A stretch of 64,000 bases of DNA from Polyangia bacterium. Its GTDB lineage: Bacteria; Myxococcota_A; Polyangia; JAAYKL01. The position numbers and the translations under genes were made by a program. Shown piece by piece: positions 1-64,000 of the stretch. Position 1 is the stretch's first letter. The number at the start of each line of letters is the position of its first letter. The stretch covers positions 32,001-96,000 of the forward strand of contig JBNKCR010000025.1 in assembly GCA_050287845.1 (NCBI GenBank). The letters are read 5' to 3'. The notes below the pieces were generated by a model, which ran no database searches, was not told the DNA's origin, and saw only the letters and a program-made list of their open reading frames with translations.

Positions 1-20
1 CGAACGATAAAACAGGCGAC

Positions 21-1322
21 GTGGCGGGAAGCAAGTCCGATATTATTGCCCAGCTGCAGCGCCGGATGGAGAAGATTCAGCAACAGCCGGTAAAGGTATT
101 TGGTACCAGAAACCGGAAACCCCGAATAAATTCAGATTGGCCAGCGCCTGAAGATGTGCCGGAGACGGAGATTCCGAACGAGGCGAAAGCCCCGAAAGAT
201 TCGCTGACGATTCAGCCGGAAGCCCTGTTGCCCGGGGGCGTGCTGGATACGGAAATGGGAGAAATCTGGCAACACCGGAAAACGTATCCCGGATACTTTC
301 ACGGCAATGCCCCGGTGAATCGGTTTTTATCAGTGGGCCCGGCCATGGGCGTATTTGCCAAAGACAATCGATTGTCCGCCATGCCGCCGGAGGGGGCGCT
401 CTTCATCGATACGGAAACCACCGGCCTGAGCAGTGGCGCGGGTACCCTGGCTTTTTTGATTGGCTGTGGTTTTTTTGAAGATGGCGTGTTTGTGGTGGAG
501 CAGTATTTCTGTCGGGAACCGGCGGAGGAGCCGGCACAGCTGGCCGCATTGGCCAACCGGCTGGCGAGTGCGACGTATCTGGTATCGTTCAATGGAAAGG
601 CGTTTGACATTCCGCTCATCAACACCCGATTTATTCTCAACCGAACAAAGAATCCGGCATACAACCTGCCTCATCTGGATTTGCTTCACGTGTGCCGGCG
701 TATTTTCAAAAGACGGCTCAACGATCGCTCGCTGCAGAATCTGGAAAGGGTGCTGCTGGGATTCACACGTGAGGGAGATATTCCCGGAGCGTTGATTCCC
801 GAAGCGTATCGGGACTATCTTTTCGGCCATGGCGAAGACCGGATTGCGGCCATTCTGGAACACAACCAGCTCGACATCGTGGCGCTGGCTGCCCTGGGGG
901 GCATGCTCGACGAAATTTACAATGACCCCCGTGCGGTGGCTCATGCGGCCGACCATCTGGGCCTGGCCAAAGAAGCCTTTGGCGCCGGTGAAACGTTTAT
1001 TGGCGACTGGCATCTGAATGCCGCCGACGATGTAGGAATGGCGGACGACCGGAAAGTTGCGTTGCACATGAAAGCCAGGGAGACGCTCCGGCGCAGGCAG
1101 TATTCGCAGGCGGCAACGCTGTACCACGAAATTCTCGGGATGGATGAGGCCGATAGCCTGGCGCATCTGCAACTGGCCAAACTGTACGAGCATCGTCTGA
1201 AAGACTACGACCGGGCCCTGCATCATGCAGGGGCAGTGACCGATTTGGAAGGCGACGATGCAACGGACCATCGCATGAAACGCATTGAAAAAAAGAGGAG
1301 TAAAAATGCCGGACGCAAGTAA
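21..1322 (+). CDS. YprB-like RNase H-fold exonuclease with C-terminal TPR-like repeats
   Basis: FIDTETTGL, SFNGKAFD, HLDLLH and HNQLD acidic exonuclease motifs; helical C-terminus (LAKLYEHRLKDY). Confidence 0.85.
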   Translation: MAGSKSDIIAQLQRRMEKIQQQPVKVFGTRNRKPRINSDWPAPEDVPETEIPNEAKAPKDSLTIQPEALLPGGVLDTEMGEIWQHRKTYPGYFHGNAPVNRFLSVGPAMGVFAKDNRLSAMPPEGALFIDTETTGLSSGAGTLAFLIGCGFFEDGVFVVEQYFCREPAEEPAQLAALANRLASATYLVSFNGKAFDIPLINTRFILNRTKNPAYNLPHLDLLHVCRRIFKRRLNDRSLQNLERVLLGFTREGDIPGALIPEAYRDYLFGHGEDRIAAILEHNQLDIVALAALGGMLDEIYNDPRAVAHAADHLGLAKEAFGAGETFIGDWHLNAADDVGMADDRKVALHMKARETLRRRQYSQAATLYHEILGMDEADSLAHLQLAKLYEHRLKDYDRALHHAGAVTDLEGDDATDHRMKRIEKKRSKNAGRK

Positions 1323-2310
1323 CGGACGGAACAGAACAGACGGCGCGTTTCCGGGAATACCGGTGGTCATATCTGTCCTGATAATCATCGCCTGCGGCAG
1401 AGACGGGAATGCGGCGGGTGCAAAAACGCCGAAGCCGGAATCCCCCATTGAATCGCCGGCGACCCCGGATAAAACGTCGACAACTGTATTTGCGGATACC
1501 AGAGTTGTTTTTTTTGAATGGTGTCCCACCACGGGATTTCATGGTTCCTATTCGCTCAGTGAGCAGGCGGATCAGCATCGCATAGTGATTCCGGCTGGGA
1601 TACAGAAAGGGAAGTCGTACCCGGTGGTCATCGGGTTTCACGGGCAGCCCAGACGGGGAAAAGACCCCAGAGACTACATGTTCATGGCGCCGGTCCAGCG
1701 CACAGTGCTTCGGCTGGTGGAATCCGGGGACATTGAGCCGGTCATTCTGGTGATGCCGGTGTTTCGTTTTCTGGGGACCAATTGGCCCCGGTTCAATCCG
1801 CGTCTGTTTCAGAAAAAAGTGATGGAATTGTTGGCCCAGGAGGGGATTGAAGCCAGAGAATGGTACGCGTTTGGCTATTCCGGCGCCGCGGGATGCGGGG
1901 GCGACGGGTTGAATCAGATTCATGGGATTTCTCCCGACGGGGTGGGATTTTTCGATACCTGTCTTGGGGAAAGCTGGCAACTGGAGGTGAAACAGCTGCA
2001 GAAGGCGGGGGTGAAAACCTTCAACATTCACTCGGTGGAAACCGCCGGATTCAAACCGAAGCAGCGGCCGGAATACCAGGCAAATTTCGATTTTGGAAGG
2101 GCATATGCGCCCCTTGGCATTGAACCGGTACCCTGTCCGAAGGTTCATCCGGGGGCCAGACTGAGAAAGCTCCCCTACCGTTGCAGCGCCACCAGCGATG
2201 GCCTGATTCAGAGTTTCGTGGTGGATACCGGCGAAGGCGAAGCGGCCCACAAAGCCATTCTGGAGCCGGCCATTACCTACTTTCTGAAGTATTTTCTCGC
2301 TGTGAAATAA
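1306..2310 (+). CDS. Putative lipoprotein, alpha/beta-hydrolase-like
   Basis: GAGGAG RBS before ATG 1306; hydrophobic stretch then IIAC; YPVVIGFHG and FGYSGA elbow-like motifs. Confidence 0.55.
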   Translation: MPDASNGRNRTDGAFPGIPVVISVLIIIACGRDGNAAGAKTPKPESPIESPATPDKTSTTVFADTRVVFFEWCPTTGFHGSYSLSEQADQHRIVIPAGIQKGKSYPVVIGFHGQPRRGKDPRDYMFMAPVQRTVLRLVESGDIEPVILVMPVFRFLGTNWPRFNPRLFQKKVMELLAQEGIEAREWYAFGYSGAAGCGGDGLNQIHGISPDGVGFFDTCLGESWQLEVKQLQKAGVKTFNIHSVETAGFKPKQRPEYQANFDFGRAYAPLGIEPVPCPKVHPGARLRKLPYRCSATSDGLIQSFVVDTGEGEAAHKAILEPAITYFLKYFLAVK

Positions 2311-2432
2311 ATTCCCCTGAAACATACACCTATATTGTAAATACATTTTGACGCTTCATTTGAGGTGCACAGGATATATTTACCGAATATTCATGCCCAT
2401 TGCGGCATTGGAATCGTCGTAACGACCATCGG

Positions 2433-3374
2433 TCACGGACAGAAGGTGACCTGTTCATCGAGATCGTAATTCTTCTGAATGGTGGAGAACCCCGCAGTGC
2501 TCGGGTGGGTGCAGATGGTGTTCATATTGCCACTGTACTCCGTATGAAATACCGCCTTGCCGGCGTCGATGAAAACGGAGAGCACATCGCATTCGTTCCA
2601 TTCGAAACATTCCTCATTCAATGCCCAGTCAAAGTCTGATACCAGCTGGTTCACCTGATCGAGGTCATTTTTAAGTCCGATGGACAATCCCCTGGTGTGG
2701 GCTTCGCTTGCCAGGAACCGATTGAAGTCCAGCTGCTGGGTCCCGGTGAGGCCAATGCCGTTGGCGTTGGCGTAACCATCCACATTGTCGGGTTCCACAC
2801 CATCGCATCCCTTTTCGACGGCCACATCCAATCGGGAGCGCATCAGTTCTCTCACCTTTGTGGCGGACACGTCCAACCAGTATTCCCCCTCCCATCCATC
2901 CAGGGGACTGCCAATCCAGTCGTCCGTTCCCGGACGCCACGACGCCGTATCCCCCCGCCAGTCTTCATACGAACCCGCCGAAAAGTAACAGACCACTTTT
3001 CGACCGGCGTCCTTGAGGGCCAGAATGGTTTCTTTCGGGGTGTCAAACAGATCAATGTCGTACATCTCCACATCATAGGAAGAATCCAGGGTTCCCGAAA
3101 GCTGCCATTGCCAGGTAGTCCCGGGAACCGGTTGCCAGATGTGAACAGCAGCATCAGTACCGGAATCGGTGCCCGTATCGCCGGCCGTCTCCGAATCGAT
3201 CGAGGAATCACTGTCTGTCTGCGTGGCAAAATCCGTTGCCGCAGCGGTTCCAGTATCCGTTCCATCCGTTCCTGTATCGGTGTCCGCCGCTGTTCCTGCA
3301 TCCCCGGCATCGGAGGATTCGGAGCCACACCCCAGCATCCCCACGATCAGTACTATCCATTGCCAATGTTTCAT
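2433..3374 (-). CDS. GH114-family endo-alpha-1,4-polygalactosaminidase-like lipoprotein
   Basis: MLGC lipobox, D/T-rich linker, TWQWQL, CYFSAGSYE, DGVEPDN, GLKND, ALNEEC motifs. Confidence 0.85.
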   Translation of the reverse strand: MKHWQWIVLIVGMLGCGSESSDAGDAGTAADTDTGTDGTDTGTAAATDFATQTDSDSSIDSETAGDTGTDSGTDAAVHIWQPVPGTTWQWQLSGTLDSSYDVEMYDIDLFDTPKETILALKDAGRKVVCYFSAGSYEDWRGDTASWRPGTDDWIGSPLDGWEGEYWLDVSATKVRELMRSRLDVAVEKGCDGVEPDNVDGYANANGIGLTGTQQLDFNRFLASEAHTRGLSIGLKNDLDQVNQLVSDFDWALNEECFEWNECDVLSVFIDAGKAVFHTEYSGNMNTICTHPSTAGFSTIQKNYDLDEQVTFCP

Positions 3375-3525
3375 TCACACCTCCTCCGCGCACTTTTTTC
3401 GTGACGCGCCAGCACTCATTGTTGGCAGAAAATCCGTATTACTATACCCGACGCTGCAGATGCCGGCATATAAATCTGGATATATTAACTACTTCGCGCT
3501 TAAATGGAACTCCCCGATATTGAGA

Positions 3526-3556
3526 TTGACAGCCGCTGGCCCTTTCTGATATTCAC
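3526..3556 (+). promoter_or_regulatory. Putative sigma70-type promoter of the uptake/salvage operon
   Basis: TTGACA (3526-3531), 15 nt, TGATATTCAC, ending 4 nt before the riboswitch. Confidence 0.6.
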
Positions 3557-3560
3557 GCCG

Positions 3561-3772
3561 CGTTGCCGGTGGAGTTGTTATGAATATCAATTTCATACGC
3601 TCCTGAAAATGGGAACCTGGTGAGAATCCGGGACTGCCCCGCAGCGGTAAGTGGGAACGAAAACTGTCATTAAGCACTGGGTCATAGTGACCTGGGAAGC
3701 GACGGTGAGTAGGCACAGGGTGTGATGCCCTTTTCAATTTATGCCCACAAGTCCGAAGACCTGCCGGAAACG
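3561..3772 (+). promoter_or_regulatory. Cobalamin riboswitch
   Basis: GGGAACCTGGTGAGAATCCGGGACTGCCCCGCAGCGGTAA core, CACTGGG..CCTGGGAAG stem, B12 box AAGTCCGAAGACCTGCCGG; lies upstream of a BtuB-like gene. Confidence 0.93.
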
Positions 3773-3955
3773 ATAACTGTTTGCCAGACCTTCGAGGGAG
3801 AGGACGGCGAAAATGATCAACAATCGTTTTCCTGAAAAAATATCTTTCGCAGCAATAATACCTGCGGCTCCGCTGAGAGTCCTCTGTTGTCTGGCATATC
3901 CCATTGATTGCGTTATCCATCACGCAATCTTGCCACCAACGGAGAACGCAACGCT

Positions 3956-6136
3956 GTGCAACGTTTGATTCCGATTTCGATTCCGCTGATTGCCTGGTCA
4001 ATGTTTCCCATTTGCGCCTCTGCCTTTGAGAATGATGGCGCACCTGAAGACATGAACGAGGATGTAGCGACCGTCACCGAAGACATTATCGTGGTTGGCG
4101 ATGGCGGAGACGGTTTCACCGATGACTTTGACAATTGGGACAGCATTTCTGAATTTGCTGAAGAAGATCTGATATTCGAAACAAAAGTCAGAGACTTTCA
4201 AATTCATCATACCGACGAGGTCACGGGATTTGCCGAAACGATTGATGTAACCGAAGAAAGCAAAGGCGTTACAGACCTGTCAGAAGTGCTTTCAAATTCC
4301 GTGGGCGTTCAGGTGCGCAGTATGGGCGGGCTCGGTTCGTATGGCGCGGCAAGTATTCGCGGCTCAACCCCAAATCAGGTGCCGGTTTTTCTGGATAATG
4401 TGCAGCTCAATACCGGGGGATTCTCTGCTGTGAATCTGGGCGACTTTTCTCTTGACGTGCTTGATTCGATTGAAGTGTACAGAGGCAGTACTCCCCTTGC
4501 CCCTGGAACGGGCGGTATTGGTGGCGCCATTGTGTTGCACACACGCGTCCTCAAAGAGCCGGTCATCGAAGTCGCTGGTAGCTATGGTTCATGGAATACC
4601 TGGCGGGGATTCGGGCTCTGGGGTGATTCGGTTGGAAAAACAGATGTGCTGACCATTGCCTCAGTACAGCATTCGGATGGAGACTTCTGGTATTTCAATC
4701 AGCAGGGCACTTTCAGGAATCCGGACGATGATGTGTTTCAGTACCGTACGAACAATGACCACACTGCGTATTCCACAATGCTTAAGTTACGGCGTGATGT
4801 GGGCCATTGGAACGTCACAGCAATGGACCATTTTTACCATAGCGAATTGGGGCTCGCTGGTCTGGACTCGTTTGCCGGGCGAAGCAATGCCAGAATGTAC
4901 ACCATTCGAAACAGTGCCCATTTCCAGTTTGAGCGACCGGCTGGCAATAAATCCAAAATTGATTTGGGGGTTTCGTACCTGCTGTTATGGGAGCTATTTG
5001 ATGATCGGGACGGACTCATCGGCACCGGCCACCAGGATCACAAATACCGCACCGATGGTCTTGGCGGATCCGCGCTGTTAAAAACCGAATACAGCGACAT
5101 GCACAGCACGGTTTTCCGAATCGCAAGCCGGTTTGAAAGATACGGTGAGTTTCGCAAGGGAAGATCACTGGAAGACCAGCAGAGTCCAACCTATAGAGTG
5201 AAAACAGAAATGGGGGGGGAATACGATTTTCATCCATGGTCACCATTTCATGTTGTTCCAACGCTGCGGGGAGAACTGCTGTATTCGTATTTTGGAGGTG
5301 GCCGCATCACGTCTTATGTGGATGAATTTGAGGCCACAGACAAAACGGACTTTTACTTTTCGCCGTCGATTGGGGCGCGGTACGAACCTGTAAAGGGGTT
5401 GCAATGGAGAGCCAATGGCGGGCGATATGTGCGCACCCCGGATTTGACAGAACTGTTTGGGGACAGAGGCGCGGTGATTGGCAATCCTGATCTTGTTGCG
5501 GAGTCGGGATACAACATGGATGTCGGTGTGACATGGAAGCATATTGGAGAATCCGTTCTGGATTGTTGGCGTCTGGATGCGGTCTGGTTTGTCAACTGGG
5601 TGGATGACCTGATTTCTCTGGAACAAAACTCTCAGAGTACCTCTCGTCCGGTAAATGTGGGCAAAGCGCGAATTCGGGGGGTTGAGCTGGCATTCAACGT
5701 GACGATGGCGGACCTGATAACGTTTACGGGAAACTACACCCTGTTTCAGGGCGTCGACAAAACGGGATTGCCACAGTACGACGGGAAGAAACTGCCGGTA
5801 CGCCCCACCCATGAAATGTATGGGTGCATCAAACTTGAAAAGAAACTGGGCCCCATCGTCCTGGGGGGATGGTTCGATGCGGACTATGCTGGAAAAGCAT
5901 ATCTGGGCAGGTACAACAACGAAAACTATGTCTCAAAGCATTATCACCTCGGGATTGGCAGCCGCGTTGCGCATCCGGGGTCCGGGTTAACCTTTACCTT
6001 TGAAATTAAAAATATTTTGGACAAATTGCGGTTTAAAAACGATGACGGCGACTGGCGTGCCATGACCGACTACGGGCGGTATCCGCTTCCGGGTCGCACA
6101 CTCATGGCAACGTTGCATTGGAAATTACCCAGATAG
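3956..6136 (+). CDS. btuB: TonB-dependent receptor, probable corrinoid transporter (BtuB-like)
   Basis: Plug motifs SIRGS and IEVYRG, GNPDLVAE, YPLPGR near the C-terminus; follows the riboswitch; start set at GTG 3956 (GGAG upstream, signal peptide); ORF track starts at 3908. Confidence 0.8.
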   Translation: MQRLIPISIPLIAWSMFPICASAFENDGAPEDMNEDVATVTEDIIVVGDGGDGFTDDFDNWDSISEFAEEDLIFETKVRDFQIHHTDEVTGFAETIDVTEESKGVTDLSEVLSNSVGVQVRSMGGLGSYGAASIRGSTPNQVPVFLDNVQLNTGGFSAVNLGDFSLDVLDSIEVYRGSTPLAPGTGGIGGAIVLHTRVLKEPVIEVAGSYGSWNTWRGFGLWGDSVGKTDVLTIASVQHSDGDFWYFNQQGTFRNPDDDVFQYRTNNDHTAYSTMLKLRRDVGHWNVTAMDHFYHSELGLAGLDSFAGRSNARMYTIRNSAHFQFERPAGNKSKIDLGVSYLLLWELFDDRDGLIGTGHQDHKYRTDGLGGSALLKTEYSDMHSTVFRIASRFERYGEFRKGRSLEDQQSPTYRVKTEMGGEYDFHPWSPFHVVPTLRGELLYSYFGGGRITSYVDEFEATDKTDFYFSPSIGARYEPVKGLQWRANGGRYVRTPDLTELFGDRGAVIGNPDLVAESGYNMDVGVTWKHIGESVLDCWRLDAVWFVNWVDDLISLEQNSQSTSRPVNVGKARIRGVELAFNVTMADLITFTGNYTLFQGVDKTGLPQYDGKKLPVRPTHEMYGCIKLEKKLGPIVLGGWFDADYAGKAYLGRYNNENYVSKHYHLGIGSRVAHPGSGLTFTFEIKNILDKLRFKNDDGDWRAMTDYGRYPLPGRTLMATLHWKLPR

Positions 6137-6158
6137 TGTCTGGGCTGACATTTCCATT

Positions 6159-6180
6159 CAGGGAGATTCCAGGGAGATTC
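6159..6180. repeat. 11-bp perfect tandem duplication CAGGGAGATTC x2
   Basis: Read directly in the intergenic region. Confidence 0.9.
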
Positions 6181-6183
6181 TAA

Positions 6184-7455
6184 ATGATAAAAAAACAAAG
6201 AGAAAAAGTAACGGGCGGACAGCGAACAATGCACCTGTGGTTGCCAATTACGATCCTGACATGCGGCCTTGCTTCAGCGTCCTGTGATGACGATGAAAAC
6301 GACCCAGCTGATACAGCCAGTACGGATACTGCTACAGGCGGTGATAGTACGACAGGCAGTGACAGTGCGACAGGCAGTGACAGTACTACAACCGACACGA
6401 GTAGCGATACAGATTCCGATACCGGCGTTGTTGCCAAACCGGCTACCGGTGTTCTGGTGATTACCACAGATTACCAGACTGGCGCATATTCAACCGTATC
6501 ACTCAATGGCAAGGTCGTGACCCAAGACGTGGACATCATTCACTCCGATGCGGTTTGCCATGTGGATGGCGCTACCGGTACGCCTTTTATTTTGCAACGG
6601 CTGAGTGCGGACGCGGTGGATGTGTTGAATCCCACAAATTTTGCTATCACAAAAGAGTTTTCGGTTGAACCGTCTTCGAATCCCCACGACATCGAGCTGG
6701 TTGCGGCTGATAAGGCCTATGTCACTCGCTTTGGATCGCCTCTGATACTTATTATCAATCCCACAACTGGCGCTCAGACAGATACGGTGGATGTAAGCGC
6801 GCTGGCGGACGCAGATGGCATTCCAGAGATTTCCGGAATGGTGAACATGAAAGGCAAACTGTACGTGACGGTATCCCGGCTGGACAGGGACAATGGATGG
6901 GAACCCGTAGGCGACAGTTATATTGTTTTCATAGACGCAGCAACCGGCGCCGTGGAAGGGAACGTAAAAGTTCAGGGAACAAATATTGTGGGGCAGCCGG
7001 AATGGTCTGCCGCTTTAGGCAAATTCGTTATCTCACAGGTGGGTTCATATGGCACTCTGGCAGATGGCGGTGTGCAGCTACTCGATCCGGCGACCAATAC
7101 CCTCGGCGCGTTTGTCATTACCGAAGCAACCCTGGGCGGTAGTTTGAACAAAGTGGTGTGCGCAACGGAAACCAAGTGTTTTGCCATTATCGGCGTTACC
7201 GGCGACAGCGGCAGCAATACGCATCTGGTTGAGTTCAATCCCCAGACAGGTACAGTAACCGGCACCCTTGCCGCAGGGTCTGGCTGGATGTACGGCGATA
7301 TCGCGTTGAATGACGACAACAGTGAACTGTGGCTCGCCGACCGAACAGCTGATGCATCGGGACTCCGCATTTTTAATGTGGCAACAAGCACAGAAAAAAC
7401 AACCGCGCCAATAAATGTTGGATTGCCGCCGAGCGACATCTGTTTCACCAGGTAG
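6184..7455 (+). CDS. Lipoprotein with beta-propeller (YncE/BtuG-like), putative corrinoid-binding
   Basis: ASC lipobox (alternative start 6229), D/S/T tether, blade repeats NPHDIE, KAYVT, KLYVT, PSDICF. Confidence 0.65.
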   Translation: MIKKQREKVTGGQRTMHLWLPITILTCGLASASCDDDENDPADTASTDTATGGDSTTGSDSATGSDSTTTDTSSDTDSDTGVVAKPATGVLVITTDYQTGAYSTVSLNGKVVTQDVDIIHSDAVCHVDGATGTPFILQRLSADAVDVLNPTNFAITKEFSVEPSSNPHDIELVAADKAYVTRFGSPLILIINPTTGAQTDTVDVSALADADGIPEISGMVNMKGKLYVTVSRLDRDNGWEPVGDSYIVFIDAATGAVEGNVKVQGTNIVGQPEWSAALGKFVISQVGSYGTLADGGVQLLDPATNTLGAFVITEATLGGSLNKVVCATETKCFAIIGVTGDSGSNTHLVEFNPQTGTVTGTLAAGSGWMYGDIALNDDNSELWLADRTADASGLRIFNVATSTEKTTAPINVGLPPSDICFTR

Positions 7456-7490
7456 GAGGACGCGAACATTTCGATTGTAACAACAACCGC

Positions 7491-10400
7491 ATGAGTGAAG
7501 AGGCACTAATGAAAGCTATTTTCGTATTTTCCCATCCCACATTGTTCCCAGTTTGGGACCGAACAGTTGCAGACCTGCAGCAGCAGGGCATCACAGCAGT
7601 AGTTACCAGTCAAATGGCAGATATGGATTGGGAAACATTTGCTGTTGAAGAGATAGCGGGCGCTGATGCAGTGTACCTGAATTTGAGCGGGCACTTTCCC
7701 AGTTTCAAGACACTCATCGCGGCAGCGAAAGGTCCGCCGGTTGTGGTTCCCGGGGGCGCAGAAACAATCGCAGCCATGACTGGTCAAGGCATCGTGAATG
7801 GTGATCTGTCTTTTGGGGCTGCCATTGAGGGATATATAAAATCGGGCAGTGCGTCAGATTTGGCCAACGCCGTAAAGCTTTTGCTGCACCATGCCAAAAA
7901 ATTGAGAGATGCGCCTCCAAAGCCAATAGAACCGGTGCTTTGTGGCATCTTCGACGAAAAGTCGAATCAGCTGCAAGAGGATGTAGCGGGTGCTATTGAG
8001 GATAAGCGGCAGTCGGTTGTTGCCCTGTGTTTTGGCCGCAGTCTCTATGTGGAAGACGACATGGCGCTGCCGGCTTTTGCCGCGAGAGCCCTTGAAAAAA
8101 AAGGCTTTTTTCCTCTGCTGATATTTTGTGACTGGGAACTGGCCACACAGTTTGGAAAAAGTGACACTCACCCCCTTCACCGCATCCTTTCAGCCTGCGG
8201 CGGTCAGCTTACCTGCATATGGAATGGACTGTTTTCTCATACCGGGGCGCATGAAGATAACATTTCCCCATTTGAACAGTTTGGTGTGCCGGTGTTTCAG
8301 GTGATTCGCAACTACAGCAGTACCGCTGAAGGATGGGCGCAAAGTTCAGACGGACTTTCACCCATGTCAGTTTGTTACAGCCTGACCCAACCGGAAATGC
8401 TGGGTTGTATTGAGCCCACAGTGCTGGCCTGCAATCAGCAAAAAGAGTCAAAACGGGTTTCCGGCAAAGTGAATCTGGCGGATGTGGTTGAAGACCGCGT
8501 GGAAACGCTGGCCGAACGCACCATGCGTTGGCACATTCTTTCCTGCAACGCGCCCACAGAAAAACGGGTGGCCATCATGTTGCATAATTCTCCCTGCAAA
8601 AGTGTCGAAGCCACTCTGGCAAGCGCCGCCGGGCTGGATGCCGCAGAAAGCGCGGTGCGTTTAATGCGTCGCCTGGGGCAGGTTGGGTATCGGGTGGATG
8701 ATATTCCCGAGAGTGGTCAGGCGCTTATCGAACTGTTTCTTGAAAGAAAAGCCTTTTCAGAGTTTCGCTGGACCGCAGTGGATGAAATCGTGCGGAAGAA
8801 TGGCGCTCTGGCTTTTGTGGATGCCGCGGAATACAATGATGATTTTTTAAAGTTGGATGTTGAAGTGCAGGCAGCGGTCAATGACGCATGGGGAGCATTT
8901 CCCGCTGAAGCGATGGTGCATTCCGATGAAACAGGGGCGCCATCCCTGGTGATTACCGGTATTGAATTTGGAAATATTCTGGTGATGATTGACCCCAAAC
9001 GAGGTTGTTATGGTCCCAAATGCGATGGGGAGGTGTGCCGTATTTTGCATCAGCCCGATATTCCACCTACTCATCATTTTCTGGCGACGTACTTTTATTT
9101 GCAAAAACACGTGGATGCCATTGTTTCAATGGGCGCGGAAAGTTCGGTGGAATACCTGCCAGGCAAGCGGGCGGGGCTCAGTAAAAACTGTTATTCGGAA
9201 ATTGCCCTTGGAACCCTGCCGGTTATATATCCATACATTGTCACCGCCACAGGCGAAGGGCTGATTGCCAAACGGAGAGGCAGAGGAGTGCTCATCGATC
9301 ATCTGTCTCCCGCGAAGAAAAAAGTGAGCGATTTTTCCAGTCGTCTGGACGAAATTGAAGATCTTCATCGGCAGGTACTGGCGGCAAGCACGGTGAACGA
9401 CAAAATGCGGCTTGGTAAAGCAGAAGAGCAGTTGCGACAGAAGTGTGTGCTGTCTAATCTGCTGCCGCCGGAACAGGACGAACAGGAGTTTAAAACTTTT
9501 TTTGAAATGCTGCCCGCCAAACTGTCCAGGCTACGAAATCGCAAGGTGGATGGCAAATCCCATGTCATGGGGCAAATTCCGGACGATGAAGCACGATTGC
9601 TTTATGAAGCCGAAGTTGAACAGTTCAGCAACACCGATTGGAACCGGGAATTATTCCACACATCCCTTGGCCGGACTGAAAATGAATTACACAGCGTTAT
9701 ACACGCGCTGGAGGGGAGGTTCATTGCCCCCGGCCCCAGTGGGCATTTGTCCCGGGGCAAAGTGGACACTGTTCCCACCGGCCGAAACTTCTATGGGCTT
9801 GACTTAAAAACAGTACCCACTCGCACCGCATGGGATGTGGGACATCTGATGGGAGAGCAATTACTGCAAAAGTATCTTAAGGAAGAAAATCGTTTCCCCA
9901 AAGCCATTGGCATTACCCTGTGGTCCAGCGATGTGTTTCGCTCCGAGGGGGAGTTAATCAGTCAGATACTTTGGCTCCTTGGTTGTGAACCACAGTGGAT
10001 GTCGGGTGGCAAGGTGAAAGGGATTCGTCCCCTTGCCCAGGATGAGCTCACCATGGAAGGTATTGATGGCAAAAAGATTTCGCGTCCCAGAATTGATGTT
10101 CTGGTGCAGATGAGCGGCGTGGTGCGGGACACGCTGCCGGTCTTTTATCAGATGTTGGATAGCGCTGTATTAAAAGTGTCTGAATTGGATGAATCCGATG
10201 ACGTGAATTTTGTTCGCGCACACATCCAGAAACAGCTCGCTGAATTACAGAATACCGTGGCCTCTGAAGAACTGCCGTTTCTCAAAAAGATGGCGGCAAA
10301 GCGGGTGTTCTCTTCGAAGCCGGGCAGCTACGGCGTCGGTGTCAATCTGGCGATTGATGCCGCCGCCTGGCAGGATGACGCGGATTTGGCGGAAGCGTTC

Positions 10401-11135
10401 ATTAACTGGACGGGATACGCCTTTGGCAGCGGAATGGACAATCAGAATGAGCAAATGGAAAACGCGGCGATAGCGCACTACGCCGGTTTATTGAAGTCAC
10501 TGGATGTGTCGTACCAGAAAGCGAGCGCAGCGGAATACGATGCCCTGTCGTGTGGGTGTTACTCCGGGTTTCAGGGAGGAATGGCCGCGGCCAAACGGGG
10601 TCTTGGCGGGGGGGAAACCAAACTGTACTGGGGTGACTCGGTCACCAGCGAATCACCGGAAATTCGCGACCTGTCTGAAGAGATTGATTTGGGATTTTCG
10701 TCACGCCTGCTCAATCCCGACTGGGTGGAAAATCAAAAGGAACAGGGATACCGAGGCGCGTTTGCGGTTTCCACCATGGTCAACGCCGTCCATGCATGGT
10801 CGGCGACCACTCATGTGGTCACCAAAGAACAGTTCGATGGCATTTGCCGTGTGTACGTGGAGAACCAGGAAAACCGGCAGTGGTTGAGAGACGCCAATAT
10901 TTATGCGTTTGAGGAAATCACGCGGCGACTTTTAGAAGCGCAGGCGCGGGGGTTGTGGCGGGCGGATACGCAGCAGCTGGAATCTGTACAGGCAGCTGCG
11001 CTCTCCGTTGAGGGCGATCTCGAAGAATGCATTGGCGAAACCAGCGGCGAATTTCAGGGGGGCAGTGTGGATATTCTGACCGCTGATCAGGTGGAGAAGT
11101 GGCAATACCGGTATCGTATTGAGAAAGACAATTAA
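7491..11135 (+). CDS. CobN/ChlH-family chelatase large subunit, divergent paralog
   Basis: PKRGCYGPKCDG, DHLSP, PTGRNFY, RPRIDV, LLNPDW; HxGxHGxLE replaced by SMGAESSVE; alternative start 7509. Confidence 0.85.
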   Translation: MSEEALMKAIFVFSHPTLFPVWDRTVADLQQQGITAVVTSQMADMDWETFAVEEIAGADAVYLNLSGHFPSFKTLIAAAKGPPVVVPGGAETIAAMTGQGIVNGDLSFGAAIEGYIKSGSASDLANAVKLLLHHAKKLRDAPPKPIEPVLCGIFDEKSNQLQEDVAGAIEDKRQSVVALCFGRSLYVEDDMALPAFAARALEKKGFFPLLIFCDWELATQFGKSDTHPLHRILSACGGQLTCIWNGLFSHTGAHEDNISPFEQFGVPVFQVIRNYSSTAEGWAQSSDGLSPMSVCYSLTQPEMLGCIEPTVLACNQQKESKRVSGKVNLADVVEDRVETLAERTMRWHILSCNAPTEKRVAIMLHNSPCKSVEATLASAAGLDAAESAVRLMRRLGQVGYRVDDIPESGQALIELFLERKAFSEFRWTAVDEIVRKNGALAFVDAAEYNDDFLKLDVEVQAAVNDAWGAFPAEAMVHSDETGAPSLVITGIEFGNILVMIDPKRGCYGPKCDGEVCRILHQPDIPPTHHFLATYFYLQKHVDAIVSMGAESSVEYLPGKRAGLSKNCYSEIALGTLPVIYPYIVTATGEGLIAKRRGRGVLIDHLSPAKKKVSDFSSRLDEIEDLHRQVLAASTVNDKMRLGKAEEQLRQKCVLSNLLPPEQDEQEFKTFFEMLPAKLSRLRNRKVDGKSHVMGQIPDDEARLLYEAEVEQFSNTDWNRELFHTSLGRTENELHSVIHALEGRFIAPGPSGHLSRGKVDTVPTGRNFYGLDLKTVPTRTAWDVGHLMGEQLLQKYLKEENRFPKAIGITLWSSDVFRSEGELISQILWLLGCEPQWMSGGKVKGIRPLAQDELTMEGIDGKKISRPRIDVLVQMSGVVRDTLPVFYQMLDSAVLKVSELDESDDVNFVRAHIQKQLAELQNTVASEELPFLKKMAAKRVFSSKPGSYGVGVNLAIDAAAWQDDADLAEAFINWTGYAFGSGMDNQNEQMENAAIAHYAGLLKSLDVSYQKASAAEYDALSCGCYSGFQGGMAAAKRGLGGGETKLYWGDSVTSESPEIRDLSEEIDLGFSSRLLNPDWVENQKEQGYRGAFAVSTMVNAVHAWSATTHVVTKEQFDGICRVYVENQENRQWLRDANIYAFEEITRRLLEAQARGLWRADTQQLESVQAAALSVEGDLEECIGETSGEFQGGSVDILTADQVEKWQYRYRIEKDN

Positions 11136-11136
11136 T

Positions 11137-13128
11137 ATGATGCAAACGAGGGGAACACACACTGACATCTATCCGTTCGCCGCCATCGCCGGGCAGTCGC
11201 AGATGAAGCTCGCGCTGATTCTGAATACCATTGCGCCCGCCATTGGCGGGGTGCTCATTCGCGGACACAAAGGCACCGCCAAATCCACTGCCGTACGTGG
11301 CCTTTCACAATTACTTAAAAGTGACAATGGCAACGCACTGCTGACGGAGCTGCCTCTGGGCGCCACCGAAGATATGGTGGTGGGCGCCATCGATATGGAA
11401 GCCGCGATAAAAGAGGGAAAGAAAAAGTTCCAACCGGGAATACTGAAGCGCGCAAATGGGGGAATGCTTTATGTGGACGAAGTGAATCTGCTGGATGACC
11501 ATCTGGTGGAGTGCATTCTGGATGCTGCGGAAACAGGTATGAACCGGGTCGAGCGGGAAGGACTGTGCACTGCTCACGCTGCGCGTTTTTCGCTGGTAGG
11601 CAGCATGAACCCCGAAGAAGGCGAATTGAGACCTCAGCTGCTCGATCGTTTTGGTCTTGCGGTTCAGGTGGAAGGGGAAACCGACACTGCCCTGCGAGTG
11701 GAACTGATGCGTCGGCGAGAGCAGTTTGACAATAACCCGGGTGAAATCATTTCAGTATATAGTACTGAAAGTCGTAGTCTGAGTGAACGAATTGAAAAGG
11801 CGCGTGGCTTTTTACCCAAAGTGACTGTCCCGTCCCATTTGTTGCGCTTTATCGCCGAAATCGCAGAGGTAAACAATGTGGCCGGGCATCGGGCGGATTT
11901 GGTTATTGAACGGGCGGCCCGCGCCCATGCCGCCTGGTGTGGTCGTGATATTGTTTCTGTAGTGGATATTCAGACAGTCGCTCCGATGGCACTGCTGCAC
12001 CGAACCAGAGAGCAGGCACCGCCGCATATGCCGCCTTCGCCGCCCCCAGAAGCATCAGAAAACAACTCGGACGACAATTCAGAACAGGAAAAAGAGGAAG
12101 AGTCGTCTACAAAACCGCCGCCACCAGAAGGAAATAACGAAACGTCTCAAAACGGGCCTATGGATTCGAGGGACAATCAAGGCGCATCAGATGATGAGAC
12201 AACTGATAATGACGGCAATAACCCGGACGAGACGCCTGACAATAAGTCTGCCAGAAAAGAGGATTCCCCGGGGGACGAACATGTTTTCGGAGTGGGAGCG
12301 CCCTTTAAAGTAAAACCGCTTGTGTCGGATACAGACAGCCAGCGGCGCACCGGCTCCGGGCGTCGCAGTCGTTCGCGGTCTGCCAACAAGCAGGGACGCT
12401 ACATTAAAAGTACATCCCGCAGGCAAAATGGAGACCTGGCGCTGGACGCCACGTTGAGAGCGGCGGCACCTTTTCAGAAAAACAGACGGGAAACCATGGC
12501 GTCGCCAATGGCCGTACATGTTCGCGAAAGTGATATACGTGAAAAGATTCGCGAGCGGCGTATGGGCAACATTCTGGTGTTTGTGGTGGATGGGTCGGGT
12601 TCGATGGGCGCACATAAGCGCATGGTGGAAACCAAGGCAGCGGTATTGAGTGTTTTAATGGACGCGTACCAAAAAAGAGATCAGGTGGCGGTAATTGTGT
12701 TTCGGGGAAAAGACGCAAGTGTTGCCCTGCCCCCAACCAGTTCGGTTGAACTGGCCAGTAGAATGTTGACCGATATGCCCATTGGCGGCAGGACGCCACT
12801 TTCCGCAGGAATTGGAAGGATGTCGGATTTACTGACACAGATTCATCGCAAAAATCCGCTTGCCCGGCCTATCGCGATTCTGCTGACAGATGGGAAAGCC
12901 AACGCCGCACTCGGCGTGGGTCCGGCACATCTGGAAGCGATTGCCATGGCGAAAAAAGTGGCGCAGCACCATAGCGATGTGCGTTTCATTGTGGTGGATA
13001 CGGAGTCTCCGGGGGCGATTCGTCTGCGACTGGCGCAGAAGCTGGCGTCTGCATTGAACGCCAGTTACTTCGAACCAGAAAATTTGCGCGCAAAAGAAAT
13101 TGTCAATGTCATTAAGGAGATTGTGTAA
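11137..13128 (+). CDS. chlD: ChlD/BchD-like chelatase medium subunit (AAA+, Pro/acidic linker, vWA)
   Basis: [23 protein letters not shown], Pro/Asp/Glu linker, [22 protein letters not shown]. Confidence 0.9.
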
Positions 13129-14159
13129 TGCATCATCAAACATTTATAGCGGACAGGCCCAGTTTTCCATTTTCCGCCATCGTTGGCCAGGACAGGTTGA
13201 AAATGGGATTGTTTTTAAATGTCATCAACCCGACCATCTCCGGGCTTTTAATACGTGGAGAAAAAGGTACCGCCAAATCAACCGCGGTTCGCGCGCTGGC
13301 AGATATTTTGCCATATATTGAAGTCGTCAAAGGATGCCCCTTTCAATGCGACCCCAATGCGAAGGCGTCACTTTGCTTTCAATGTCAAAGCCGTGTGGCA
13401 AAGGGCGAAACACTGGAATCAGTGATGCGAAAGGTAAAGGTGGTGGAATTGCCTTTGTCGGCGACGGAAGACCGCGTGGTGGGAACGTTGAATATGGAAC
13501 ACGCTTTAAAACATGGAGAAAAAAAGTTTGAGCCGGGTATTCTTTCGGCAGCGCATCGCGGCATTCTGTATATTGATGAAGTCAATCTGCTGGATGACCA
13601 CGTGGTGGATGTATTGCTGGATTGTGCAGCTATGGGGGTGAATACCGTGGAACGTGAAGGTATCAGTTTTTCCCATCCCGCGAAATTCACCCTGGTGGGC
13701 ACCATGAATCCTGAAGAAGGCGAGCTTAGACCGCAATTGCAAGACAGATTTGGTCTTTGTGTTCAGGTGGAGGGAATCACAGACCCACACCAGCGTGTGG
13801 AGATTGTGAAACGCCGCGCCGCTTTCGAGGTGGACCCCGTCGGTTTTTCCAAACAATTTGAAACCGAATCAGTTGAGTTGTCACAGCAGATTGACGCGGC
13901 GATACAAATCTATGATGATGTGGAGGCGGACGACGACATTCTGTTTGAGATTGCGCGCCTGGCTATCGAAGCTGGGGTGGATGGTCACAGAAGTGACATT
14001 GTTATGCTCAAAACCGCCAAGGCGCTTACCGCGTTCCACAGTAAAAAACAGGTCAGCATGGACGAAGTGGCAGAGGCCGCGTTGCTGGTGCTTCCCCATC
14101 GCATGCGCCGCCTGCCGTTTGAGGATGTACTGAATATGGGGTCCAGGAAAGTCGGGTAG
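13128..14159 (+). CDS. chlI: ChlI/BchI-like chelatase ATPase subunit
   Basis: [43 protein letters not shown]. Confidence 0.9.
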
Positions 14160-14206
14160 AAACGCGCGTGACAGGTTTTCTGAAAAGTGTTTTTCGGCAT
14201 GAAATC

Positions 14207-14271
14207 GTAGGGGCGGGTCTCTGTGTCCGCCCTGTTTCAAATGCTGGGCACCCACAGGGAGGCGCCCCTAC
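14207..14271. repeat. GTAG-type REP doublet (REPIN-like), two inverted 26-nt units
   Basis: GTAGGGGCGGGTCTCTGTGTCCGCCC (14207-14232) and, on the - strand, GTAGGGGCGCCTCCCTGTGGGTGCCC (14246-14271). Confidence 0.75.
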
Positions 14272-14272
14272 C

Positions 14273-16141
14273 ATGATATTGGTATTCGCGTTTCTTCTCT
14301 TTTCTGCCTGCGCCTGCTCTCCCAGACCCAGGGTCACATCCCAGACCCTTTCCGCCCAGTTTGAATTGCCGGGGGTTTTAAAAGTAATAAATGCAATAGA
14401 CGTTAAGAGTGTGGCTGTTAAAAATGCAACTGGCCAAACAGTGGCAAAGGTGTTCACCTTTGGCAGGACTGACTTTGAAATACGATTCGATTGGCAGGTC
14501 CGTCAGACGTACACAGTGGTCCCCAGTTCCGGCAGGGCTATTACCATTACATCGCCAAAGCAAAAACCGGAGTTCGCCCTGCGTATTCATGCGCCGCTGG
14601 GTCAGAACCGGTATGACTATTTTTTATCGTCTCTAAAGGATGCCTCAGTGCCATCTCCCATTGCCATCCAGGCCGACAAAGGGGAGAACGTCGATATTTT
14701 AATAGAAGTCGAAAAGCTATCGGGCGAACGACCCATTGTACTGAATGTCTCTTTGATATCCACTGGGATGTCCGATGGTGGGCCTGATGGCAATGCTCCC
14801 CATGACGCCCTGCTGTCCCCTGCCATAAATAGCAAAAGCGCAACATTGCGGTTTGAGTTTGACAAAGCCATTTGGCAAAGCCGATTGTCGCTGAAAAAGG
14901 GGTTACCCGGCAACATGGCATTTATAGCGCTGGAGCGAAATGGTCAGCCGTTTAAAGTGCCTGTGGTGGTTACCCAAAGAGATGCAGATGCATCCACAGT
15001 CGTGGTAAAAAACTGGGAAATGCCTGTGGACGCATTGGGTCTTTACCAGCCCCAAAGGTTGCCAGAGCAAATTGCACTGCCCAATCCGGTGTGGCACAGA
15101 ATTGGCACCTTTTTCAACGTACAGACCGAACAGATTAACTTTTTCGAACCGTTTGTTTATCAGCGACTGGATATTGAAAACAAACAGGTATATCCCCTCA
15201 ACCTTCTGTTAAAAAGCAAAGTGGTGGATGAGCGTACCGGCAAAGGGATAAGCTGGTTTTCAGCGCCTGATTTTTCGATGAGCAAGGGCTCTAAAAAAAA
15301 TGAGGGGATTTTGGGATACTGCCAGATTCCGGCCCAATCCAAGGGAAACTGCGTTTTACCCATTTATATGAAACCCGACACACCTGCCGGTACCTACACT
15401 CGTCAAATCGAAGTGTATCCTACGGGGTCAAGCAGGCGTATAAAGCTAATCAAAAAACCATTCAGCGTGGTTCGGTCTAACTCGCTACTGTCGTTTTGGC
15501 TCGTAATGGTAGTTATCATCAGTCTGGGATGGCTCGGAATAACGATTGTTTTTCACAGACGAATGGTCAATCGTTTCGGTGTCCGTCTCCTTGTGTTGAT
15601 TTCACTTCTGGGCGCCATACAGTTTTGTCTGGAATTTGGCAGTCGTCTGATGTCCACGGCGTTGCACGCTTTTTTAGGACCGTTCAACTGCCTCGTTGGC
15701 GGGCTTCTCTCTGAAGTGGTGACGTATCTGATTATTACCTCAGTGCTGCATCTTTCGCCCCGAGTGGGGACCATCACCCTTGCCGGTATCATCAGCTATT
15801 TGATGGGCGGCATCTTGTTTGGTTCTTTTGGGCTCACTGACATTTTGTTTACGGGATCCACTATCGCATTTCGAGAAATACTGTTGTTTTCAATGGGGGT
15901 TACCAAAATGACGCCTTCTGTGGATTATATTCCCCCCATCGTTCCTATGATGTTCGCCCTTGGCATGGCGGACGCCATGAGCACGTTCACATCTCTTACG
16001 CTCCACGCCGTGTTTTATCGATTGTTTTACGCCGACTGGTACATCGCTTTGAATGTGGTGGTCACCGGATTCCTTTACACGGTGATTGGTGTCTTCTGGG
16101 GACGAAAACTGGGGCGCAATCTGCGCAAGGTGCATGCATGA
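14273..16141 (+). CDS. Membrane protein: lipoprotein-like extracytoplasmic domain fused to a putative ECF S-component
   Basis: GGGAGG then ATG 14273; FSACAC signal; about 400 aa soluble region, then about 7 hydrophobic segments; directly upstream of ecfA/ecfT. Confidence 0.6.
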   Translation: MILVFAFLLFSACACSPRPRVTSQTLSAQFELPGVLKVINAIDVKSVAVKNATGQTVAKVFTFGRTDFEIRFDWQVRQTYTVVPSSGRAITITSPKQKPEFALRIHAPLGQNRYDYFLSSLKDASVPSPIAIQADKGENVDILIEVEKLSGERPIVLNVSLISTGMSDGGPDGNAPHDALLSPAINSKSATLRFEFDKAIWQSRLSLKKGLPGNMAFIALERNGQPFKVPVVVTQRDADASTVVVKNWEMPVDALGLYQPQRLPEQIALPNPVWHRIGTFFNVQTEQINFFEPFVYQRLDIENKQVYPLNLLLKSKVVDERTGKGISWFSAPDFSMSKGSKKNEGILGYCQIPAQSKGNCVLPIYMKPDTPAGTYTRQIEVYPTGSSRRIKLIKKPFSVVRSNSLLSFWLVMVVIISLGWLGITIVFHRRMVNRFGVRLLVLISLLGAIQFCLEFGSRLMSTALHAFLGPFNCLVGGLLSEVVTYLIITSVLHLSPRVGTITLAGIISYLMGGILFGSFGLTDILFTGSTIAFREILLFSMGVTKMTPSVDYIPPIVPMMFALGMADAMSTFTSLTLHAVFYRLFYADWYIALNVVVTGFLYTVIGVFWGRKLGRNLRKVHA

Positions 16142-17745
16142 TTCACATTAAAAACCTTTCGGTGACATACCCAGTCCAGAGCCATCCGGTGCTGACGCAG
16201 ATAAATGTTCGCATTGAAAGAAACGAATTTGTGCTCATTTGCGGACCGAGCGGTTGTGGTAAGTCTTCGCTGATGCTGTGTATGAATGGCATTATGCATC
16301 ATGCGACAAATGCAAAAGTTGAAGGCGCCGTCAGTCTAAACGGAACCGACATCAAAGAGTATTCATTGCCAAACATTTGCCGGGTTGCCGGCAGCGTGTT
16401 TCAAAATCCGGCCGTTCAGCTGTGTACATCCGTGGTGGAAACCGAAGTGGCATTTGGACTTGAGAATCTTAATACGCCACGTCGGCTGATGGAAAAGCGC
16501 ATTCACCATGCGCTCGAGTTGACGGGGTTAAAGGAGATGCGCCGCCACAAAGTCCATGAGCTGTCCGGTGGTCAGCAACAGCGGCTGGCCATTGCCTGCG
16601 CCCTTGCGCTGGAGCCACAGGTGTTGCTGCTGGACGAGCCCACAAGTCAACTGGACCCAATGGGGGCAAAGGATATTCTTGAAATCATCTCACGTTTAAA
16701 AGACGCCAGCGAACTGACGGTGGTTGTTATAGAACATCGACTCGAAATTCCCCTTCGACTGGCGGACAGAGTGCTCATTATGGATAGAGGTAGCGTCCTT
16801 CGTGACACTACGCCTTTTGAGGTGCTCAAAGACTCGAAAGTATTTCGCAGGCTGGGGCTGCATGCGCCTTCTTTGCCAGCCCTTTTCGAAAAACTGGGAC
16901 GCGCTGAACGTCCGGTTCTAGCGAAGGATGCCCCACCGATTAAACTGGTAGGACTACCAAAGAATAATGTCGTACCGCTGCATTCGCACATGCTGTTATC
17001 GGTAAATGCATTGCAGTTTACCTATCCCAGGGCCAATGCACCTGTGCTTCGCAACATATCTTTCGAGATTTACAGGGGGGATCGCATTGCACTGATGGGC
17101 GCCAATGGTGCCGGCAAATCAACTCTCCTCCACCTGCTTTCGGGGACATTGAAGCCGGATAGAGGAAAAATCTTTGGGGAGAACGGGGCGCGTCCTGTAA
17201 CCGGAATGATTTCGCAAAACCCCGATGTGATGTTGTTTTCAGAAACGGTTGAACAGGAGATTGCGTTTGCGCCATCGCAACGGGGTGAACACGGCGAAAC
17301 GCTTGATCTGCGCATGGAAGATGTTTTGTCCAGGTTTTCTTTGTCTTCTCTTAAACACCGTGCTCCATTTACGCTTTCGAGGGGCGAGCGACAGAGAACG
17401 GCTGTGGGTTCTGTGATGACGCTGGATGCGCCGCTGGTTCTGCTGGATGAACCCACAACCGGTCAGGACAGGGCGCGGATTGAAAAAATGATGGATGCGA
17501 TTGTTTCCCATTCAAACGCCATTGTTTTTTCAACCCACGATATTGAAATGGCGTTTCATTTTGCCAATCGCATTATTCTTCTGTGCGGCGCTTATATCTC
17601 TGCGATGGGTCCGCCGGACGAAGTGCTTAAACAAGTGGATGTGTTGGCCCATGGCGGGGTTTGTCTTACCCAGCTGCAACAGTTTTCCATCGCAAACGGG
17701 CTGAGACTTTTTCATATTGATGAAATGGTGGAGGGGGCTGGATGA
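16138..17745 (+). CDS. ecfA: ECF transporter ATPase with two ABC domains (EcfA-A')
   Basis: Walker A GPSGCGKS and GANGAGKS, FQNP, LSGGQQQR and LSRGERQR, two LLDEPT. Confidence 0.9.
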   Translation: MIHIKNLSVTYPVQSHPVLTQINVRIERNEFVLICGPSGCGKSSLMLCMNGIMHHATNAKVEGAVSLNGTDIKEYSLPNICRVAGSVFQNPAVQLCTSVVETEVAFGLENLNTPRRLMEKRIHHALELTGLKEMRRHKVHELSGGQQQRLAIACALALEPQVLLLDEPTSQLDPMGAKDILEIISRLKDASELTVVVIEHRLEIPLRLADRVLIMDRGSVLRDTTPFEVLKDSKVFRRLGLHAPSLPALFEKLGRAERPVLAKDAPPIKLVGLPKNNVVPLHSHMLLSVNALQFTYPRANAPVLRNISFEIYRGDRIALMGANGAGKSTLLHLLSGTLKPDRGKIFGENGARPVTGMISQNPDVMLFSETVEQEIAFAPSQRGEHGETLDLRMEDVLSRFSLSSLKHRAPFTLSRGERQRTAVGSVMTLDAPLVLLDEPTTGQDRARIEKMMDAIVSHSNAIVFSTHDIEMAFHFANRIILLCGAYISAMGPPDEVLKQVDVLAHGGVCLTQLQQFSIANGLRLFHIDEMVEGAG

Positions 17746-18611
17746 CGGCTTTTATTGGAAGCAATTCTCATTCCCTGATAGGGCGTTTGAATGTGCGTTT
17801 AAAGCTGGCGCTGGGTTTCAGTATATCGATGATGGCGATAGCTGTGGATAGTCTCTACTTTTTAACCGGTTTAATGCTGGCCGGCGCTTTGATTTTTATT
17901 GCAACCATGCCTTCCCGTGTGCAGGTGCGGCTGATTGTGCTGCTGTGCCTGCTGATTGTGTGGGGCGCCATGTTCAGTCAGGCGATTTTTTACAACCGGT
18001 TTCCAAGGGATGTCCTGTTTACAATTATCGAACCCAATACCATGTTCAGCGGCGGGCTTCATGTGTATCATCAGGGCATCTATTATGGCGCAGTTCAATC
18101 TTTTCGGATGGTCGCCGTGTTGCTGACAGGTTATGCCATCTGTTTTTCAACCAGTGATGAGCAGTTTTTACGTGGCTTTGTGGCGTTAAAAATTCCCTAC
18201 GCTATTTCATTTATGGCGGTTTCTGCAATTCAGTTTGTGCCGGTCGCGGTGGCGGAGTTTCGTCAGGTGCGTACGGCGATGAGACTCAAAGGATATCGAC
18301 CTTTTAAAACGGGTTTTCGCGGCACATTAAAAACAGAGCTGGGAGCACTTGGAACGATGCTGGCCGGCGCCATCCGTCATTCGGAGGAAAAAGCAGTATC
18401 TATTTTAACGCGGGGATTCAGTGTGAATGGCGTTCGGTCATCCTTCCGGGAAGACACGTTGAGTATAAAGGAAAAAGTCGCTATATCTACAATGTTGTCA
18501 GTGGTTGGTGGCATTGTGGCAATGCGGGTGCTGTTCTGGTGCTATCAGTACCAGTTGATTTATATGCCCGAACTTCGGTGGGTGTATGGCTTTGTGAGGA
18601 ATTGGTTGTGA
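17742..18611 (+). CDS. ecfT: ECF transporter transmembrane T component
   Basis: Multi-TM protein with AMRLKG and LTRGF coupling-helix motifs; adjacent to ecfA. Confidence 0.85.
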   Translation: MTAFIGSNSHSLIGRLNVRLKLALGFSISMMAIAVDSLYFLTGLMLAGALIFIATMPSRVQVRLIVLLCLLIVWGAMFSQAIFYNRFPRDVLFTIIEPNTMFSGGLHVYHQGIYYGAVQSFRMVAVLLTGYAICFSTSDEQFLRGFVALKIPYAISFMAVSAIQFVPVAVAEFRQVRTAMRLKGYRPFKTGFRGTLKTELGALGTMLAGAIRHSEEKAVSILTRGFSVNGVRSSFREDTLSIKEKVAISTMLSVVGGIVAMRVLFWCYQYQLIYMPELRWVYGFVRNWL

Positions 18612-20155
18612 AACGCGACGCCATTTTATTATTTCCGCGTGCTAAAGTATCTTTTAGACGGTTGTTCGCATTGCTGCTTGGCGGGATACTTGTCGTTCCA
18701 ATCCCTTCTGTTTACGCCGGTGACACCTGGCCGGCGATACAGAAGAATTCGTCCCACTGCAGACATCAGCGCGATACTGGTGCGCCATCAATTCCATGCC
18801 CTATCGATCAGATTGACCTTGAAGATGTGTCTTTTTATGTTCGTGGTCGCTGGCAGCCCGACACGTTTGTGAAGTTCTCTCCCAACGGCCGGTTGCTGGG
18901 AATTGGTTCTTATACGGGTAAAATGCGCCTTTGGGATGTGTACGGGCAAAAAATGCTCTGGGAAAAAGATATTGCCGAAGGCATTGTAAAAAGAATTGAT
19001 TTTTCGAACGATGGAAAACGCGTCTGTTTTGGCGAACAGAGCGTGGATGGATTTATTTACTGCGCGAATACGAACACCGGGGATGTGCAGTGGCGGTTTC
19101 GCCTGGCTAACGATTTGCAGACGAGCAAACCCCCGGCCAAAGATGATTCCTACGGCATTTTCACTTTACCTGCGCCGTATGGTCTGAAGGTACTGGATAA
19201 TGGCGATGTGCTTGTGCTTGGCATTCATTCCTGGAACGACGAAAATACATTTCGCGACCGGACTATGTTATCCAGAATTTATCGACTGTCGCCGGAAGGA
19301 AACGTTCGTTGGATCTATCCGAAAGAGGCGCCGTTGCCGATGACTGTCATTGATATGGATTCTGATAGCAGAGGAGACAATATTGCTTTTTTAATCACTA
19401 AAAAGAGCGCTCAACCGGATGTGGTGGCGCCGTATGCCGAAGGAACGATGGTGGTACTGGATGGGCGCGCCGGCAAGCCGGTCTGGCAATACACATTTGA
19501 GCCATTGTCGCCTTTTTTTAACAGCGTGGGGTTTTGGGAATCCATCTCGGTGGCGCCGGATGGAACTCGCGCATCGGTGGGCCTCTTTGATGGACGTACC
19601 ATGCTGTTTGACATCGCCCATAAGCGTGTGGAGAAAGTGTTCGATTTTGGCGCGCCCATCTCCATCAGCGGCGTGCCGGTGAGCGCCAGCGCCACTTACA
19701 ATCATCTTGCGAGTGACGGAATGGCCTATTTTCAAACAGGCACCTCCTCTGTTCCCATGGCAAGCACTATGGCCCATGTGGTAGCGCCTCCTGGACCGCA
19801 TCCCAATGCCACAATGCTGACGGCGGTGGACCCTGAAGGAAAGATTCAATGGCGATATCGCAGTGGTCACAGTTTTCAAAATTTTTGGAGCAGCAACGAC
19901 GGCAGATGGCTGCTGACAGCAGTACAGAGAGATGATGACCAATTCGGGTGGGAGTCCGGGGCCATGCTTTTCGATACCCATCGCAAAGGGGGAGGCACAT
20001 CAAAATTGGTATATTTTTACCAGGTTGAAGGAAAAACCCATTTTCACGCAGACATTGCGAGTGACGGTGCTGCGTTCGCATTGGTGGAGACCCCTTATCG
20101 GGACCCGCAAACAGAGCGCATCGTGGGCAGCTACCAGGTGCATGTGGTGAGGTAA
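18608..20155 (+). CDS. Secreted WD40/PQQ-like beta-propeller protein
   Basis: GTG overlaps ecfT TGA; signal peptide; blades FSPNG, FSNDG, GDVQW, GNVRW, GKIQW. Confidence 0.7.
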   Translation: MKRDAILLFPRAKVSFRRLFALLLGGILVVPIPSVYAGDTWPAIQKNSSHCRHQRDTGAPSIPCPIDQIDLEDVSFYVRGRWQPDTFVKFSPNGRLLGIGSYTGKMRLWDVYGQKMLWEKDIAEGIVKRIDFSNDGKRVCFGEQSVDGFIYCANTNTGDVQWRFRLANDLQTSKPPAKDDSYGIFTLPAPYGLKVLDNGDVLVLGIHSWNDENTFRDRTMLSRIYRLSPEGNVRWIYPKEAPLPMTVIDMDSDSRGDNIAFLITKKSAQPDVVAPYAEGTMVVLDGRAGKPVWQYTFEPLSPFFNSVGFWESISVAPDGTRASVGLFDGRTMLFDIAHKRVEKVFDFGAPISISGVPVSASATYNHLASDGMAYFQTGTSSVPMASTMAHVVAPPGPHPNATMLTAVDPEGKIQWRYRSGHSFQNFWSSNDGRWLLTAVQRDDDQFGWESGAMLFDTHRKGGGTSKLVYFYQVEGKTHFHADIASDGAAFALVETPYRDPQTERIVGSYQVHVVR

Positions 20156-20159
20156 CGGG

Positions 20160-21155
20160 ATGAAAGATGTCTCTGATACCCAAAGGAGAAACCTGACAGG
20201 ACATCCTGTTATTCGGTACCTGGTCATGTTTGTCACCGGTAAATGCAATTTACAATGCCGATATTGCTACGCCCATGATTTGCTGCAATTTGGTGCAATG
20301 CCATTCGACATTGCTGTGGAGGCATTGAATATTGTGGCTTCATCGAACCGACCTTTTCATGTGCAGTTCACTGGCGGCGAACCCCTGCTGGAACCGCAGC
20401 TGTTAGGAAGCATTTGCGACTTTATTCAGGGAAAAAATATCAACATCTCGATGGGCGTCCAGACCAATGGCACGTTGATTAATGAACAGAACGCCCGAAT
20501 GTTTCAACATTACGGACTGGAAGTGGGGCTTAGTATTGATGGCATTGCGGATATTCATAATCTGCAGAGAGGCAGGTTCGATTCAACCATCCGCGGGTTA
20601 CAGGTACTTGCGCAACATGACATTCCCTGTCGAGTCACTACCGTCGTTACCGAGGCAAATGTATTGCATCTGGATAAGCTGGCGCTGATGCTGGCCGGGT
20701 TTTCCAACGTGAGAGGAATTGGGCTGGATTTACTGGTAAATAAGGGCAGTGCGGTCGTTCACCATTTAAAACCGCCGAGTCCCGGATGTCTCAGTAAGGG
20801 CGTGCAGGCCCTGAAGAAGATGCTGAATGTGGTGAACACCAGGCGAACGCTACCTCTACAGGTGCGCGAGCTGAATATGCATGGCAGGCGTAGGGATGTA
20901 CTGTGTCATGGGGCAAAAGGCGAAAGCATGGCTGTGTTACCCAATGGCAGTGTGTATCCCTGCAGTCAGACTGCTGGTGACCCGAATTTTAACTGCGGCA
21001 CTGTTCACAGTATCAACTGGAAACGGCTGCGAATGAGCGTTCAAGGTGACGATTGTCCCAGCCGGACACACTACAATCTGGGGGAGAACCTGATTCTGCA
21101 CACCGCCCTGCAGCGAGAGACACCGGGAAACAAAACTGAAAGAAATTTTGAATGA
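20160..21155 (+). CDS. Radical SAM protein with reduced SPASM/twitch tail
   Basis: CNLQCRYC, FTGGEPLL, QTNGT, SIDG; C..YPC in the tail. Confidence 0.85.
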   Translation: MKDVSDTQRRNLTGHPVIRYLVMFVTGKCNLQCRYCYAHDLLQFGAMPFDIAVEALNIVASSNRPFHVQFTGGEPLLEPQLLGSICDFIQGKNINISMGVQTNGTLINEQNARMFQHYGLEVGLSIDGIADIHNLQRGRFDSTIRGLQVLAQHDIPCRVTTVVTEANVLHLDKLALMLAGFSNVRGIGLDLLVNKGSAVVHHLKPPSPGCLSKGVQALKKMLNVVNTRRTLPLQVRELNMHGRRRDVLCHGAKGESMAVLPNGSVYPCSQTAGDPNFNCGTVHSINWKRLRMSVQGDDCPSRTHYNLGENLILHTALQRETPGNKTERNFE

Positions 21156-24100
21156 ACGAATTCAAGTTATGTTATTTCAGTGCAACTTCAATGGAGCTTC
21201 CGTCTCTGGGACATGCGGTGCGTGCCTACCGGAATACCGGTCAGGAAATTTCAGTGTTCTCGCGGACCCCGTCCCAGCTTTTTGCAGAAAATGAAATCAC
21301 GCGATTTGTAAAAAAAGCGATGGACTGCCACGTGGTATACGTCGCACTTCATGGCGGAAAGATGTCTTGTCCTGCGTTTGACCCGCTCGTTGCTGCTATG
21401 GAAGACGCAAAGAAGCAGGGCGATTCACGACCGCTGTTTGTGATTCAATCGGTGGGGGGGGACGAAGAGGCAGTTCTTTTGGCAAAGGAATATGGCGATC
21501 TCAATGACAGGGAAGGGGTTGCGCGAGTCAGTGAATATTTTACAAAAGGCGGCACTGAGAACTTTTTAAGGCTTCTTCAGTACTTGCACAGTATTTATTT
21601 CGATACTGGAGTCGAAATCCCTGCCCCGGTGTCGATTCCATGTCAGGGAATTTATCATCCGAAAATTAGTGGTGCAATGAATTTGGCTGCATGGGAATCA
21701 GAGATAAGAATCCCGGACAAACCAACGATAGGTATCTGGTTTTATCAGGGATTCTGGCTGAATCAGAATCTTGCCCATGTGAATGCATTCATCGCGGAAG
21801 TCGAAAAACAGGGGAACAATGCGCTTGCTGTCTTTTCGTACCGGTTAAAGGATGTGGCGCTGGGGAACCTTGGGGCAGACGACATTGTCGCGAAGTATTT
21901 TTGCCGCGATGGTAAACCGATGATAGATGCGCTGGTGAGTTTAATGGGGATGTCCATGAGCATTGCTCAACCGGAGTATGCCAATGTGCTCCCTGCGTTA
22001 AACGTTCCCTATCTGCAGGGACTGGTAAGCTCATCGCCCTGTGCCGTGTGGAAAGATAGCGACAAAGGTGTCTCCACAATGGATGTGACTTTTCAGGCAG
22101 CGCAGCCGGAGTTTGATGGCGCCCTGATTACGGTGCCGGTTGCAACAAGAGAAGAAAACGAAGTGTGTCCGGTAACTGGCGCCATGTTGTCTCACAACGT
22201 GCCGATTCCAGAACGCACGGCAAAACTGGTATCGCTCGCTCGAAACTGGGCACAGTTGCGACATGTTTCAAATGACCAGAAAAAGGTTGCGATTATTTTT
22301 CATCATTATCCCCCCAGAAACGATCGCATTGGATGCGCCGCCGGACTGGACAGTTTTGCCAGTGTGAAGCACATGGTCGATGCGTTGCAGGCAGCCGGTT
22401 ACACAATAGACGACACCTACGAAGACGGGGATGATTTAGCCAATAGATTGCTTGAAAAAATGACATGCGACCGGCGGTATCTGACGCCGGATAAGATGGC
22501 TTTGCGCGCTGAGGTGCAGATGGAAAGCGAACTGTTTGATAGTTTTCACAAACAGTTTCCGGAGTCGGCACGCACTGAAATGACAGCAGACTGGGGAACG
22601 CCGCCCGGGGAGTTGTTTGTTCATGACAACAAACTGCTGATGCCGGGCATTATGAATGGCAATGTGTTTATCAGTATTCAGCCTCCAAGGGGTTATCTGG
22701 AAAACCCCGAGGCGATTTTACACGATCTTCATTTATCGCCGCCTCATCATTATCTGGCGTACTACTGGTACATTCGGCATGTGTTTAAAGCCAACGCGGT
22801 CATTCACGTAGGCAAGCACGGTTCACTGGAATGGTTGCCGGGAAAAGCGCTGGGATTGAGCAACACCTGTTATCCCGACCTGGCCATCCAGGATTTGCCC
22901 AATATTTATCCATACATCATTAACGACCCAGGCGAGGGCACTCAGGCGAAGCGGCGATCGTATTGCGCCATCGTGGATCATCTGACACCGGTGTTTACCA
23001 ACGCGGACCTGTACGAGGAAATGAACGATGTGGATAGAATGCTCACAGAAATAAAAGACGCGGAAAGGCAGGATCCGGGAAAGCTGACTGTGCTTCGCCC
23101 CATGCTGTATGAGGCGGTAGTGAAAGCGGATTTGCACGAGGACCTTTCAATTTCTGAACAGGACGCCCTGGAGAAAACCGATGAGGTCACAGGCAAACTG
23201 CATGCCTACCTGTCTGAATTGTCCGACAACATGATTAACGATGGCCTGCACATAATGGGGCAGTCACCCAGAGGCAGTCAGCTGGTGGAATTGGTTGTTC
23301 AGATGACACGCCACGAAAATGGAGGCGTGCCGTCTTTGCGGGAGTCTGTCACTGCCGCATTGGGATACTGTTATGACGATGCGTTCAAAAATCGAGGTAC
23401 CGCCTTTCCCGGCAGCAAAGGGTTGACGGGTGGAGCGATTATACATCGGGCCCATGAGCTTTGTTTAAAACTGGTAACGTTACTGGAGGAGAATGATTTT
23501 AACGTTTTTTCTCCCGGGAACGCGGAGCTTCAGCTCCGCCCTGATATAATCGGACAGTTTGCGGAGCAGGAGCTCCGCGTTCCCGGATTTGGGAACAACA
23601 TACTCCGTGTCCTCAACTACATCTGCAATACACTGGTTCCCAATATCCGCCGAGTCACTGACGAGCTCTATGCGACGTTAAACGGTTTAAATGGCGGATT
23701 TATCTCTCCGGGCCCCAGCGGAGCCCCTACCCGGGGACAGGCAGACATTTTGCCAACCGGGCGAAACTTTTTTTCAGTTGATCCCCGGGTGATTCCGTCA
23801 AAATCCGCATGGGAAGTGGGGGTCAGTCTGGGGGATGCGTTGCTTTCTCGATACAAAGGTGAAACCGGTAAATACCCTCAGAGCATCGGCATGATTGTTT
23901 ATGGCGGCAACACCATGCGCACCAGAGGCGACGACATTGCGGAGATTTTGTATCTGATGGGGCTGCGGCCGGTTTGGGACCAACACGGTATTGTAAAAGG
24001 GCTTGAAGTCATTCCATACAAACAACTGAAGCGCCCCAGAATTGACGTGATGCCGCGTATCTCCGGCTTTTTTCGCGACGCCTTTCCCAATTTGGTGGCG

Positions 24101-24964
24101 TTGATTGATGACGCGGTCAATATGGTGGCAACACTTTTAGAACCTCAGGAAGTGAATTTCATTCGGGCGCATGTGGAAACAGATGCGTTGGAATATAAAA
24201 CGAGAGGCAAAAGCGATGCAGAGGCGAGAGCGCTGGCGTCCATTCGCGTGTTCGGGTGTCCGCTAGGCACATACGGCGCCGGCGTTGCGGAACTGATTGA
24301 ATCCAAACAGTGGGAAACCAAAGAAGATCTGGCCAACAACTACATTCGCTATTCGGCCCATGCCTATAGCAGAAACGCCTATGGCACGGTTCAGAAGGAC
24401 GCCTTTAAAAAAATGCTGAGCCGTATGGATGTAACGGTGAAAAACGAGGATTCCAGAGAATACGATATTTACTCCTGCACTGACTTTTACAATTACTATG
24501 GTGGGCTTATTGCCGCGGGCGCAGCGGTGCGGGGTATTGCGCCAAAATCGTACGTGGGCGACAGTACCGATCCCAAATGGGTAGGTTTGCGTTCTGTTGC
24601 GGAAGAAACGAAGTTCATTCTGCGCTCAAGGCTGCTCAATCCCAAATGGCTGGATGGCATGAAGCGACATGGCTATAAAGGCGCCGGCGATATTTCAAAA
24701 GTAATGGACATTATCATCGGATGGGACGCCACCGCCGATGTGATGGAAGACTGGATGTATGACCGGGTGGCAAAAACATACGCCCTGGATTCCGACATGC
24801 GAAAGTGGTTGAAGGAAGTGAACCCCCACGCTCTGTTAAACATTACCGAAAAGCTGCTTGAAACAATACAGCGCGGCATGTGGCAGACCGACGATGCGAC
24901 CGAAGAATATCTGCGTCAGACATATCTCGAAATTGAGGGTGATATTGAGGACTCTATTGGTTAG
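21152..24964 (+). CDS. cobN: Cobaltochelatase large subunit CobN
   Basis: QPEFDG, QPPRG, HVGKHGSLEWLPGK, NDPGEGTQAKRR, DHLTP, GLH, LPTGRNF, RISGFFRD, LLNPKW. Confidence 0.93.
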   Translation: MNEFKLCYFSATSMELPSLGHAVRAYRNTGQEISVFSRTPSQLFAENEITRFVKKAMDCHVVYVALHGGKMSCPAFDPLVAAMEDAKKQGDSRPLFVIQSVGGDEEAVLLAKEYGDLNDREGVARVSEYFTKGGTENFLRLLQYLHSIYFDTGVEIPAPVSIPCQGIYHPKISGAMNLAAWESEIRIPDKPTIGIWFYQGFWLNQNLAHVNAFIAEVEKQGNNALAVFSYRLKDVALGNLGADDIVAKYFCRDGKPMIDALVSLMGMSMSIAQPEYANVLPALNVPYLQGLVSSSPCAVWKDSDKGVSTMDVTFQAAQPEFDGALITVPVATREENEVCPVTGAMLSHNVPIPERTAKLVSLARNWAQLRHVSNDQKKVAIIFHHYPPRNDRIGCAAGLDSFASVKHMVDALQAAGYTIDDTYEDGDDLANRLLEKMTCDRRYLTPDKMALRAEVQMESELFDSFHKQFPESARTEMTADWGTPPGELFVHDNKLLMPGIMNGNVFISIQPPRGYLENPEAILHDLHLSPPHHYLAYYWYIRHVFKANAVIHVGKHGSLEWLPGKALGLSNTCYPDLAIQDLPNIYPYIINDPGEGTQAKRRSYCAIVDHLTPVFTNADLYEEMNDVDRMLTEIKDAERQDPGKLTVLRPMLYEAVVKADLHEDLSISEQDALEKTDEVTGKLHAYLSELSDNMINDGLHIMGQSPRGSQLVELVVQMTRHENGGVPSLRESVTAALGYCYDDAFKNRGTAFPGSKGLTGGAIIHRAHELCLKLVTLLEENDFNVFSPGNAELQLRPDIIGQFAEQELRVPGFGNNILRVLNYICNTLVPNIRRVTDELYATLNGLNGGFISPGPSGAPTRGQADILPTGRNFFSVDPRVIPSKSAWEVGVSLGDALLSRYKGETGKYPQSIGMIVYGGNTMRTRGDDIAEILYLMGLRPVWDQHGIVKGLEVIPYKQLKRPRIDVMPRISGFFRDAFPNLVALIDDAVNMVATLLEPQEVNFIRAHVETDALEYKTRGKSDAEARALASIRVFGCPLGTYGAGVAELIESKQWETKEDLANNYIRYSAHAYSRNAYGTVQKDAFKKMLSRMDVTVKNEDSREYDIYSCTDFYNYYGGLIAAGAAVRGIAPKSYVGDSTDPKWVGLRSVAEETKFILRSRLLNPKWLDGMKRHGYKGAGDISKVMDIIIGWDATADVMEDWMYDRVAKTYALDSDMRKWLKEVNPHALLNITEKLLETIQRGMWQTDDATEEYLRQTYLEIEGDIEDSIG

Positions 24965-24976
24965 GAAACATCAAAT

Positions 24977-26161
24977 ATGAAAATTGATACATACTACGAC
25001 GCCATGGCGCTCCACCGCGAAGACAAAATCATTTATGCACACTTTCTGAAACCCCATCGGGTAATTTCCACCTGTTCCGCCGCGGGTGGGGTCACTGACG
25101 AGATGGCGTACATGTACAACCATCAGTCCTGCGAACCCACAAAGCACCATACCGCTGCGGACCGAATTATGAAGATGTCAGACGGACTGTACCGCGAGGA
25201 TGTGGCCACAAGATACGGCCTGCCATCTGAAAAATGTGCCACCCTGGGCACAGCGGCCAATATGAGATGTGCCGCGGTAGTCACAAAAAAATTCAGAGAC
25301 ACTGAAGTGGTGGTGGTTGCGACAGGTGGTGTGGAAGCAAACGGCGGCCGTGCAGGTGACCCGGCAACGGTGTATGAATGCGACGGAAAATTCGAGCGCA
25401 TCACCGGAGACGCGCCAACCCCCGGAACCATTAACACCATGATTTTCATCAGCAAAGAGCTAACCCAGGGCGCGCTGGTCCGTTCCGTTATTACCGCCAC
25501 TGAGGCGAAATCTGCTGCGCTCCAGGAATTAAGTGTACCATCCCGCTACTCAAACGGTCTGGCTACAGGGACGGGTACTGACCAGATTGGCGTGGCATGT
25601 CTGCTGGGTACCGGTCATCCCCTCCGCTCTTCAGGAAAACACAGCAAGCTGGGCGAATTGATCGGCTCGGCGGTACGAGAGGCCATTAAAGAAACACTCG
25701 TTCGTCAAAACGGATTGTCTCCGGAAAATCGATGTGACATGTCGGTTCATCTGCAACGTTTTGGCGGGTCTCTGTCGCAACTGAAGAATGACATCGTAAG
25801 GCATTTAAATAGCCACGACGCCGAACTGCTACGGAACAACATACTGTGCCTGAATCACGATCCGCTGGTAGTGGCTGCCGTCATAGCCATGGTTCATGTG
25901 CGGGACCAACTGGCATGGAACGTGCTGCCCATGTCGTGTTTGCCTGATTTATTTATCTCCCACGGACTTCATATTGCCATGGCGGTCGCGGGGTGTGATA
26001 AACATTATGAAGACTGGAAACATTCGCTGGCGGCATTAAATATCACTTTAGACGATGCTGACTTTATGGAAATGATATGCTGTGCGCTGGCCCTGGGATT
26101 CGCCGATAAATGGCGACACTGCAATACCGAAAGTGAATCGACATGCCCAAAAAAGGACTAA
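24977..26161 (+). CDS. cbiZ: Adenosylcobinamide amidohydrolase
   Basis: GTAANM, TGGVEAN, GTINT, TATEAK, ATGTGTD, GKHSKLGE. Confidence 0.9.
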   Translation: MKIDTYYDAMALHREDKIIYAHFLKPHRVISTCSAAGGVTDEMAYMYNHQSCEPTKHHTAADRIMKMSDGLYREDVATRYGLPSEKCATLGTAANMRCAAVVTKKFRDTEVVVVATGGVEANGGRAGDPATVYECDGKFERITGDAPTPGTINTMIFISKELTQGALVRSVITATEAKSAALQELSVPSRYSNGLATGTGTDQIGVACLLGTGHPLRSSGKHSKLGELIGSAVREAIKETLVRQNGLSPENRCDMSVHLQRFGGSLSQLKNDIVRHLNSHDAELLRNNILCLNHDPLVVAAVIAMVHVRDQLAWNVLPMSCLPDLFISHGLHIAMAVAGCDKHYEDWKHSLAALNITLDDADFMEMICCALALGFADKWRHCNTESESTCPKKD

Positions 26162-26670
26162 TCATTGTAAATACCGGCAACGGCAAAGGCAAGACTACCG
26201 CAGCACTGGGGCTCGCATTTCGAATGTTGGGACACAAAAACAAAAAAGTGGCGATTGTGCAGTTTATCAAAGGCTCCTGGAAATACGGTGAACTGGAAAG
26301 CGCCAAACGGTTTTCAGATACACTTGAAATTCAGGTGATGGGTCGTGGTTTTACCTACAAATCAGAGGATTTCAGCAAGGATGTGGCTGTGGCAAAAGAA
26401 GCCTGGCAGCGGGCCAAAGATGTGATTGCGGCAAACGAACACGACATGGTTATTCTCGATGAGCTGACCTACCTGATAACCCTGAACATGATTCCTGAAG
26501 CGGAAATCATTGAAGCGCTCATGAATAAGCCTGAACAGATGCATGTGGTGATCACCGGTCGCGGCGCAACCGAAAAACTGATTGATTTGGCAGATTTGGT
26601 GACGGAGATGATAGAGATAAAGCACCCGTATAAATCCGGGATTAAAGCGCAGCGGGGTATTGAGTTCTGA
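26143..26670 (+). CDS. cobO: Corrinoid adenosyltransferase (CobO/BtuR)
   Basis: TGNGKGKTTAALG, QFIKG, ILDE, TGR, ADLVTEM, GIEF. Confidence 0.95.
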   Translation: MPKKGLIIVNTGNGKGKTTAALGLAFRMLGHKNKKVAIVQFIKGSWKYGELESAKRFSDTLEIQVMGRGFTYKSEDFSKDVAVAKEAWQRAKDVIAANEHDMVILDELTYLITLNMIPEAEIIEALMNKPEQMHVVITGRGATEKLIDLADLVTEMIEIKHPYKSGIKAQRGIEF

Positions 26671-26791
26671 AAAGCAATCATGATCAAAAAAGAAGAGATG
26701 TCACATCGGAAGAAACACTGTCATTATCTGATTGCTCTGACACACCACTGCGACTGAAACGCATCTGTAATCAATGTAAAAAGAAGGCCAG

Positions 26792-27598
26792 CTACGAGTT
26801 TGAGTACGCGACGGTAAGCACTGAAAGATTAGGGGAGGCAGTGAGTACTGTTTGCATCTTCTGCAATAGCGAGGTGACATCTTCAAATATTGGCATTCCC
26901 GACGTTGACGGACGCTTAATAGCGATAACCCGACAATCGGTTTGCCTTGCCGCCTCAATTTTTTCCGGAAACCCGCCTTTTTCGCCACCGTCTTTGGTGA
27001 CCAGCACGCCGATATTAAATTGATGAATCAACGCAATGTTATTGGCAATGGAGAACGGTCCCTGTCCGACGATTATCCTGTCCCTGGAAATACCGGCTTT
27101 TCGACATGCGTCGATGGATTCAGCGCGGTCAAGCACCCGCGCGGCGAGAAGAATGCGGGTTTCCTTTGCTTTGACTGCATATGGCGCCACATTCAGTGCG
27201 CCAATGGTGAGCAGCACCGGCGCGCCTATGGCAAACGCCACCTCGGCTGCACTCTCGTGTCCCGTAACCATCATCATGTCACGGGAATTCATAACACTGG
27301 CAGGCCGCATATAACGGAAATACGGAATGCCCAATTCATGGGCGACATCGTGAGCCGCAGGACCTATCTTTTCAGCGTATGGATGGGTCGCATCAACAAC
27401 AGCGGTGATTCGTCGCTGTACAATGATGTCAGTCAGGCGATGGCGGTTCAATTTGCCGGAGCGTTTCTCAATTTGGGGGTGCGGCGCCAGAGAAAGCGGA
27501 TGGTTGGTTGCAGTGGATACCAGAGCTGAAAAGCCGTTATGAACAAGCGCTAAAGCGACTTCGTTCGTATCGGCGGTGCCTCCAAGCAACAGAATCAC
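26792..27598 (-). CDS. cbiJ: Cobalt-precorrin-6A reductase (CbiJ/CobK)
   Basis: ILLLGGT, DATHPYA, GPFS, LVTKDGG, EKIEAA; GTG start overlaps cbiH TGA. Confidence 0.92.
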   Translation of the reverse strand: MILLLGGTADTNEVALALVHNGFSALVSTATNHPLSLAPHPQIEKRSGKLNRHRLTDIIVQRRITAVVDATHPYAEKIGPAAHDVAHELGIPYFRYMRPASVMNSRDMMMVTGHESAAEVAFAIGAPVLLTIGALNVAPYAVKAKETRILLAARVLDRAESIDACRKAGISRDRIIVGQGPFSIANNIALIHQFNIGVLVTKDGGEKGGFPEKIEAARQTDCRVIAIKRPSTSGMPIFEDVTSLLQKMQTVLTASPNLSVLTVAYSNS

Positions 27599-28308
27599 AG
27601 TGCATACCCCCGTGCGGTAACCATGTAAGGCCCGAGGCACCTTGTGCTTCTGGCACCCACGATAATGATGCTTTTCATATCTATTTCGCCTTTTAGAAAG
27701 TCAGACAGTTGGGTCAGGGTGACGCGCTCATCTTCTTTGCCCAGATTGCGGCCAATGCCCACAGGCGTCTCAGGAGCGCGATGGGCGCGCAATATTGATG
27801 CCGTTTCCTCAATCTGGGAAATCCTCTTTTTGCTTTTGGGATTGTACAGACACAGCACCATATCAAGGGGGGCGATGGCGGAAATTCGCATTTTTATTTC
27901 GTTCCAGGGCACCAGTAAGTCACTCAGGCTAATCACTGCGAAATCCAGCATCAATGGCGCGCCGAGTCTGGCCGCAGCGGTGGATGCGGCAGTGACCCCG
28001 GGAACCACTTCCAGTTCCACATTCAGAGATTCGGCCGCTGTCATTTCCATAGCGAGACCTGCCATACCGTAAACCCCCGCATCACCTGAAGAAACAAGCG
28101 CAACCGTTTGTCCGTTCCGTGCCAGTTTCAACGCTTCACGACATCGTCCCACTTCTGCGCGCATTCCGGAGGTCACTGTGTGTTGTCTCCCAATAATATC
28201 CCGCAGACTTTCCACATACGGGGTATACCCCACCACCACATCGCAGTTGCGTATGACTTCTGTTGCCCGGATGGTGCGGTCTTCGGGCGAACCCGGACCA
28301 ATGCCCAC
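27595..28308 (-). CDS. cbiH: Cobalt-precorrin-3 C17-methyltransferase (CbiH/CobJ); true N-terminus uncertain
   Basis: GIGPG, SSGDAGVYGMA, PGVTA, GAPLMLDF, SLSDLL, YNP, TARGY. Confidence 0.93.
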   Translation of the reverse strand: MGIGPGSPEDRTIRATEVIRNCDVVVGYTPYVESLRDIIGRQHTVTSGMRAEVGRCREALKLARNGQTVALVSSGDAGVYGMAGLAMEMTAAESLNVELEVVPGVTAASTAAARLGAPLMLDFAVISLSDLLVPWNEIKMRISAIAPLDMVLCLYNPKSKKRISQIEETASILRAHRAPETPVGIGRNLGKEDERVTLTQLSDFLKGEIDMKSIIIVGARSTRCLGPYMVTARGYAL

Positions 28309-29099
28309 TAAAAACAGTTTTCCTTTGCGATGGCCACCGTAACTCTCGGGTACTTCTGCTTTGGAACGACTAATATGGTTTTCCTTCCCGCAAGCAATGC
28401 TGCCGGCTCGGCAACACCGGGTAGTTTCACTTTTTCAAAAACAAATTGAGACTGCGCATTGTCTTTGGCGCAGCTTCTGATTTCATCTGACGGCATAAAT
28501 CGCAGCATTACGCCTGTGCGCCTCGCCGCTTCAATTAATCCGGATTCATCTGATTTTATATCGGCGCTGGCCCAGAGTCGTACGTTCTGAGACAGGTGCC
28601 CATGGTCGCTGAGTGTTTGATTTACAGCGGCATGTATCTCGTCTGCGCTGGTTCCTCTGCGACATCCGATCCCAACGACCAGGTATTTTTCGGCTTCTGT
28701 GGTAGTCGTTATCACCGGCTCTGCACCAATGATGTTTCCAACTTCAAGGGCCAGCTGGTTGGCGCCGCCCTCGTGACCACTGAGCAGACTGATGGCGTAA
28801 CGTGCGCCCACATCCACCACCACCACCGCCGGATCTTTTTTTTTGTGGCATATAACGGGAGCGATGGCCCGAACAGCAACCCCGATTGGCAGAATGAATA
28901 TGATATCGCTGTTTTTTTGAAACAACGATGCTGTCAGCGCGGCAATGCGATTAAATGAAATGTCGCCATTTTCCTTTTCCACTACACCGGCGTGGACATA
29001 AACATCGCAATTTGTAAAACCGCCTGCCAGCTGTCTGGCAACTGTTAAACCGTTGGCTGATAAAGTCACAAGGGCAATGGACCGCCGCGATACGTTCAT
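28308..29099 (-). CDS. cbiG: Cobalt-precorrin-5A hydrolase
   Basis: DPAVVVVD, LLSGHEGGAN, VITT, GIGCRRG, GVAEPAAL, VTVAIA. Confidence 0.92.
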   Translation of the reverse strand: MNVSRRSIALVTLSANGLTVARQLAGGFTNCDVYVHAGVVEKENGDISFNRIAALTASLFQKNSDIIFILPIGVAVRAIAPVICHKKKDPAVVVVDVGARYAISLLSGHEGGANQLALEVGNIIGAEPVITTTTEAEKYLVVGIGCRRGTSADEIHAAVNQTLSDHGHLSQNVRLWASADIKSDESGLIEAARRTGVMLRFMPSDEIRSCAKDNAQSQFVFEKVKLPGVAEPAALLAGRKTILVVPKQKYPRVTVAIAKENCF

Positions 29100-29851
29100 T
29101 TTTCGCCTTTTCTGTATCCATGGGAAAACCCTGCGTCATACAGTTTCGATGGCACACCTGTTTCGGCTAACACCCGCCCGATAATAATCAGCGCTGTTTT
29201 TTCTATTTTAGCTTCCCGGGTCTTGCCAACGATGGTGTCGAGAGTGCCGAGCAGCCATTTTTCTTCAGGCCAGGTGGCTTTGTACACCACTGCGACCGGG
29301 CACTCTTTGCCCAATTGGGGTTGCACCTGCCGGACGACGTTTTCGATTTGATTGACAGACAGGTACAGACACAGGGTGGCGCCGGTGGCGGCGAAGGATA
29401 CAAGTTGTTCCATGGCCGGCATCGGTGTGCGTCCCTCGGCCCGTGTCAGCACCACAGATTGCGACAGCTTCGGCCGGGTCAACTCTATTTGCAGTGATGC
29501 CGCGGCGCCCTGAAACGCACTGACGCCCGGAATGATTTCAAATGAAATGTCTTGCGCCCTCAACTTATCCATCTGCTCCCCGATAGCGCCATATAACGCA
29601 GGGTCGCCTGTATGGAGCCGGGCTACGGTTTTTCCTGTGCGGTGTTCATGAACCATCTCTAAGACGATTTCATTCAGATTCATTTTAGATGAATCCAGCA
29701 CGCGAGCATTCTCGGGCAGCAGTTGTAAAATGTCTGGATTCACCAGCGATCCAGCCCAGATGCAGCAATGGGTCTGCTGCAGTATTTTTTGCGCTTTAAC
29801 TGTCAAAAGTTCAGGGTCTCCGGGTCCTGCGCCAACAAAATAAATGGTCAT
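29096..29851 (-). CDS. cbiF: Cobalt-precorrin-4 C11-methyltransferase (CbiF/CobM)
   Basis: FVGAGPGDPELLT, AGSLV, RLHTGDP, GRTPMP, SKLYD. Confidence 0.95.
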   Translation of the reverse strand: MTIYFVGAGPGDPELLTVKAQKILQQTHCCIWAGSLVNPDILQLLPENARVLDSSKMNLNEIVLEMVHEHRTGKTVARLHTGDPALYGAIGEQMDKLRAQDISFEIIPGVSAFQGAAASLQIELTRPKLSQSVVLTRAEGRTPMPAMEQLVSFAATGATLCLYLSVNQIENVVRQVQPQLGKECPVAVVYKATWPEEKWLLGTLDTIVGKTREAKIEKTALIIIGRVLAETGVPSKLYDAGFSHGYRKGEK

Positions 29852-30531
29852 TGTTTTCTGCCCTGTGTTGGGATTCCGGCGATAATCACCAGACCGCGTC
29901 CCTTTGGCGATGGTTTTCTTCTCTCAATGTCTGCCACTGTAATAGGGACAATCTGCTGGGTGTTCAGCGTCAGGTCTTCGCACCAGTACCAGCTTGCGTT
30001 GTCTGCCAGGGTCTGTGCATGGTCGGACAGCCGCTGGTAGCTTTGGGGGCCGCCCATGAAAAAGAGTGTTGGGTGAGAATGTGGTGAAATCCCCCTGCCC
30101 CACTTTGAAAAAAGGGGCCGGGGGGATTTCTCCACAACCTTCACATCCCCCCCATGAAGACTGACGAAATACGCATTCTCTTCCGATACGCCAATTTCTC
30201 TCAGCGCAACTTCCCCCGCACCAATTCCCGGAACAACCCGGCGTACCTGTTCACCAAATTTTTCTTTCACGGATTTCGCCAGACTGAACACCTCCGGATC
30301 GCCACTCACCATTACACCAACGGTGCCATTTTGGGCCAGTTGTTCGATTTGAAACAGCGCGTCTGCCACTTGCCCTTTCAGCACAGTGCCATCGATTCGA
30401 TACCTGGAAATCAAAGATAAAAGGCGTTTGGATCCGCAAAGATTTGTTTGCCCCTGAATTTCCAGGATGGCGTCTTCTGATACATATTCAGGCGCCCCCG
30501 GGCCACAACCGATGACAGTGATGGCATTCAT
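29848..30531 (-). CDS. cbiE: Cobalt-precorrin-7 C5-methyltransferase, standalone, with in-frame palindromic insert
   Basis: VIGCGPG, GSKRLL, SGDP, VPGIG, SLHG, EDLT. Confidence 0.8.
   Translation of the reverse strand: MNAITVIGCGPGAPEYVSEDAILEIQGQTNLCGSKRLLSLISRYRIDGTVLKGQVADALFQIEQLAQNGTVGVMVSGDPEVFSLAKSVKEKFGEQVRRVVPGIGAGEVALREIGVSEENAYFVSLHGGDVKVVEKSPRPLFSKWGRGISPHSHPTLFFMGGPQSYQRLSDHAQTLADNASWYWCEDLTLNTQQIVPITVADIERRKPSPKGRGLVIIAGIPTQGRKQ
30086..30130. repeat. 45-bp palindromic repeat element inside cbiE
   Basis: GAAATCCCCC..GGGGGATTTC terminal IR with inner GCCCC/GGGGC stem. Confidence 0.8.
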
Positions 30532-31601
30532 GTCCCAGGTTCCCTTGCAGACGCGGGCTCAGAACCGGCCAGGGAGCCATCCATGGCCACCAGCGATGTG
30601 CCAACCCGCAGACGCGGCGCGTTTTTTCTTCGCGCAAGGCGGCTGTTCACAGCCTGAGTGATTCTGCGGCACCACATCAGGCCAAGCATGACGCGCTTTT
30701 CCTGTGACAATGCACACAGAACCTCTTCGGCTGTGTTGGGTGTTGCGGGCACATCCACGTGCATCTCTCTGGCGGAGGCAGCCAGTATGGGCGCCACCGG
30801 TGTACCAAAACGGCTGTGCGTATTCCACACATCCCTGGTCAGTTTAATCAGTTTGCCCGGATGCCCCACAATGTGCAGCTCGCCGGTCTGTTTTGCAGGC
30901 AATGCGTCAAGGGCGAATCCCCAGTGATTGGCGACCTCCACCGTCTGTTCATCCGTCGCGCCGAAATGCGTTTTCGCCGCTGCAGCGCCAATGTTGCCAG
31001 GAACCATAAACATGATCCGTTGCGGCTGAGCGTTAAACACCGAAATCGATAACTCAATGGTGCGTTTCAGCGCTGCCTGGCATTTAGGTCGAACAATCCC
31101 CGTTGTGCCCAGGATGGAGATGCCGCCGATGACGCCAAGGCGTGGATTGTATGTCTGTTCTGCAATCGCTTCGCCTCCTTCCACCGATATGGTTACAACG
31201 GCATGGACAATACCGACTTCGGAAAGGGCGTTGGCTATCATTTTTCGGGGCACGGGATTAATGGCCGGTTCGCCTTTGGCAATACTCAATCCGTCTTTGG
31301 TGCAGATGCCCACTCCTTTACCTGCTTCAAATATTATTCCGCCACTGTGTTGCATTCGCACAGATGCGCACACGATGGCGCCATGGGTCACGTCGATGTC
31401 GCTGCCCGCATCTTTTTGTACCATCGCTGATGCATCGTTAAGTGCGTCTTCTTTTTGCATCTCTATTATTGGGAGCGTCAGTTGAATCCCCATGTCATTG
31501 GTGATGGTCACCTCCCATGGGGCGATTTTTTTCATTAACAGACATCCCGCCGCATACGCGGCTGCAGCAGCGCAGGCCCCGGTGGTATAGCCGGTTTTCA
31601 T
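30528..31601 (-). CDS. cbiD: Cobalt-precorrin-5B C1-methyltransferase
   Basis: GYTTGACAAAAA, KDAGSDIDVTHG, PAINPVPR, NPRLGVIGGISILGTTG, GKLIKL, NTHS; ATG overlaps cbiL TGA. Confidence 0.95.
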   Translation of the reverse strand: MKTGYTTGACAAAAAYAAGCLLMKKIAPWEVTITNDMGIQLTLPIIEMQKEDALNDASAMVQKDAGSDIDVTHGAIVCASVRMQHSGGIIFEAGKGVGICTKDGLSIAKGEPAINPVPRKMIANALSEVGIVHAVVTISVEGGEAIAEQTYNPRLGVIGGISILGTTGIVRPKCQAALKRTIELSISVFNAQPQRIMFMVPGNIGAAAAKTHFGATDEQTVEVANHWGFALDALPAKQTGELHIVGHPGKLIKLTRDVWNTHSRFGTPVAPILAASAREMHVDVPATPNTAEEVLCALSQEKRVMLGLMWCRRITQAVNSRLARRKNAPRLRVGTSLVAMDGSLAGSEPASAREPGT

Positions 31602-32362
31602 GACAGTGCGACGTCCTTCCATCCGCACCTGTTCAGGTGCACAATTACTGTCGACATATATCCCGGTGTATCATTTTGCGCCTGTCGAAGGCTGCGGGTG
31701 GTGTACTGGCGAACCGCATCTTCTGCATAACAAACCAGACGCGCGTCCTGCGCTTTTCCTTTTTGCTCAAGCAGCGCACACAGGGCATCTATTCGTGGGC
31801 CAACTTTGTACAGCACAAGCGTTTCGCAGTGTGCCAACGCGGCTTCCACCCGGTTCATATCGGTGGCGGGCAACAGCATCATCCGGTCTTCCTGAACGGT
31901 GAGTGCTTCTTTGAACACGGCCGAGGCGGCCTGGAACGCGCTGATGCCAGGGATCACATGAACATTTCTATTGGGAAGCAGCCCCTCCAGTCCTCCAAGA
32001 AGGTAGCAGCAGGTACTGTATATCAACGGATCGCCTATTGTGATGTGTACCACGGATTTTTGCGTGTTACACAGCTCAACGGTCTGTCTGGCAACATCAT
32101 TCCAAAACGCAAGGGTATCATTATCGTCGCGATTCATGGGATAAACACAGTCCATTACGGTTTGCCCGGATACCAGGTGAGAAACGGCGGCCAATGCCAT
32201 GCTCTGACTTACTTTTTTACTGCGGGGGGCAATAATCACATCTGCCGTTTTCACAATCTGTGATGCGCGCACAGTTATCATGTCCGGACTTCCCGGACCA
32301 ACGCCGACTGCATAAAAGTGGCCCTTTTGGCTTTGTTGAAATGGTGATTCCTTCAAGACCAT
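31598..32362 (-). CDS. cbiL: Cobalt-precorrin-2 C20-methyltransferase (CbiL/CobI)
   Basis: YAVGVGPG, YPM, TIGDPLIYST, IPGISA, YMS. Confidence 0.92.
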   Translation of the reverse strand: MVLKESPFQQSQKGHFYAVGVGPGSPDMITVRASQIVKTADVIIAPRSKKVSQSMALAAVSHLVSGQTVMDCVYPMNRDDNDTLAFWNDVARQTVELCNTQKSVVHITIGDPLIYSTCCYLLGGLEGLLPNRNVHVIPGISAFQAASAVFKEALTVQEDRMMLLPATDMNRVEAALAHCETLVLYKVGPRIDALCALLEQKGKAQDARLVCYAEDAVRQYTTRSLRQAQNDTPGYMSTVIVHLNRCGWKDVALS

Positions 32363-33195
32363 CTTTCCCTTCTATGATTGACGACACGTTTCAATGCGTC
32401 GCGCGTATGGCGAACAAACAGCTCGCAAATTTCGGTACGGGCGCCAAGGGGCGGCCGGAGCACTGTTTCTCTGGCGTCAACGCGGCGGGACCATGAATCG
32501 GCGTCTTTGCCCATCACATCATCCGTAATGTGAACGCCGTCTACCAGCATCAGTGGCACAAAAGTAACTGAGCCCGACGATTGGGCGAGTCGTTTGGCGT
32601 TGTCCAGCCCCGAAGTGCCGGGCGGCTCTCCTTCAATCGAGCACAGAAACCCGTTTGGCTTCTGTTGCTGCACCAGGTGTTGAAGTTGAATCAGTCGGCT
32701 GTTAAACCGCCGAAATTTTCCGTTGCCGTGGGTAACGAACACTGCGACCTCATCCGGCGCCACATCCTGTAGCAGCAACTCAGAGAAACGTTTAATATCA
32801 CTATCGGTATCCAGAAGAGGTCTGCCTGCGATAACGCGCAATCCGGATACTCTGGCCCTGTGCAGTTTTTCGAATTCCTGCCCCGGAACCACATGCAGAG
32901 ATTGAAATACCGCACGGGTGTAGCCATGATGTTTTAGCTTTCGGGCTGCCTCGATTGGACTATCCAGGCCAATACCCTCACGGTTCAGTTTTTGCCTCAC
33001 CATCGTCGATGTAAATGCCCATCGGATTTCATGCCCTGGAAAATGGCTGCGGTACAGTTTGTCGATGGACGCATACAGTTTGAGAGCCGGGGGCCTGGTC
33101 GTGCCAAACGCCACCAGAACAATGGCCGTGGCAGGACTGGATGGCGGTTTGAGTCGCTGCGTATTAAATACGTCGAAACTATCTTTGAATATCAT
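32353..33195 (-). CDS. cbiK: Anaerobic sirohydrochlorin cobaltochelatase
   Basis: LVAFGTT, WAFTS, QSLHVVPGQE, THGN, IEGEP, PLMLVDGVHITDD. Confidence 0.9.
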   Translation of the reverse strand: MIFKDSFDVFNTQRLKPPSSPATAIVLVAFGTTRPPALKLYASIDKLYRSHFPGHEIRWAFTSTMVRQKLNREGIGLDSPIEAARKLKHHGYTRAVFQSLHVVPGQEFEKLHRARVSGLRVIAGRPLLDTDSDIKRFSELLLQDVAPDEVAVFVTHGNGKFRRFNSRLIQLQHLVQQQKPNGFLCSIEGEPPGTSGLDNAKRLAQSSGSVTFVPLMLVDGVHITDDVMGKDADSWSRRVDARETVLRPPLGARTEICELFVRHTRDALKRVVNHRRERWS

Positions 33196-33847
33196 GAGAT
33201 TCCTTTTGTTTTGCTGCTATTGCAATGGCATTCATTGCCGCCGCAGCCAGAGAGCTGCCGCCGCGGGTACCTTCGTTGGTGATGTAAACCAAATCGCTTT
33301 CGTACAATGCCTGTTTACTTTCCGCCGCGCCCACGAATCCGACAGGCAGTCCAATCACCAACCACGGTGTGAACCCTTCAGTTTCGTGCAGCTCCAGAAG
33401 TTTCCATATCGCCGTTGGCGCATTGCCAATAGCTACAATGGCGCCGTTGAGTCTTTTTCCAAAGTGACTCATGGCGGCGGCCGCCCGGGTGGTGCCCTCT
33501 GCTTTCGCTTTTAAGGCAACCGTTTCATCGCGGATGGCACAATGAATATTATTGGGTGTGCGTGTTATTCCCACCTGCAGCATGCGCACGTCACAAAAAA
33601 TGTCGCAGCCGTTCTTCAGTGCCGCAATACCGTTGGAAAAAGCATCTGGATGGATGCGCATGGTGGGAGCGATGGACGCATCACCTGTGGCATGAACCAC
33701 CCGGCTTACAATGGATTTGTCACCGGCGCCAAGCGCAAGCCCTGAAATCGCATTTTCAATAATCTGAAAACTCTTCTTCTCGATGGCTTCACCTGTGCCT
33801 GGCAGGCCGGCACTTAACGGATGAGGAATAATTTTTGAACGGGTCAT
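33179..33847 (-). CDS. cbiC: Cobalt-precorrin-8 methylmutase (CbiC/CobH)
   Basis: IEKKSF, VHATGD, TRA, IGNAPTA, PVGFVGAAESK, RGGS; ATG overlaps cbiA TGA. Confidence 0.95.
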   Translation of the reverse strand: MTRSKIIPHPLSAGLPGTGEAIEKKSFQIIENAISGLALGAGDKSIVSRVVHATGDASIAPTMRIHPDAFSNGIAALKNGCDIFCDVRMLQVGITRTPNNIHCAIRDETVALKAKAEGTTRAAAAMSHFGKRLNGAIVAIGNAPTAIWKLLELHETEGFTPWLVIGLPVGFVGAAESKQALYESDLVYITNEGTRGGSSLAAAAMNAIAIAAKQKESHDIQR

Positions 33848-35325
33848 TGTTTGCTCCTGCAAAAATCAATAAAGGACGATGCTGCCAGAGGCGAAGATGC
33901 CCAGTGCAGGTGAACATAGCTGGCAAGGGTGTTATTTTTGAAATAGCCTTCATCTACCGTTTCTTCGGTACGGGGATGATGGACACGATACACCCGTTTC
34001 CAGTTTTCCATGGCGAGACGTTCTGCAACAATTTGAGAATAGTGAAAGCGATGACCTTTTATACTTCCGCCGGCGTCACCAAAATGGCAGGGGGCCTGAA
34101 TAGACACATCACTGTAAGCCAGCGTTTTCCTTTTTTGTTGAAGCTGAGTATCTAAGGGAAGTACACCACACATCGTATGTCTGACGCCAGCTTCATCCAA
34201 AATGTGTTCCCCCAGGTACATCAGCCCGCCGCATTCGGCGTAAATGGGTTTGTGCGCCCTGTGAAACGAAAGAATCTCGTGACGCAGGGATTCATTGCAC
34301 GTCAGGCGTTCAAGATGCAGCTCCGGATAACCGCCTGGCAGGTAGAGTGAATCACACGGGGGGAGCGTCGTGTCCACCAACGGTGAGAACGACACCATGG
34401 TCGCGCCAGCCTGTTCCAGAGCTTCCAGGTTGTCCTGGTAAACAAACTGGAATGCGTCATCCTGAGCGATAGCGATGGTGAGTGTCGATGACGAAATCCC
34501 CCGAACCCCCTTTGCGAAAAGGGGAACAATGCGTTGCTTTTGAATCTGATTTTGTGAAGAAAGTACTGAGCGCTCTTCTTTTTCCAAAGGAGGCGAAGGG
34601 GATTTCGTACCAGCGGTTATCCCCAGCAACTTTTCCACATCAATCCGCTGTTCCATTACATCGGCGATTGTCTCAATCATGTGTTCGTGTTCACCATCCT
34701 GCTTACAATGAGACAATCCCAGGTGTCTGGACAAAATCGATGGCAGGGCATCTTTGGGAACAGCACCCAGTAAAGGCGGCAATCCCGCAGCTTTAAGAGA
34801 TTCCCTCACCAGTGCTTCATGGGTATCGCTGCCACAACGATTGCCGATGACCCCAACAATTCGGATTTTCTTTTCGAACGTACAGCAGCCGTGCACCACC
34901 GCCGCTGCAGAGCGGCCCATCCCAGAAATATCGAGTACCAGCAATACCGGAATATTGAGCAGTCTGGCAACTTGCGCCGCAGTGCCGTCCTCACTGGTGG
35001 CAGATGCGCCATCAAACAACCCCATGGCGCCTTCAATAAACGATATATCGGCAGAGCTGATTTTGTCATTGAAGAGCGACTTGACATACTTTTTACCCAT
35101 CATCCATGAATCCAGATTGTAGCAGGTCCGCCCCGCTGCCTGTGAAAGATGCGAGGGGTCGAGATAATCCGGACCGCATTTAAACGGTTGAACAAACGCA
35201 CCTTTGCGTCGGAGTGCGCGAATCAAACCAAGAGTGATGGATGTCTTGCCGGAGTTGCTGCCAACCGCGGCAATCAAGTACGCCGGACATTCTTTGGGAC
35301 GAAGACTCAAGAGATCACGCTCCAT
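33844..35325 (-). CDS. cbiA: Cobyrinate a,c-diamide synthase (CbiA/CobB), with in-frame insert in the linker
   Basis: SNSGKT, FKCGPDYLDP, EGAMGLFDG, SRHLGL, PGGYPE, AECGG, YVHLH. Confidence 0.95.
   Translation of the reverse strand: MERDLLSLRPKECPAYLIAAVGSNSGKTSITLGLIRALRRKGAFVQPFKCGPDYLDPSHLSQAAGRTCYNLDSWMMGKKYVKSLFNDKISSADISFIEGAMGLFDGASATSEDGTAAQVARLLNIPVLLVLDISGMGRSAAAVVHGCCTFEKKIRIVGVIGNRCGSDTHEALVRESLKAAGLPPLLGAVPKDALPSILSRHLGLSHCKQDGEHEHMIETIADVMEQRIDVEKLLGITAGTKSPSPPLEKEERSVLSSQNQIQKQRIVPLFAKGVRGISSSTLTIAIAQDDAFQFVYQDNLEALEQAGATMVSFSPLVDTTLPPCDSLYLPGGYPELHLERLTCNESLRHEILSFHRAHKPIYAECGGLMYLGEHILDEAGVRHTMCGVLPLDTQLQQKRKTLAYSDVSIQAPCHFGDAGGSIKGHRFHYSQIVAERLAMENWKRVYRVHHPRTEETVDEGYFKNNTLASYVHLHWASSPLAASSFIDFCRSKQ
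34491..34608. repeat. 118-bp palindromic/MITE-like element inside cbiA
   Basis: Perfect 11-bp IR ACGAAATCCCC/GGGGATTTCGT; inner CCCCTTT..AAAGGGG stem. Confidence 0.8.
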
Positions 35326-36125
35326 GCCTTCACCTTCTCTTCAGAAATCATTTCACGAAACCACATCATTTTTGAACGCAGATGGACCACTTCGCCCACC
35401 ACAATGATTGCCGGACCATCTTCGATAATGCTGGATGTAAGCGATGTCAGTGTTGCAACAGTCCCGGTCACCGTACGCTGTTTCGCAAGTGTACCATTGT
35501 AAATGATGGCGGCAGGCGTCGTTTCCTTGCGACCAAACCTTACCAGACTGGTCATAATTTCGTCGCACCTTGTTCTGCCCATTAAAAAAATCAGTGTATC
35601 GGGACCATTGGCAATCCGACGCCATTGGATGTCATCAAAGGATAACCCACCACGGCGGTGGGCACTGTAGATACCAAAAGATGACGCTACCTCGCGGTGA
35701 GTAACCGGAATACCTGCGTAGGCGGGTACCGATGCGATACAGCTGACGCCCGGAACAATTTCGAACGGAATCCCCTCTCTTTTCAGCGCCATGGCTTCTT
35801 CGGCGCCACGTCCGAAGGTAATCGGGTCGCCGCCTTTTAATCGGACCACTGTTTTGCCCTTATGGGAAAGTGAAATGATTAAAGCGGTGGTTTCCGCCTG
35901 GGTTCTATCGCAGTGGCCTTTTCGTTTGCGAACACTGATGCGCTCTGCCTCTGGTGCATATTGAACCATTATTTCGGGATTAACCAGTGCATCGAAAAGA
36001 ACCACATCAGCCAGTTGCAGGCATTGCGCAGCTCGTACTGTAATCAGACCCGGATCGCCCGGACCGGCGCCAACAAGAAAAACCTTTCCACAGGAAAAAG
36101 GCAATAATGAAATCGGATGGGTCAA
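35307..36125 (-). CDS. cobA: Uroporphyrinogen-III C-methyltransferase (SUMT)
   Basis: LVGAGPGDPGLIT, VRLKGGDP, FGRGAEE, GIPVTHR, PAIIVVGEVV; GGAGGT then TTG 36125. Confidence 0.93.
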   Translation of the reverse strand: MTHPISLLPFSCGKVFLVGAGPGDPGLITVRAAQCLQLADVVLFDALVNPEIMVQYAPEAERISVRKRKGHCDRTQAETTALIISLSHKGKTVVRLKGGDPITFGRGAEEAMALKREGIPFEIVPGVSCIASVPAYAGIPVTHREVASSFGIYSAHRRGGLSFDDIQWRRIANGPDTLIFLMGRTRCDEIMTSLVRFGRKETTPAAIIYNGTLAKQRTVTGTVATLTSLTSSIIEDGPAIIVVGEVVHLRSKMMWFREMISEEKVKAWSVIS

Positions 36126-36218
36126 CGGCACCTCCAAAATACAATAAATTGCGAGATGCCGTATTTCATCTCAAGACAACGCCAACCCCAAAACCGAGAG
36201 TGAGCGTATAAAAATGTA

Positions 36219-36357
36219 AAGGTTCAGGTCTTCTGGCTTCCAGATCTCTCTATTCGCTGCGTCTTCCCGCCTCATCGGCAGTGACATATCTGCAGCTTTC
36301 GTCCCTGGTTACAGCGGCGGTACCGCGACGGTGTTTCACCGTACTTCCCTTGGCCTT
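36219..36357 (-). promoter_or_regulatory. Cobalamin riboswitch
   Basis: - strand AAGGGAAGTACGGTGAAACACCGTCGCGGTACCGCCGCTGTAA..CACTG..CGGGAAG..AAGCCAGAAGACCTG, upstream of cobA. Confidence 0.92.
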
Positions 36358-36362
36358 GCTGA

Positions 36363-36393
36363 GTGAATCTCATAAGTATTGGCAGGTTGTCAA
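36363..36393 (-). promoter_or_regulatory. Putative sigma70-type promoter of the cobA-cbi operon
   Basis: TTGACA, 15 nt, TGAGATTCAC, ending 5 nt before the riboswitch. Confidence 0.6.
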
Positions 36394-36629
36394 GAGGACT
36401 CTTCAAGCATAGACAAGTATGGCAGGATTTTACGTGTCGTCAGAGGTTCATGGTAATTTCATGACATTGAATCGAGTCATATCTGTTTCGTATCGGGACA
36501 GTTGTGCAGGCTGCTGAGTCTTACAGGATGCGGCGGATTCACAGCGAGCGAATCCCCCATGTATGAAGGCGATGCAGAATAACAAAACTGTGCAGATAGA
36601 GAAGACCCACTTGTGACAATAACCACTTT

Positions 36630-37817
36630 TCACCTGGAAAGATACTTTTGGGCTTGTTGTTCAATAGAATTCTTTGTCTCCTGAAAGGACGCCTCGGTGA
36701 TTGCTGACGCTGCATCCATCGCCGTTTCCCAGTCTTCCCGTTGCAGCGAGGCGAAGGCGAATCGCACCAGCCCCAATTGGTTCAAAGTGCGTATTTCGTA
36801 AAGGGGACGCAGTAATTCAGAAGCAGTATCAAACGCGTCTATCTGCAAATAGATAGCAGCCAGCTGGTCGATTCTTTGCCGCTCCCTGTCAATTTTATAC
36901 CCCGTGCGAATCGCATCCTGAAAATGTCCAGCAAGACGATATTGCTCGGAAGCGGCAAAAGCTAGGTCCAAGCGCGTATTTAAAATGGAATCGAACAATT
37001 GTGCGGATGCAAGCGGCGCATTCTGCTCTGCGTAACTGTATGCCAGCCGAACCTTTGCCTCTGTGCTCTGGGGGCACTGCAGTGTGGCCTCCTCAAGTAT
37101 CACTGTGGGTTCCTTGCCGTCTCCTGTATTTCGGCATGCTTCAGCGACATACAGATACGCCGCGTCACAGCTTTCCGTTTCACTGCGGGTGCGGGCATAC
37201 TGCCTCGCAAAATCGGTCGCTGTAACAAAAAATCCCTGACTCGAAAAAAGGCGCGCTGCCAGTAACAGCAATGTCGATTCTCCGGGAAAATGCCGCAGAC
37301 CTTCATCGAGCGCTACCCGGGCGGATTCCATTTCTTCTGCGTGCATCAGCGACTGAACCCGCAATATATGCCAGGGCGCAAGCCTTTCTCCCATGGCTCT
37401 GGCATTATCAAGAGCCTGCGCGGCCATTCTATACTCCCCCAGCTGATACCGGGCCTGTCCCAGATAAAACCAGATAGCCGTTCTGTTCGGCTGCTCCCGG
37501 ATAACCGATTCAAACGCCGCAACGGCTTTTTGGGGATATCCCATTTCCAGATAAAGAGCCCCGGACACAGACTGGTAATCCACAATGGGAAAACCGCATT
37601 GCTCAAAATGGACCGACCAGCACTTCTGTGCAGCCACAACCATTTTTTTTGCCTGGCGGATATCCTTTTCCATTAAGGCCTGTTGGGCCAGTTCGATATA
37701 TGGGGGCGCCACAAACGGTTCAACCGCCTTTTGTCGAGGGTTACGTCCCCCAAGGGCGATAAGCGAACCCATGACGACCAACAGCAGCGTATTTATAAAT
37801 AGAAGAATTCTTTTCAT
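36630..37817 (-). CDS. TPR protein of the TonB module (TtpD-like position)
   Basis: N-terminal hydrophobic segment, TPR helices (WFYLGQARYQLG), follows tonB. Confidence 0.75.
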   Translation of the reverse strand: MKRILLFINTLLLVVMGSLIALGGRNPRQKAVEPFVAPPYIELAQQALMEKDIRQAKKMVVAAQKCWSVHFEQCGFPIVDYQSVSGALYLEMGYPQKAVAAFESVIREQPNRTAIWFYLGQARYQLGEYRMAAQALDNARAMGERLAPWHILRVQSLMHAEEMESARVALDEGLRHFPGESTLLLLAARLFSSQGFFVTATDFARQYARTRSETESCDAAYLYVAEACRNTGDGKEPTVILEEATLQCPQSTEAKVRLAYSYAEQNAPLASAQLFDSILNTRLDLAFAASEQYRLAGHFQDAIRTGYKIDRERQRIDQLAAIYLQIDAFDTASELLRPLYEIRTLNQLGLVRFAFASLQREDWETAMDAASAITEASFQETKNSIEQQAQKYLSR

Positions 37818-37826
37818 CGTGGATTC

Positions 37827-38468
37827 CTAATGCAGTTTAAACACCACCCGCTGTGTCACCCATGCTTTCAGTGGCTTGCCCTGATACGTGGCCGGTGCAA
37901 ATTTCCAGGAGGACAGTGCCCGCTTCGCCGCGTCGTCAAACACCCCGGCAGGTGACGAAGTGACAATCTCCACCCGTGAAACAGAGCCATCCTTTTCAAG
38001 AAGAAGACGGGCCTCCACGTCACCCTCTATGCCCTGCCGTTCGAGCGCTGCCGGATACATAGGCGCGGTTTTTACGAGCGGTCTGGGGGATTCATCCAGA
38101 ACATCTTCAGTAAGGATCATGTCTTTTTGCATCAGTGCATCCAGTGATACCGAACTTTCCGGATGAACCACTGGCATCTCCCCTGACTCATCTGCCACCT
38201 CAAATGCAGGAATTGAAAAAGACGAAGGAATATTCGGCAATCCTACCGCCACCGGCTGCTGTGCGCTCTTCATCTTTTTTTGTGTTTGGATCATTTTTTT
38301 TGGACGCTTTCTGGGAGGCACGAATATATCTGCTGAAGTATCTGGTTTTTTTTGCGGGGGTGTTACATTTTCGGATGCAACTCCCCACAATCCCATGGCA
38401 CCAAACATGAAAGCATTCACTGCGAGTGCGAATACCAGAGAGGTCAGTATTTTAATTATTCCATTCAA
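37827..38468 (-). CDS. tonB: Energy transducer TonB
   Basis: N-terminal TM, Pro/Lys linker, YPAAL..GIEGDV, FDDAA, WKFAPA. Confidence 0.92.
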   Translation of the reverse strand: MNGIIKILTSLVFALAVNAFMFGAMGLWGVASENVTPPQKKPDTSADIFVPPRKRPKKMIQTQKKMKSAQQPVAVGLPNIPSSFSIPAFEVADESGEMPVVHPESSVSLDALMQKDMILTEDVLDESPRPLVKTAPMYPAALERQGIEGDVEARLLLEKDGSVSRVEIVTSSPAGVFDDAAKRALSSWKFAPATYQGKPLKAWVTQRVVFKLH

Positions 38469-38471
38469 TGC

Positions 38472-38885
38472 TTATGGCTTTCTCTGCACATCAACACCCA
38501 CGTTTTTCGCGCCGGCAAGTTTGCACTGGTCCACCACATCAACCAACTTGCCGGTGGCGGACGCTTCGTCCGCGGTCACCAATACCGGTTTATCCGGATA
38601 CCTGGAGAGGATGGCCCGTACCTGCCCCTGCACCATCCAGGGGTGCACGTCTTTCCCATCCACAGTCACCTGTCCACTCCGGGTGAGCGTAATTCTGAGC
38701 GCGCGAACATCCGCAGTCGCGACACTGGATGCTCTGGGACGCTCAATTTCCATTTCCAGATTGCGAACAAAGGTGGTGGACACCATAAAAAAGATAAGAA
38801 GAATGAATACTACATCAATCAATGGAGCAATATCGATGCCTTCGTCATCTTTGAAAAATGACGGAATCTCACGGAGACGTTTCAT
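38472..38885 (-). CDS. exbD: Biopolymer transporter ExbD
   Basis: APLIDVVFILLIFFMV. Confidence 0.95.
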   Translation of the reverse strand: MKRLREIPSFFKDDEGIDIAPLIDVVFILLIFFMVSTTFVRNLEMEIERPRASSVATADVRALRITLTRSGQVTVDGKDVHPWMVQGQVRAILSRYPDKPVLVTADEASATGKLVDVVDQCKLAGAKNVGVDVQRKP

Positions 38886-39439
38886 CTTGTACTTTCTTTT
38901 TCAGGTGACAGACTTGTTGCCATCAGCCGAAACCGTTGCAGCTGTCTGTCGACTTTTCTGTTTAAAATGCGACTGAAAAAAAATGCGGGTATTGCAACCA
39001 CCAAACCAGCCTGTGTGGTCAACAAGGCTTCTGAAATACCCCCGGCAATTCCTCCCTGCTGTGAAAAAAAACGCATGGTCGTCAATCCTTCGAAAGTCAC
39101 TATCATACCGCTGACTGTTCCGAGCAAACCCAGAAGGGGCGCTGCAGCCACCAGTGTGTCTATCAGTCTGTCATAAGCATTCAGCTTCTGATGCAGCCAA
39201 CGATTGGCCACTTCCCAACCGGATACCCGTTGAATCAATGTTCTCAGGTAGGTTTCATTTATCCTTTTCGCCTCCACCCAGTTGAAAAAACGAACCCCCA
39301 ACAGCGTCCAAATCAGAATTCCTACCATGAGTAATGGAATCATCACAAACCCACCTGCCTGCATCAGCAGAACAAATGCATCATACACCTTATTTGCCAT
39401 CCCGAGCGCGCCCTGGTATTCACCTGAAGAAATGTTCAC
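38882..39439 (-). CDS. exbB: ExbB/MotA/TolQ proton channel
   Basis: APLLGLLGTVSGMI, GGISEALLTTQAGL; GTG overlaps the upstream TGA. Confidence 0.9.
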   Translation of the reverse strand: MNISSGEYQGALGMANKVYDAFVLLMQAGGFVMIPLLMVGILIWTLLGVRFFNWVEAKRINETYLRTLIQRVSGWEVANRWLHQKLNAYDRLIDTLVAAAPLLGLLGTVSGMIVTFEGLTTMRFFSQQGGIAGGISEALLTTQAGLVVAIPAFFFSRILNRKVDRQLQRFRLMATSLSPEKESTR

Positions 39440-40782
39440 ACGTGCTCTCCTTTTTTCAGAACATTCATGGCGGCCAGACAGTAAATCTGCATATTGTCCA
39501 TAATTTTTCTGGCCCACTTTGCAATGAGACTCCTGGCCAACAGAAAGGGAATCGCCACCGCCAGACCGATTTCCGTGGTAATCAGCGCCTCGGAAATGCC
39601 ACCGGAAAGCAACGCGGGGTTACCAGTGCCGTAACGGGTAATCACATCGAAGGTGGAAATCATCCCCGTCACCGTTCCCAGTAATCCCAGAAGCGGCGTG
39701 GCGGTGGTAATAACTGTTAAAATAGTTAAAGATCGATCCATTTTGGGCAGGGTGCGAAACACCAGTTCGTCGACGCCGTTCTCCATCTCTTCTCTTTCGA
39801 GTTTCCGATTTTCGATCACGTATCGAATCCCCTTTCCCGCTGCCCCCATTCTTCTGCTCAGTTTCTGTGCATCCTGAAATCGATTTTCAGCTATCAAAAC
39901 GGAGACCTTGTTAAAACTGGAAGGCACATAATCTGAATGCATCAGCAGCGTTCCGATACGCTCCAGTACGAGCAGAATCCCCAACGCTGCAATGGCCAGA
40001 ATAACAAACGCCACAGGGCCGCCGGCTTCAGCGGTCTGCCACAGATTTTTTTTGGAATCCTGAATGGAGGCGCCTTTTGGAAATGGAGAAATCAATATCG
40101 GGCCAATTCGTTTGCCCTCCTTCAACGCTTTGACTGCACCGGCTGAGATCTCGCCAACTGCCATCAGTTCTCCCTGGGAGGTTCGGGACAAAATATTTCC
40201 TTTGCCCTTTTCTAAACCCAGCGCCGCAATGTTCCCTATGCGCACTACCGTCCCCGAAATTTCCCTTGCGTCCGTGGAAAAATAGGTCGCCTTTTCTGAA
40301 ACAACCAAACCATGCTGTTTCAGCGTTGAAATCGCAGTTGTCATGCAATTGGAAAAAATCTCATTTTGAGATGCATTTAATGAATGCCTCCCGGAAGATG
40401 CAGTAGCAGATTCTGTTGCGGTGTGAAGCATCGCATCAAACAACGCGTTTTCGTCAGTGGTTTTCTGAGCCGATTCAAATGCAACCTCTCTGGTCTGCTC
40501 CAGTTGTCTCTGCTGTTTCTGCAATGATTCCAAATCATGGAGAGTCTGACTGATTTTCTGTGTCAATTCCTGTTTCTGCTCGTCGGCTTCGTGAATGGTT
40601 TTTTCCAGAGACTGAGAAAGAGCATCCCGAGTGGCAGTCAATTCCCGAAGTTCTCGTCGAAACGCCTCTTCAAATGTGGGTACATTCGCGAATGCGCTGA
40701 CCGGAAGGAAAACAGAAAACAGACCAACGGAAAGATACCGAAGCAATCGAAATAATGGTTGTCGAATTCTGTGTGTTTTCAT
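39436..40782 (-). CDS. Long ExbB-like protein (TtpC-like)
   Basis: Signal peptide, coiled coil, VVRIG, PLLGLLGTVTGMI, GGISEALITT. Confidence 0.85.
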   Translation of the reverse strand: MKTHRIRQPLFRLLRYLSVGLFSVFLPVSAFANVPTFEEAFRRELRELTATRDALSQSLEKTIHEADEQKQELTQKISQTLHDLESLQKQQRQLEQTREVAFESAQKTTDENALFDAMLHTATESATASSGRHSLNASQNEIFSNCMTTAISTLKQHGLVVSEKATYFSTDAREISGTVVRIGNIAALGLEKGKGNILSRTSQGELMAVGEISAGAVKALKEGKRIGPILISPFPKGASIQDSKKNLWQTAEAGGPVAFVILAIAALGILLVLERIGTLLMHSDYVPSSFNKVSVLIAENRFQDAQKLSRRMGAAGKGIRYVIENRKLEREEMENGVDELVFRTLPKMDRSLTILTVITTATPLLGLLGTVTGMISTFDVITRYGTGNPALLSGGISEALITTEIGLAVAIPFLLARSLIAKWARKIMDNMQIYCLAAMNVLKKGEHV

Positions 40783-41561
40783 TCTGCGGTTTTCCCTGAA
40801 AACAGCGGCAATAAATACTGTCCTCCGTTCATCTGTTTTTCAACCTCCGAAAACAGCCGTTCAATTTCCTTCTGTGTATTCCGATTCTGAATCTCCTCAT
40901 ATGCAAATGATCCGCTTGCATCCATCAGCATCGCTCCGAAATGCGTGTTATCGTATCGCGAATACATGGCCACCATTCCCAAGCGCACAACGGAAAGCAG
41001 CCTTCTGGGTTCGCCTTGTTTCACCGACAGTTTGATTCTTCCCATCTCTACGCTGGACGCAAGGTGCTGTTCGCCTTCTGTGAAGCGCCAGATATCAACG
41101 GCTGTTTCCCTGGGCGAAACCGTATCTGTTTCCAGATTCTGTCTCATCCGCTCCAGTGCGCCCAATCGTTCAGAAACCTGAAAGGGAAGACCTCTGCTGA
41201 CCAGCTCTTTTAAATCGGTTATTGCGGAGACACACGACTGTTTCAATGCATCCTCCGTCTGGGAAGCTTCCGTCAGTGTTTCGGTATATCCCCTGATTTC
41301 TTCCTTCAACGTATTACCCTGGAGTACGTGTTCGTCCCGTTGAATCTTCAATTCATTCAGCCGACTTTCCAGTCCGATCAACTCCGCACTTTTCTGACTT
41401 CGAAGGTCACGGAGCTGCGCATCCAGATCGTTGATTTCCACTCTGAGCCCAGCCAGTTTTTCTGGCGCATATTCGTTGGAACTCGTTTCAGCTGCAAACC
41501 CAGTGGTCATCAGCAGTATCACAATGAAAACTGCCCCCGGTTTTTTCCTGGAATCACACAT
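40779..41561 (-). CDS. DUF3450/TtpB-like periplasmic coiled-coil protein
   Basis: Coiled coil, LPFQVSERL, VRLGMVAMY; lies before the TtpC-like gene; start reassigned using GGAAGGA. Confidence 0.7.
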   Translation of the reverse strand: MCDSRKKPGAVFIVILLMTTGFAAETSSNEYAPEKLAGLRVEINDLDAQLRDLRSQKSAELIGLESRLNELKIQRDEHVLQGNTLKEEIRGYTETLTEASQTEDALKQSCVSAITDLKELVSRGLPFQVSERLGALERMRQNLETDTVSPRETAVDIWRFTEGEQHLASSVEMGRIKLSVKQGEPRRLLSVVRLGMVAMYSRYDNTHFGAMLMDASGSFAYEEIQNRNTQKEIERLFSEVEKQMNGGQYLLPLFSGKTAE

Positions 41562-41595
41562 TCTTTGCATTCCTTCCCTGCAAGGGACGCTACCA

Positions 41596-42516
41596 CTATA
41601 AATTTTTTGCATTGCAAAGCCCAACACCGTTGAAATGAACCGAAGCCCTGGCTGCATATTGAACAAAGTGATACAGGGTCCATTCGTTCGGTGGCAGGAG
41701 GCCTCCATCGTTGTACACAACACGGTGTCCCGCTTCGTCCACCAGAGGTTCGCCGTTGTCATTCAGCAGATTGGTTAAATCCTGATTCTTCAATTCCTCT
41801 TCTGTTACCAGACCATCATCCCCCGCCATAGCGGCAAACGCGTCAAATCTCAAATCTTCGTCACCGGATGCCAGTGTGTCCCAGAAAAGATGAATGGCAT
41901 GTGCGTATATATACGCCCCGATGGTTTTTCCCGCTTCAATGGAAATGCCCTGAGTGGTGTCTTTTCCATTGATGCAGTTCGAATAGACAGCGGCGATGGG
42001 CAATCCGATTCGAAACTGCACGGTACGCCCTTTTTCTGGATTTACCGCTTCGCCGGCCACAAGAAATGACCAGCCATTCTGTACCATCAGGGTAATATCG
42101 TTTGCGCTCGCGCTGATACTGACAGTCTGAGCATTCGGCGCCAATAGACTGAATCCAAAATCCAGTCTTCGGGCGGGTAAATTGTTTACAGTGCTGAGCG
42201 TCTCGCTGCCAGTGGCGCTTTGGGCCAGATCCAGCACCATGGGCCCAGCCCATCTCTCCACTTCGCTGGTATCATCCTGCTGCGAAAAAACCACATCGCC
42301 AATAACAATCACATACTTCGTGAACTGCAGTTGCCAGCCGTCAACAAATGCTGTGGTAATGCCATTTTCCGTATAGGGAAATCCCGTCCTCAATGCCTCG
42401 CCGCCGCTTACTTCAAGGGTCAGGCTGCCTTCGCCCGCAGTATCCTCGCTGACACATCCGGCAGCAATAAATACAGACAACAGTGTCAGGAGACAGGTAA
42501 TTGTGAATTTTGTCAT
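41596..42516 (-). CDS. Lipoprotein of unknown function, possibly metal-binding
   Basis: AAGC lipobox; FVDGW, HAIHLFWD, SVHFNGVGLC. Confidence 0.65.
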   Translation of the reverse strand: MTKFTITCLLTLLSVFIAAGCVSEDTAGEGSLTLEVSGGEALRTGFPYTENGITTAFVDGWQLQFTKYVIVIGDVVFSQQDDTSEVERWAGPMVLDLAQSATGSETLSTVNNLPARRLDFGFSLLAPNAQTVSISASANDITLMVQNGWSFLVAGEAVNPEKGRTVQFRIGLPIAAVYSNCINGKDTTQGISIEAGKTIGAYIYAHAIHLFWDTLASGDEDLRFDAFAAMAGDDGLVTEEELKNQDLTNLLNDNGEPLVDEAGHRVVYNDGGLLPPNEWTLYHFVQYAARASVHFNGVGLCNAKNL

Positions 42517-43352
42517 TGTTGACTCCATATAAAATCATAGGAATACCGATTGCGCACTGCCTGAACCAGAGCAGTCATTGCCTGAGTGTCATTGGTGAAC
42601 CGATACACACCATCGGATTCGACTTCGGTAAGGGTAGAAAAGTCTACCCCATCCAACCATGCATCCAGAAAAACACGCGTCAGCAAACGCCCTGGCTTTT
42701 CGCTCTTGTCACGCAATGGAACACTGCCTTCAATGTTCTGTACAATTCGCATGGTGCCTTCATCGGGAATGGTAACCCGCGCACTGAATGGGATGGCCCG
42801 GTCCGCATTGGATGCGGTACCAGTTAATAAAATTGAATCGTTCTGAAGCACGTTTAAGAGCGCATTCTCATCAACCACCGCCAGTCCCTGGTCGCCTCTG
42901 GGATGATAGTGCAGCTCCATGGAAAGGCAGGTTCCTTTTTCGCCGGCCACCATACCTGTGGACGTCACGGTTGGTGCCAGCAAATTGACTGCCTGTTGTT
43001 GAAAAACTTCGCCAAGGACTGTGCCATAATCAAATTGCGAATGGGTGGAACAGGCGTTGGCGATGCCAGTGTGGAACCACAGACTGTTTTGAGTCATGGC
43101 CTCTCCACTGTAATAATACATTGGCCCCATAAGGACAATCGCCTGAGTCAATTGCACGGTCCATCCTCCGCTGGTGGTGAATGACGAGATACTGCCTTTG
43201 GATGTAGCCCCCTGAACGCCGGTGGCAAATGTGATGGATTCACCTGCTGTGGTCGCATCACACGACGTGGTCAAAAGGGGGGCTGCGGCGACAAACAGTG
43301 TTGCCGAGACAATGACCGACAACAGTTTTTGTATGAATTGGGTATTTTTCAT
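42513..43352 (-). CDS. Lipoprotein of unknown function
   Basis: TTSC lipobox-like; ACSTH and LHYHP; GAGG RBS. Confidence 0.65.
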   Translation of the reverse strand: MKNTQFIQKLLSVIVSATLFVAAAPLLTTSCDATTAGESITFATGVQGATSKGSISSFTTSGGWTVQLTQAIVLMGPMYYYSGEAMTQNSLWFHTGIANACSTHSQFDYGTVLGEVFQQQAVNLLAPTVTSTGMVAGEKGTCLSMELHYHPRGDQGLAVVDENALLNVLQNDSILLTGTASNADRAIPFSARVTIPDEGTMRIVQNIEGSVPLRDKSEKPGRLLTRVFLDAWLDGVDFSTLTEVESDGVYRFTNDTQAMTALVQAVRNRYSYDFIWSQQ

Positions 43353-43429
43353 TGAGGACCTCTTAAAAAATGATACATGCCTCGCACTGCCGGACAGTTC
43401 TTTTTTCAGCCAGATAGGCGGGCAAAAAG

Positions 43430-44371
43430 TTACTCTTCTTCTGCAATCTGAAATACGGTGAACTCAACCGTACCGCCTCCGGGTATCGGCTTGAATCGAA
43501 TGACATATGGCACCGGATCTGTGCCTTCGGTCTGGTCATCGTCGCCATCCCATTCCAGGTCCGCATGCCAGTGTTCCGGAATATTTTCAGCGCACAGCGT
43601 CACCGCCGTACCGCCGGAAGTCGTCATCAGAGTGCCGTCCCGGTGCTGTATCCCATCGAATATACCTGTCTGATTGAAGAAAACAGCGTACTCGCCACAG
43701 CTGAATACCGGAAAATGAATGTAACTTGCTGCATTATTCGGCAACGTGACACTGATTCTGGTCTCCTGGTCCGCATGATAGTCTTCAGCAAATACATCAT
43801 CGAATACCGTGACAACCCCTTTGAATTCGACCGCCTCAGCCAGAATTGCATCACAGGCACGTTGTGGATCAAAGGTCTCTTCCACCGCATTCTTTTCGCA
43901 CAGCGCTTCGGATTCACTCGCCTGACATGTGGCGGCGGTTCCGCACGGTTCGATGGCGATAGACAAGGAACCGTTGTTCATTACACAATTGTACGCGCTG
44001 TTGTTTTCGCACTTGAATGTCCCCGCTGCACAGGTGGATGTCTCATCCAGACACGCCGCAGTTGACGCACTGGTTTCCACACAGGCATATCCAAGGGCAG
44101 CGCAATCCGCGCCCCAGTGAAAATGAGGTTCCATTCCCTCAACGATGTGACAGTACTGCACCTTGTTACCAACGCACTGCTCCCAGCCGTCTCTGTCAGT
44201 GGTGCATTCGTAGGAAATATCCTGGTTGTAAGAGTCTGATGGTGATGTATCGGACGCAGTATCCACCGTGCTGTCAGCGTCGTTGCTGTTATCGTCACAG
44301 GCAGAGATTGAAACGAAGAGGATCGCACTGAACAGTGCCGCGAGTTTCGAAATTTTGAATTGATTTTTCAT
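43430..44371 (-). CDS. Cys-rich lipoprotein with HxH motifs
   Basis: ISAC lipobox; many Cys; HFH and HWH. Confidence 0.7.
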   Translation of the reverse strand: MKNQFKISKLAALFSAILFVSISACDDNSNDADSTVDTASDTSPSDSYNQDISYECTTDRDGWEQCVGNKVQYCHIVEGMEPHFHWGADCAALGYACVETSASTAACLDETSTCAAGTFKCENNSAYNCVMNNGSLSIAIEPCGTAATCQASESEALCEKNAVEETFDPQRACDAILAEAVEFKGVVTVFDDVFAEDYHADQETRISVTLPNNAASYIHFPVFSCGEYAVFFNQTGIFDGIQHRDGTLMTTSGGTAVTLCAENIPEHWHADLEWDGDDDQTEGTDPVPYVIRFKPIPGGGTVEFTVFQIAEEE

Positions 44372-44433
44372 TTTTGCTTTTCCTTAAAAAAAATTCTTCC
44401 TCATGTTGTTTCGAGGAAGTGTAAAATTGATTT

Positions 44434-46812
44434 TTATTCCCTTTCTGCGTTTGACATGTCTTTTATGGAATGAAACAGGTCTTCCAGATGCAGGGTAAGG
44501 GTTCCCATTAAATAAAACGGTTCTCCGGCGACAAAATGTCTTTCTGGAACCCGTGAAGGAGCTGCATCGGCAGCCATGAAATTGGATGCGTAATTGAACT
44601 CGGCCTGCCGGTATTTGAGATTGAACAGATTCCGTATCTCCACCCCCAGAGAAAAATGCCAGAGTCGAATATCACCGCCCGCATTCAGCAGATACATGGC
44701 ATCTCCTTTTTCATCGAGAGGCAAAGGCCGTCCCGGTACCCAGGTGTATCCCAGACCAAAACTTCCGGTCATGGGCACTTTTTTGATGGCGAGATTCCCA
44801 ATCTGTCCGGATATTGCCACATCGGCACGCACTACCATGCGTGGAATATAGGGCAGAAGCTCACCTGTGGAATCAAGAGTGGCCTGTGTCCAACCCGCAT
44901 TCAGGAGCACATCAAAAAGAGAAATGATTCTGGAACGGACGCCAAACAAAATCGCATGTCTTGTTGAGGCACCCGCGAGAATGTTTCGTCCGTCGGTTTC
45001 GCTGAACACAAGGTCCTTGTCCACCCTGGTGAGGCTGTAACTCAGTTGAGAGGACAATTTCAGAGGGCCCTGTTCCTTTCCGTAAGTATAGGCAAACCCC
45101 GCATCAAACTCCTGCGCTCTGGCAAACGGTGCGGTTTCGTTGTCAGAGAGCGCAGCCGCATCAGTGGACCTGGTGCCCTGACCGTAAGATATCATTCCAT
45201 GTAAACCGCGAATAATTTTCATATCCACAGTCGCGCGGGGATTCAGAGAAAAACCCATACTCTGACTGGTTTGATTGGGAACACGAATTCCCTCGCGGTC
45301 AGAATCCGCCTGATTCTGGTCAGTGACGCCGAAACTGAATACATCCAGTCGCAGTCCGCTCCTGAGGGTCAGCCGATGAAACATGCGAATCTGAGCGCGA
45401 AACCAGCCTGCCACATTGACAACAGTGAAATCATTATCGAACACCTGCCCATATGGAATCGCGGTGACCGAACGCAACCGAAGCTGCTCGGAGCTGCCTG
45501 TATCCAGACGGATAGCATACCCCACCGCCAGACTCTGTTTCTGATCAAACAACGATTCGGTAAGCGTATACTTTCCTCTGGCGCCAGCAGTGACCACCTT
45601 GTAACGCATCTCCATCCCATCGCCCCTTTGTACTTTTCTTGTTTCACCATTTTCATCCACCAGCGAATCGTTGAACCATCCCGTGAAATTGGTACGCAGC
45701 CGCATGGTTTTCAATCCCGCAAAAACAACCTGTTTGAATTGCGACCGTTCAGGTCCGGCAGTCAGGTCAAATGATGTCAGAATGCGATTACTTTCTCCTC
45801 CCTGGTTGGGATCATATGTATCAAAAAATTCCATTATGCCGTTTTCGTAATCATCCTCACGCACTACTCCTGGCTGATCAAATCTGGCCGCATATCCATA
45901 CACGCTGATGCCATAGGTGAAGTTCTGTCCCTCCCAGTCATCGGTGAATCTGCCCAATGCAAGAACACGCTGCGCCGCACGGTTTACGCCGTACCCGTCG
46001 CTGGTGTAGTATTCGAATCCACCGAACGTGCCACTGTTTTCCTCCTTTGGCGCCCAGGTGAAAAGAGTTCGCCGGGTATTCCATCTGCCAAGTCCCAATG
46101 ATACATTCGCTCCCTTTTCTGGCGCGCCGAGTTTGTATTCCGCAGTTCCGGCAAAGGCGAAATCTCCCTGTTCCGGATCAAACGCGCCTTCCGTGACAGC
46201 CACACTCTGAACCAGTTCAGGAGGAATGAAGTACAGGTCCGTATACCCATGATTATGAGGATTGCTTACCTCGTTCAAAGGAATACCATCCACCAAAAAC
46301 GCGATGTCCTGACCTTCATTGGAGGCAAATCCGCGCATATAGGTTTCCTGAGCGTGTCCTTCGCCGCCGTGATTGGTAGTCAGAACTCCAGGTGCCAGCA
46401 TCAATTGTTCGGCCACATTTTTACGCGGAATCACCCGAAGGGTGCCAATTTCCAGACTGTAATGAGATGCGGAAGTCGCTTCTGTACGCTGTTCGCCAGT
46501 TACAGTGGTGTCCTCAAGCCGATATTCCGACACATTCCCTTGCGTCTTTTCATCATGAATGGATGGTCTGTTCAACGATGATTGCGCCATCGACGCTGCT
46601 TCTTCGTTGACCGACTGCGACACCACCTCCGGAGAGGTTGGACGGGGGGCCAACTCGAGGTCAGGCACCTGTGTGTCTGTACCCGTGTCTATACTCATGT
46701 CTGTATTCTGTTCTGTATCCATATCCGTTGCGCCAATTGCAATTGACACGTCTACGTGAAGTAAAATACACACGCCTGCCATACAGCACAATTTGCCTGT
46801 TTTGAACCGCAA
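44434..46812 (-). CDS. TonB-dependent receptor with His-rich plug, putative transition-metal uptake
   Basis: NHGGEGH, YMRGF, VDGIPLN, PHNHGYTD, IPPEL, NLFN; GGGAG then TTG 46812. Confidence 0.85.
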   Translation of the reverse strand: MRFKTGKLCCMAGVCILLHVDVSIAIGATDMDTEQNTDMSIDTGTDTQVPDLELAPRPTSPEVVSQSVNEEAASMAQSSLNRPSIHDEKTQGNVSEYRLEDTTVTGEQRTEATSASHYSLEIGTLRVIPRKNVAEQLMLAPGVLTTNHGGEGHAQETYMRGFASNEGQDIAFLVDGIPLNEVSNPHNHGYTDLYFIPPELVQSVAVTEGAFDPEQGDFAFAGTAEYKLGAPEKGANVSLGLGRWNTRRTLFTWAPKEENSGTFGGFEYYTSDGYGVNRAAQRVLALGRFTDDWEGQNFTYGISVYGYAARFDQPGVVREDDYENGIMEFFDTYDPNQGGESNRILTSFDLTAGPERSQFKQVVFAGLKTMRLRTNFTGWFNDSLVDENGETRKVQRGDGMEMRYKVVTAGARGKYTLTESLFDQKQSLAVGYAIRLDTGSSEQLRLRSVTAIPYGQVFDNDFTVVNVAGWFRAQIRMFHRLTLRSGLRLDVFSFGVTDQNQADSDREGIRVPNQTSQSMGFSLNPRATVDMKIIRGLHGMISYGQGTRSTDAAALSDNETAPFARAQEFDAGFAYTYGKEQGPLKLSSQLSYSLTRVDKDLVFSETDGRNILAGASTRHAILFGVRSRIISLFDVLLNAGWTQATLDSTGELLPYIPRMVVRADVAISGQIGNLAIKKVPMTGSFGLGYTWVPGRPLPLDEKGDAMYLLNAGGDIRLWHFSLGVEIRNLFNLKYRQAEFNYASNFMAADAAPSRVPERHFVAGEPFYLMGTLTLHLEDLFHSIKDMSNAERE

Positions 46813-46886
46813 AACGAATCTCCCGCGACACACGAACTCGTCGCCGATTTACACAACCAAAAAGATTTCAGTTTACCAGGACTGGT

Positions 46887-47303
46887 TCATCCATGAAAGA
46901 TGGGCGGTGAATTGGAAGGAGATATAGGATAAACAGGTTTGCAGAAATACGTATCTTCTTCAAATACCCGAATATCCAGTTGGACAGAAAATATCTGTAC
47001 CGTATCGGCATTTTCATTACTCTGAAATATCTTTGCCTGTTGCAGTAAGGCAAACACGTTGCATTCGCGGTCCGAATCGGAATCTTTGTTGTCTTTTGGA
47101 GTGGAACGACTGCTGTCATGGGTCGAATGAACTGTGGATGCCGAATGTTTATGAACCACTTTGCCAGTGTGAGGATCAACGGAATGAGACACCAATGAAA
47201 AATGCAGCGAAGAAACAATCATCGACAGCAGCATCAGCGAGATGAGTATCAATGCATTTGTTTTCTGCTGCCTTATCGTTATGTGGCTCTCCCGTCTTTT
47301 CAT
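46887..47303 (-). CDS. His-rich small membrane protein, DUF2946-like, first gene of the operon
   Basis: One TM, LHFSLVSH..PH..VHKH, single Cys, C-terminal SPSNSPP. Confidence 0.6.
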   Translation of the reverse strand: MKRRESHITIRQQKTNALILISLMLLSMIVSSLHFSLVSHSVDPHTGKVVHKHSASTVHSTHDSSRSTPKDNKDSDSDRECNVFALLQQAKIFQSNENADTVQIFSVQLDIRVFEEDTYFCKPVYPISPSNSPPIFHG

Positions 47304-47334
47304 TCTTATTCGATCTATCCTCCCAGGTAACCTC

Positions 47335-47363
47335 ACTGATAATCAGTTGGCCTTCGTTGTCAA
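47335..47363 (-). promoter_or_regulatory. Putative promoter with palindromic Fur-family-like operator
   Basis: TTGACA (47363-47358); ACTGATAATCAGT palindrome (47335-47347) over the expected -10. Confidence 0.5.
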
Positions 47364-47499
47364 GCAAAAGGCGCTGGTGCGTCTAATTTGTTGGTTATGT
47401 GAAACGGCTTTCATAGTGGTCTTTTAATTTTTGTTATGTCTGTTGATGACTATCTGCCGTTCACCGCTTCTCGAATAATTACGGTAATGTTTCGCATAT

Positions 47500-47712
47500 C
47501 TGAATTCAGAAGAAAACCTGCAGGGCTGCATGCACGGCTGAAAAGCAGAAAGTATCGCGCACAGCCATCCATTGGCAAATGGATTCCCAGACGTTACGGC
47601 GCAAAGAGACCTCTGGCCATACCGGCCCTGGAGGACAAGATAGTGCAAAAAACAGTATCGATGCTTCTGGGAGCGGTATATGCGCCCATGTTTCTGGACT
47701 GCTCCCACGGGT
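47500..47712 (+). pseudogene. Group II intron reverse transcriptase fragment (RT0-2 region)
   Basis: YRAQP..WIP..KRPLAIPALEDKIVQ..F..SHG; homology stops abruptly; no YADD. Confidence 0.85.
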
Positions 47713-47741
47713 GTCGGGGGTACCCCCGACTTCTACTCGGA
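47709..47741 (+). mobile_element. Group II intron 3' end (domain VI-like)
   Basis: GTCGGGGG-TA-CCCCCGAC hairpin then TTCTACTCGG; no domain V visible. Confidence 0.6.
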
Positions 47742-47805
47742 AAAGGACACCGCAATCGCGCTGTCGCGTGGTCAGTCAGGCGCCCGTGAAGCAGGGGCGT
47801 TCTGC
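47742..47805 (-). other. attC-like half site (R'', L'', central arm) just after the gene's stop codons
   Basis: - strand GCAGAAC-GCCCC-TGCTTCAC-GGGCGCC..GGTGTCC. Confidence 0.6.
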
Positions 47806-47808
47806 CTA

Positions 47809-48429
47809 TCAAAACGAAAATGTTACACCGATGAATTTTTGTGTGTCGCTGCCAATAAATGATAGTGATTGAAATTCGAAATGATAATTCTGTATAGTTT
47901 TCAATCTATGCAGCCTTGGCAAGATACTGTTTGACATTCTTATCTTTTTAACGCCAGATATCAGAAATATTGTGCCCGGGATTCCTGTCACTCCAGAAAC
48001 TACAAAAGATCCTGCTGCGAAAAGGTATCCGATGCCACAGAAATTTGGGTTAAAATCATCATCCTCATCTTTGTCTGAATTCGCATCGTCTCTATTGCAT
48101 TCATCAACTCCAGCCACAGACGCAATTCCGATTGCGGTACCTGCAATGCTGGTCGTATAAAAGATGAAGCCAAGTGTTGTTAAAATCTTTCCAGTTCGCT
48201 TTTGCTTTTTAAAATGGTGAATTTCAAAATCGACAAATGAAATCTGGCTTGAATTGGTATTCTCAAGATAGATTCCATAATCTTTGTAAAAGACATCCTC
48301 GTTGAGAATGAGTTTTAAAATTACTTCATCATCCTGAGACAATTTCTGTGAAATTTCATTGGCTTGACATTGGTACGAAACAGACATCAGGTAAATTGAA
48401 GAAACGACAAAAATGGGTAAACTCTTCAT
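47809..48429 (-). CDS. AT-rich hypothetical membrane protein, cassette-like gene
   Basis: Signal-like N-terminus, two TMs around a C..acidic..C loop; TGA TAG double stop. Confidence 0.6.
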   Translation of the reverse strand: MKSLPIFVVSSIYLMSVSYQCQANEISQKLSQDDEVILKLILNEDVFYKDYGIYLENTNSSQISFVDFEIHHFKKQKRTGKILTTLGFIFYTTSIAGTAIGIASVAGVDECNRDDANSDKDEDDDFNPNFCGIGYLFAAGSFVVSGVTGIPGTIFLISGVKKIRMSNSILPRLHRLKTIQNYHFEFQSLSFIGSDTQKFIGVTFSF

Positions 48430-48542
48430 CACATGCGTTGGTTGCAAATTGAGTACCAATTTTAAGGCGGAAAAACTGTATGGATGTGAAGTAACGAATG
48501 TGAAAGTTTCATACAGTGCTTTTTTTGAAAGTGTGAAAACGG

Positions 48543-48561
48543 GCAGAATAAGCGCTTGCTC
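48543..48561 (-). other. attC-like half site (L', R')
   Basis: - strand GAGCAAG-CGCTT-ATTCTGC, complementary to GCAGAA and GCTT in the other half. Confidence 0.55.
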
Positions 48562-48960
48562 GTGCCGAGGAAAGCTCGGTGACGTTGGGATAGGGAATGA
48601 CGACCCTTGAAATCGTCTTTGTACTCCAGTGGGTGAGCTGAGAAGTGACTCCCAATGGAACAGGGATTGGTCATCCGGTCCGTAGCTGAACTGAGAGGCG
48701 ATTTTTGAGAAAGGATGTCTGAAGCAGAAGTGAAGCGAAAATGCAGGCTGCGTAATTGAATCCCGAAATATGTACAGTGGCGGTCCAATTGGATAAGCGA
48801 GAGTAAGTGAAAGTCGACGACTGCAAGCATCGGAAGGCTGTAGACCCTGTAGCGTCAATGACACGTGACTGAGACACCGCGGGGAATCTGGAGCGGGGCA
48901 TGTTTTAAAAAGGGGCACCCGGGAACCTCGGGAGAGCCTACTGTTTCCTCTGGTAAAACA
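48562..48960 (+). mobile_element. Group II intron 5' part (domain I), truncated
   Basis: GTGCC start; domain I-like motifs AGGCTGCGTAATTGAATCCCGAAA, GAAGGC, GGGAACCTCGGGAGAGCC; right boundary approximate. Confidence 0.65.
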
Positions 48961-49046
48961 CCGATGTTGGGTGTGGCGGGACATCAAAAACACCAAATGT
49001 TTCTGGTTTATGGGAATGCGATGCCCCCGGTCTCCCTGCGGATCGT

Positions 49047-49634
49047 CTATGGCGCGATTACGACCCCGCGCACACAGCGGGCGTGGAAGCTGTAGTAAAT
49101 GCGGGGTTTGTAAATGAATCCGCCGGCAAACCCGATGGCCCAGGCGCGGTCTGAAACGTCCGGAACCCTATCTGCGGACCAGTAGTGCTCGCACGGCGCG
49201 CCCAGTTCCACCGCTTTGGCGTAGCAACCGTTCATGGGGCCATCACCGAAGGCGCATGCATAACAGGCATTTGTCTGGCAATCGTTTTCAATGCAGGTGT
49301 CATCCACCACGCATTCCCCGCCAGTCACCGTGGGCGCACATCCGGCCAGCAGGGTCCGAAGCTCCGAAATATGGGGCAATCGCCAGTCCTGCTGACCGTT
49401 CAGGTTCAGGGTGTCGCAATAATCCACGGCCTGACGCCAGGTGGCGTAGGTCTCGGGCAAATCCGCCTGCCATATCAGCCCGGTCTGAGGATCGGTCCAT
49501 ACGGACGCCACCACCGGTTCTGTCGCGCATTCCGTTGAATCGTCGGCGCAGGCCGTCAGGGTGAGCATCAGTATACCGCACAGCACAGGTGGAATCTGAA
49601 GTCGCGTGAATAATGATTTCATTCCATAGGACAT
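49047..49634 (-). CDS. DUF1566 (Lcl-like) domain lipoprotein
   Basis: LTAC lipobox; DPQTGLIWQ, AVDYC, DWRLPHISEL, YWS, ARCVR. Confidence 0.85.
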   Translation of the reverse strand: MSYGMKSLFTRLQIPPVLCGILMLTLTACADDSTECATEPVVASVWTDPQTGLIWQADLPETYATWRQAVDYCDTLNLNGQQDWRLPHISELRTLLAGCAPTVTGGECVVDDTCIENDCQTNACYACAFGDGPMNGCYAKAVELGAPCEHYWSADRVPDVSDRAWAIGFAGGFIYKPRIYYSFHARCVRGVVIAP

Positions 49635-49964
49635 ACTGTATTCATCACCATCCGGTCAATGACTCTGATGATACGAATTTTCCCGACACCCCCAATGCTT
49701 TCCCCGGGGCGATTCCCGCGGACGCCTGCACCATGTCTCCGGTGGTGGTCCACAGGTGATCTGGCACAGCTGGCACACTGATGCCGTGTCGAGCAATTTC
49801 GCAATAATACGGGCAATTCCAATGATTTATTGTGTTGATTCGCAAAAATATCGTCGCGGACACAATGGTATGAATGTTGATAAGTACACCCGGAAGCAGC
49901 CGTTGAAATGAGCTGTCAACGAACGCCATTGCATTTTCGTTTGAGAGCCGCGTATAGTACGCCG

Positions 49965-51098
49965 ATGATTGAAAGTACGCCGATGACCGAACAACCTTTT
50001 TTTCCGCCGCCACGCCGTGTTCTCTGGGAAATCACTGCCCACTGCAATCTGCGTTGTGCCCACTGTCTGGTGGATGCCGGCGGGGGTAATGTCGCCCGGG
50101 AGTTCAGTACCGATGAGGCGCTGGCGCTGGTGGAAGATCTGGCACAACTGGGACCGACGGCCGTGTCCCTTACCGGAGGCGAACCGCTGCTGCGTAAAGA
50201 CTGGTTTCAGATTGCAGAGAAAATCCGCGCCCGGGGCATGGGGCTTCGGATGTCATCCAACGGGCATCTGCTGACCGAATCGATGGTGGAATCCCTCAAG
50301 GCCCTGAAGCTGGAGCTGTTTACCCTGAGTGTTGATGGCGACGAAGTCATCCACAATCGGCTTCGTCCCTATGCCCTTGGAAATGCGACGAAGAATTCGT
50401 TTCAGGATGTGCTGCAAGCCATCCGGTTGCTCAACCGGCATGGGATTGAGACCCACGTGATCACATCGGTGAGTCAGGAAAACCTGGGCGAATTGCCCCG
50501 CATTCACCAGTTGCTTAAACAATTTGATATCGCGCGCTGGATTCTGCAACTGGTGCATCCCACCGGCCGGGCCGCCCATTCAACCCCGTCCCGGGGGCAC
50601 ATGGAAAATGCGTGCACGCCCATTTTGCCGCAGCAATTGCCGGCGGTGGCCGATTTTATCGTGGCCCACGCCGATGATCCCGTGCTGCAACCCACCGCGT
50701 TCAACTCCATCGGCTATCTGAGTCGCCAGGAACCCGTGCTGCGCAAAAGCGGCAAACGTGCCCGCCGGCCCCTCTGGCAGGGATGTCAGTGCGGTATCGA
50801 GGTAATGGGCATTGAACCCGACGGCGGCATCAAGGGCTGCGCCAATCAGGTGGGGGCGCCATTTGTGGTGGGCAACGCCAGAGAAGAATCGGTGGTGAAC
50901 ATCTGGAACGATCGTCGGCGCTGGCACTGGCTTTCCCCCCGCCCCGCGGATGCCGGAGGAGACTGTGCGGAATGCGCCCTGTTTCACCTCTGCCGTGCCG
51001 GCTGCACCGCCGTGGCGTACCAATCCACTGGCGAACTGTACAACAATCCCTATTGTCTGCGGCGGGTGGCAGCGGCCGACTCCGATGCACCACATTAA
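49965..51098 (+). CDS. Radical SAM/SPASM protein 1
   Basis: WEITAHCNLRCAHC, TGGEP, GC..KGC, CAECxxxxxCRAGC, NPYC; start 49965 or 49983. Confidence 0.92.
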   Translation: MIESTPMTEQPFFPPPRRVLWEITAHCNLRCAHCLVDAGGGNVAREFSTDEALALVEDLAQLGPTAVSLTGGEPLLRKDWFQIAEKIRARGMGLRMSSNGHLLTESMVESLKALKLELFTLSVDGDEVIHNRLRPYALGNATKNSFQDVLQAIRLLNRHGIETHVITSVSQENLGELPRIHQLLKQFDIARWILQLVHPTGRAAHSTPSRGHMENACTPILPQQLPAVADFIVAHADDPVLQPTAFNSIGYLSRQEPVLRKSGKRARRPLWQGCQCGIEVMGIEPDGGIKGCANQVGAPFVVGNAREESVVNIWNDRRRWHWLSPRPADAGGDCAECALFHLCRAGCTAVAYQSTGELYNNPYCLRRVAAADSDAPH

Positions 51099-51109
51099 AA
51101 GGAAATCCC

Positions 51110-52402
51110 ATGAAAGTCGTATTTATTGTCGTTGACAGTTTCAAGAGCACCGCGCCGGGGTTTGGGGGTGGACCGGATTCGCCGTTTCTCGACCATCTCG
51201 CGCAGAATGGCACCGTGTTTGAGCAGATGTTCGCCAGCGGCGCCTGGACCACGCCCTCCCTGATGGCCATGCTCACCGGATGCCTGGGTCATCGCATCGG
51301 GATAGCCCGGTGGCGTCATCCGTTTCCCGCAAAAATCCCCACCCTGCTCACCGCCTTTGCGGAAGCGGGGTTTGAGGTGAACTGTTTTCATCCCTATCCC
51401 AGATGGGGCTTCCTGACGGTACCGGACACGGGAGTGGTGAAAAACAGTCAGGACCCGGACGACATTGTGCGCACCCTCAAAAGCGCCCCGGGCAGCGATC
51501 AGTTTGTCCTCATTCACCACTGGTGGACCCATCTGCCATACGCCAACCGGGAACTTTCGCTGGAGGCGTGGCACCGCCTGTGCGATTTTCAGTTGCGCTC
51601 CCTGGAAAAGTATCCCCGGCAAATCCGGCCCAAACTGAAACAGTCCTACCTGAAAACGGTTCAGTATTTCTCGCAGCAGTTGCTCAATCGATATCTCGAT
51701 GCCGCCACAGCCGGTGGCGATGATGTACTGCTGGTGGTTACCGGTGACCACGGGGAAACCTGGGGGGAATCTCATCCGGCGGGATACCGGGTGCAGAATG
51801 TGTACGATTTGCATGGGCGATGGATCAGCGACGAAACGGTGCAGGTGCCCCTCCTCTTTTACGGCAAGGGCATTCCCGCGGCCCAACGGATTTCGGGGTT
51901 CGCCCGGGGGGTGGATTTGGCCCCCACCATCTGTGCGCTTTCGGGCATTCCCTGGCCCGGCCCGGCCCACTCGGCGGTGGGGGAAGAAACCATTGTCCGG
52001 GATATTGCCGGAACCGATCGACTGGGCGTTTCTCTTTCGCCGAGCATCCTCAGCGGCGAAGCGACCATGTGCGAAAGTGCGCCCACCGTGAGCAGTCACA
52101 ATGCATTTGTTCCGAGAACCTATCCGGACAGCGGCCCGGCCCTGTGGCGCATGCTCGCCGAACGCACCAGGGACGGATGGCACATCTGGGATGGGGTTGA
52201 CCAAATCCGATCCACCTGCCAGGGCAAGGTGTATACCCAGCACGCCGAAGCCACGGACGATGCCCTGTTTGCGCGTCTGGAAGCGCAAAGGCTGCGGGCG
52301 GTGGACCCCGGTGCGCTGGTGAGCGATGCTGCCGTGGAGGAGCTTCGAAACAGCGATGAACTGGTGGCTGCGCGACTCCATTGTCTGGGATATCTGGAGT
52401 AG
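51110..52402 (+). CDS. Sulfatase-like alkaline-phosphatase-superfamily enzyme (Thr-type site)
   Basis: IVVDS, WTTPSL, HLPY, TGDHGE, VPL, DLAPT, C-terminal LGYLE. Confidence 0.85.
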   Translation: MKVVFIVVDSFKSTAPGFGGGPDSPFLDHLAQNGTVFEQMFASGAWTTPSLMAMLTGCLGHRIGIARWRHPFPAKIPTLLTAFAEAGFEVNCFHPYPRWGFLTVPDTGVVKNSQDPDDIVRTLKSAPGSDQFVLIHHWWTHLPYANRELSLEAWHRLCDFQLRSLEKYPRQIRPKLKQSYLKTVQYFSQQLLNRYLDAATAGGDDVLLVVTGDHGETWGESHPAGYRVQNVYDLHGRWISDETVQVPLLFYGKGIPAAQRISGFARGVDLAPTICALSGIPWPGPAHSAVGEETIVRDIAGTDRLGVSLSPSILSGEATMCESAPTVSSHNAFVPRTYPDSGPALWRMLAERTRDGWHIWDGVDQIRSTCQGKVYTQHAEATDDALFARLEAQRLRAVDPGALVSDAAVEELRNSDELVAARLHCLGYLE

Positions 52403-52404
52403 GA

Positions 52405-53475
52405 ATGACCGATTCGTTGACCATGCCGAAAAGATGTTACTGGGAACTTACCCGACGCTGCCTGGGCGCGTGCGTGTTCTGCCGCAACGGGGGCGCAACA
52501 GACATGGCGGAGCTGTCGTTGGCACAGTCCCTTCAGGTGGCCGATGAACTGGTTCGTCTGGGCATCCGGCGGGTGGTGCTCACCGGCGGCGAGCCGGTAC
52601 TCTACGATGGGTGGGAAATGATTGCTGCCCGGCTGACCGCCAACAGCGTGCGCGTCTGGCTGTTTACAAGTGGCATGGGCATGACCGATGAACTGATTGA
52701 TTCAGCGCGCGGGGCGGGTATCTCCCGGGTGCTGATTCCCCTGGACGGGGATGAGGCCACCCACCGTCGCCTGCGCCCAGCCGCTTCGGACCGGGGGATG
52801 GGTTCGTATGCAGCCGCCGTCAGCGCCATGAAGAAGTTCGAAGAGGCGGGGATGCCGGTGATTGCGGTCACGGCGGTCAATCATATCAATGCACGGGTGC
52901 TGAACGGGATTTACGCCACGTTACTGAACCTGGGCGTGCGGGACTGGCAGGTGCATCTGGGCCAGCTGACCGGACGCGCCAGTGAACATCGCCTTGAACT
53001 GATGTGTACCCACGACGATATGGAAGCCATTGTGGACATGTTGAAACGGGTGGCTGTGGAAAACCGAATCCATGCGCCCCTGCATTGCACCGTAGGCTAC
53101 ATGGTGCCGGAAGAAGCCCTGCTTCGAAGTCCCAATGCCTCCGGGCAGCCCTTTTTTGATGGATGTCCGGCGGGCATTCGCACCTTCGGCATCACCCCGT
53201 CGGGAAAGGTGAAAGGCTGTACCGCCATGGAAGACGAGTTTGCCACGGCGAGTCTGAGGCAGGAATCGCTGGAAACCATTCTCAAAAACGACACACATTT
53301 CGCGGTGACGCGGATGGATGAAAGTCACCGGCACCTCGAAGGCCCGTGTGCCACGTGTTCGTTTGGCGGCGTGTGCCGGGGCGGGTGTCCGGCGGTGGCC
53401 TATGGGCTCACCGGCGCAGTCGGCGCCAACCCGGCGTGTCTGCACATCCTGCGAAATCGTTCTGCAAACCAATGA
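52405..53475 (+). CDS. Radical SAM/SPASM protein 2
   Basis: WELTRRCLGACVFC, TGGEP, GCPAG..KGC, CATCxxxxxCRGGC, NPAC. Confidence 0.92.
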   Translation: MTDSLTMPKRCYWELTRRCLGACVFCRNGGATDMAELSLAQSLQVADELVRLGIRRVVLTGGEPVLYDGWEMIAARLTANSVRVWLFTSGMGMTDELIDSARGAGISRVLIPLDGDEATHRRLRPAASDRGMGSYAAAVSAMKKFEEAGMPVIAVTAVNHINARVLNGIYATLLNLGVRDWQVHLGQLTGRASEHRLELMCTHDDMEAIVDMLKRVAVENRIHAPLHCTVGYMVPEEALLRSPNASGQPFFDGCPAGIRTFGITPSGKVKGCTAMEDEFATASLRQESLETILKNDTHFAVTRMDESHRHLEGPCATCSFGGVCRGGCPAVAYGLTGAVGANPACLHILRNRSANQ

Positions 53476-53649
53476 AACCATGGATGATGGCACAGTTGGC
53501 ACAAATGGTGGAAATGGGCATAACCTCCTGTAATTACAGCGCATATATATTAAATGCCAGGCTGGTGTCTTTTTTGCACTATCCGGAAATAACAATTCTA
53601 ACGTATGCATAGGGCAACGGGAGATTGCCTGAGGCAACGGAGGTTCATC

Positions 53650-54339
53650 ATGGAAGCAACACAAACACCGCTTGTGGAGATTCGAACATTTTTAACCCGT
53701 CATCGGGCGCCGGTGGCGCCGTGGACATCTGCGGAGGGAACGGTGGAAGCGTTGTATGCCACGCTGCAAACCCATCGGGACGATTCGGAATTCTGGTTGG
53801 CCCTCAAAAAGTTGAGCATCCGTCTGGAGGGACACATGATTTCTCCTTCTGCGGCGGTCAATTGCGACGTACTTCGGCATGCCACCGTCAGCCAGCTGCT
53901 CGATGACCTGCAACGGGAGCTTCAGCAGAAAAAACCGACGGGCGGGGTTCAGATGTGGATCAGGACTCCCATTGTGGTGACTGCCCTGGCCGGATTTCTG
54001 TTTCTGGGATGCGTCGCATCCGATGACGACGGGACAACCAACGGGTCCGGAATCACTGCGCTCACCGATGACGAACTGAATACGTGCGATGAGGATGGGG
54101 TGGAGACAGGGGACTGCGCTGACTATGTGGAGTTGCTGGAGGTGGTGAAGGAAGCGGAAATCTGGGAAGGAACCCTGGACGATCTGCTGACTTGCCTGCC
54201 GAATCTGGATGCGGCGTTTCGCCGGGAAATGCTCGACGCCTTTGACAACTTCAACGACGATGAAATTGCTTCGTACCTTGCCAACCTGACCGACAGTGGT
54301 CAGGTGTGTTTTGATGATGATGACATCGGCGGCCACTGA
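53650..54339 (+). CDS. Hypothetical bitopic membrane protein with acidic, Cys-containing C-terminal domain
   Basis: GGAGG then ATG 53650; internal TM ending FLFLGC; D/E-rich tail. Confidence 0.7.
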   Translation: MEATQTPLVEIRTFLTRHRAPVAPWTSAEGTVEALYATLQTHRDDSEFWLALKKLSIRLEGHMISPSAAVNCDVLRHATVSQLLDDLQRELQQKKPTGGVQMWIRTPIVVTALAGFLFLGCVASDDDGTTNGSGITALTDDELNTCDEDGVETGDCADYVELLEVVKEAEIWEGTLDDLLTCLPNLDAAFRREMLDAFDNFNDDEIASYLANLTDSGQVCFDDDDIGGH

Positions 54340-54354
54340 GCGATTTATCACTGT

Positions 54355-55701
54355 ATGAATCCCTCCCGCGTTGTCATTATTGGACTGGACTCGGTTGCGC
54401 CGGCACTGGCGTTTGATCAGTATCGCAATGAAATGCCGAACCTTCGCGCCCTCTGCGATGGTGGTTGCTTCGGTCCCATGCGTTCCACGGATCCCCCCAT
54501 CACCATTCCCGCCTGGATTTCGATGACCAGCGGACGCTCTCCCGGACAACTGGGTATTTACGGCTTTCGACACTATGCCCCTTTGGACCCGCCGGAACTG
54601 GTGAACTCCACGGATGTGCATTTCCCGCGCATCTGGGATTTGGCTGCGGAGGCCGGGATGAAGAGTGTGGTGGTGTCGGTGCCGGGAACCTATCCCCTTT
54701 CCCCCCGACCCCGGGTGACCATGACCACGGATTTCACCACACCGTCCGCAAGGAGCCGTTGGATAGCGAAACCGTCGCTCCGGCAGGAGCTGACCTCCCT
54801 TTTCGGACCGTACATCGTGGATGTGGCAAACTTCCGAAACGACGATACGTCGAGGGTGTCCGCCGAATGCGCGGCCCTGACCCGCCAGCATTTCGGCATT
54901 TTCAGACATCTGATTCAAAAAGAGCAGCCCAGGTTCGCCATGCTGGTGGACATTGCCCCGGACAGATTGCACCATGCGGCGTTGCATCGCATATGGCGGG
55001 ACCATCCCGCGTTTGAAGACAACGCACCGGGCATCGAATATTACCGGCTTTTAGATGATGAAATCGGAAAAACCCTGGCGCTGCTGGACAGCGATACCCT
55101 GGTGATGGTGGTCTCGGATCACGGGGTGAAGCCTCTTTGTGGTGGCATCTGTCTGAACGAAATTCTGATTCGGAGTAGACATCTGGTGCTCGCCGATAGC
55201 TATCCCGATAAGCCGGTACCGTTGAACGGGCTGAATATTGACTGGAAGCAGACCACCGCCTTTGCCCATGGCGGCTACGTGGGTCGGGTTTTTTTCAATC
55301 GAATGAAAGAGATGTCCGCCGGTGATGCGCAGCGCCTCGGCGAAGAACTGAAAGATGTGCTGAAAACGGCGGGCATGCGCAATGGAGAAGCCCTGCAGCA
55401 TCAGATATTTTCCCCCGGGGAGTTGTACGGACCGGCCGCAGGAACCCCACCGGATTTCACCGTCTACCTGGACAATCTCAATTACCGGGCCATCGGCAGC
55501 GTGGGCCATGGCGCCATTCAGATTCCCGGCAACGACCAGGGCCCGGACCGCGCCAACCACGACCTGTTCGGCATCTTCGCCGCCAACATTAAAGGCAGCA
55601 CCCTGCGCACCTCGTTCAACATCTGCGATGTTTTCGCCTCGGCAGTGAGAGCACTCGGGATAGCGCCACCTGAAGGCACTGCCGGCGAATCGATTTTATA
55701 G
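54355..55701 (+). CDS. Type I phosphodiesterase/nucleotide pyrophosphatase-family protein
   Basis: IIGLDS, PPITIPAW, DRLHH, VSDHG, ANH. Confidence 0.88.
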   Translation: MNPSRVVIIGLDSVAPALAFDQYRNEMPNLRALCDGGCFGPMRSTDPPITIPAWISMTSGRSPGQLGIYGFRHYAPLDPPELVNSTDVHFPRIWDLAAEAGMKSVVVSVPGTYPLSPRPRVTMTTDFTTPSARSRWIAKPSLRQELTSLFGPYIVDVANFRNDDTSRVSAECAALTRQHFGIFRHLIQKEQPRFAMLVDIAPDRLHHAALHRIWRDHPAFEDNAPGIEYYRLLDDEIGKTLALLDSDTLVMVVSDHGVKPLCGGICLNEILIRSRHLVLADSYPDKPVPLNGLNIDWKQTTAFAHGGYVGRVFFNRMKEMSAGDAQRLGEELKDVLKTAGMRNGEALQHQIFSPGELYGPAAGTPPDFTVYLDNLNYRAIGSVGHGAIQIPGNDQGPDRANHDLFGIFAANIKGSTLRTSFNICDVFASAVRALGIAPPEGTAGESIL

Positions 55702-55965
55702 CGCAAACGAATCCTCGAAAAGCGGACATCATCGTGGCGTGCTTTAAAAAATTATGTTTGATGTAAGCCTTCCAAACCCAGCTCCCTGATTCTTTTTTTC
55801 TGGTCAATGATGTCTGAACTGTAATATTCTGCTGTTTTCGAAGTGGACGAAACCTGAATCACCGTTTATTTTTATCGAACTTATCATTGCTGTTGGGGTA
55901 CCGTTAATTTAACGGGTTCAACGAATCGGACCGGTGAAGCGATTGACTGAAGGGAAGGACATATA

Positions 55966-57594
55966 ATGGTATCATGGACAAAATTAATTAGTTTGGCGAT
56001 GTTACTGATGCTTGCATCATGTAACGACCCCATTTCTTCCGACGGGGACTCCAGCGGGCCCAGCGACAGCGATACAGATACTGATACGGATTCCGATAGC
56101 GATACGGATGCGGACAGCGACAGCGATACCGATACGGACAGCGATACCGATACGGACAGCGATACCGATACGGACACCGACACCGACAGCGATAGCGATA
56201 CGGATACGGATACAGACAGCGATAGCGATACGGACAGCGATAGCGATACGGACTCCGATACAGACACCGATACAGACACCGACACCGATACGGACACGGA
56301 CACCGATACAGACACCGATACAGACACCGACGTGGAAACATTTGTGCGGTTTGAACCGTCGTGCGAGGGCTCCGGCACCACCCATTACGCCAGCCCTTCC
56401 GGCAGTGGCAACGATTGCAGTGAAGCGAGTCCATGCTCCCTGCAAACCGCTGCATCCAGACCCAAGCCGGGGGATATTGTCTGTCTGCGTGGCGGAACCT
56501 ACCAGGGGCCTCTTGAAATCAGCGGCAACATTGCCGGTACCCAGAACGGCTGGATCACGTTCTCCACCTATCCGGGAGAATTACCCATCATCAATGGGGG
56601 GGTCACCATGATGGACTCCGCCTCCACATATCTGCGATTCAATGGCATTGCCTCCATTGGTGGGGTTTCCGGGTTTGAAAATGCATTGGGATTCAACCAG
56701 AATGGCAATCTGCAGTTTTATAATTGCGTCGCTGACATGAACACCATGAACGGTTTTGGGCTGCATGGTGCCAGGGGATTCCATGTGGCCCAATGCATTG
56801 CGGCTCATACTGGCAGTGACGAAGAGTTTTCGTGGTCGAGTGGTATGGATTTCTGGGGCATCAATGGTACCCCTGCGGACAATCTGGTGGAGAGTACGGT
56901 GTCGTTTGAAAATGTGGATATGGAGTGCCACAGCGATGGCAACGGTTTTATCACGGACATCGGCAACATGGGGGGCGGCGGGACCGGCGCAACTTTTATG
57001 AACAATATCGGATTCCGCAATGGGGGCTCGTGTTTCCGGGTGACGGGCTCTTCCAATACCGTGATTATCAACAATACCTGTTTCGGCAATGGGCTCGATC
57101 CCGCTGCGGGCATTGTGCCTACCAACCATCGCTGCGGTGAAATGGAGATTCCGCCTCCAACGGAACCTGGCGAAATTTATTTTAATGATGACGGTGAATG
57201 TCTGGCCGGTGCCAGGCTGTACAATAACCTCGCGGTTTCCCGCGGTCCCGGTCACCCCGCCATCAATCTGAAGCCCACGGAAACCGGCAACAATGTGGGG
57301 ATAAAAGACAATGATGGGACAGAAATTTTCACCAATCCGCCCCTGGATTTGACCGTTCTGCCGGACGCGGGCGCGGAAATATTCGGAAAGGCCAATCCGG
57401 ATGAGGCCCCCGAATACGACATTGGTTTTGACCCCGGATGCATTAAAGAAGGCGCCCCCAGTGGACAGGGCGTTCAACCGTGGTGGCAGTACTCAATCGA
57501 CTACGAATACATCGAAAGCGTTGGCGGCATTGTCGGATGTTTCAATCCCAGACGTCGCACCAGTTCCACCGACGTCGGCGCGTACGCCCACTGA
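55966..57594 (+). CDS. Lipoprotein with DS/DT linker and right-handed beta-helix domain
   Basis: LASC lipobox; [31 protein letters not shown]. Confidence 0.8.
56065..56331 (+). repeat. Coding hexamer repeat giving a (D-S/T)n linker
   Basis: GACAGC/GATACC/GATACG/GACACC units over about 267 bp. Confidence 0.95.
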
Positions 57595-57609
57595 ACATCA
57601 CTCCTCATT

Positions 57610-57641
57610 TCCACCGAATTGTTGCTCCACCGAATTGTTGC
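57610..57641. repeat. 16-bp perfect tandem duplication TCCACCGAATTGTTGC x2
   Basis: Read directly. Confidence 0.9.
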
Positions 57642-57768
57642 AAATTCTTGAACTCTGGCCATAGTTCCTGTAGACAAATCTTTTAGCTTGTCTACAATTA
57701 TTCGTTCGGGCTAAAAAAAATCAGTTGGCGCACATCTGTGCAATTATAAGGAGAAAGGGAAATAAAAC

Positions 57769-58401
57769 ATGAAAAATGGAAATTGGCTTCTCGCAATACT
57801 CTCGCTTGGACTTTTTGGCATGCTGTTGTTCTCTTGTAACGACGAAACGGATGATGAGGAAGTCGTGGACACCGGTGTGGACACCGGTGTGGACACTGGT
57901 GTGGACACCGGTTCGGATACGGGGCTTGATACCGGAACAGCCGTTGCGGCCTGTGGTGGTAGTCAGGAGGACTGCTGCGCCGGAAACACCTGCACTGGTG
58001 CGGGGCTTGATCCGGTGATTGGCGCAGGCTCCTGTACATGTCAGGAGCCCTGTGCGGCGACTCCATGCACCGCCGGAACTATGGAGGGATCCTGTACGAA
58101 TCTTTTTGGCTTGATGCCGATTTACGCGTGTTACAACACAACAGATTTTCCGATGCCGGTGGTTGCCAATGAATGCACTGCGGGGGCGGTATGCACAACC
58201 GATTCCGGAGACGCGGCAGGGACCTGTTCCATGTTGATGGATCCCACCACCGCGACCCTTGTGAATCGGTGCCTCAAAACATGTACGCCAGCTGCCTCGA
58301 CCTGTCCCGTTGGATTACTCTGTTCTCCGGCAGCCGACCCCAACACTTTCGAGATGGATTTCACCAATTCCCATTGTGCGCCGGCGATGGGGACGAAGTA
58401 A
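57769..58401 (+). CDS. Cys-rich lipoprotein with VDTG repeats
   Basis: LFSC lipobox; 12-bp repeat x4 at 57865-57912; many Cys. Confidence 0.75.
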   Translation: MKNGNWLLAILSLGLFGMLLFSCNDETDDEEVVDTGVDTGVDTGVDTGSDTGLDTGTAVAACGGSQEDCCAGNTCTGAGLDPVIGAGSCTCQEPCAATPCTAGTMEGSCTNLFGLMPIYACYNTTDFPMPVVANECTAGAVCTTDSGDAAGTCSMLMDPTTATLVNRCLKTCTPAASTCPVGLLCSPAADPNTFEMDFTNSHCAPAMGTK

Positions 58402-58777
58402 CTGTCGCCCTGCGAATTCTCCGTTCTGCGCCATCCGTCATATTAGCGGATATCATTGATCCCAGCGAAGAGATCCCCATGAAACTCTCGAAAAATGAAC
58501 GGTTGCGTTTCGGTTAAAAATCTGTTTACTCTGAAAAAATTGGACCTTGTTGAAAAAAGTGAGTAGAATTCTGGCATTCTCTTACGTTTTTAATCGCGAC
58601 GATACTTAGGCGCCCAAAGCATTTTTTTTCATTTTTCGTCCATTACGATTGAATGGTTCTGTTTTATTCGAGCTCATTGGGAGAAATATGCATGTGTTGA
58701 AAAGAGGGCCGTTGTTGCAGCTGATTGGATATCGGTTATTCTTACCAAATCTATTTGAACTGAAAGGAGATAGCTGA

Positions 58778-59206
58778 ATGCGAGCCATGATGACAATTTT
58801 ATGCACAGTTTGGGCCGTGGCGCTCATTTCGTGTATCGATGACGATGATCGCTGTGGGGACCTGGAGTGGCAGGAAGCGAATCTGTGGTGCCAGGGCGCA
58901 ACCGATACGTCGGTTGTGGATACGGGAACCGGGGCAGGCACCGATACGGCGACAGACAGCATGTCGACGCCGATTCTGGGCGAAGCGTGCAATTCGGATG
59001 CGGATTGCACCCAGTACAATGCGGACTATTGTCTGGTTGCGCCACAGGGGGGTAATTTCTGTACATTGAAAAACTGTTCTGCGACGCCGGACAACTGTCC
59101 CGACGGATACACCTGTTGTGTGATGTCCCCTGACTCAGGCTTTGTAACCCACTGTATGCCCAATGAATTTTATGCGGCAATGGGCACGCAGTATTGTCAA
59201 CAGTAG
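58778..59206 (+). CDS. Small Cys-rich lipoprotein
   Basis: AAGGAG RBS; LISC lipobox; GEACNSDADC..FCT..C..CPDGYTCC. Confidence 0.75.
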   Translation: MRAMMTILCTVWAVALISCIDDDDRCGDLEWQEANLWCQGATDTSVVDTGTGAGTDTATDSMSTPILGEACNSDADCTQYNADYCLVAPQGGNFCTLKNCSATPDNCPDGYTCCVMSPDSGFVTHCMPNEFYAAMGTQYCQQ

Positions 59207-59214
59207 GAGGATAT

Positions 59215-60741
59215 ATGAATGCTAAAATAATAATTCTGATTTTCCCCATATCTCTTCTGCTGGTGGCAGGTTCGGCCTTCGGTCAGGTAGAGGAACCCCC
59301 CGAAGCAGGTCCGGCTGCCGCAGATGCAGCCCCGGTTGCAGAAGATGCAGCAGCACCCGCGTCGGAAGAGAATGCCGAGTCCGCGGATGCGACGGCCACC
59401 GACGAAGACGGGGTTGATCCGCAGACAGAAATTGAGGCCCTGAAACAGCAGATGTCCGAAATGAAGGAAGACTTCGATGCCCGGCTTGAAGAACTGGAGT
59501 TCGGCGCTATCGAGGATGTAGCTTCTGAAGACCTGGCGCACAGATTCGATATTTTCGGGTTCTACGACATGGCTTTCATGTGGCGTGGTATTGACGATGA
59601 GTCGTTTTTTGTGGAGGGACAGGGCTTTGTGAATACATCTCCCCAGTTTCTGCTGCAGCATCTGAATCTGTATTTTTCCAGTCAGATGACCAGTTCATTG
59701 TCATTCCTGGCTGAAATCCAGTTCACGTTTTTACCCAATGGTGCCATGGATGCGGGATTTTACAATCCCCAGCGAACCAGTACTCTGGTGGTGGATCCAT
59801 ACACCCAGCAACAATTTTCCTGGGGGAGCATCATGATTCAGCGGGCATGGCTCAAATGGGAGCCCGCCCAGTTCTTCGGGGTGAAAGCCGGATACTTCCT
59901 GACACCATATGGTATCTGGCATGAAGACCACGCCAGTACTGTGCGGTTATCCATTTTGCCTCCGTTTGAAAACGACACCGTGACGCCCCCCAAACTGGCG
60001 GGCAGGAAACCCATGCCGCCTGCACAATTGGGTCTGCAGTTATTCGGCCGGGTTTTCCCCGGCGATCACCTGCAGTTCGACTATGCATTTACCGTATCCA
60101 ATGGTCGGGGCGGCGCTGAAGGCGTAGTGGATTACGACGACAACAAGGGATTGGGATTGCGACTCAAGCTCACCTATTCCACCCCGGATGTTGAAGTTTC
60201 TCTCGGTGGATATGGCTATTATGGGGAAGTCACTGATAAATGGATGGCGGCCTGGAATGAGCAGCTACTTGAAAATTACAAAGAATACGTGGTTTCCGGC
60301 GATTTTCTCCTGTCTCTTTTTGGGGTGCGACTGCAGTCCGAATATATTCGCAACATGAAACGCTACAGTGAGAATGGGAGAACCTCTGCCTTTCTTTCCA
60401 GTTCCGATGACCTGCCGAACTATACACCGGACACGGTGGCCAGCCTGTTTTATGTGATGCTGGCCTATCAGCTGCCCCTCGACAGATGGTTGAACGGAAT
60501 GACGATTACCCCATATGTGGGGTTTGAGTATGACATACCGCGGGACGAGATGAAATGGTCTGCGACAGCGACCCAGGAAAAGGGAAAATTCACCAATACC
60601 GTGTACAATGCCGGCATTAATTTCAAACCGTCATCGTTTGTTTCACTGAAGCTGGAGGGCTCCTATCTGAAAGTGCACTTTCTGTCAAACATGAACGCGG
60701 AAATCTGGACAGCCGCAGCCCAGGTGGCTGTTTCGTTTTAA
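59215..60741 (+). CDS. Outer-membrane beta-barrel (porin-like) with N-terminal coiled coil
   Basis: AGGAGG RBS; signal peptide; RAWL..AGYFLTPYGIW; C-terminal VAVSF. Confidence 0.75.
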   Translation: MNAKIIILIFPISLLLVAGSAFGQVEEPPEAGPAAADAAPVAEDAAAPASEENAESADATATDEDGVDPQTEIEALKQQMSEMKEDFDARLEELEFGAIEDVASEDLAHRFDIFGFYDMAFMWRGIDDESFFVEGQGFVNTSPQFLLQHLNLYFSSQMTSSLSFLAEIQFTFLPNGAMDAGFYNPQRTSTLVVDPYTQQQFSWGSIMIQRAWLKWEPAQFFGVKAGYFLTPYGIWHEDHASTVRLSILPPFENDTVTPPKLAGRKPMPPAQLGLQLFGRVFPGDHLQFDYAFTVSNGRGGAEGVVDYDDNKGLGLRLKLTYSTPDVEVSLGGYGYYGEVTDKWMAAWNEQLLENYKEYVVSGDFLLSLFGVRLQSEYIRNMKRYSENGRTSAFLSSSDDLPNYTPDTVASLFYVMLAYQLPLDRWLNGMTITPYVGFEYDIPRDEMKWSATATQEKGKFTNTVYNAGINFKPSSFVSLKLEGSYLKVHFLSNMNAEIWTAAAQVAVSF

Positions 60742-60756
60742 CCAAGGAGAGCAACT

Positions 60757-61239
60757 GTGTCACATTTTATATCAAACGTGTCCACACGTAAAAAAGTACT
60801 TGGCGTATTTGCTGCTCTCCTGATGTGTTGCTTTCTGTTGCAGCAGGAAGAAGCGTCCGCCAGTGAAACTGAAAATCCGATGGATATTCTTGTTATCGTC
60901 AATAAAAACGTTCCAGTAAATTCCATAAATGAAACCGTGCTCAGAGGTATTTTTCTGAAAGTACGTAAGGATTGGCCCGGGGGACAGGCGGCGATGCCAG
61001 TTAATGCCAAAGACGAAACCCTGCGCGCCGCGTTCCGCAGCAGAGTGCTGCAGATGGATGCCTCAGCGGAAAAACGGCATTGGGAAGAGGTGAAGGTGAA
61101 ATACGGTCAGAGCGAACCGCCAGCGCTGTCCAACAACCTGAAGGCGGTGTTCAGTCTGAAAGGATCGGTGAGTTACGTGTACCGCAAAGATTTTACCGAG
61201 GGAATCGCCAAGGTGGTCATGGTCATTCCCGCTTCCTGA
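60757..61239 (+). CDS. Small periplasmic-binding-protein-like partner of the porin
   Basis: Signal peptide; LVIVN, IFL..W, GSVSYV. Confidence 0.65.
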   Translation: MSHFISNVSTRKKVLGVFAALLMCCFLLQQEEASASETENPMDILVIVNKNVPVNSINETVLRGIFLKVRKDWPGGQAAMPVNAKDETLRAAFRSRVLQMDASAEKRHWEEVKVKYGQSEPPALSNNLKAVFSLKGSVSYVYRKDFTEGIAKVVMVIPAS

Positions 61240-61557
61240 TCTGTTCTCATAAAAATATTGGTGTTTTATCCAGTGCCAGATAGGCGACAGGTACAGCGAG
61301 CGACTCGGTAAAATCGTTGGTTTCGTCATATGCATAAAATCGATGGGAGGGTCAGCGGAACTTTAATGGATGCGTCGCCATTTTCGCTTTCACCGGATTG
61401 GTATCCGCATAGCGCATTCGCGGCGAAGCGTCATTCCGGGACAGTCGCATGGCGGTGGGTACCGGGTTCGCCTCCTTTTATGATGTGATTCTCAATGCAT
61501 TGATGGTATTCTCCGGCATTCATGATTGCAGGATTCATTGACCAAAAAGGGGATCAC

Positions 61558-62328
61558 ATGCTCGGATACGAATCAATCGGCTCTGGACGGCAGGGCGTCA
61601 TCGTTCTTCACGATTGGCTTTGCGACACTTCAACCTGGGAGAGCGTTCGGCTATTCCTGAACACCGATGCGTTCTGCTGGGTATTTGCGGATATGCGCGG
61701 ATATGGAAAATCCATAGACCTGAAGGGCGCGTACACACTCGAAGAAACCGCTGCGGACGTTATCGCGCTGGCAGACCATCTTGGCTGGAACCGATTTGTT
61801 GTGATTGGACACTCCATGAGTACGCTGGTGGCTCTTCATCTGGCCCAGACGGCCGCCAGCCGCATCGAAAAGGTAGTGCTGGTGTGCCCGGTGCCCCCGC
61901 AGGGAATGGGCGCCGATGATGCCATCATAGCTGCCCTGCAAGGTGTGGCGGAAGGCGACGATGTCCACCGCGCGCAGGCGGTGAAGTATACCGTTGGAAA
62001 CAGGCTGTGCGACGGATGGATTCGCTACAAGGTGGCGCAATGGAGAGCCACCTCAACACCCGAAGCGGTACGCAGGTATATTTTTCCCTTTGCCCGGGAT
62101 GGGGTTCCCAATCCACAGGCAACGGTATCTGCGCCGCTGCTGGCAGTGACTGGAGAACAGGACGATGTTCCCATGCGTGGCGATAACGTCAGAGGGGTTT
62201 ATTCCCCCATCTGCAGTAGTCTGACCATTGCCCCCATTGCCGAATGCGGGCACTATCCCATGCAGGAAACCCCACCCCATCTCGCCACCCTCATCGAACG
62301 CTTCCTGCTGCCCTCCGAATCGATGTAA
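61558..62328 (+). CDS. Alpha/beta-fold hydrolase
   Basis: DMRGYGKS, GHSMS, GEQD, CGHYPMQETP. Confidence 0.9.
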   Translation: MLGYESIGSGRQGVIVLHDWLCDTSTWESVRLFLNTDAFCWVFADMRGYGKSIDLKGAYTLEETAADVIALADHLGWNRFVVIGHSMSTLVALHLAQTAASRIEKVVLVCPVPPQGMGADDAIIAALQGVAEGDDVHRAQAVKYTVGNRLCDGWIRYKVAQWRATSTPEAVRRYIFPFARDGVPNPQATVSAPLLAVTGEQDDVPMRGDNVRGVYSPICSSLTIAPIAECGHYPMQETPPHLATLIERFLLPSESM

Positions 62329-62357
62329 TCCATTCAGGGCATACCGTAAAATTTCTC

Positions 62358-64000
62358 TTACTCCATATATCCCAGGGCTTTGAGTTGTTCGCGGGCTTCG
62401 TCGCTGAGTTGATTTTCGCTTTTACCGCCGCCTCTGGCAGAGTTGCCTGCGCCGCCGCCGCCGGTGCCGCCAATTTTCGGTGGGGCGTCCAGCCCGGGAA
62501 GCTTCAGGACGAGCTCCCAGTTTTTGAGCTCTGCTTCAATCTGCTTCAGTACCGTTGCCGAATTGGGGTCCTTTGCCAGGTCAGTCATTTCACCGGGGTC
62601 TTCGGCAAGGTCAAACAGGTGACTGGAGAATTTGCCATCGGCATAATGTCTGGCGAGTTTATAGTCGCCCACGCGATACACCCGATATCTTCCCCTGGGG
62701 TCCAGCAGTGGGCCAACACCGTTGGATGTGCCGGGTTTGAAGCGGCTGGAGAGCAATTTCTTTTCGAATCGTTCGGCCATCACCGGACGACCGAAGGGCG
62801 CGCTGCCCATCTGGCCTGGCTGCAGGGCGGGCATCAGCGATCCGTACTGCACGGTTCGGGGAAGTTTCAGACCGGTCAGTTCAAATACAGTGGCAAAAAT
62901 CCCCAGTGTGGATACCTCCTGGGCCACTCTTCTGCCGGCCGCGATTTTGCCGGGATAACGGAACATGAACGGTACGTGCAAATCTTCCTGATACACCGAG
63001 GTGAGATGCCCGAACATATCATGTTCTCCGGAATGCTCGCCATGGTCACCGACTACCACGAAAACTGTGTTGTCCAGGGTGCCGCGCTTTTTCCAGATGT
63101 CGATGATTTTGCCGAGCAGGTAGTCGGTGTACTTCACACCGCCATCATACAAATCCAGAATGATTTGATGAATCTGCTTTTTCTCGTCATCGGTGAGCAG
63201 TCGTCCCATCTGGGCGCCGAATGCCAGCTGACCGGCGGTTCGCAAATCAGAAAGCGATTTCCTGGTGTACGCGTCACGAAACTGGCTGGGCAACTGATGG
63301 AAGGGAAAGTGGGCTTCCAGGAAGTTCACAAAAATAAATGCGGGGGGGCCGTCCTTGGGTCGCTGGGCCATCCAGTCTGCCACATTCCCGGCCACGTTGG
63401 CGCCACCTTTGTCCTGGGCGGTATTCAGCCCCAGTGCATCGACCAGTCGATAAATAAACGTGAAACCGCGACCACCGGCGCCGGTAATCCAGGCGTTATC
63501 AGTCCAGCCAAATCCCCGGGTGAGTCCGAATCCCGGTGTAATGTGGGGATTGGCGGTGAAGCAGCGGGTGTCATATCCCGCTTTGGCAAATGATTCGGCA
63601 ATGGTGGGGATGTCTTCGCTCAGAAAATTGGTTTCCGCGTGGGCCCCATGGGCAGAGGGCAGCATCCCGGTGAACATGGATGCATGGGATGCCAGCGACC
63701 ATGTGCCGGGAGCCATGGCATTTTCAAACAGGGTGCCTTCCTTTGCAAATTCATCAAAAATGGGCGTCGTCTTTCGTTCGTACCCATATGCCGACACATT
63801 ATGGGCCCGCACCGTATCCATCACCAGAAATACCACGTCCGGGGCGTCTTTGGGGGCATTCTGTTCTTTTTTCACCGACTTCATCTGATATCCGTCGCCC
63901 ATTTCGTAGTTGATGACAGGCACGGATAGCAGCACCGGTGGTAACAGCACGATGACCGCAATCACCGCCACGAAACGCCTGTGCCATATCCAGCGAAACA
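62358..64000 (-). CDS. Membrane-anchored sulfatase-like enzyme, 5' end probably outside the window
   Basis: MDTVRA, WSLASHASMFTG, EAHFPF, YDGGV, GDHGE, LFDLAEDPGE, LKALGYME. Confidence 0.88.
   Translation of the reverse strand, partial: FRWIWHRRFVAVIAVIVLLPPVLLSVPVINYEMGDGYQMKSVKKEQNAPKDAPDVVFLVMDTVRAHNVSAYGYERKTTPIFDEFAKEGTLFENAMAPGTWSLASHASMFTGMLPSAHGAHAETNFLSEDIPTIAESFAKAGYDTRCFTANPHITPGFGLTRGFGWTDNAWITGAGGRGFTFIYRLVDALGLNTAQDKGGANVAGNVADWMAQRPKDGPPAFIFVNFLEAHFPFHQLPSQFRDAYTRKSLSDLRTAGQLAFGAQMGRLLTDDEKKQIHQIILDLYDGGVKYTDYLLGKIIDIWKKRGTLDNTVFVVVGDHGEHSGEHDMFGHLTSVYQEDLHVPFMFRYPGKIAAGRRVAQEVSTLGIFATVFELTGLKLPRTVQYGSLMPALQPGQMGSAPFGRPVMAERFEKKLLSSRFKPGTSNGVGPLLDPRGRYRVYRVGDYKLARHYADGKFSSHLFDLAEDPGEMTDLAKDPNSATVLKQIEAELKNWELVLKLPGLDAPPKIGGTGGGGAGNSARGGGKSENQLSDEAREQLKALGYME

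Follow-up and report, generated by a model that had tools for sequence, protein, structure and literature searches.

The window, by which we mean the whole 64,000-nucleotide stretch of genome G000 (7.17 Mb, 159 contigs, 52% GC) analysed here, holds between positions 47500 and 48960 a gene cassette flanked by two parts of split attC sites, each of which is joined to one end of a group II intron, so that the intron's 3' end stands ahead of its 5' end. This permuted layout is real and probably a relic. The more lasting result, in our opinion, is the intron itself, which on the evidence of recurring junctions within one genus appears to lie outside class C, to read with the attC top strand, to split the L'' box and to carry unusual terminal bases. 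For the layout we favor, with a probability of about 0.65, a reading in which one cassette bounded by two split attC sites is the eroded remainder of a small array, two neighboring sites of which had each been invaded by the intron.

Five pieces can be followed along the + strand of this region. A remnant of the intron-encoded reverse transcriptase (RT; 47503–47712, +), covering approximately residues 58–127 of the protein P0001 with a frameshift near 47523, is joined at 47712/47713 to a domain VI remnant and the intron 3' end (47713–47741, +; ending in CTACTCGGA), which matches the copy on contig G003:C111. The right attC part follows (47742–47806, +) and comprises, on the top strand, the end of L'', the central hairpin, the L' box (47786–47792, +) and R', with the core GTTCTGCC at 47799–47806 (+); in an nhmmer search, a profile built from whole attC sites of this genome recognizes it with an E-value of 1.1e-10. 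The cassette measures 733 bp and carries a 206-aa ORF (47809–48429, −) inverted relative to the attC top strand. On its far side the left attC part (48542–48559, +) presents R'' as GGCAGAAT, a 4-base spacer and L'' through GCTTGC, these last bases (48554–48559, +) being the predicted IBS1. The intron 5' part most likely begins at 48560 with TCGTG and contains the whole of domain I and the beginning of domain II (48560–48945, +), its right end being uncertain between 48945 and ~48995. Domain I is closed by a stem of 48565–48570 with 48926–48931 (+), and the predicted EBS1, GCAAGC (48823–48828, +), is fully complementary to 48554–48559, its loop position having been aligned to full-length relatives. 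There is no overlap between the intron pieces, and from the ~500-base leader of relatives we estimate that ~270 intron bases are absent between them; domain V and the remainder of the RT ORF have been deleted from this copy. An earlier sequence-only reading of the same DNA had described these five pieces, in this order and with a domain VI-like end behind the RT fragment, and all of them were found where it had placed them.

The strand on which the intron lies follows from comparison with whole attC sites. A profile from G000's own attC sites (32 matches, 26 with E below 1e-5) gives a whole-site order that runs from R'' (YAAC) over a spacer of 4 bases to L'' (GYTTGCAN), and on through a central hairpin and L' (NTGAARC) to a spacer of 5–6 bases and R' (GTT), with the extra base sitting in L'', and in 14 of 16 inter-attC segments the longest ORF follows the top-strand direction. 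Compared with these sites, both window parts read top strand on +, and the intron is therefore in the top strand and in the direction of the cassettes. The sequence-only reading had correctly seen two attC halves, which do match the attC family of the genome, but had assigned them to the wrong strand, probably because the ORF is inverted; it had also read ATT for GTT in R', whereas R' has GTT at this locus and it is R'' that carries a deviant base, with AAT instead of AAC. Its proposal that the rejoined flanks make one attC stands in so far as they fit the attC profile (R'', L'', L' and R' boxes), with 49.0 bits as first joined and 54.8 bits when the halves are joined at 48559/47742, but the two spacer positions next to the L box do not form Watson–Crick pairs. 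The right attC part scores 43.9 bits by itself on the G000 profile.

No integrase lies in the window, as had been noted, and the observation extends to its contig, which has none of the 12 TIGR02249 matches in G000; the one full IntI of the genome is on contig C81. The attC sites are found on at least 10 G000 contigs, often with one to four per place. Several of them (C27:40712 and C141:4713, 5152 and 5702) are without the same few L'' bases, near the intron target position. Further short internal fragments of the L''-splitting intron were seen at C143:17693–17810 and C141:146613–146661, one of these standing where a 10-site array ends on its downstream side.

The cassette is compact, with a GC content of 0.37. 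Its 206-aa ORF has no Pfam match, none of 235 candidates proved homologous to it at E≤1e-3, and its Atlas matches, at 0.95, are to unnamed clusters (recognition 2296). The hydrophobic stretches at the N terminus and inside the predicted protein suggest a small exported or membrane(-anchored) product. Another inverted cassette ORF, encoding a lipoprotein-like protein of 177 aa, lies beside intI in the same genome (C81:211–790). Promoter and terminator matches at the locus are consensus matches only. We found no empty site: G002, G003 and G018 retain the TonB-receptor gene, and synteny with them stops at or just past the adjoining small gene. The TonB-dependent receptor region itself (37827–47336, −), which also has ExbBD/TonB-like genes and, upstream, a small His-rich gene, has a different upstream neighbor in every relative checked. 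Elsewhere in the window there are two cobalamin riboswitches (3550–3782, +, and 36226–36350, −), a run of radical SAM/SPASM genes alternating with sulfatase- or phosphodiesterase-like genes (49908–55701, +; motif-based names, of which Pfam confirms the first only) and a lipoprotein-like ORF bearing a long Asp-Thr/Asp-Ser repeat (55966–57594, +).

Evidence for a fixed target comes from related copies. A DNA search of 61 genomes returned the intron 5' part in four, all of the same family as the window genome, and five copies in G000, G001 and G003 retain its first bases (the window, G001:C507, G003:C15, G003:C88 and G003:C111). All five start directly after an attC left arm that is cut inside L'', after GYTTGC, and the five arms are all different. 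A sixth match to the pattern, in G016, has no intron behind it. This agrees with the earlier claim that the intron splits attC at one fixed position, and the other copies do share that position, although none of them is full-length. At the opposite end, both visible 3' ends (the window and G003:C111) run into an attC right arm, as found with a pattern that itself included attC bases, and a protein search for 3' ends yielded only one further close 3' piece, which is ended by a contig edge.

The 3' boundary of the earlier reading, at 47741, holds, while its 5' boundary at 48562 is most likely to be replaced by 48559/48560, for several reasons that point the same way. The base after GYTTRC is A in 13 and G in one of 14 whole attC sites and T in none, so that the TC preceding GTGCC is not attC. 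A MAFFT alignment sets TCGTG against the GTGCG columns of 10 relatives, and five leader bases are left in front of the stem that closes domain I. A T stands immediately before EBS1 in all 16 relatives that pass a 6-of-6 pairing filter, a set that was thereby selected for a match and includes many near-identical members, and on this basis EBS1 is read here as GCAAGC. The register with the better attC profile score is likewise the join at 48559/47742. The predicted EBS1–IBS1 interaction has six of six pairs in the window, against four Watson–Crick pairs, one wobble and one mismatch for the EBS1 of G003:C15 with its own exon; EBS1 is visible in these two of the five copies.

With the start so placed, the intron likely ends in UCGUG...GA, replacing the canonical GUGYG and AY. 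It is through homology and through the agreement of their junctions, and not within one molecule, that the two ends are connected, because no full-length copy was found: the metagenome pattern scan gave 0 matches, none above 51% identity was present among the 80 metagenome loci kept of 125 or in 4668 plasmid records, and none was present in viral contigs, where 76 pattern matches had no intron behind them. The intron 3' end is also absent from 400 other genomes drawn from the phylum. No U-starting introns were found in the text of PMC2882425.

The class of the intron was approached through its RT and its RNA domains. The RT remnant is 86% identical to P0001 over 64 aa, with seven more residues upstream in another frame. 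P0001, the closest full-length relative, is a metagenomic intron protein of 426 aa that matches Pfam RVT_1 only, keeps the YCDD motif, ends after the maturase region and lacks an endonuclease domain. A quick IQ-TREE analysis of 47 rows places the fragment with P0001 (support 100) inside a 38-row clade (support 97) that excludes the class C, D, g1, g2 and g3/F rows, in a sampling that contains no class E reference and leaves out g4 and basal F. The three class C rows were labelled by their short domain V and by similarity and not by a database label, the D, g1, g2 and g3/F references were labelled from Tables S1 and S2 of PMC3552965, and L255 and L129, having no usable ORF, were omitted. Judged by this placement, the intron is outside class C and, by elimination in a tree that lacks a class E reference, would be of class E type. 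The link to IIC introns and to the bottom strand that the sequence-only reading had drawn is wrong, given the position of the RT outside the class C rows and of the intron on the top strand. One candidate class E label, P0027 (Halorhodospira halochloris), was dropped from the tree when supplement 1 of PMC7923331 showed that it is not H.ha.F1, and no intron was present in the 40 of 67 kb examined of the plasmid searched for Pr.ae.I1. Many metagenomic relatives of the RT clade (L061, L064–L067, L069 and others) are nested inside other group II introns.

Rfam, which had been suggested as a check on both pieces, recovers domain I as group-II-D1D4-6 at 48646–48895 (41.5 bits, E 7.5e-10, under the gathering score of 49) and finds no domain V (RF00029) in 47000–49500. 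In the G003:C111 copy the end of the ORF is preserved, together with a domain V-like hairpin that has an AAC triad, folds well (z −2.7) and gives no RF00029 match at E≤0.01. Minimum free energy folding of domain I is no better than that of shuffles (z 0.0), and the domain VI remnant gives z −1.2. The window copy is dead, since with domain V deleted and domains II–IV missing its pieces cannot splice in cis. The cassette, too, is likely immobile, since insertion into L'' would set the integrase-binding boxes ~1.9 kb apart if the intron had the size seen in its relatives.

The L''-splitting intron is not the only one at these attC sites. A second intron family, which from a protein motif we take to be CL1-like, is represented across G000, G001 and G003 by 21 matches to its 3' remnant. 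These remnants (L256–L276; G000 C27, C32, C89 and C150, G001 C507 and C407, and G003 C88, C111 and C231) are numerous and 5'-truncated, end in CTACCCGGA and stand directly before cassette genes, and the bases that follow CTACCCGGA often fit the tail of R', five bases into that box. The 5' end of this family was never seen among the 21 matches. G001:C507, G001:C407 and G000:C32 carry fusions in which the L''-splitting intron supplies the 5' piece and the second family the 3' piece, and such fusions replace the attC core (L029:1490–1870, L033:1–550 and G000 C32:32000–32320), as if both introns had once occupied one attC and the middle had been deleted. A short TCGCGA-rich repeated element is present inside remnants of both families in G001 and G003 (L033:85–300, L035:1585–1690, and L037:1385–1500 and 2250–2320).

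These observations enabled us to propose a history for the permuted order. In this model, a short array with at least two attC sites would have arisen away from intI, like many in G000, and an intron RNP would then have reverse-spliced after GYTTGC in each site. The invader would have been a group II intron of class E type that is predicted to use EBS1 pairing for homing on the top strand, and its insertion, by splitting the L box, would block IntI and freeze the cassette. Deletions would later have taken the outer part of each intron copy together with the neighboring array, so that what remained was an intron 3' end to the left of the cassette and a 5' end to its right. A cassette that lies between two intron-bearing attC sites reads 3' end, right arm, gene, left arm and 5' end, and the permuted order is, on this model, a by-product of tandem copies.

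The sequence-only reading had offered two options, and the one in which two neighboring attC sites were hit is favored over a single opened circle by the pairing of the spacers and by the locus on G003:C111. At this locus the two spacer positions next to the L box set C against A and G against G, neither of them a Watson–Crick pair. Of 14 whole sites, 1 lacks both pairs, as do 72 of 182 cross pairings. This test, which gives a ratio of ~5 to 1 for two sites, is a small one, and its weight is lessened by drift of the sites and by the G–T wobble that one of the two mismatches would form on the bottom strand. Nor does duplex energy separate the models, the halves giving −11.4 (with a right part one base short) against a true-site mean of −11.2. 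On G003:C111 the same order recurs around two cassettes (intron 3' end, two cassettes, intron 5' end), with a remnant of a second intron between them, and the L boxes mismatch there too. The opened circle, in which a single circular cassette bore the intron within its own attC, broke open within that intron and was then captured at the locus, could draw on the fit of the rejoined halves to the attC profile, on intron pieces that do not overlap and on the complementarity of R'' and the R' tail (GTTCTGCC at 47799 with GGCAGAAT at 48542, seven of eight bases). This last would, however, hold for any arrayed cassette and is hence non-discriminating. The halves of one site should moreover pair at the spacer positions, and since IntI likely cannot excise a split attC the intron would have had to strike a free circle, all of which leaves us regarding this history as improbable. 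Somewhat less improbable, but still unlikely, is that recombination between two cassette-flanking intron copies released a circle that carried a hybrid attC and a single intron and that went back into the chromosome at this place without IntI, entering by a break, or by a remnant already resident, within the intron. Such an event would account for the non-matching halves, the non-overlapping intron pieces and the lone position; blocks in G003 likewise terminate inside intron copies, and an 8-base repeat is present near both outer ends (47486 and 48996). A repeat of that length, however, occurs in 10% of 1500 composition-matched random pairs and is not significant, the ~270 intron bases estimated to be missing between the pieces count against such a circle, and small arrays away from intI, described as common in the accessible part of a preprint (bioRxiv 10.1101/2022.09.11.507474), need no special transport.

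Two further explanations would make the layout either functional or artificial. The splice sites face in reverse order, as they do in natural circularly permuted (CP) group II ribozymes (PMC8637638, in its accessible text), and a working permuted ribozyme might join the ends of the cassette transcript by back-splicing, giving a circular RNA in which attC is restored. The loss of domain V refutes this in cis, domains II–IV are absent as well, the linker of 818 bases with an antisense ORF compares with circles of 32–86 bases described in the same text, and the layout is not conserved across loci, so that we hold this to be very improbable indeed. An assembly chimera of repeated pieces might be feared in an assembly of this many contigs that contains repeated intron remnants, but is scarcely credible here: in contigs from the read run that may be the source, 47300–48686 is contained in one, without differences, and 48665–49100 in another, with no joints and at similar depths (26 and 25), sequencing runs from two other studies bridge the outer edges of the locus, and the junction types recur in two other genomes. 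One may also speculate, though we think it improbable, that tandem top-strand introns provide an integrase-free exit for cassettes, with recombination between copies, or back-splicing that joins one copy's 3' splice site to the 5' splice site of the following copy, releasing a circle with a rebuilt hybrid attC, the window being a fossil of this process. An RNA route together with the intron RT might then yield intron-free circles, and tandem arrays might be raw material for CP group II ribozymes.

Comparison with known systems, as far as the accessible parts of the cited papers describe them, highlights what is distinct about this intron. Group IIC-attC introns belong to class C and insert at R'' (TTGT/T) of the bottom strand, in an orientation opposite to that of the cassettes, with a hairpin replacing IBS2 (S.ma.I2 type; PMC3001079, PMC7923331); a top-strand IIC case is cited in PMC7923331. 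The window intron shares with them the recurrence of a group II intron at one attC position, but it is non-C, lies on the top strand and cuts after GYTTGC in L'' instead of at TTGT/T in R'', in agreement with the earlier remark that it does not look like the classic IIC-attC pattern. Other non-IIC introns have been described in cassette arrays, namely UHB.I2, a CL1 intron in the cassette direction just downstream of attC with ends UUGCG..GU (Sonbol and Siam 2021, PMC7923331), and H.ha.F1 and H.ha.F2, 5'-truncated class E relics in CALIN after attC-like hairpins (PMC7923331); in the accessible text of that paper none of the three is reported inside L'' or with UCGUG..GA ends. Our search of the open-access literature, with subscription papers lying mostly outside it, likewise yielded no description of introns that sit in L'' or begin with UCGUG.

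The remaining comparisons concern the ribozyme class and the setting. CP group II RNAs have the conserved, ORF-less order D5-D6-linker-D1-D2-D3-D4 with a short linker (Roth et al. 2021, PMC8637638). The window has in common with them a domain VI 5' of domain I and reversed splice sites, but it is without D5 and D2–D4, its linker is a whole cassette of 818 bases with a 206-aa ORF, and an RT remnant is present. With class E/IIE introns (PMC3753933, PMC3552965) there are shared features in the RT-maturase without an endonuclease domain (as seen in P0001), the IIB-like domain I and the predicted exon choice through EBS1, whereas the intron ends and the AAC triad of G003:C111 deviate from the usual consensus as given in the accessible text. 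Small CALINs and SALINs, with one or two cassettes far from intI, are described as common (bioRxiv 10.1101/2022.09.11.507474); the window differs from them in that both of its attC sites are split by introns and that the unit ends in introns and not at an attG crossover.

Published attC specialization has been worked out only for bottom-strand class C introns, with scattered non-C cases besides. A lineage with an EBS1 that reads L'' and with changed terminal dinucleotides would show that attC has been recolonized by ordinary RNA–DNA homing, and the occupation of R' by a second, CL1-like intron in the same genomes means that two families would share one target. Insertion at a spot that breaks the site would be a way for cassettes to freeze and for arrays to decay to lone genes. 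Furthermore, two intron copies around a cassette form a natural permuted intron–exon layout, which makes the origin of cassette circles testable, even though the copy in the window is itself dead.
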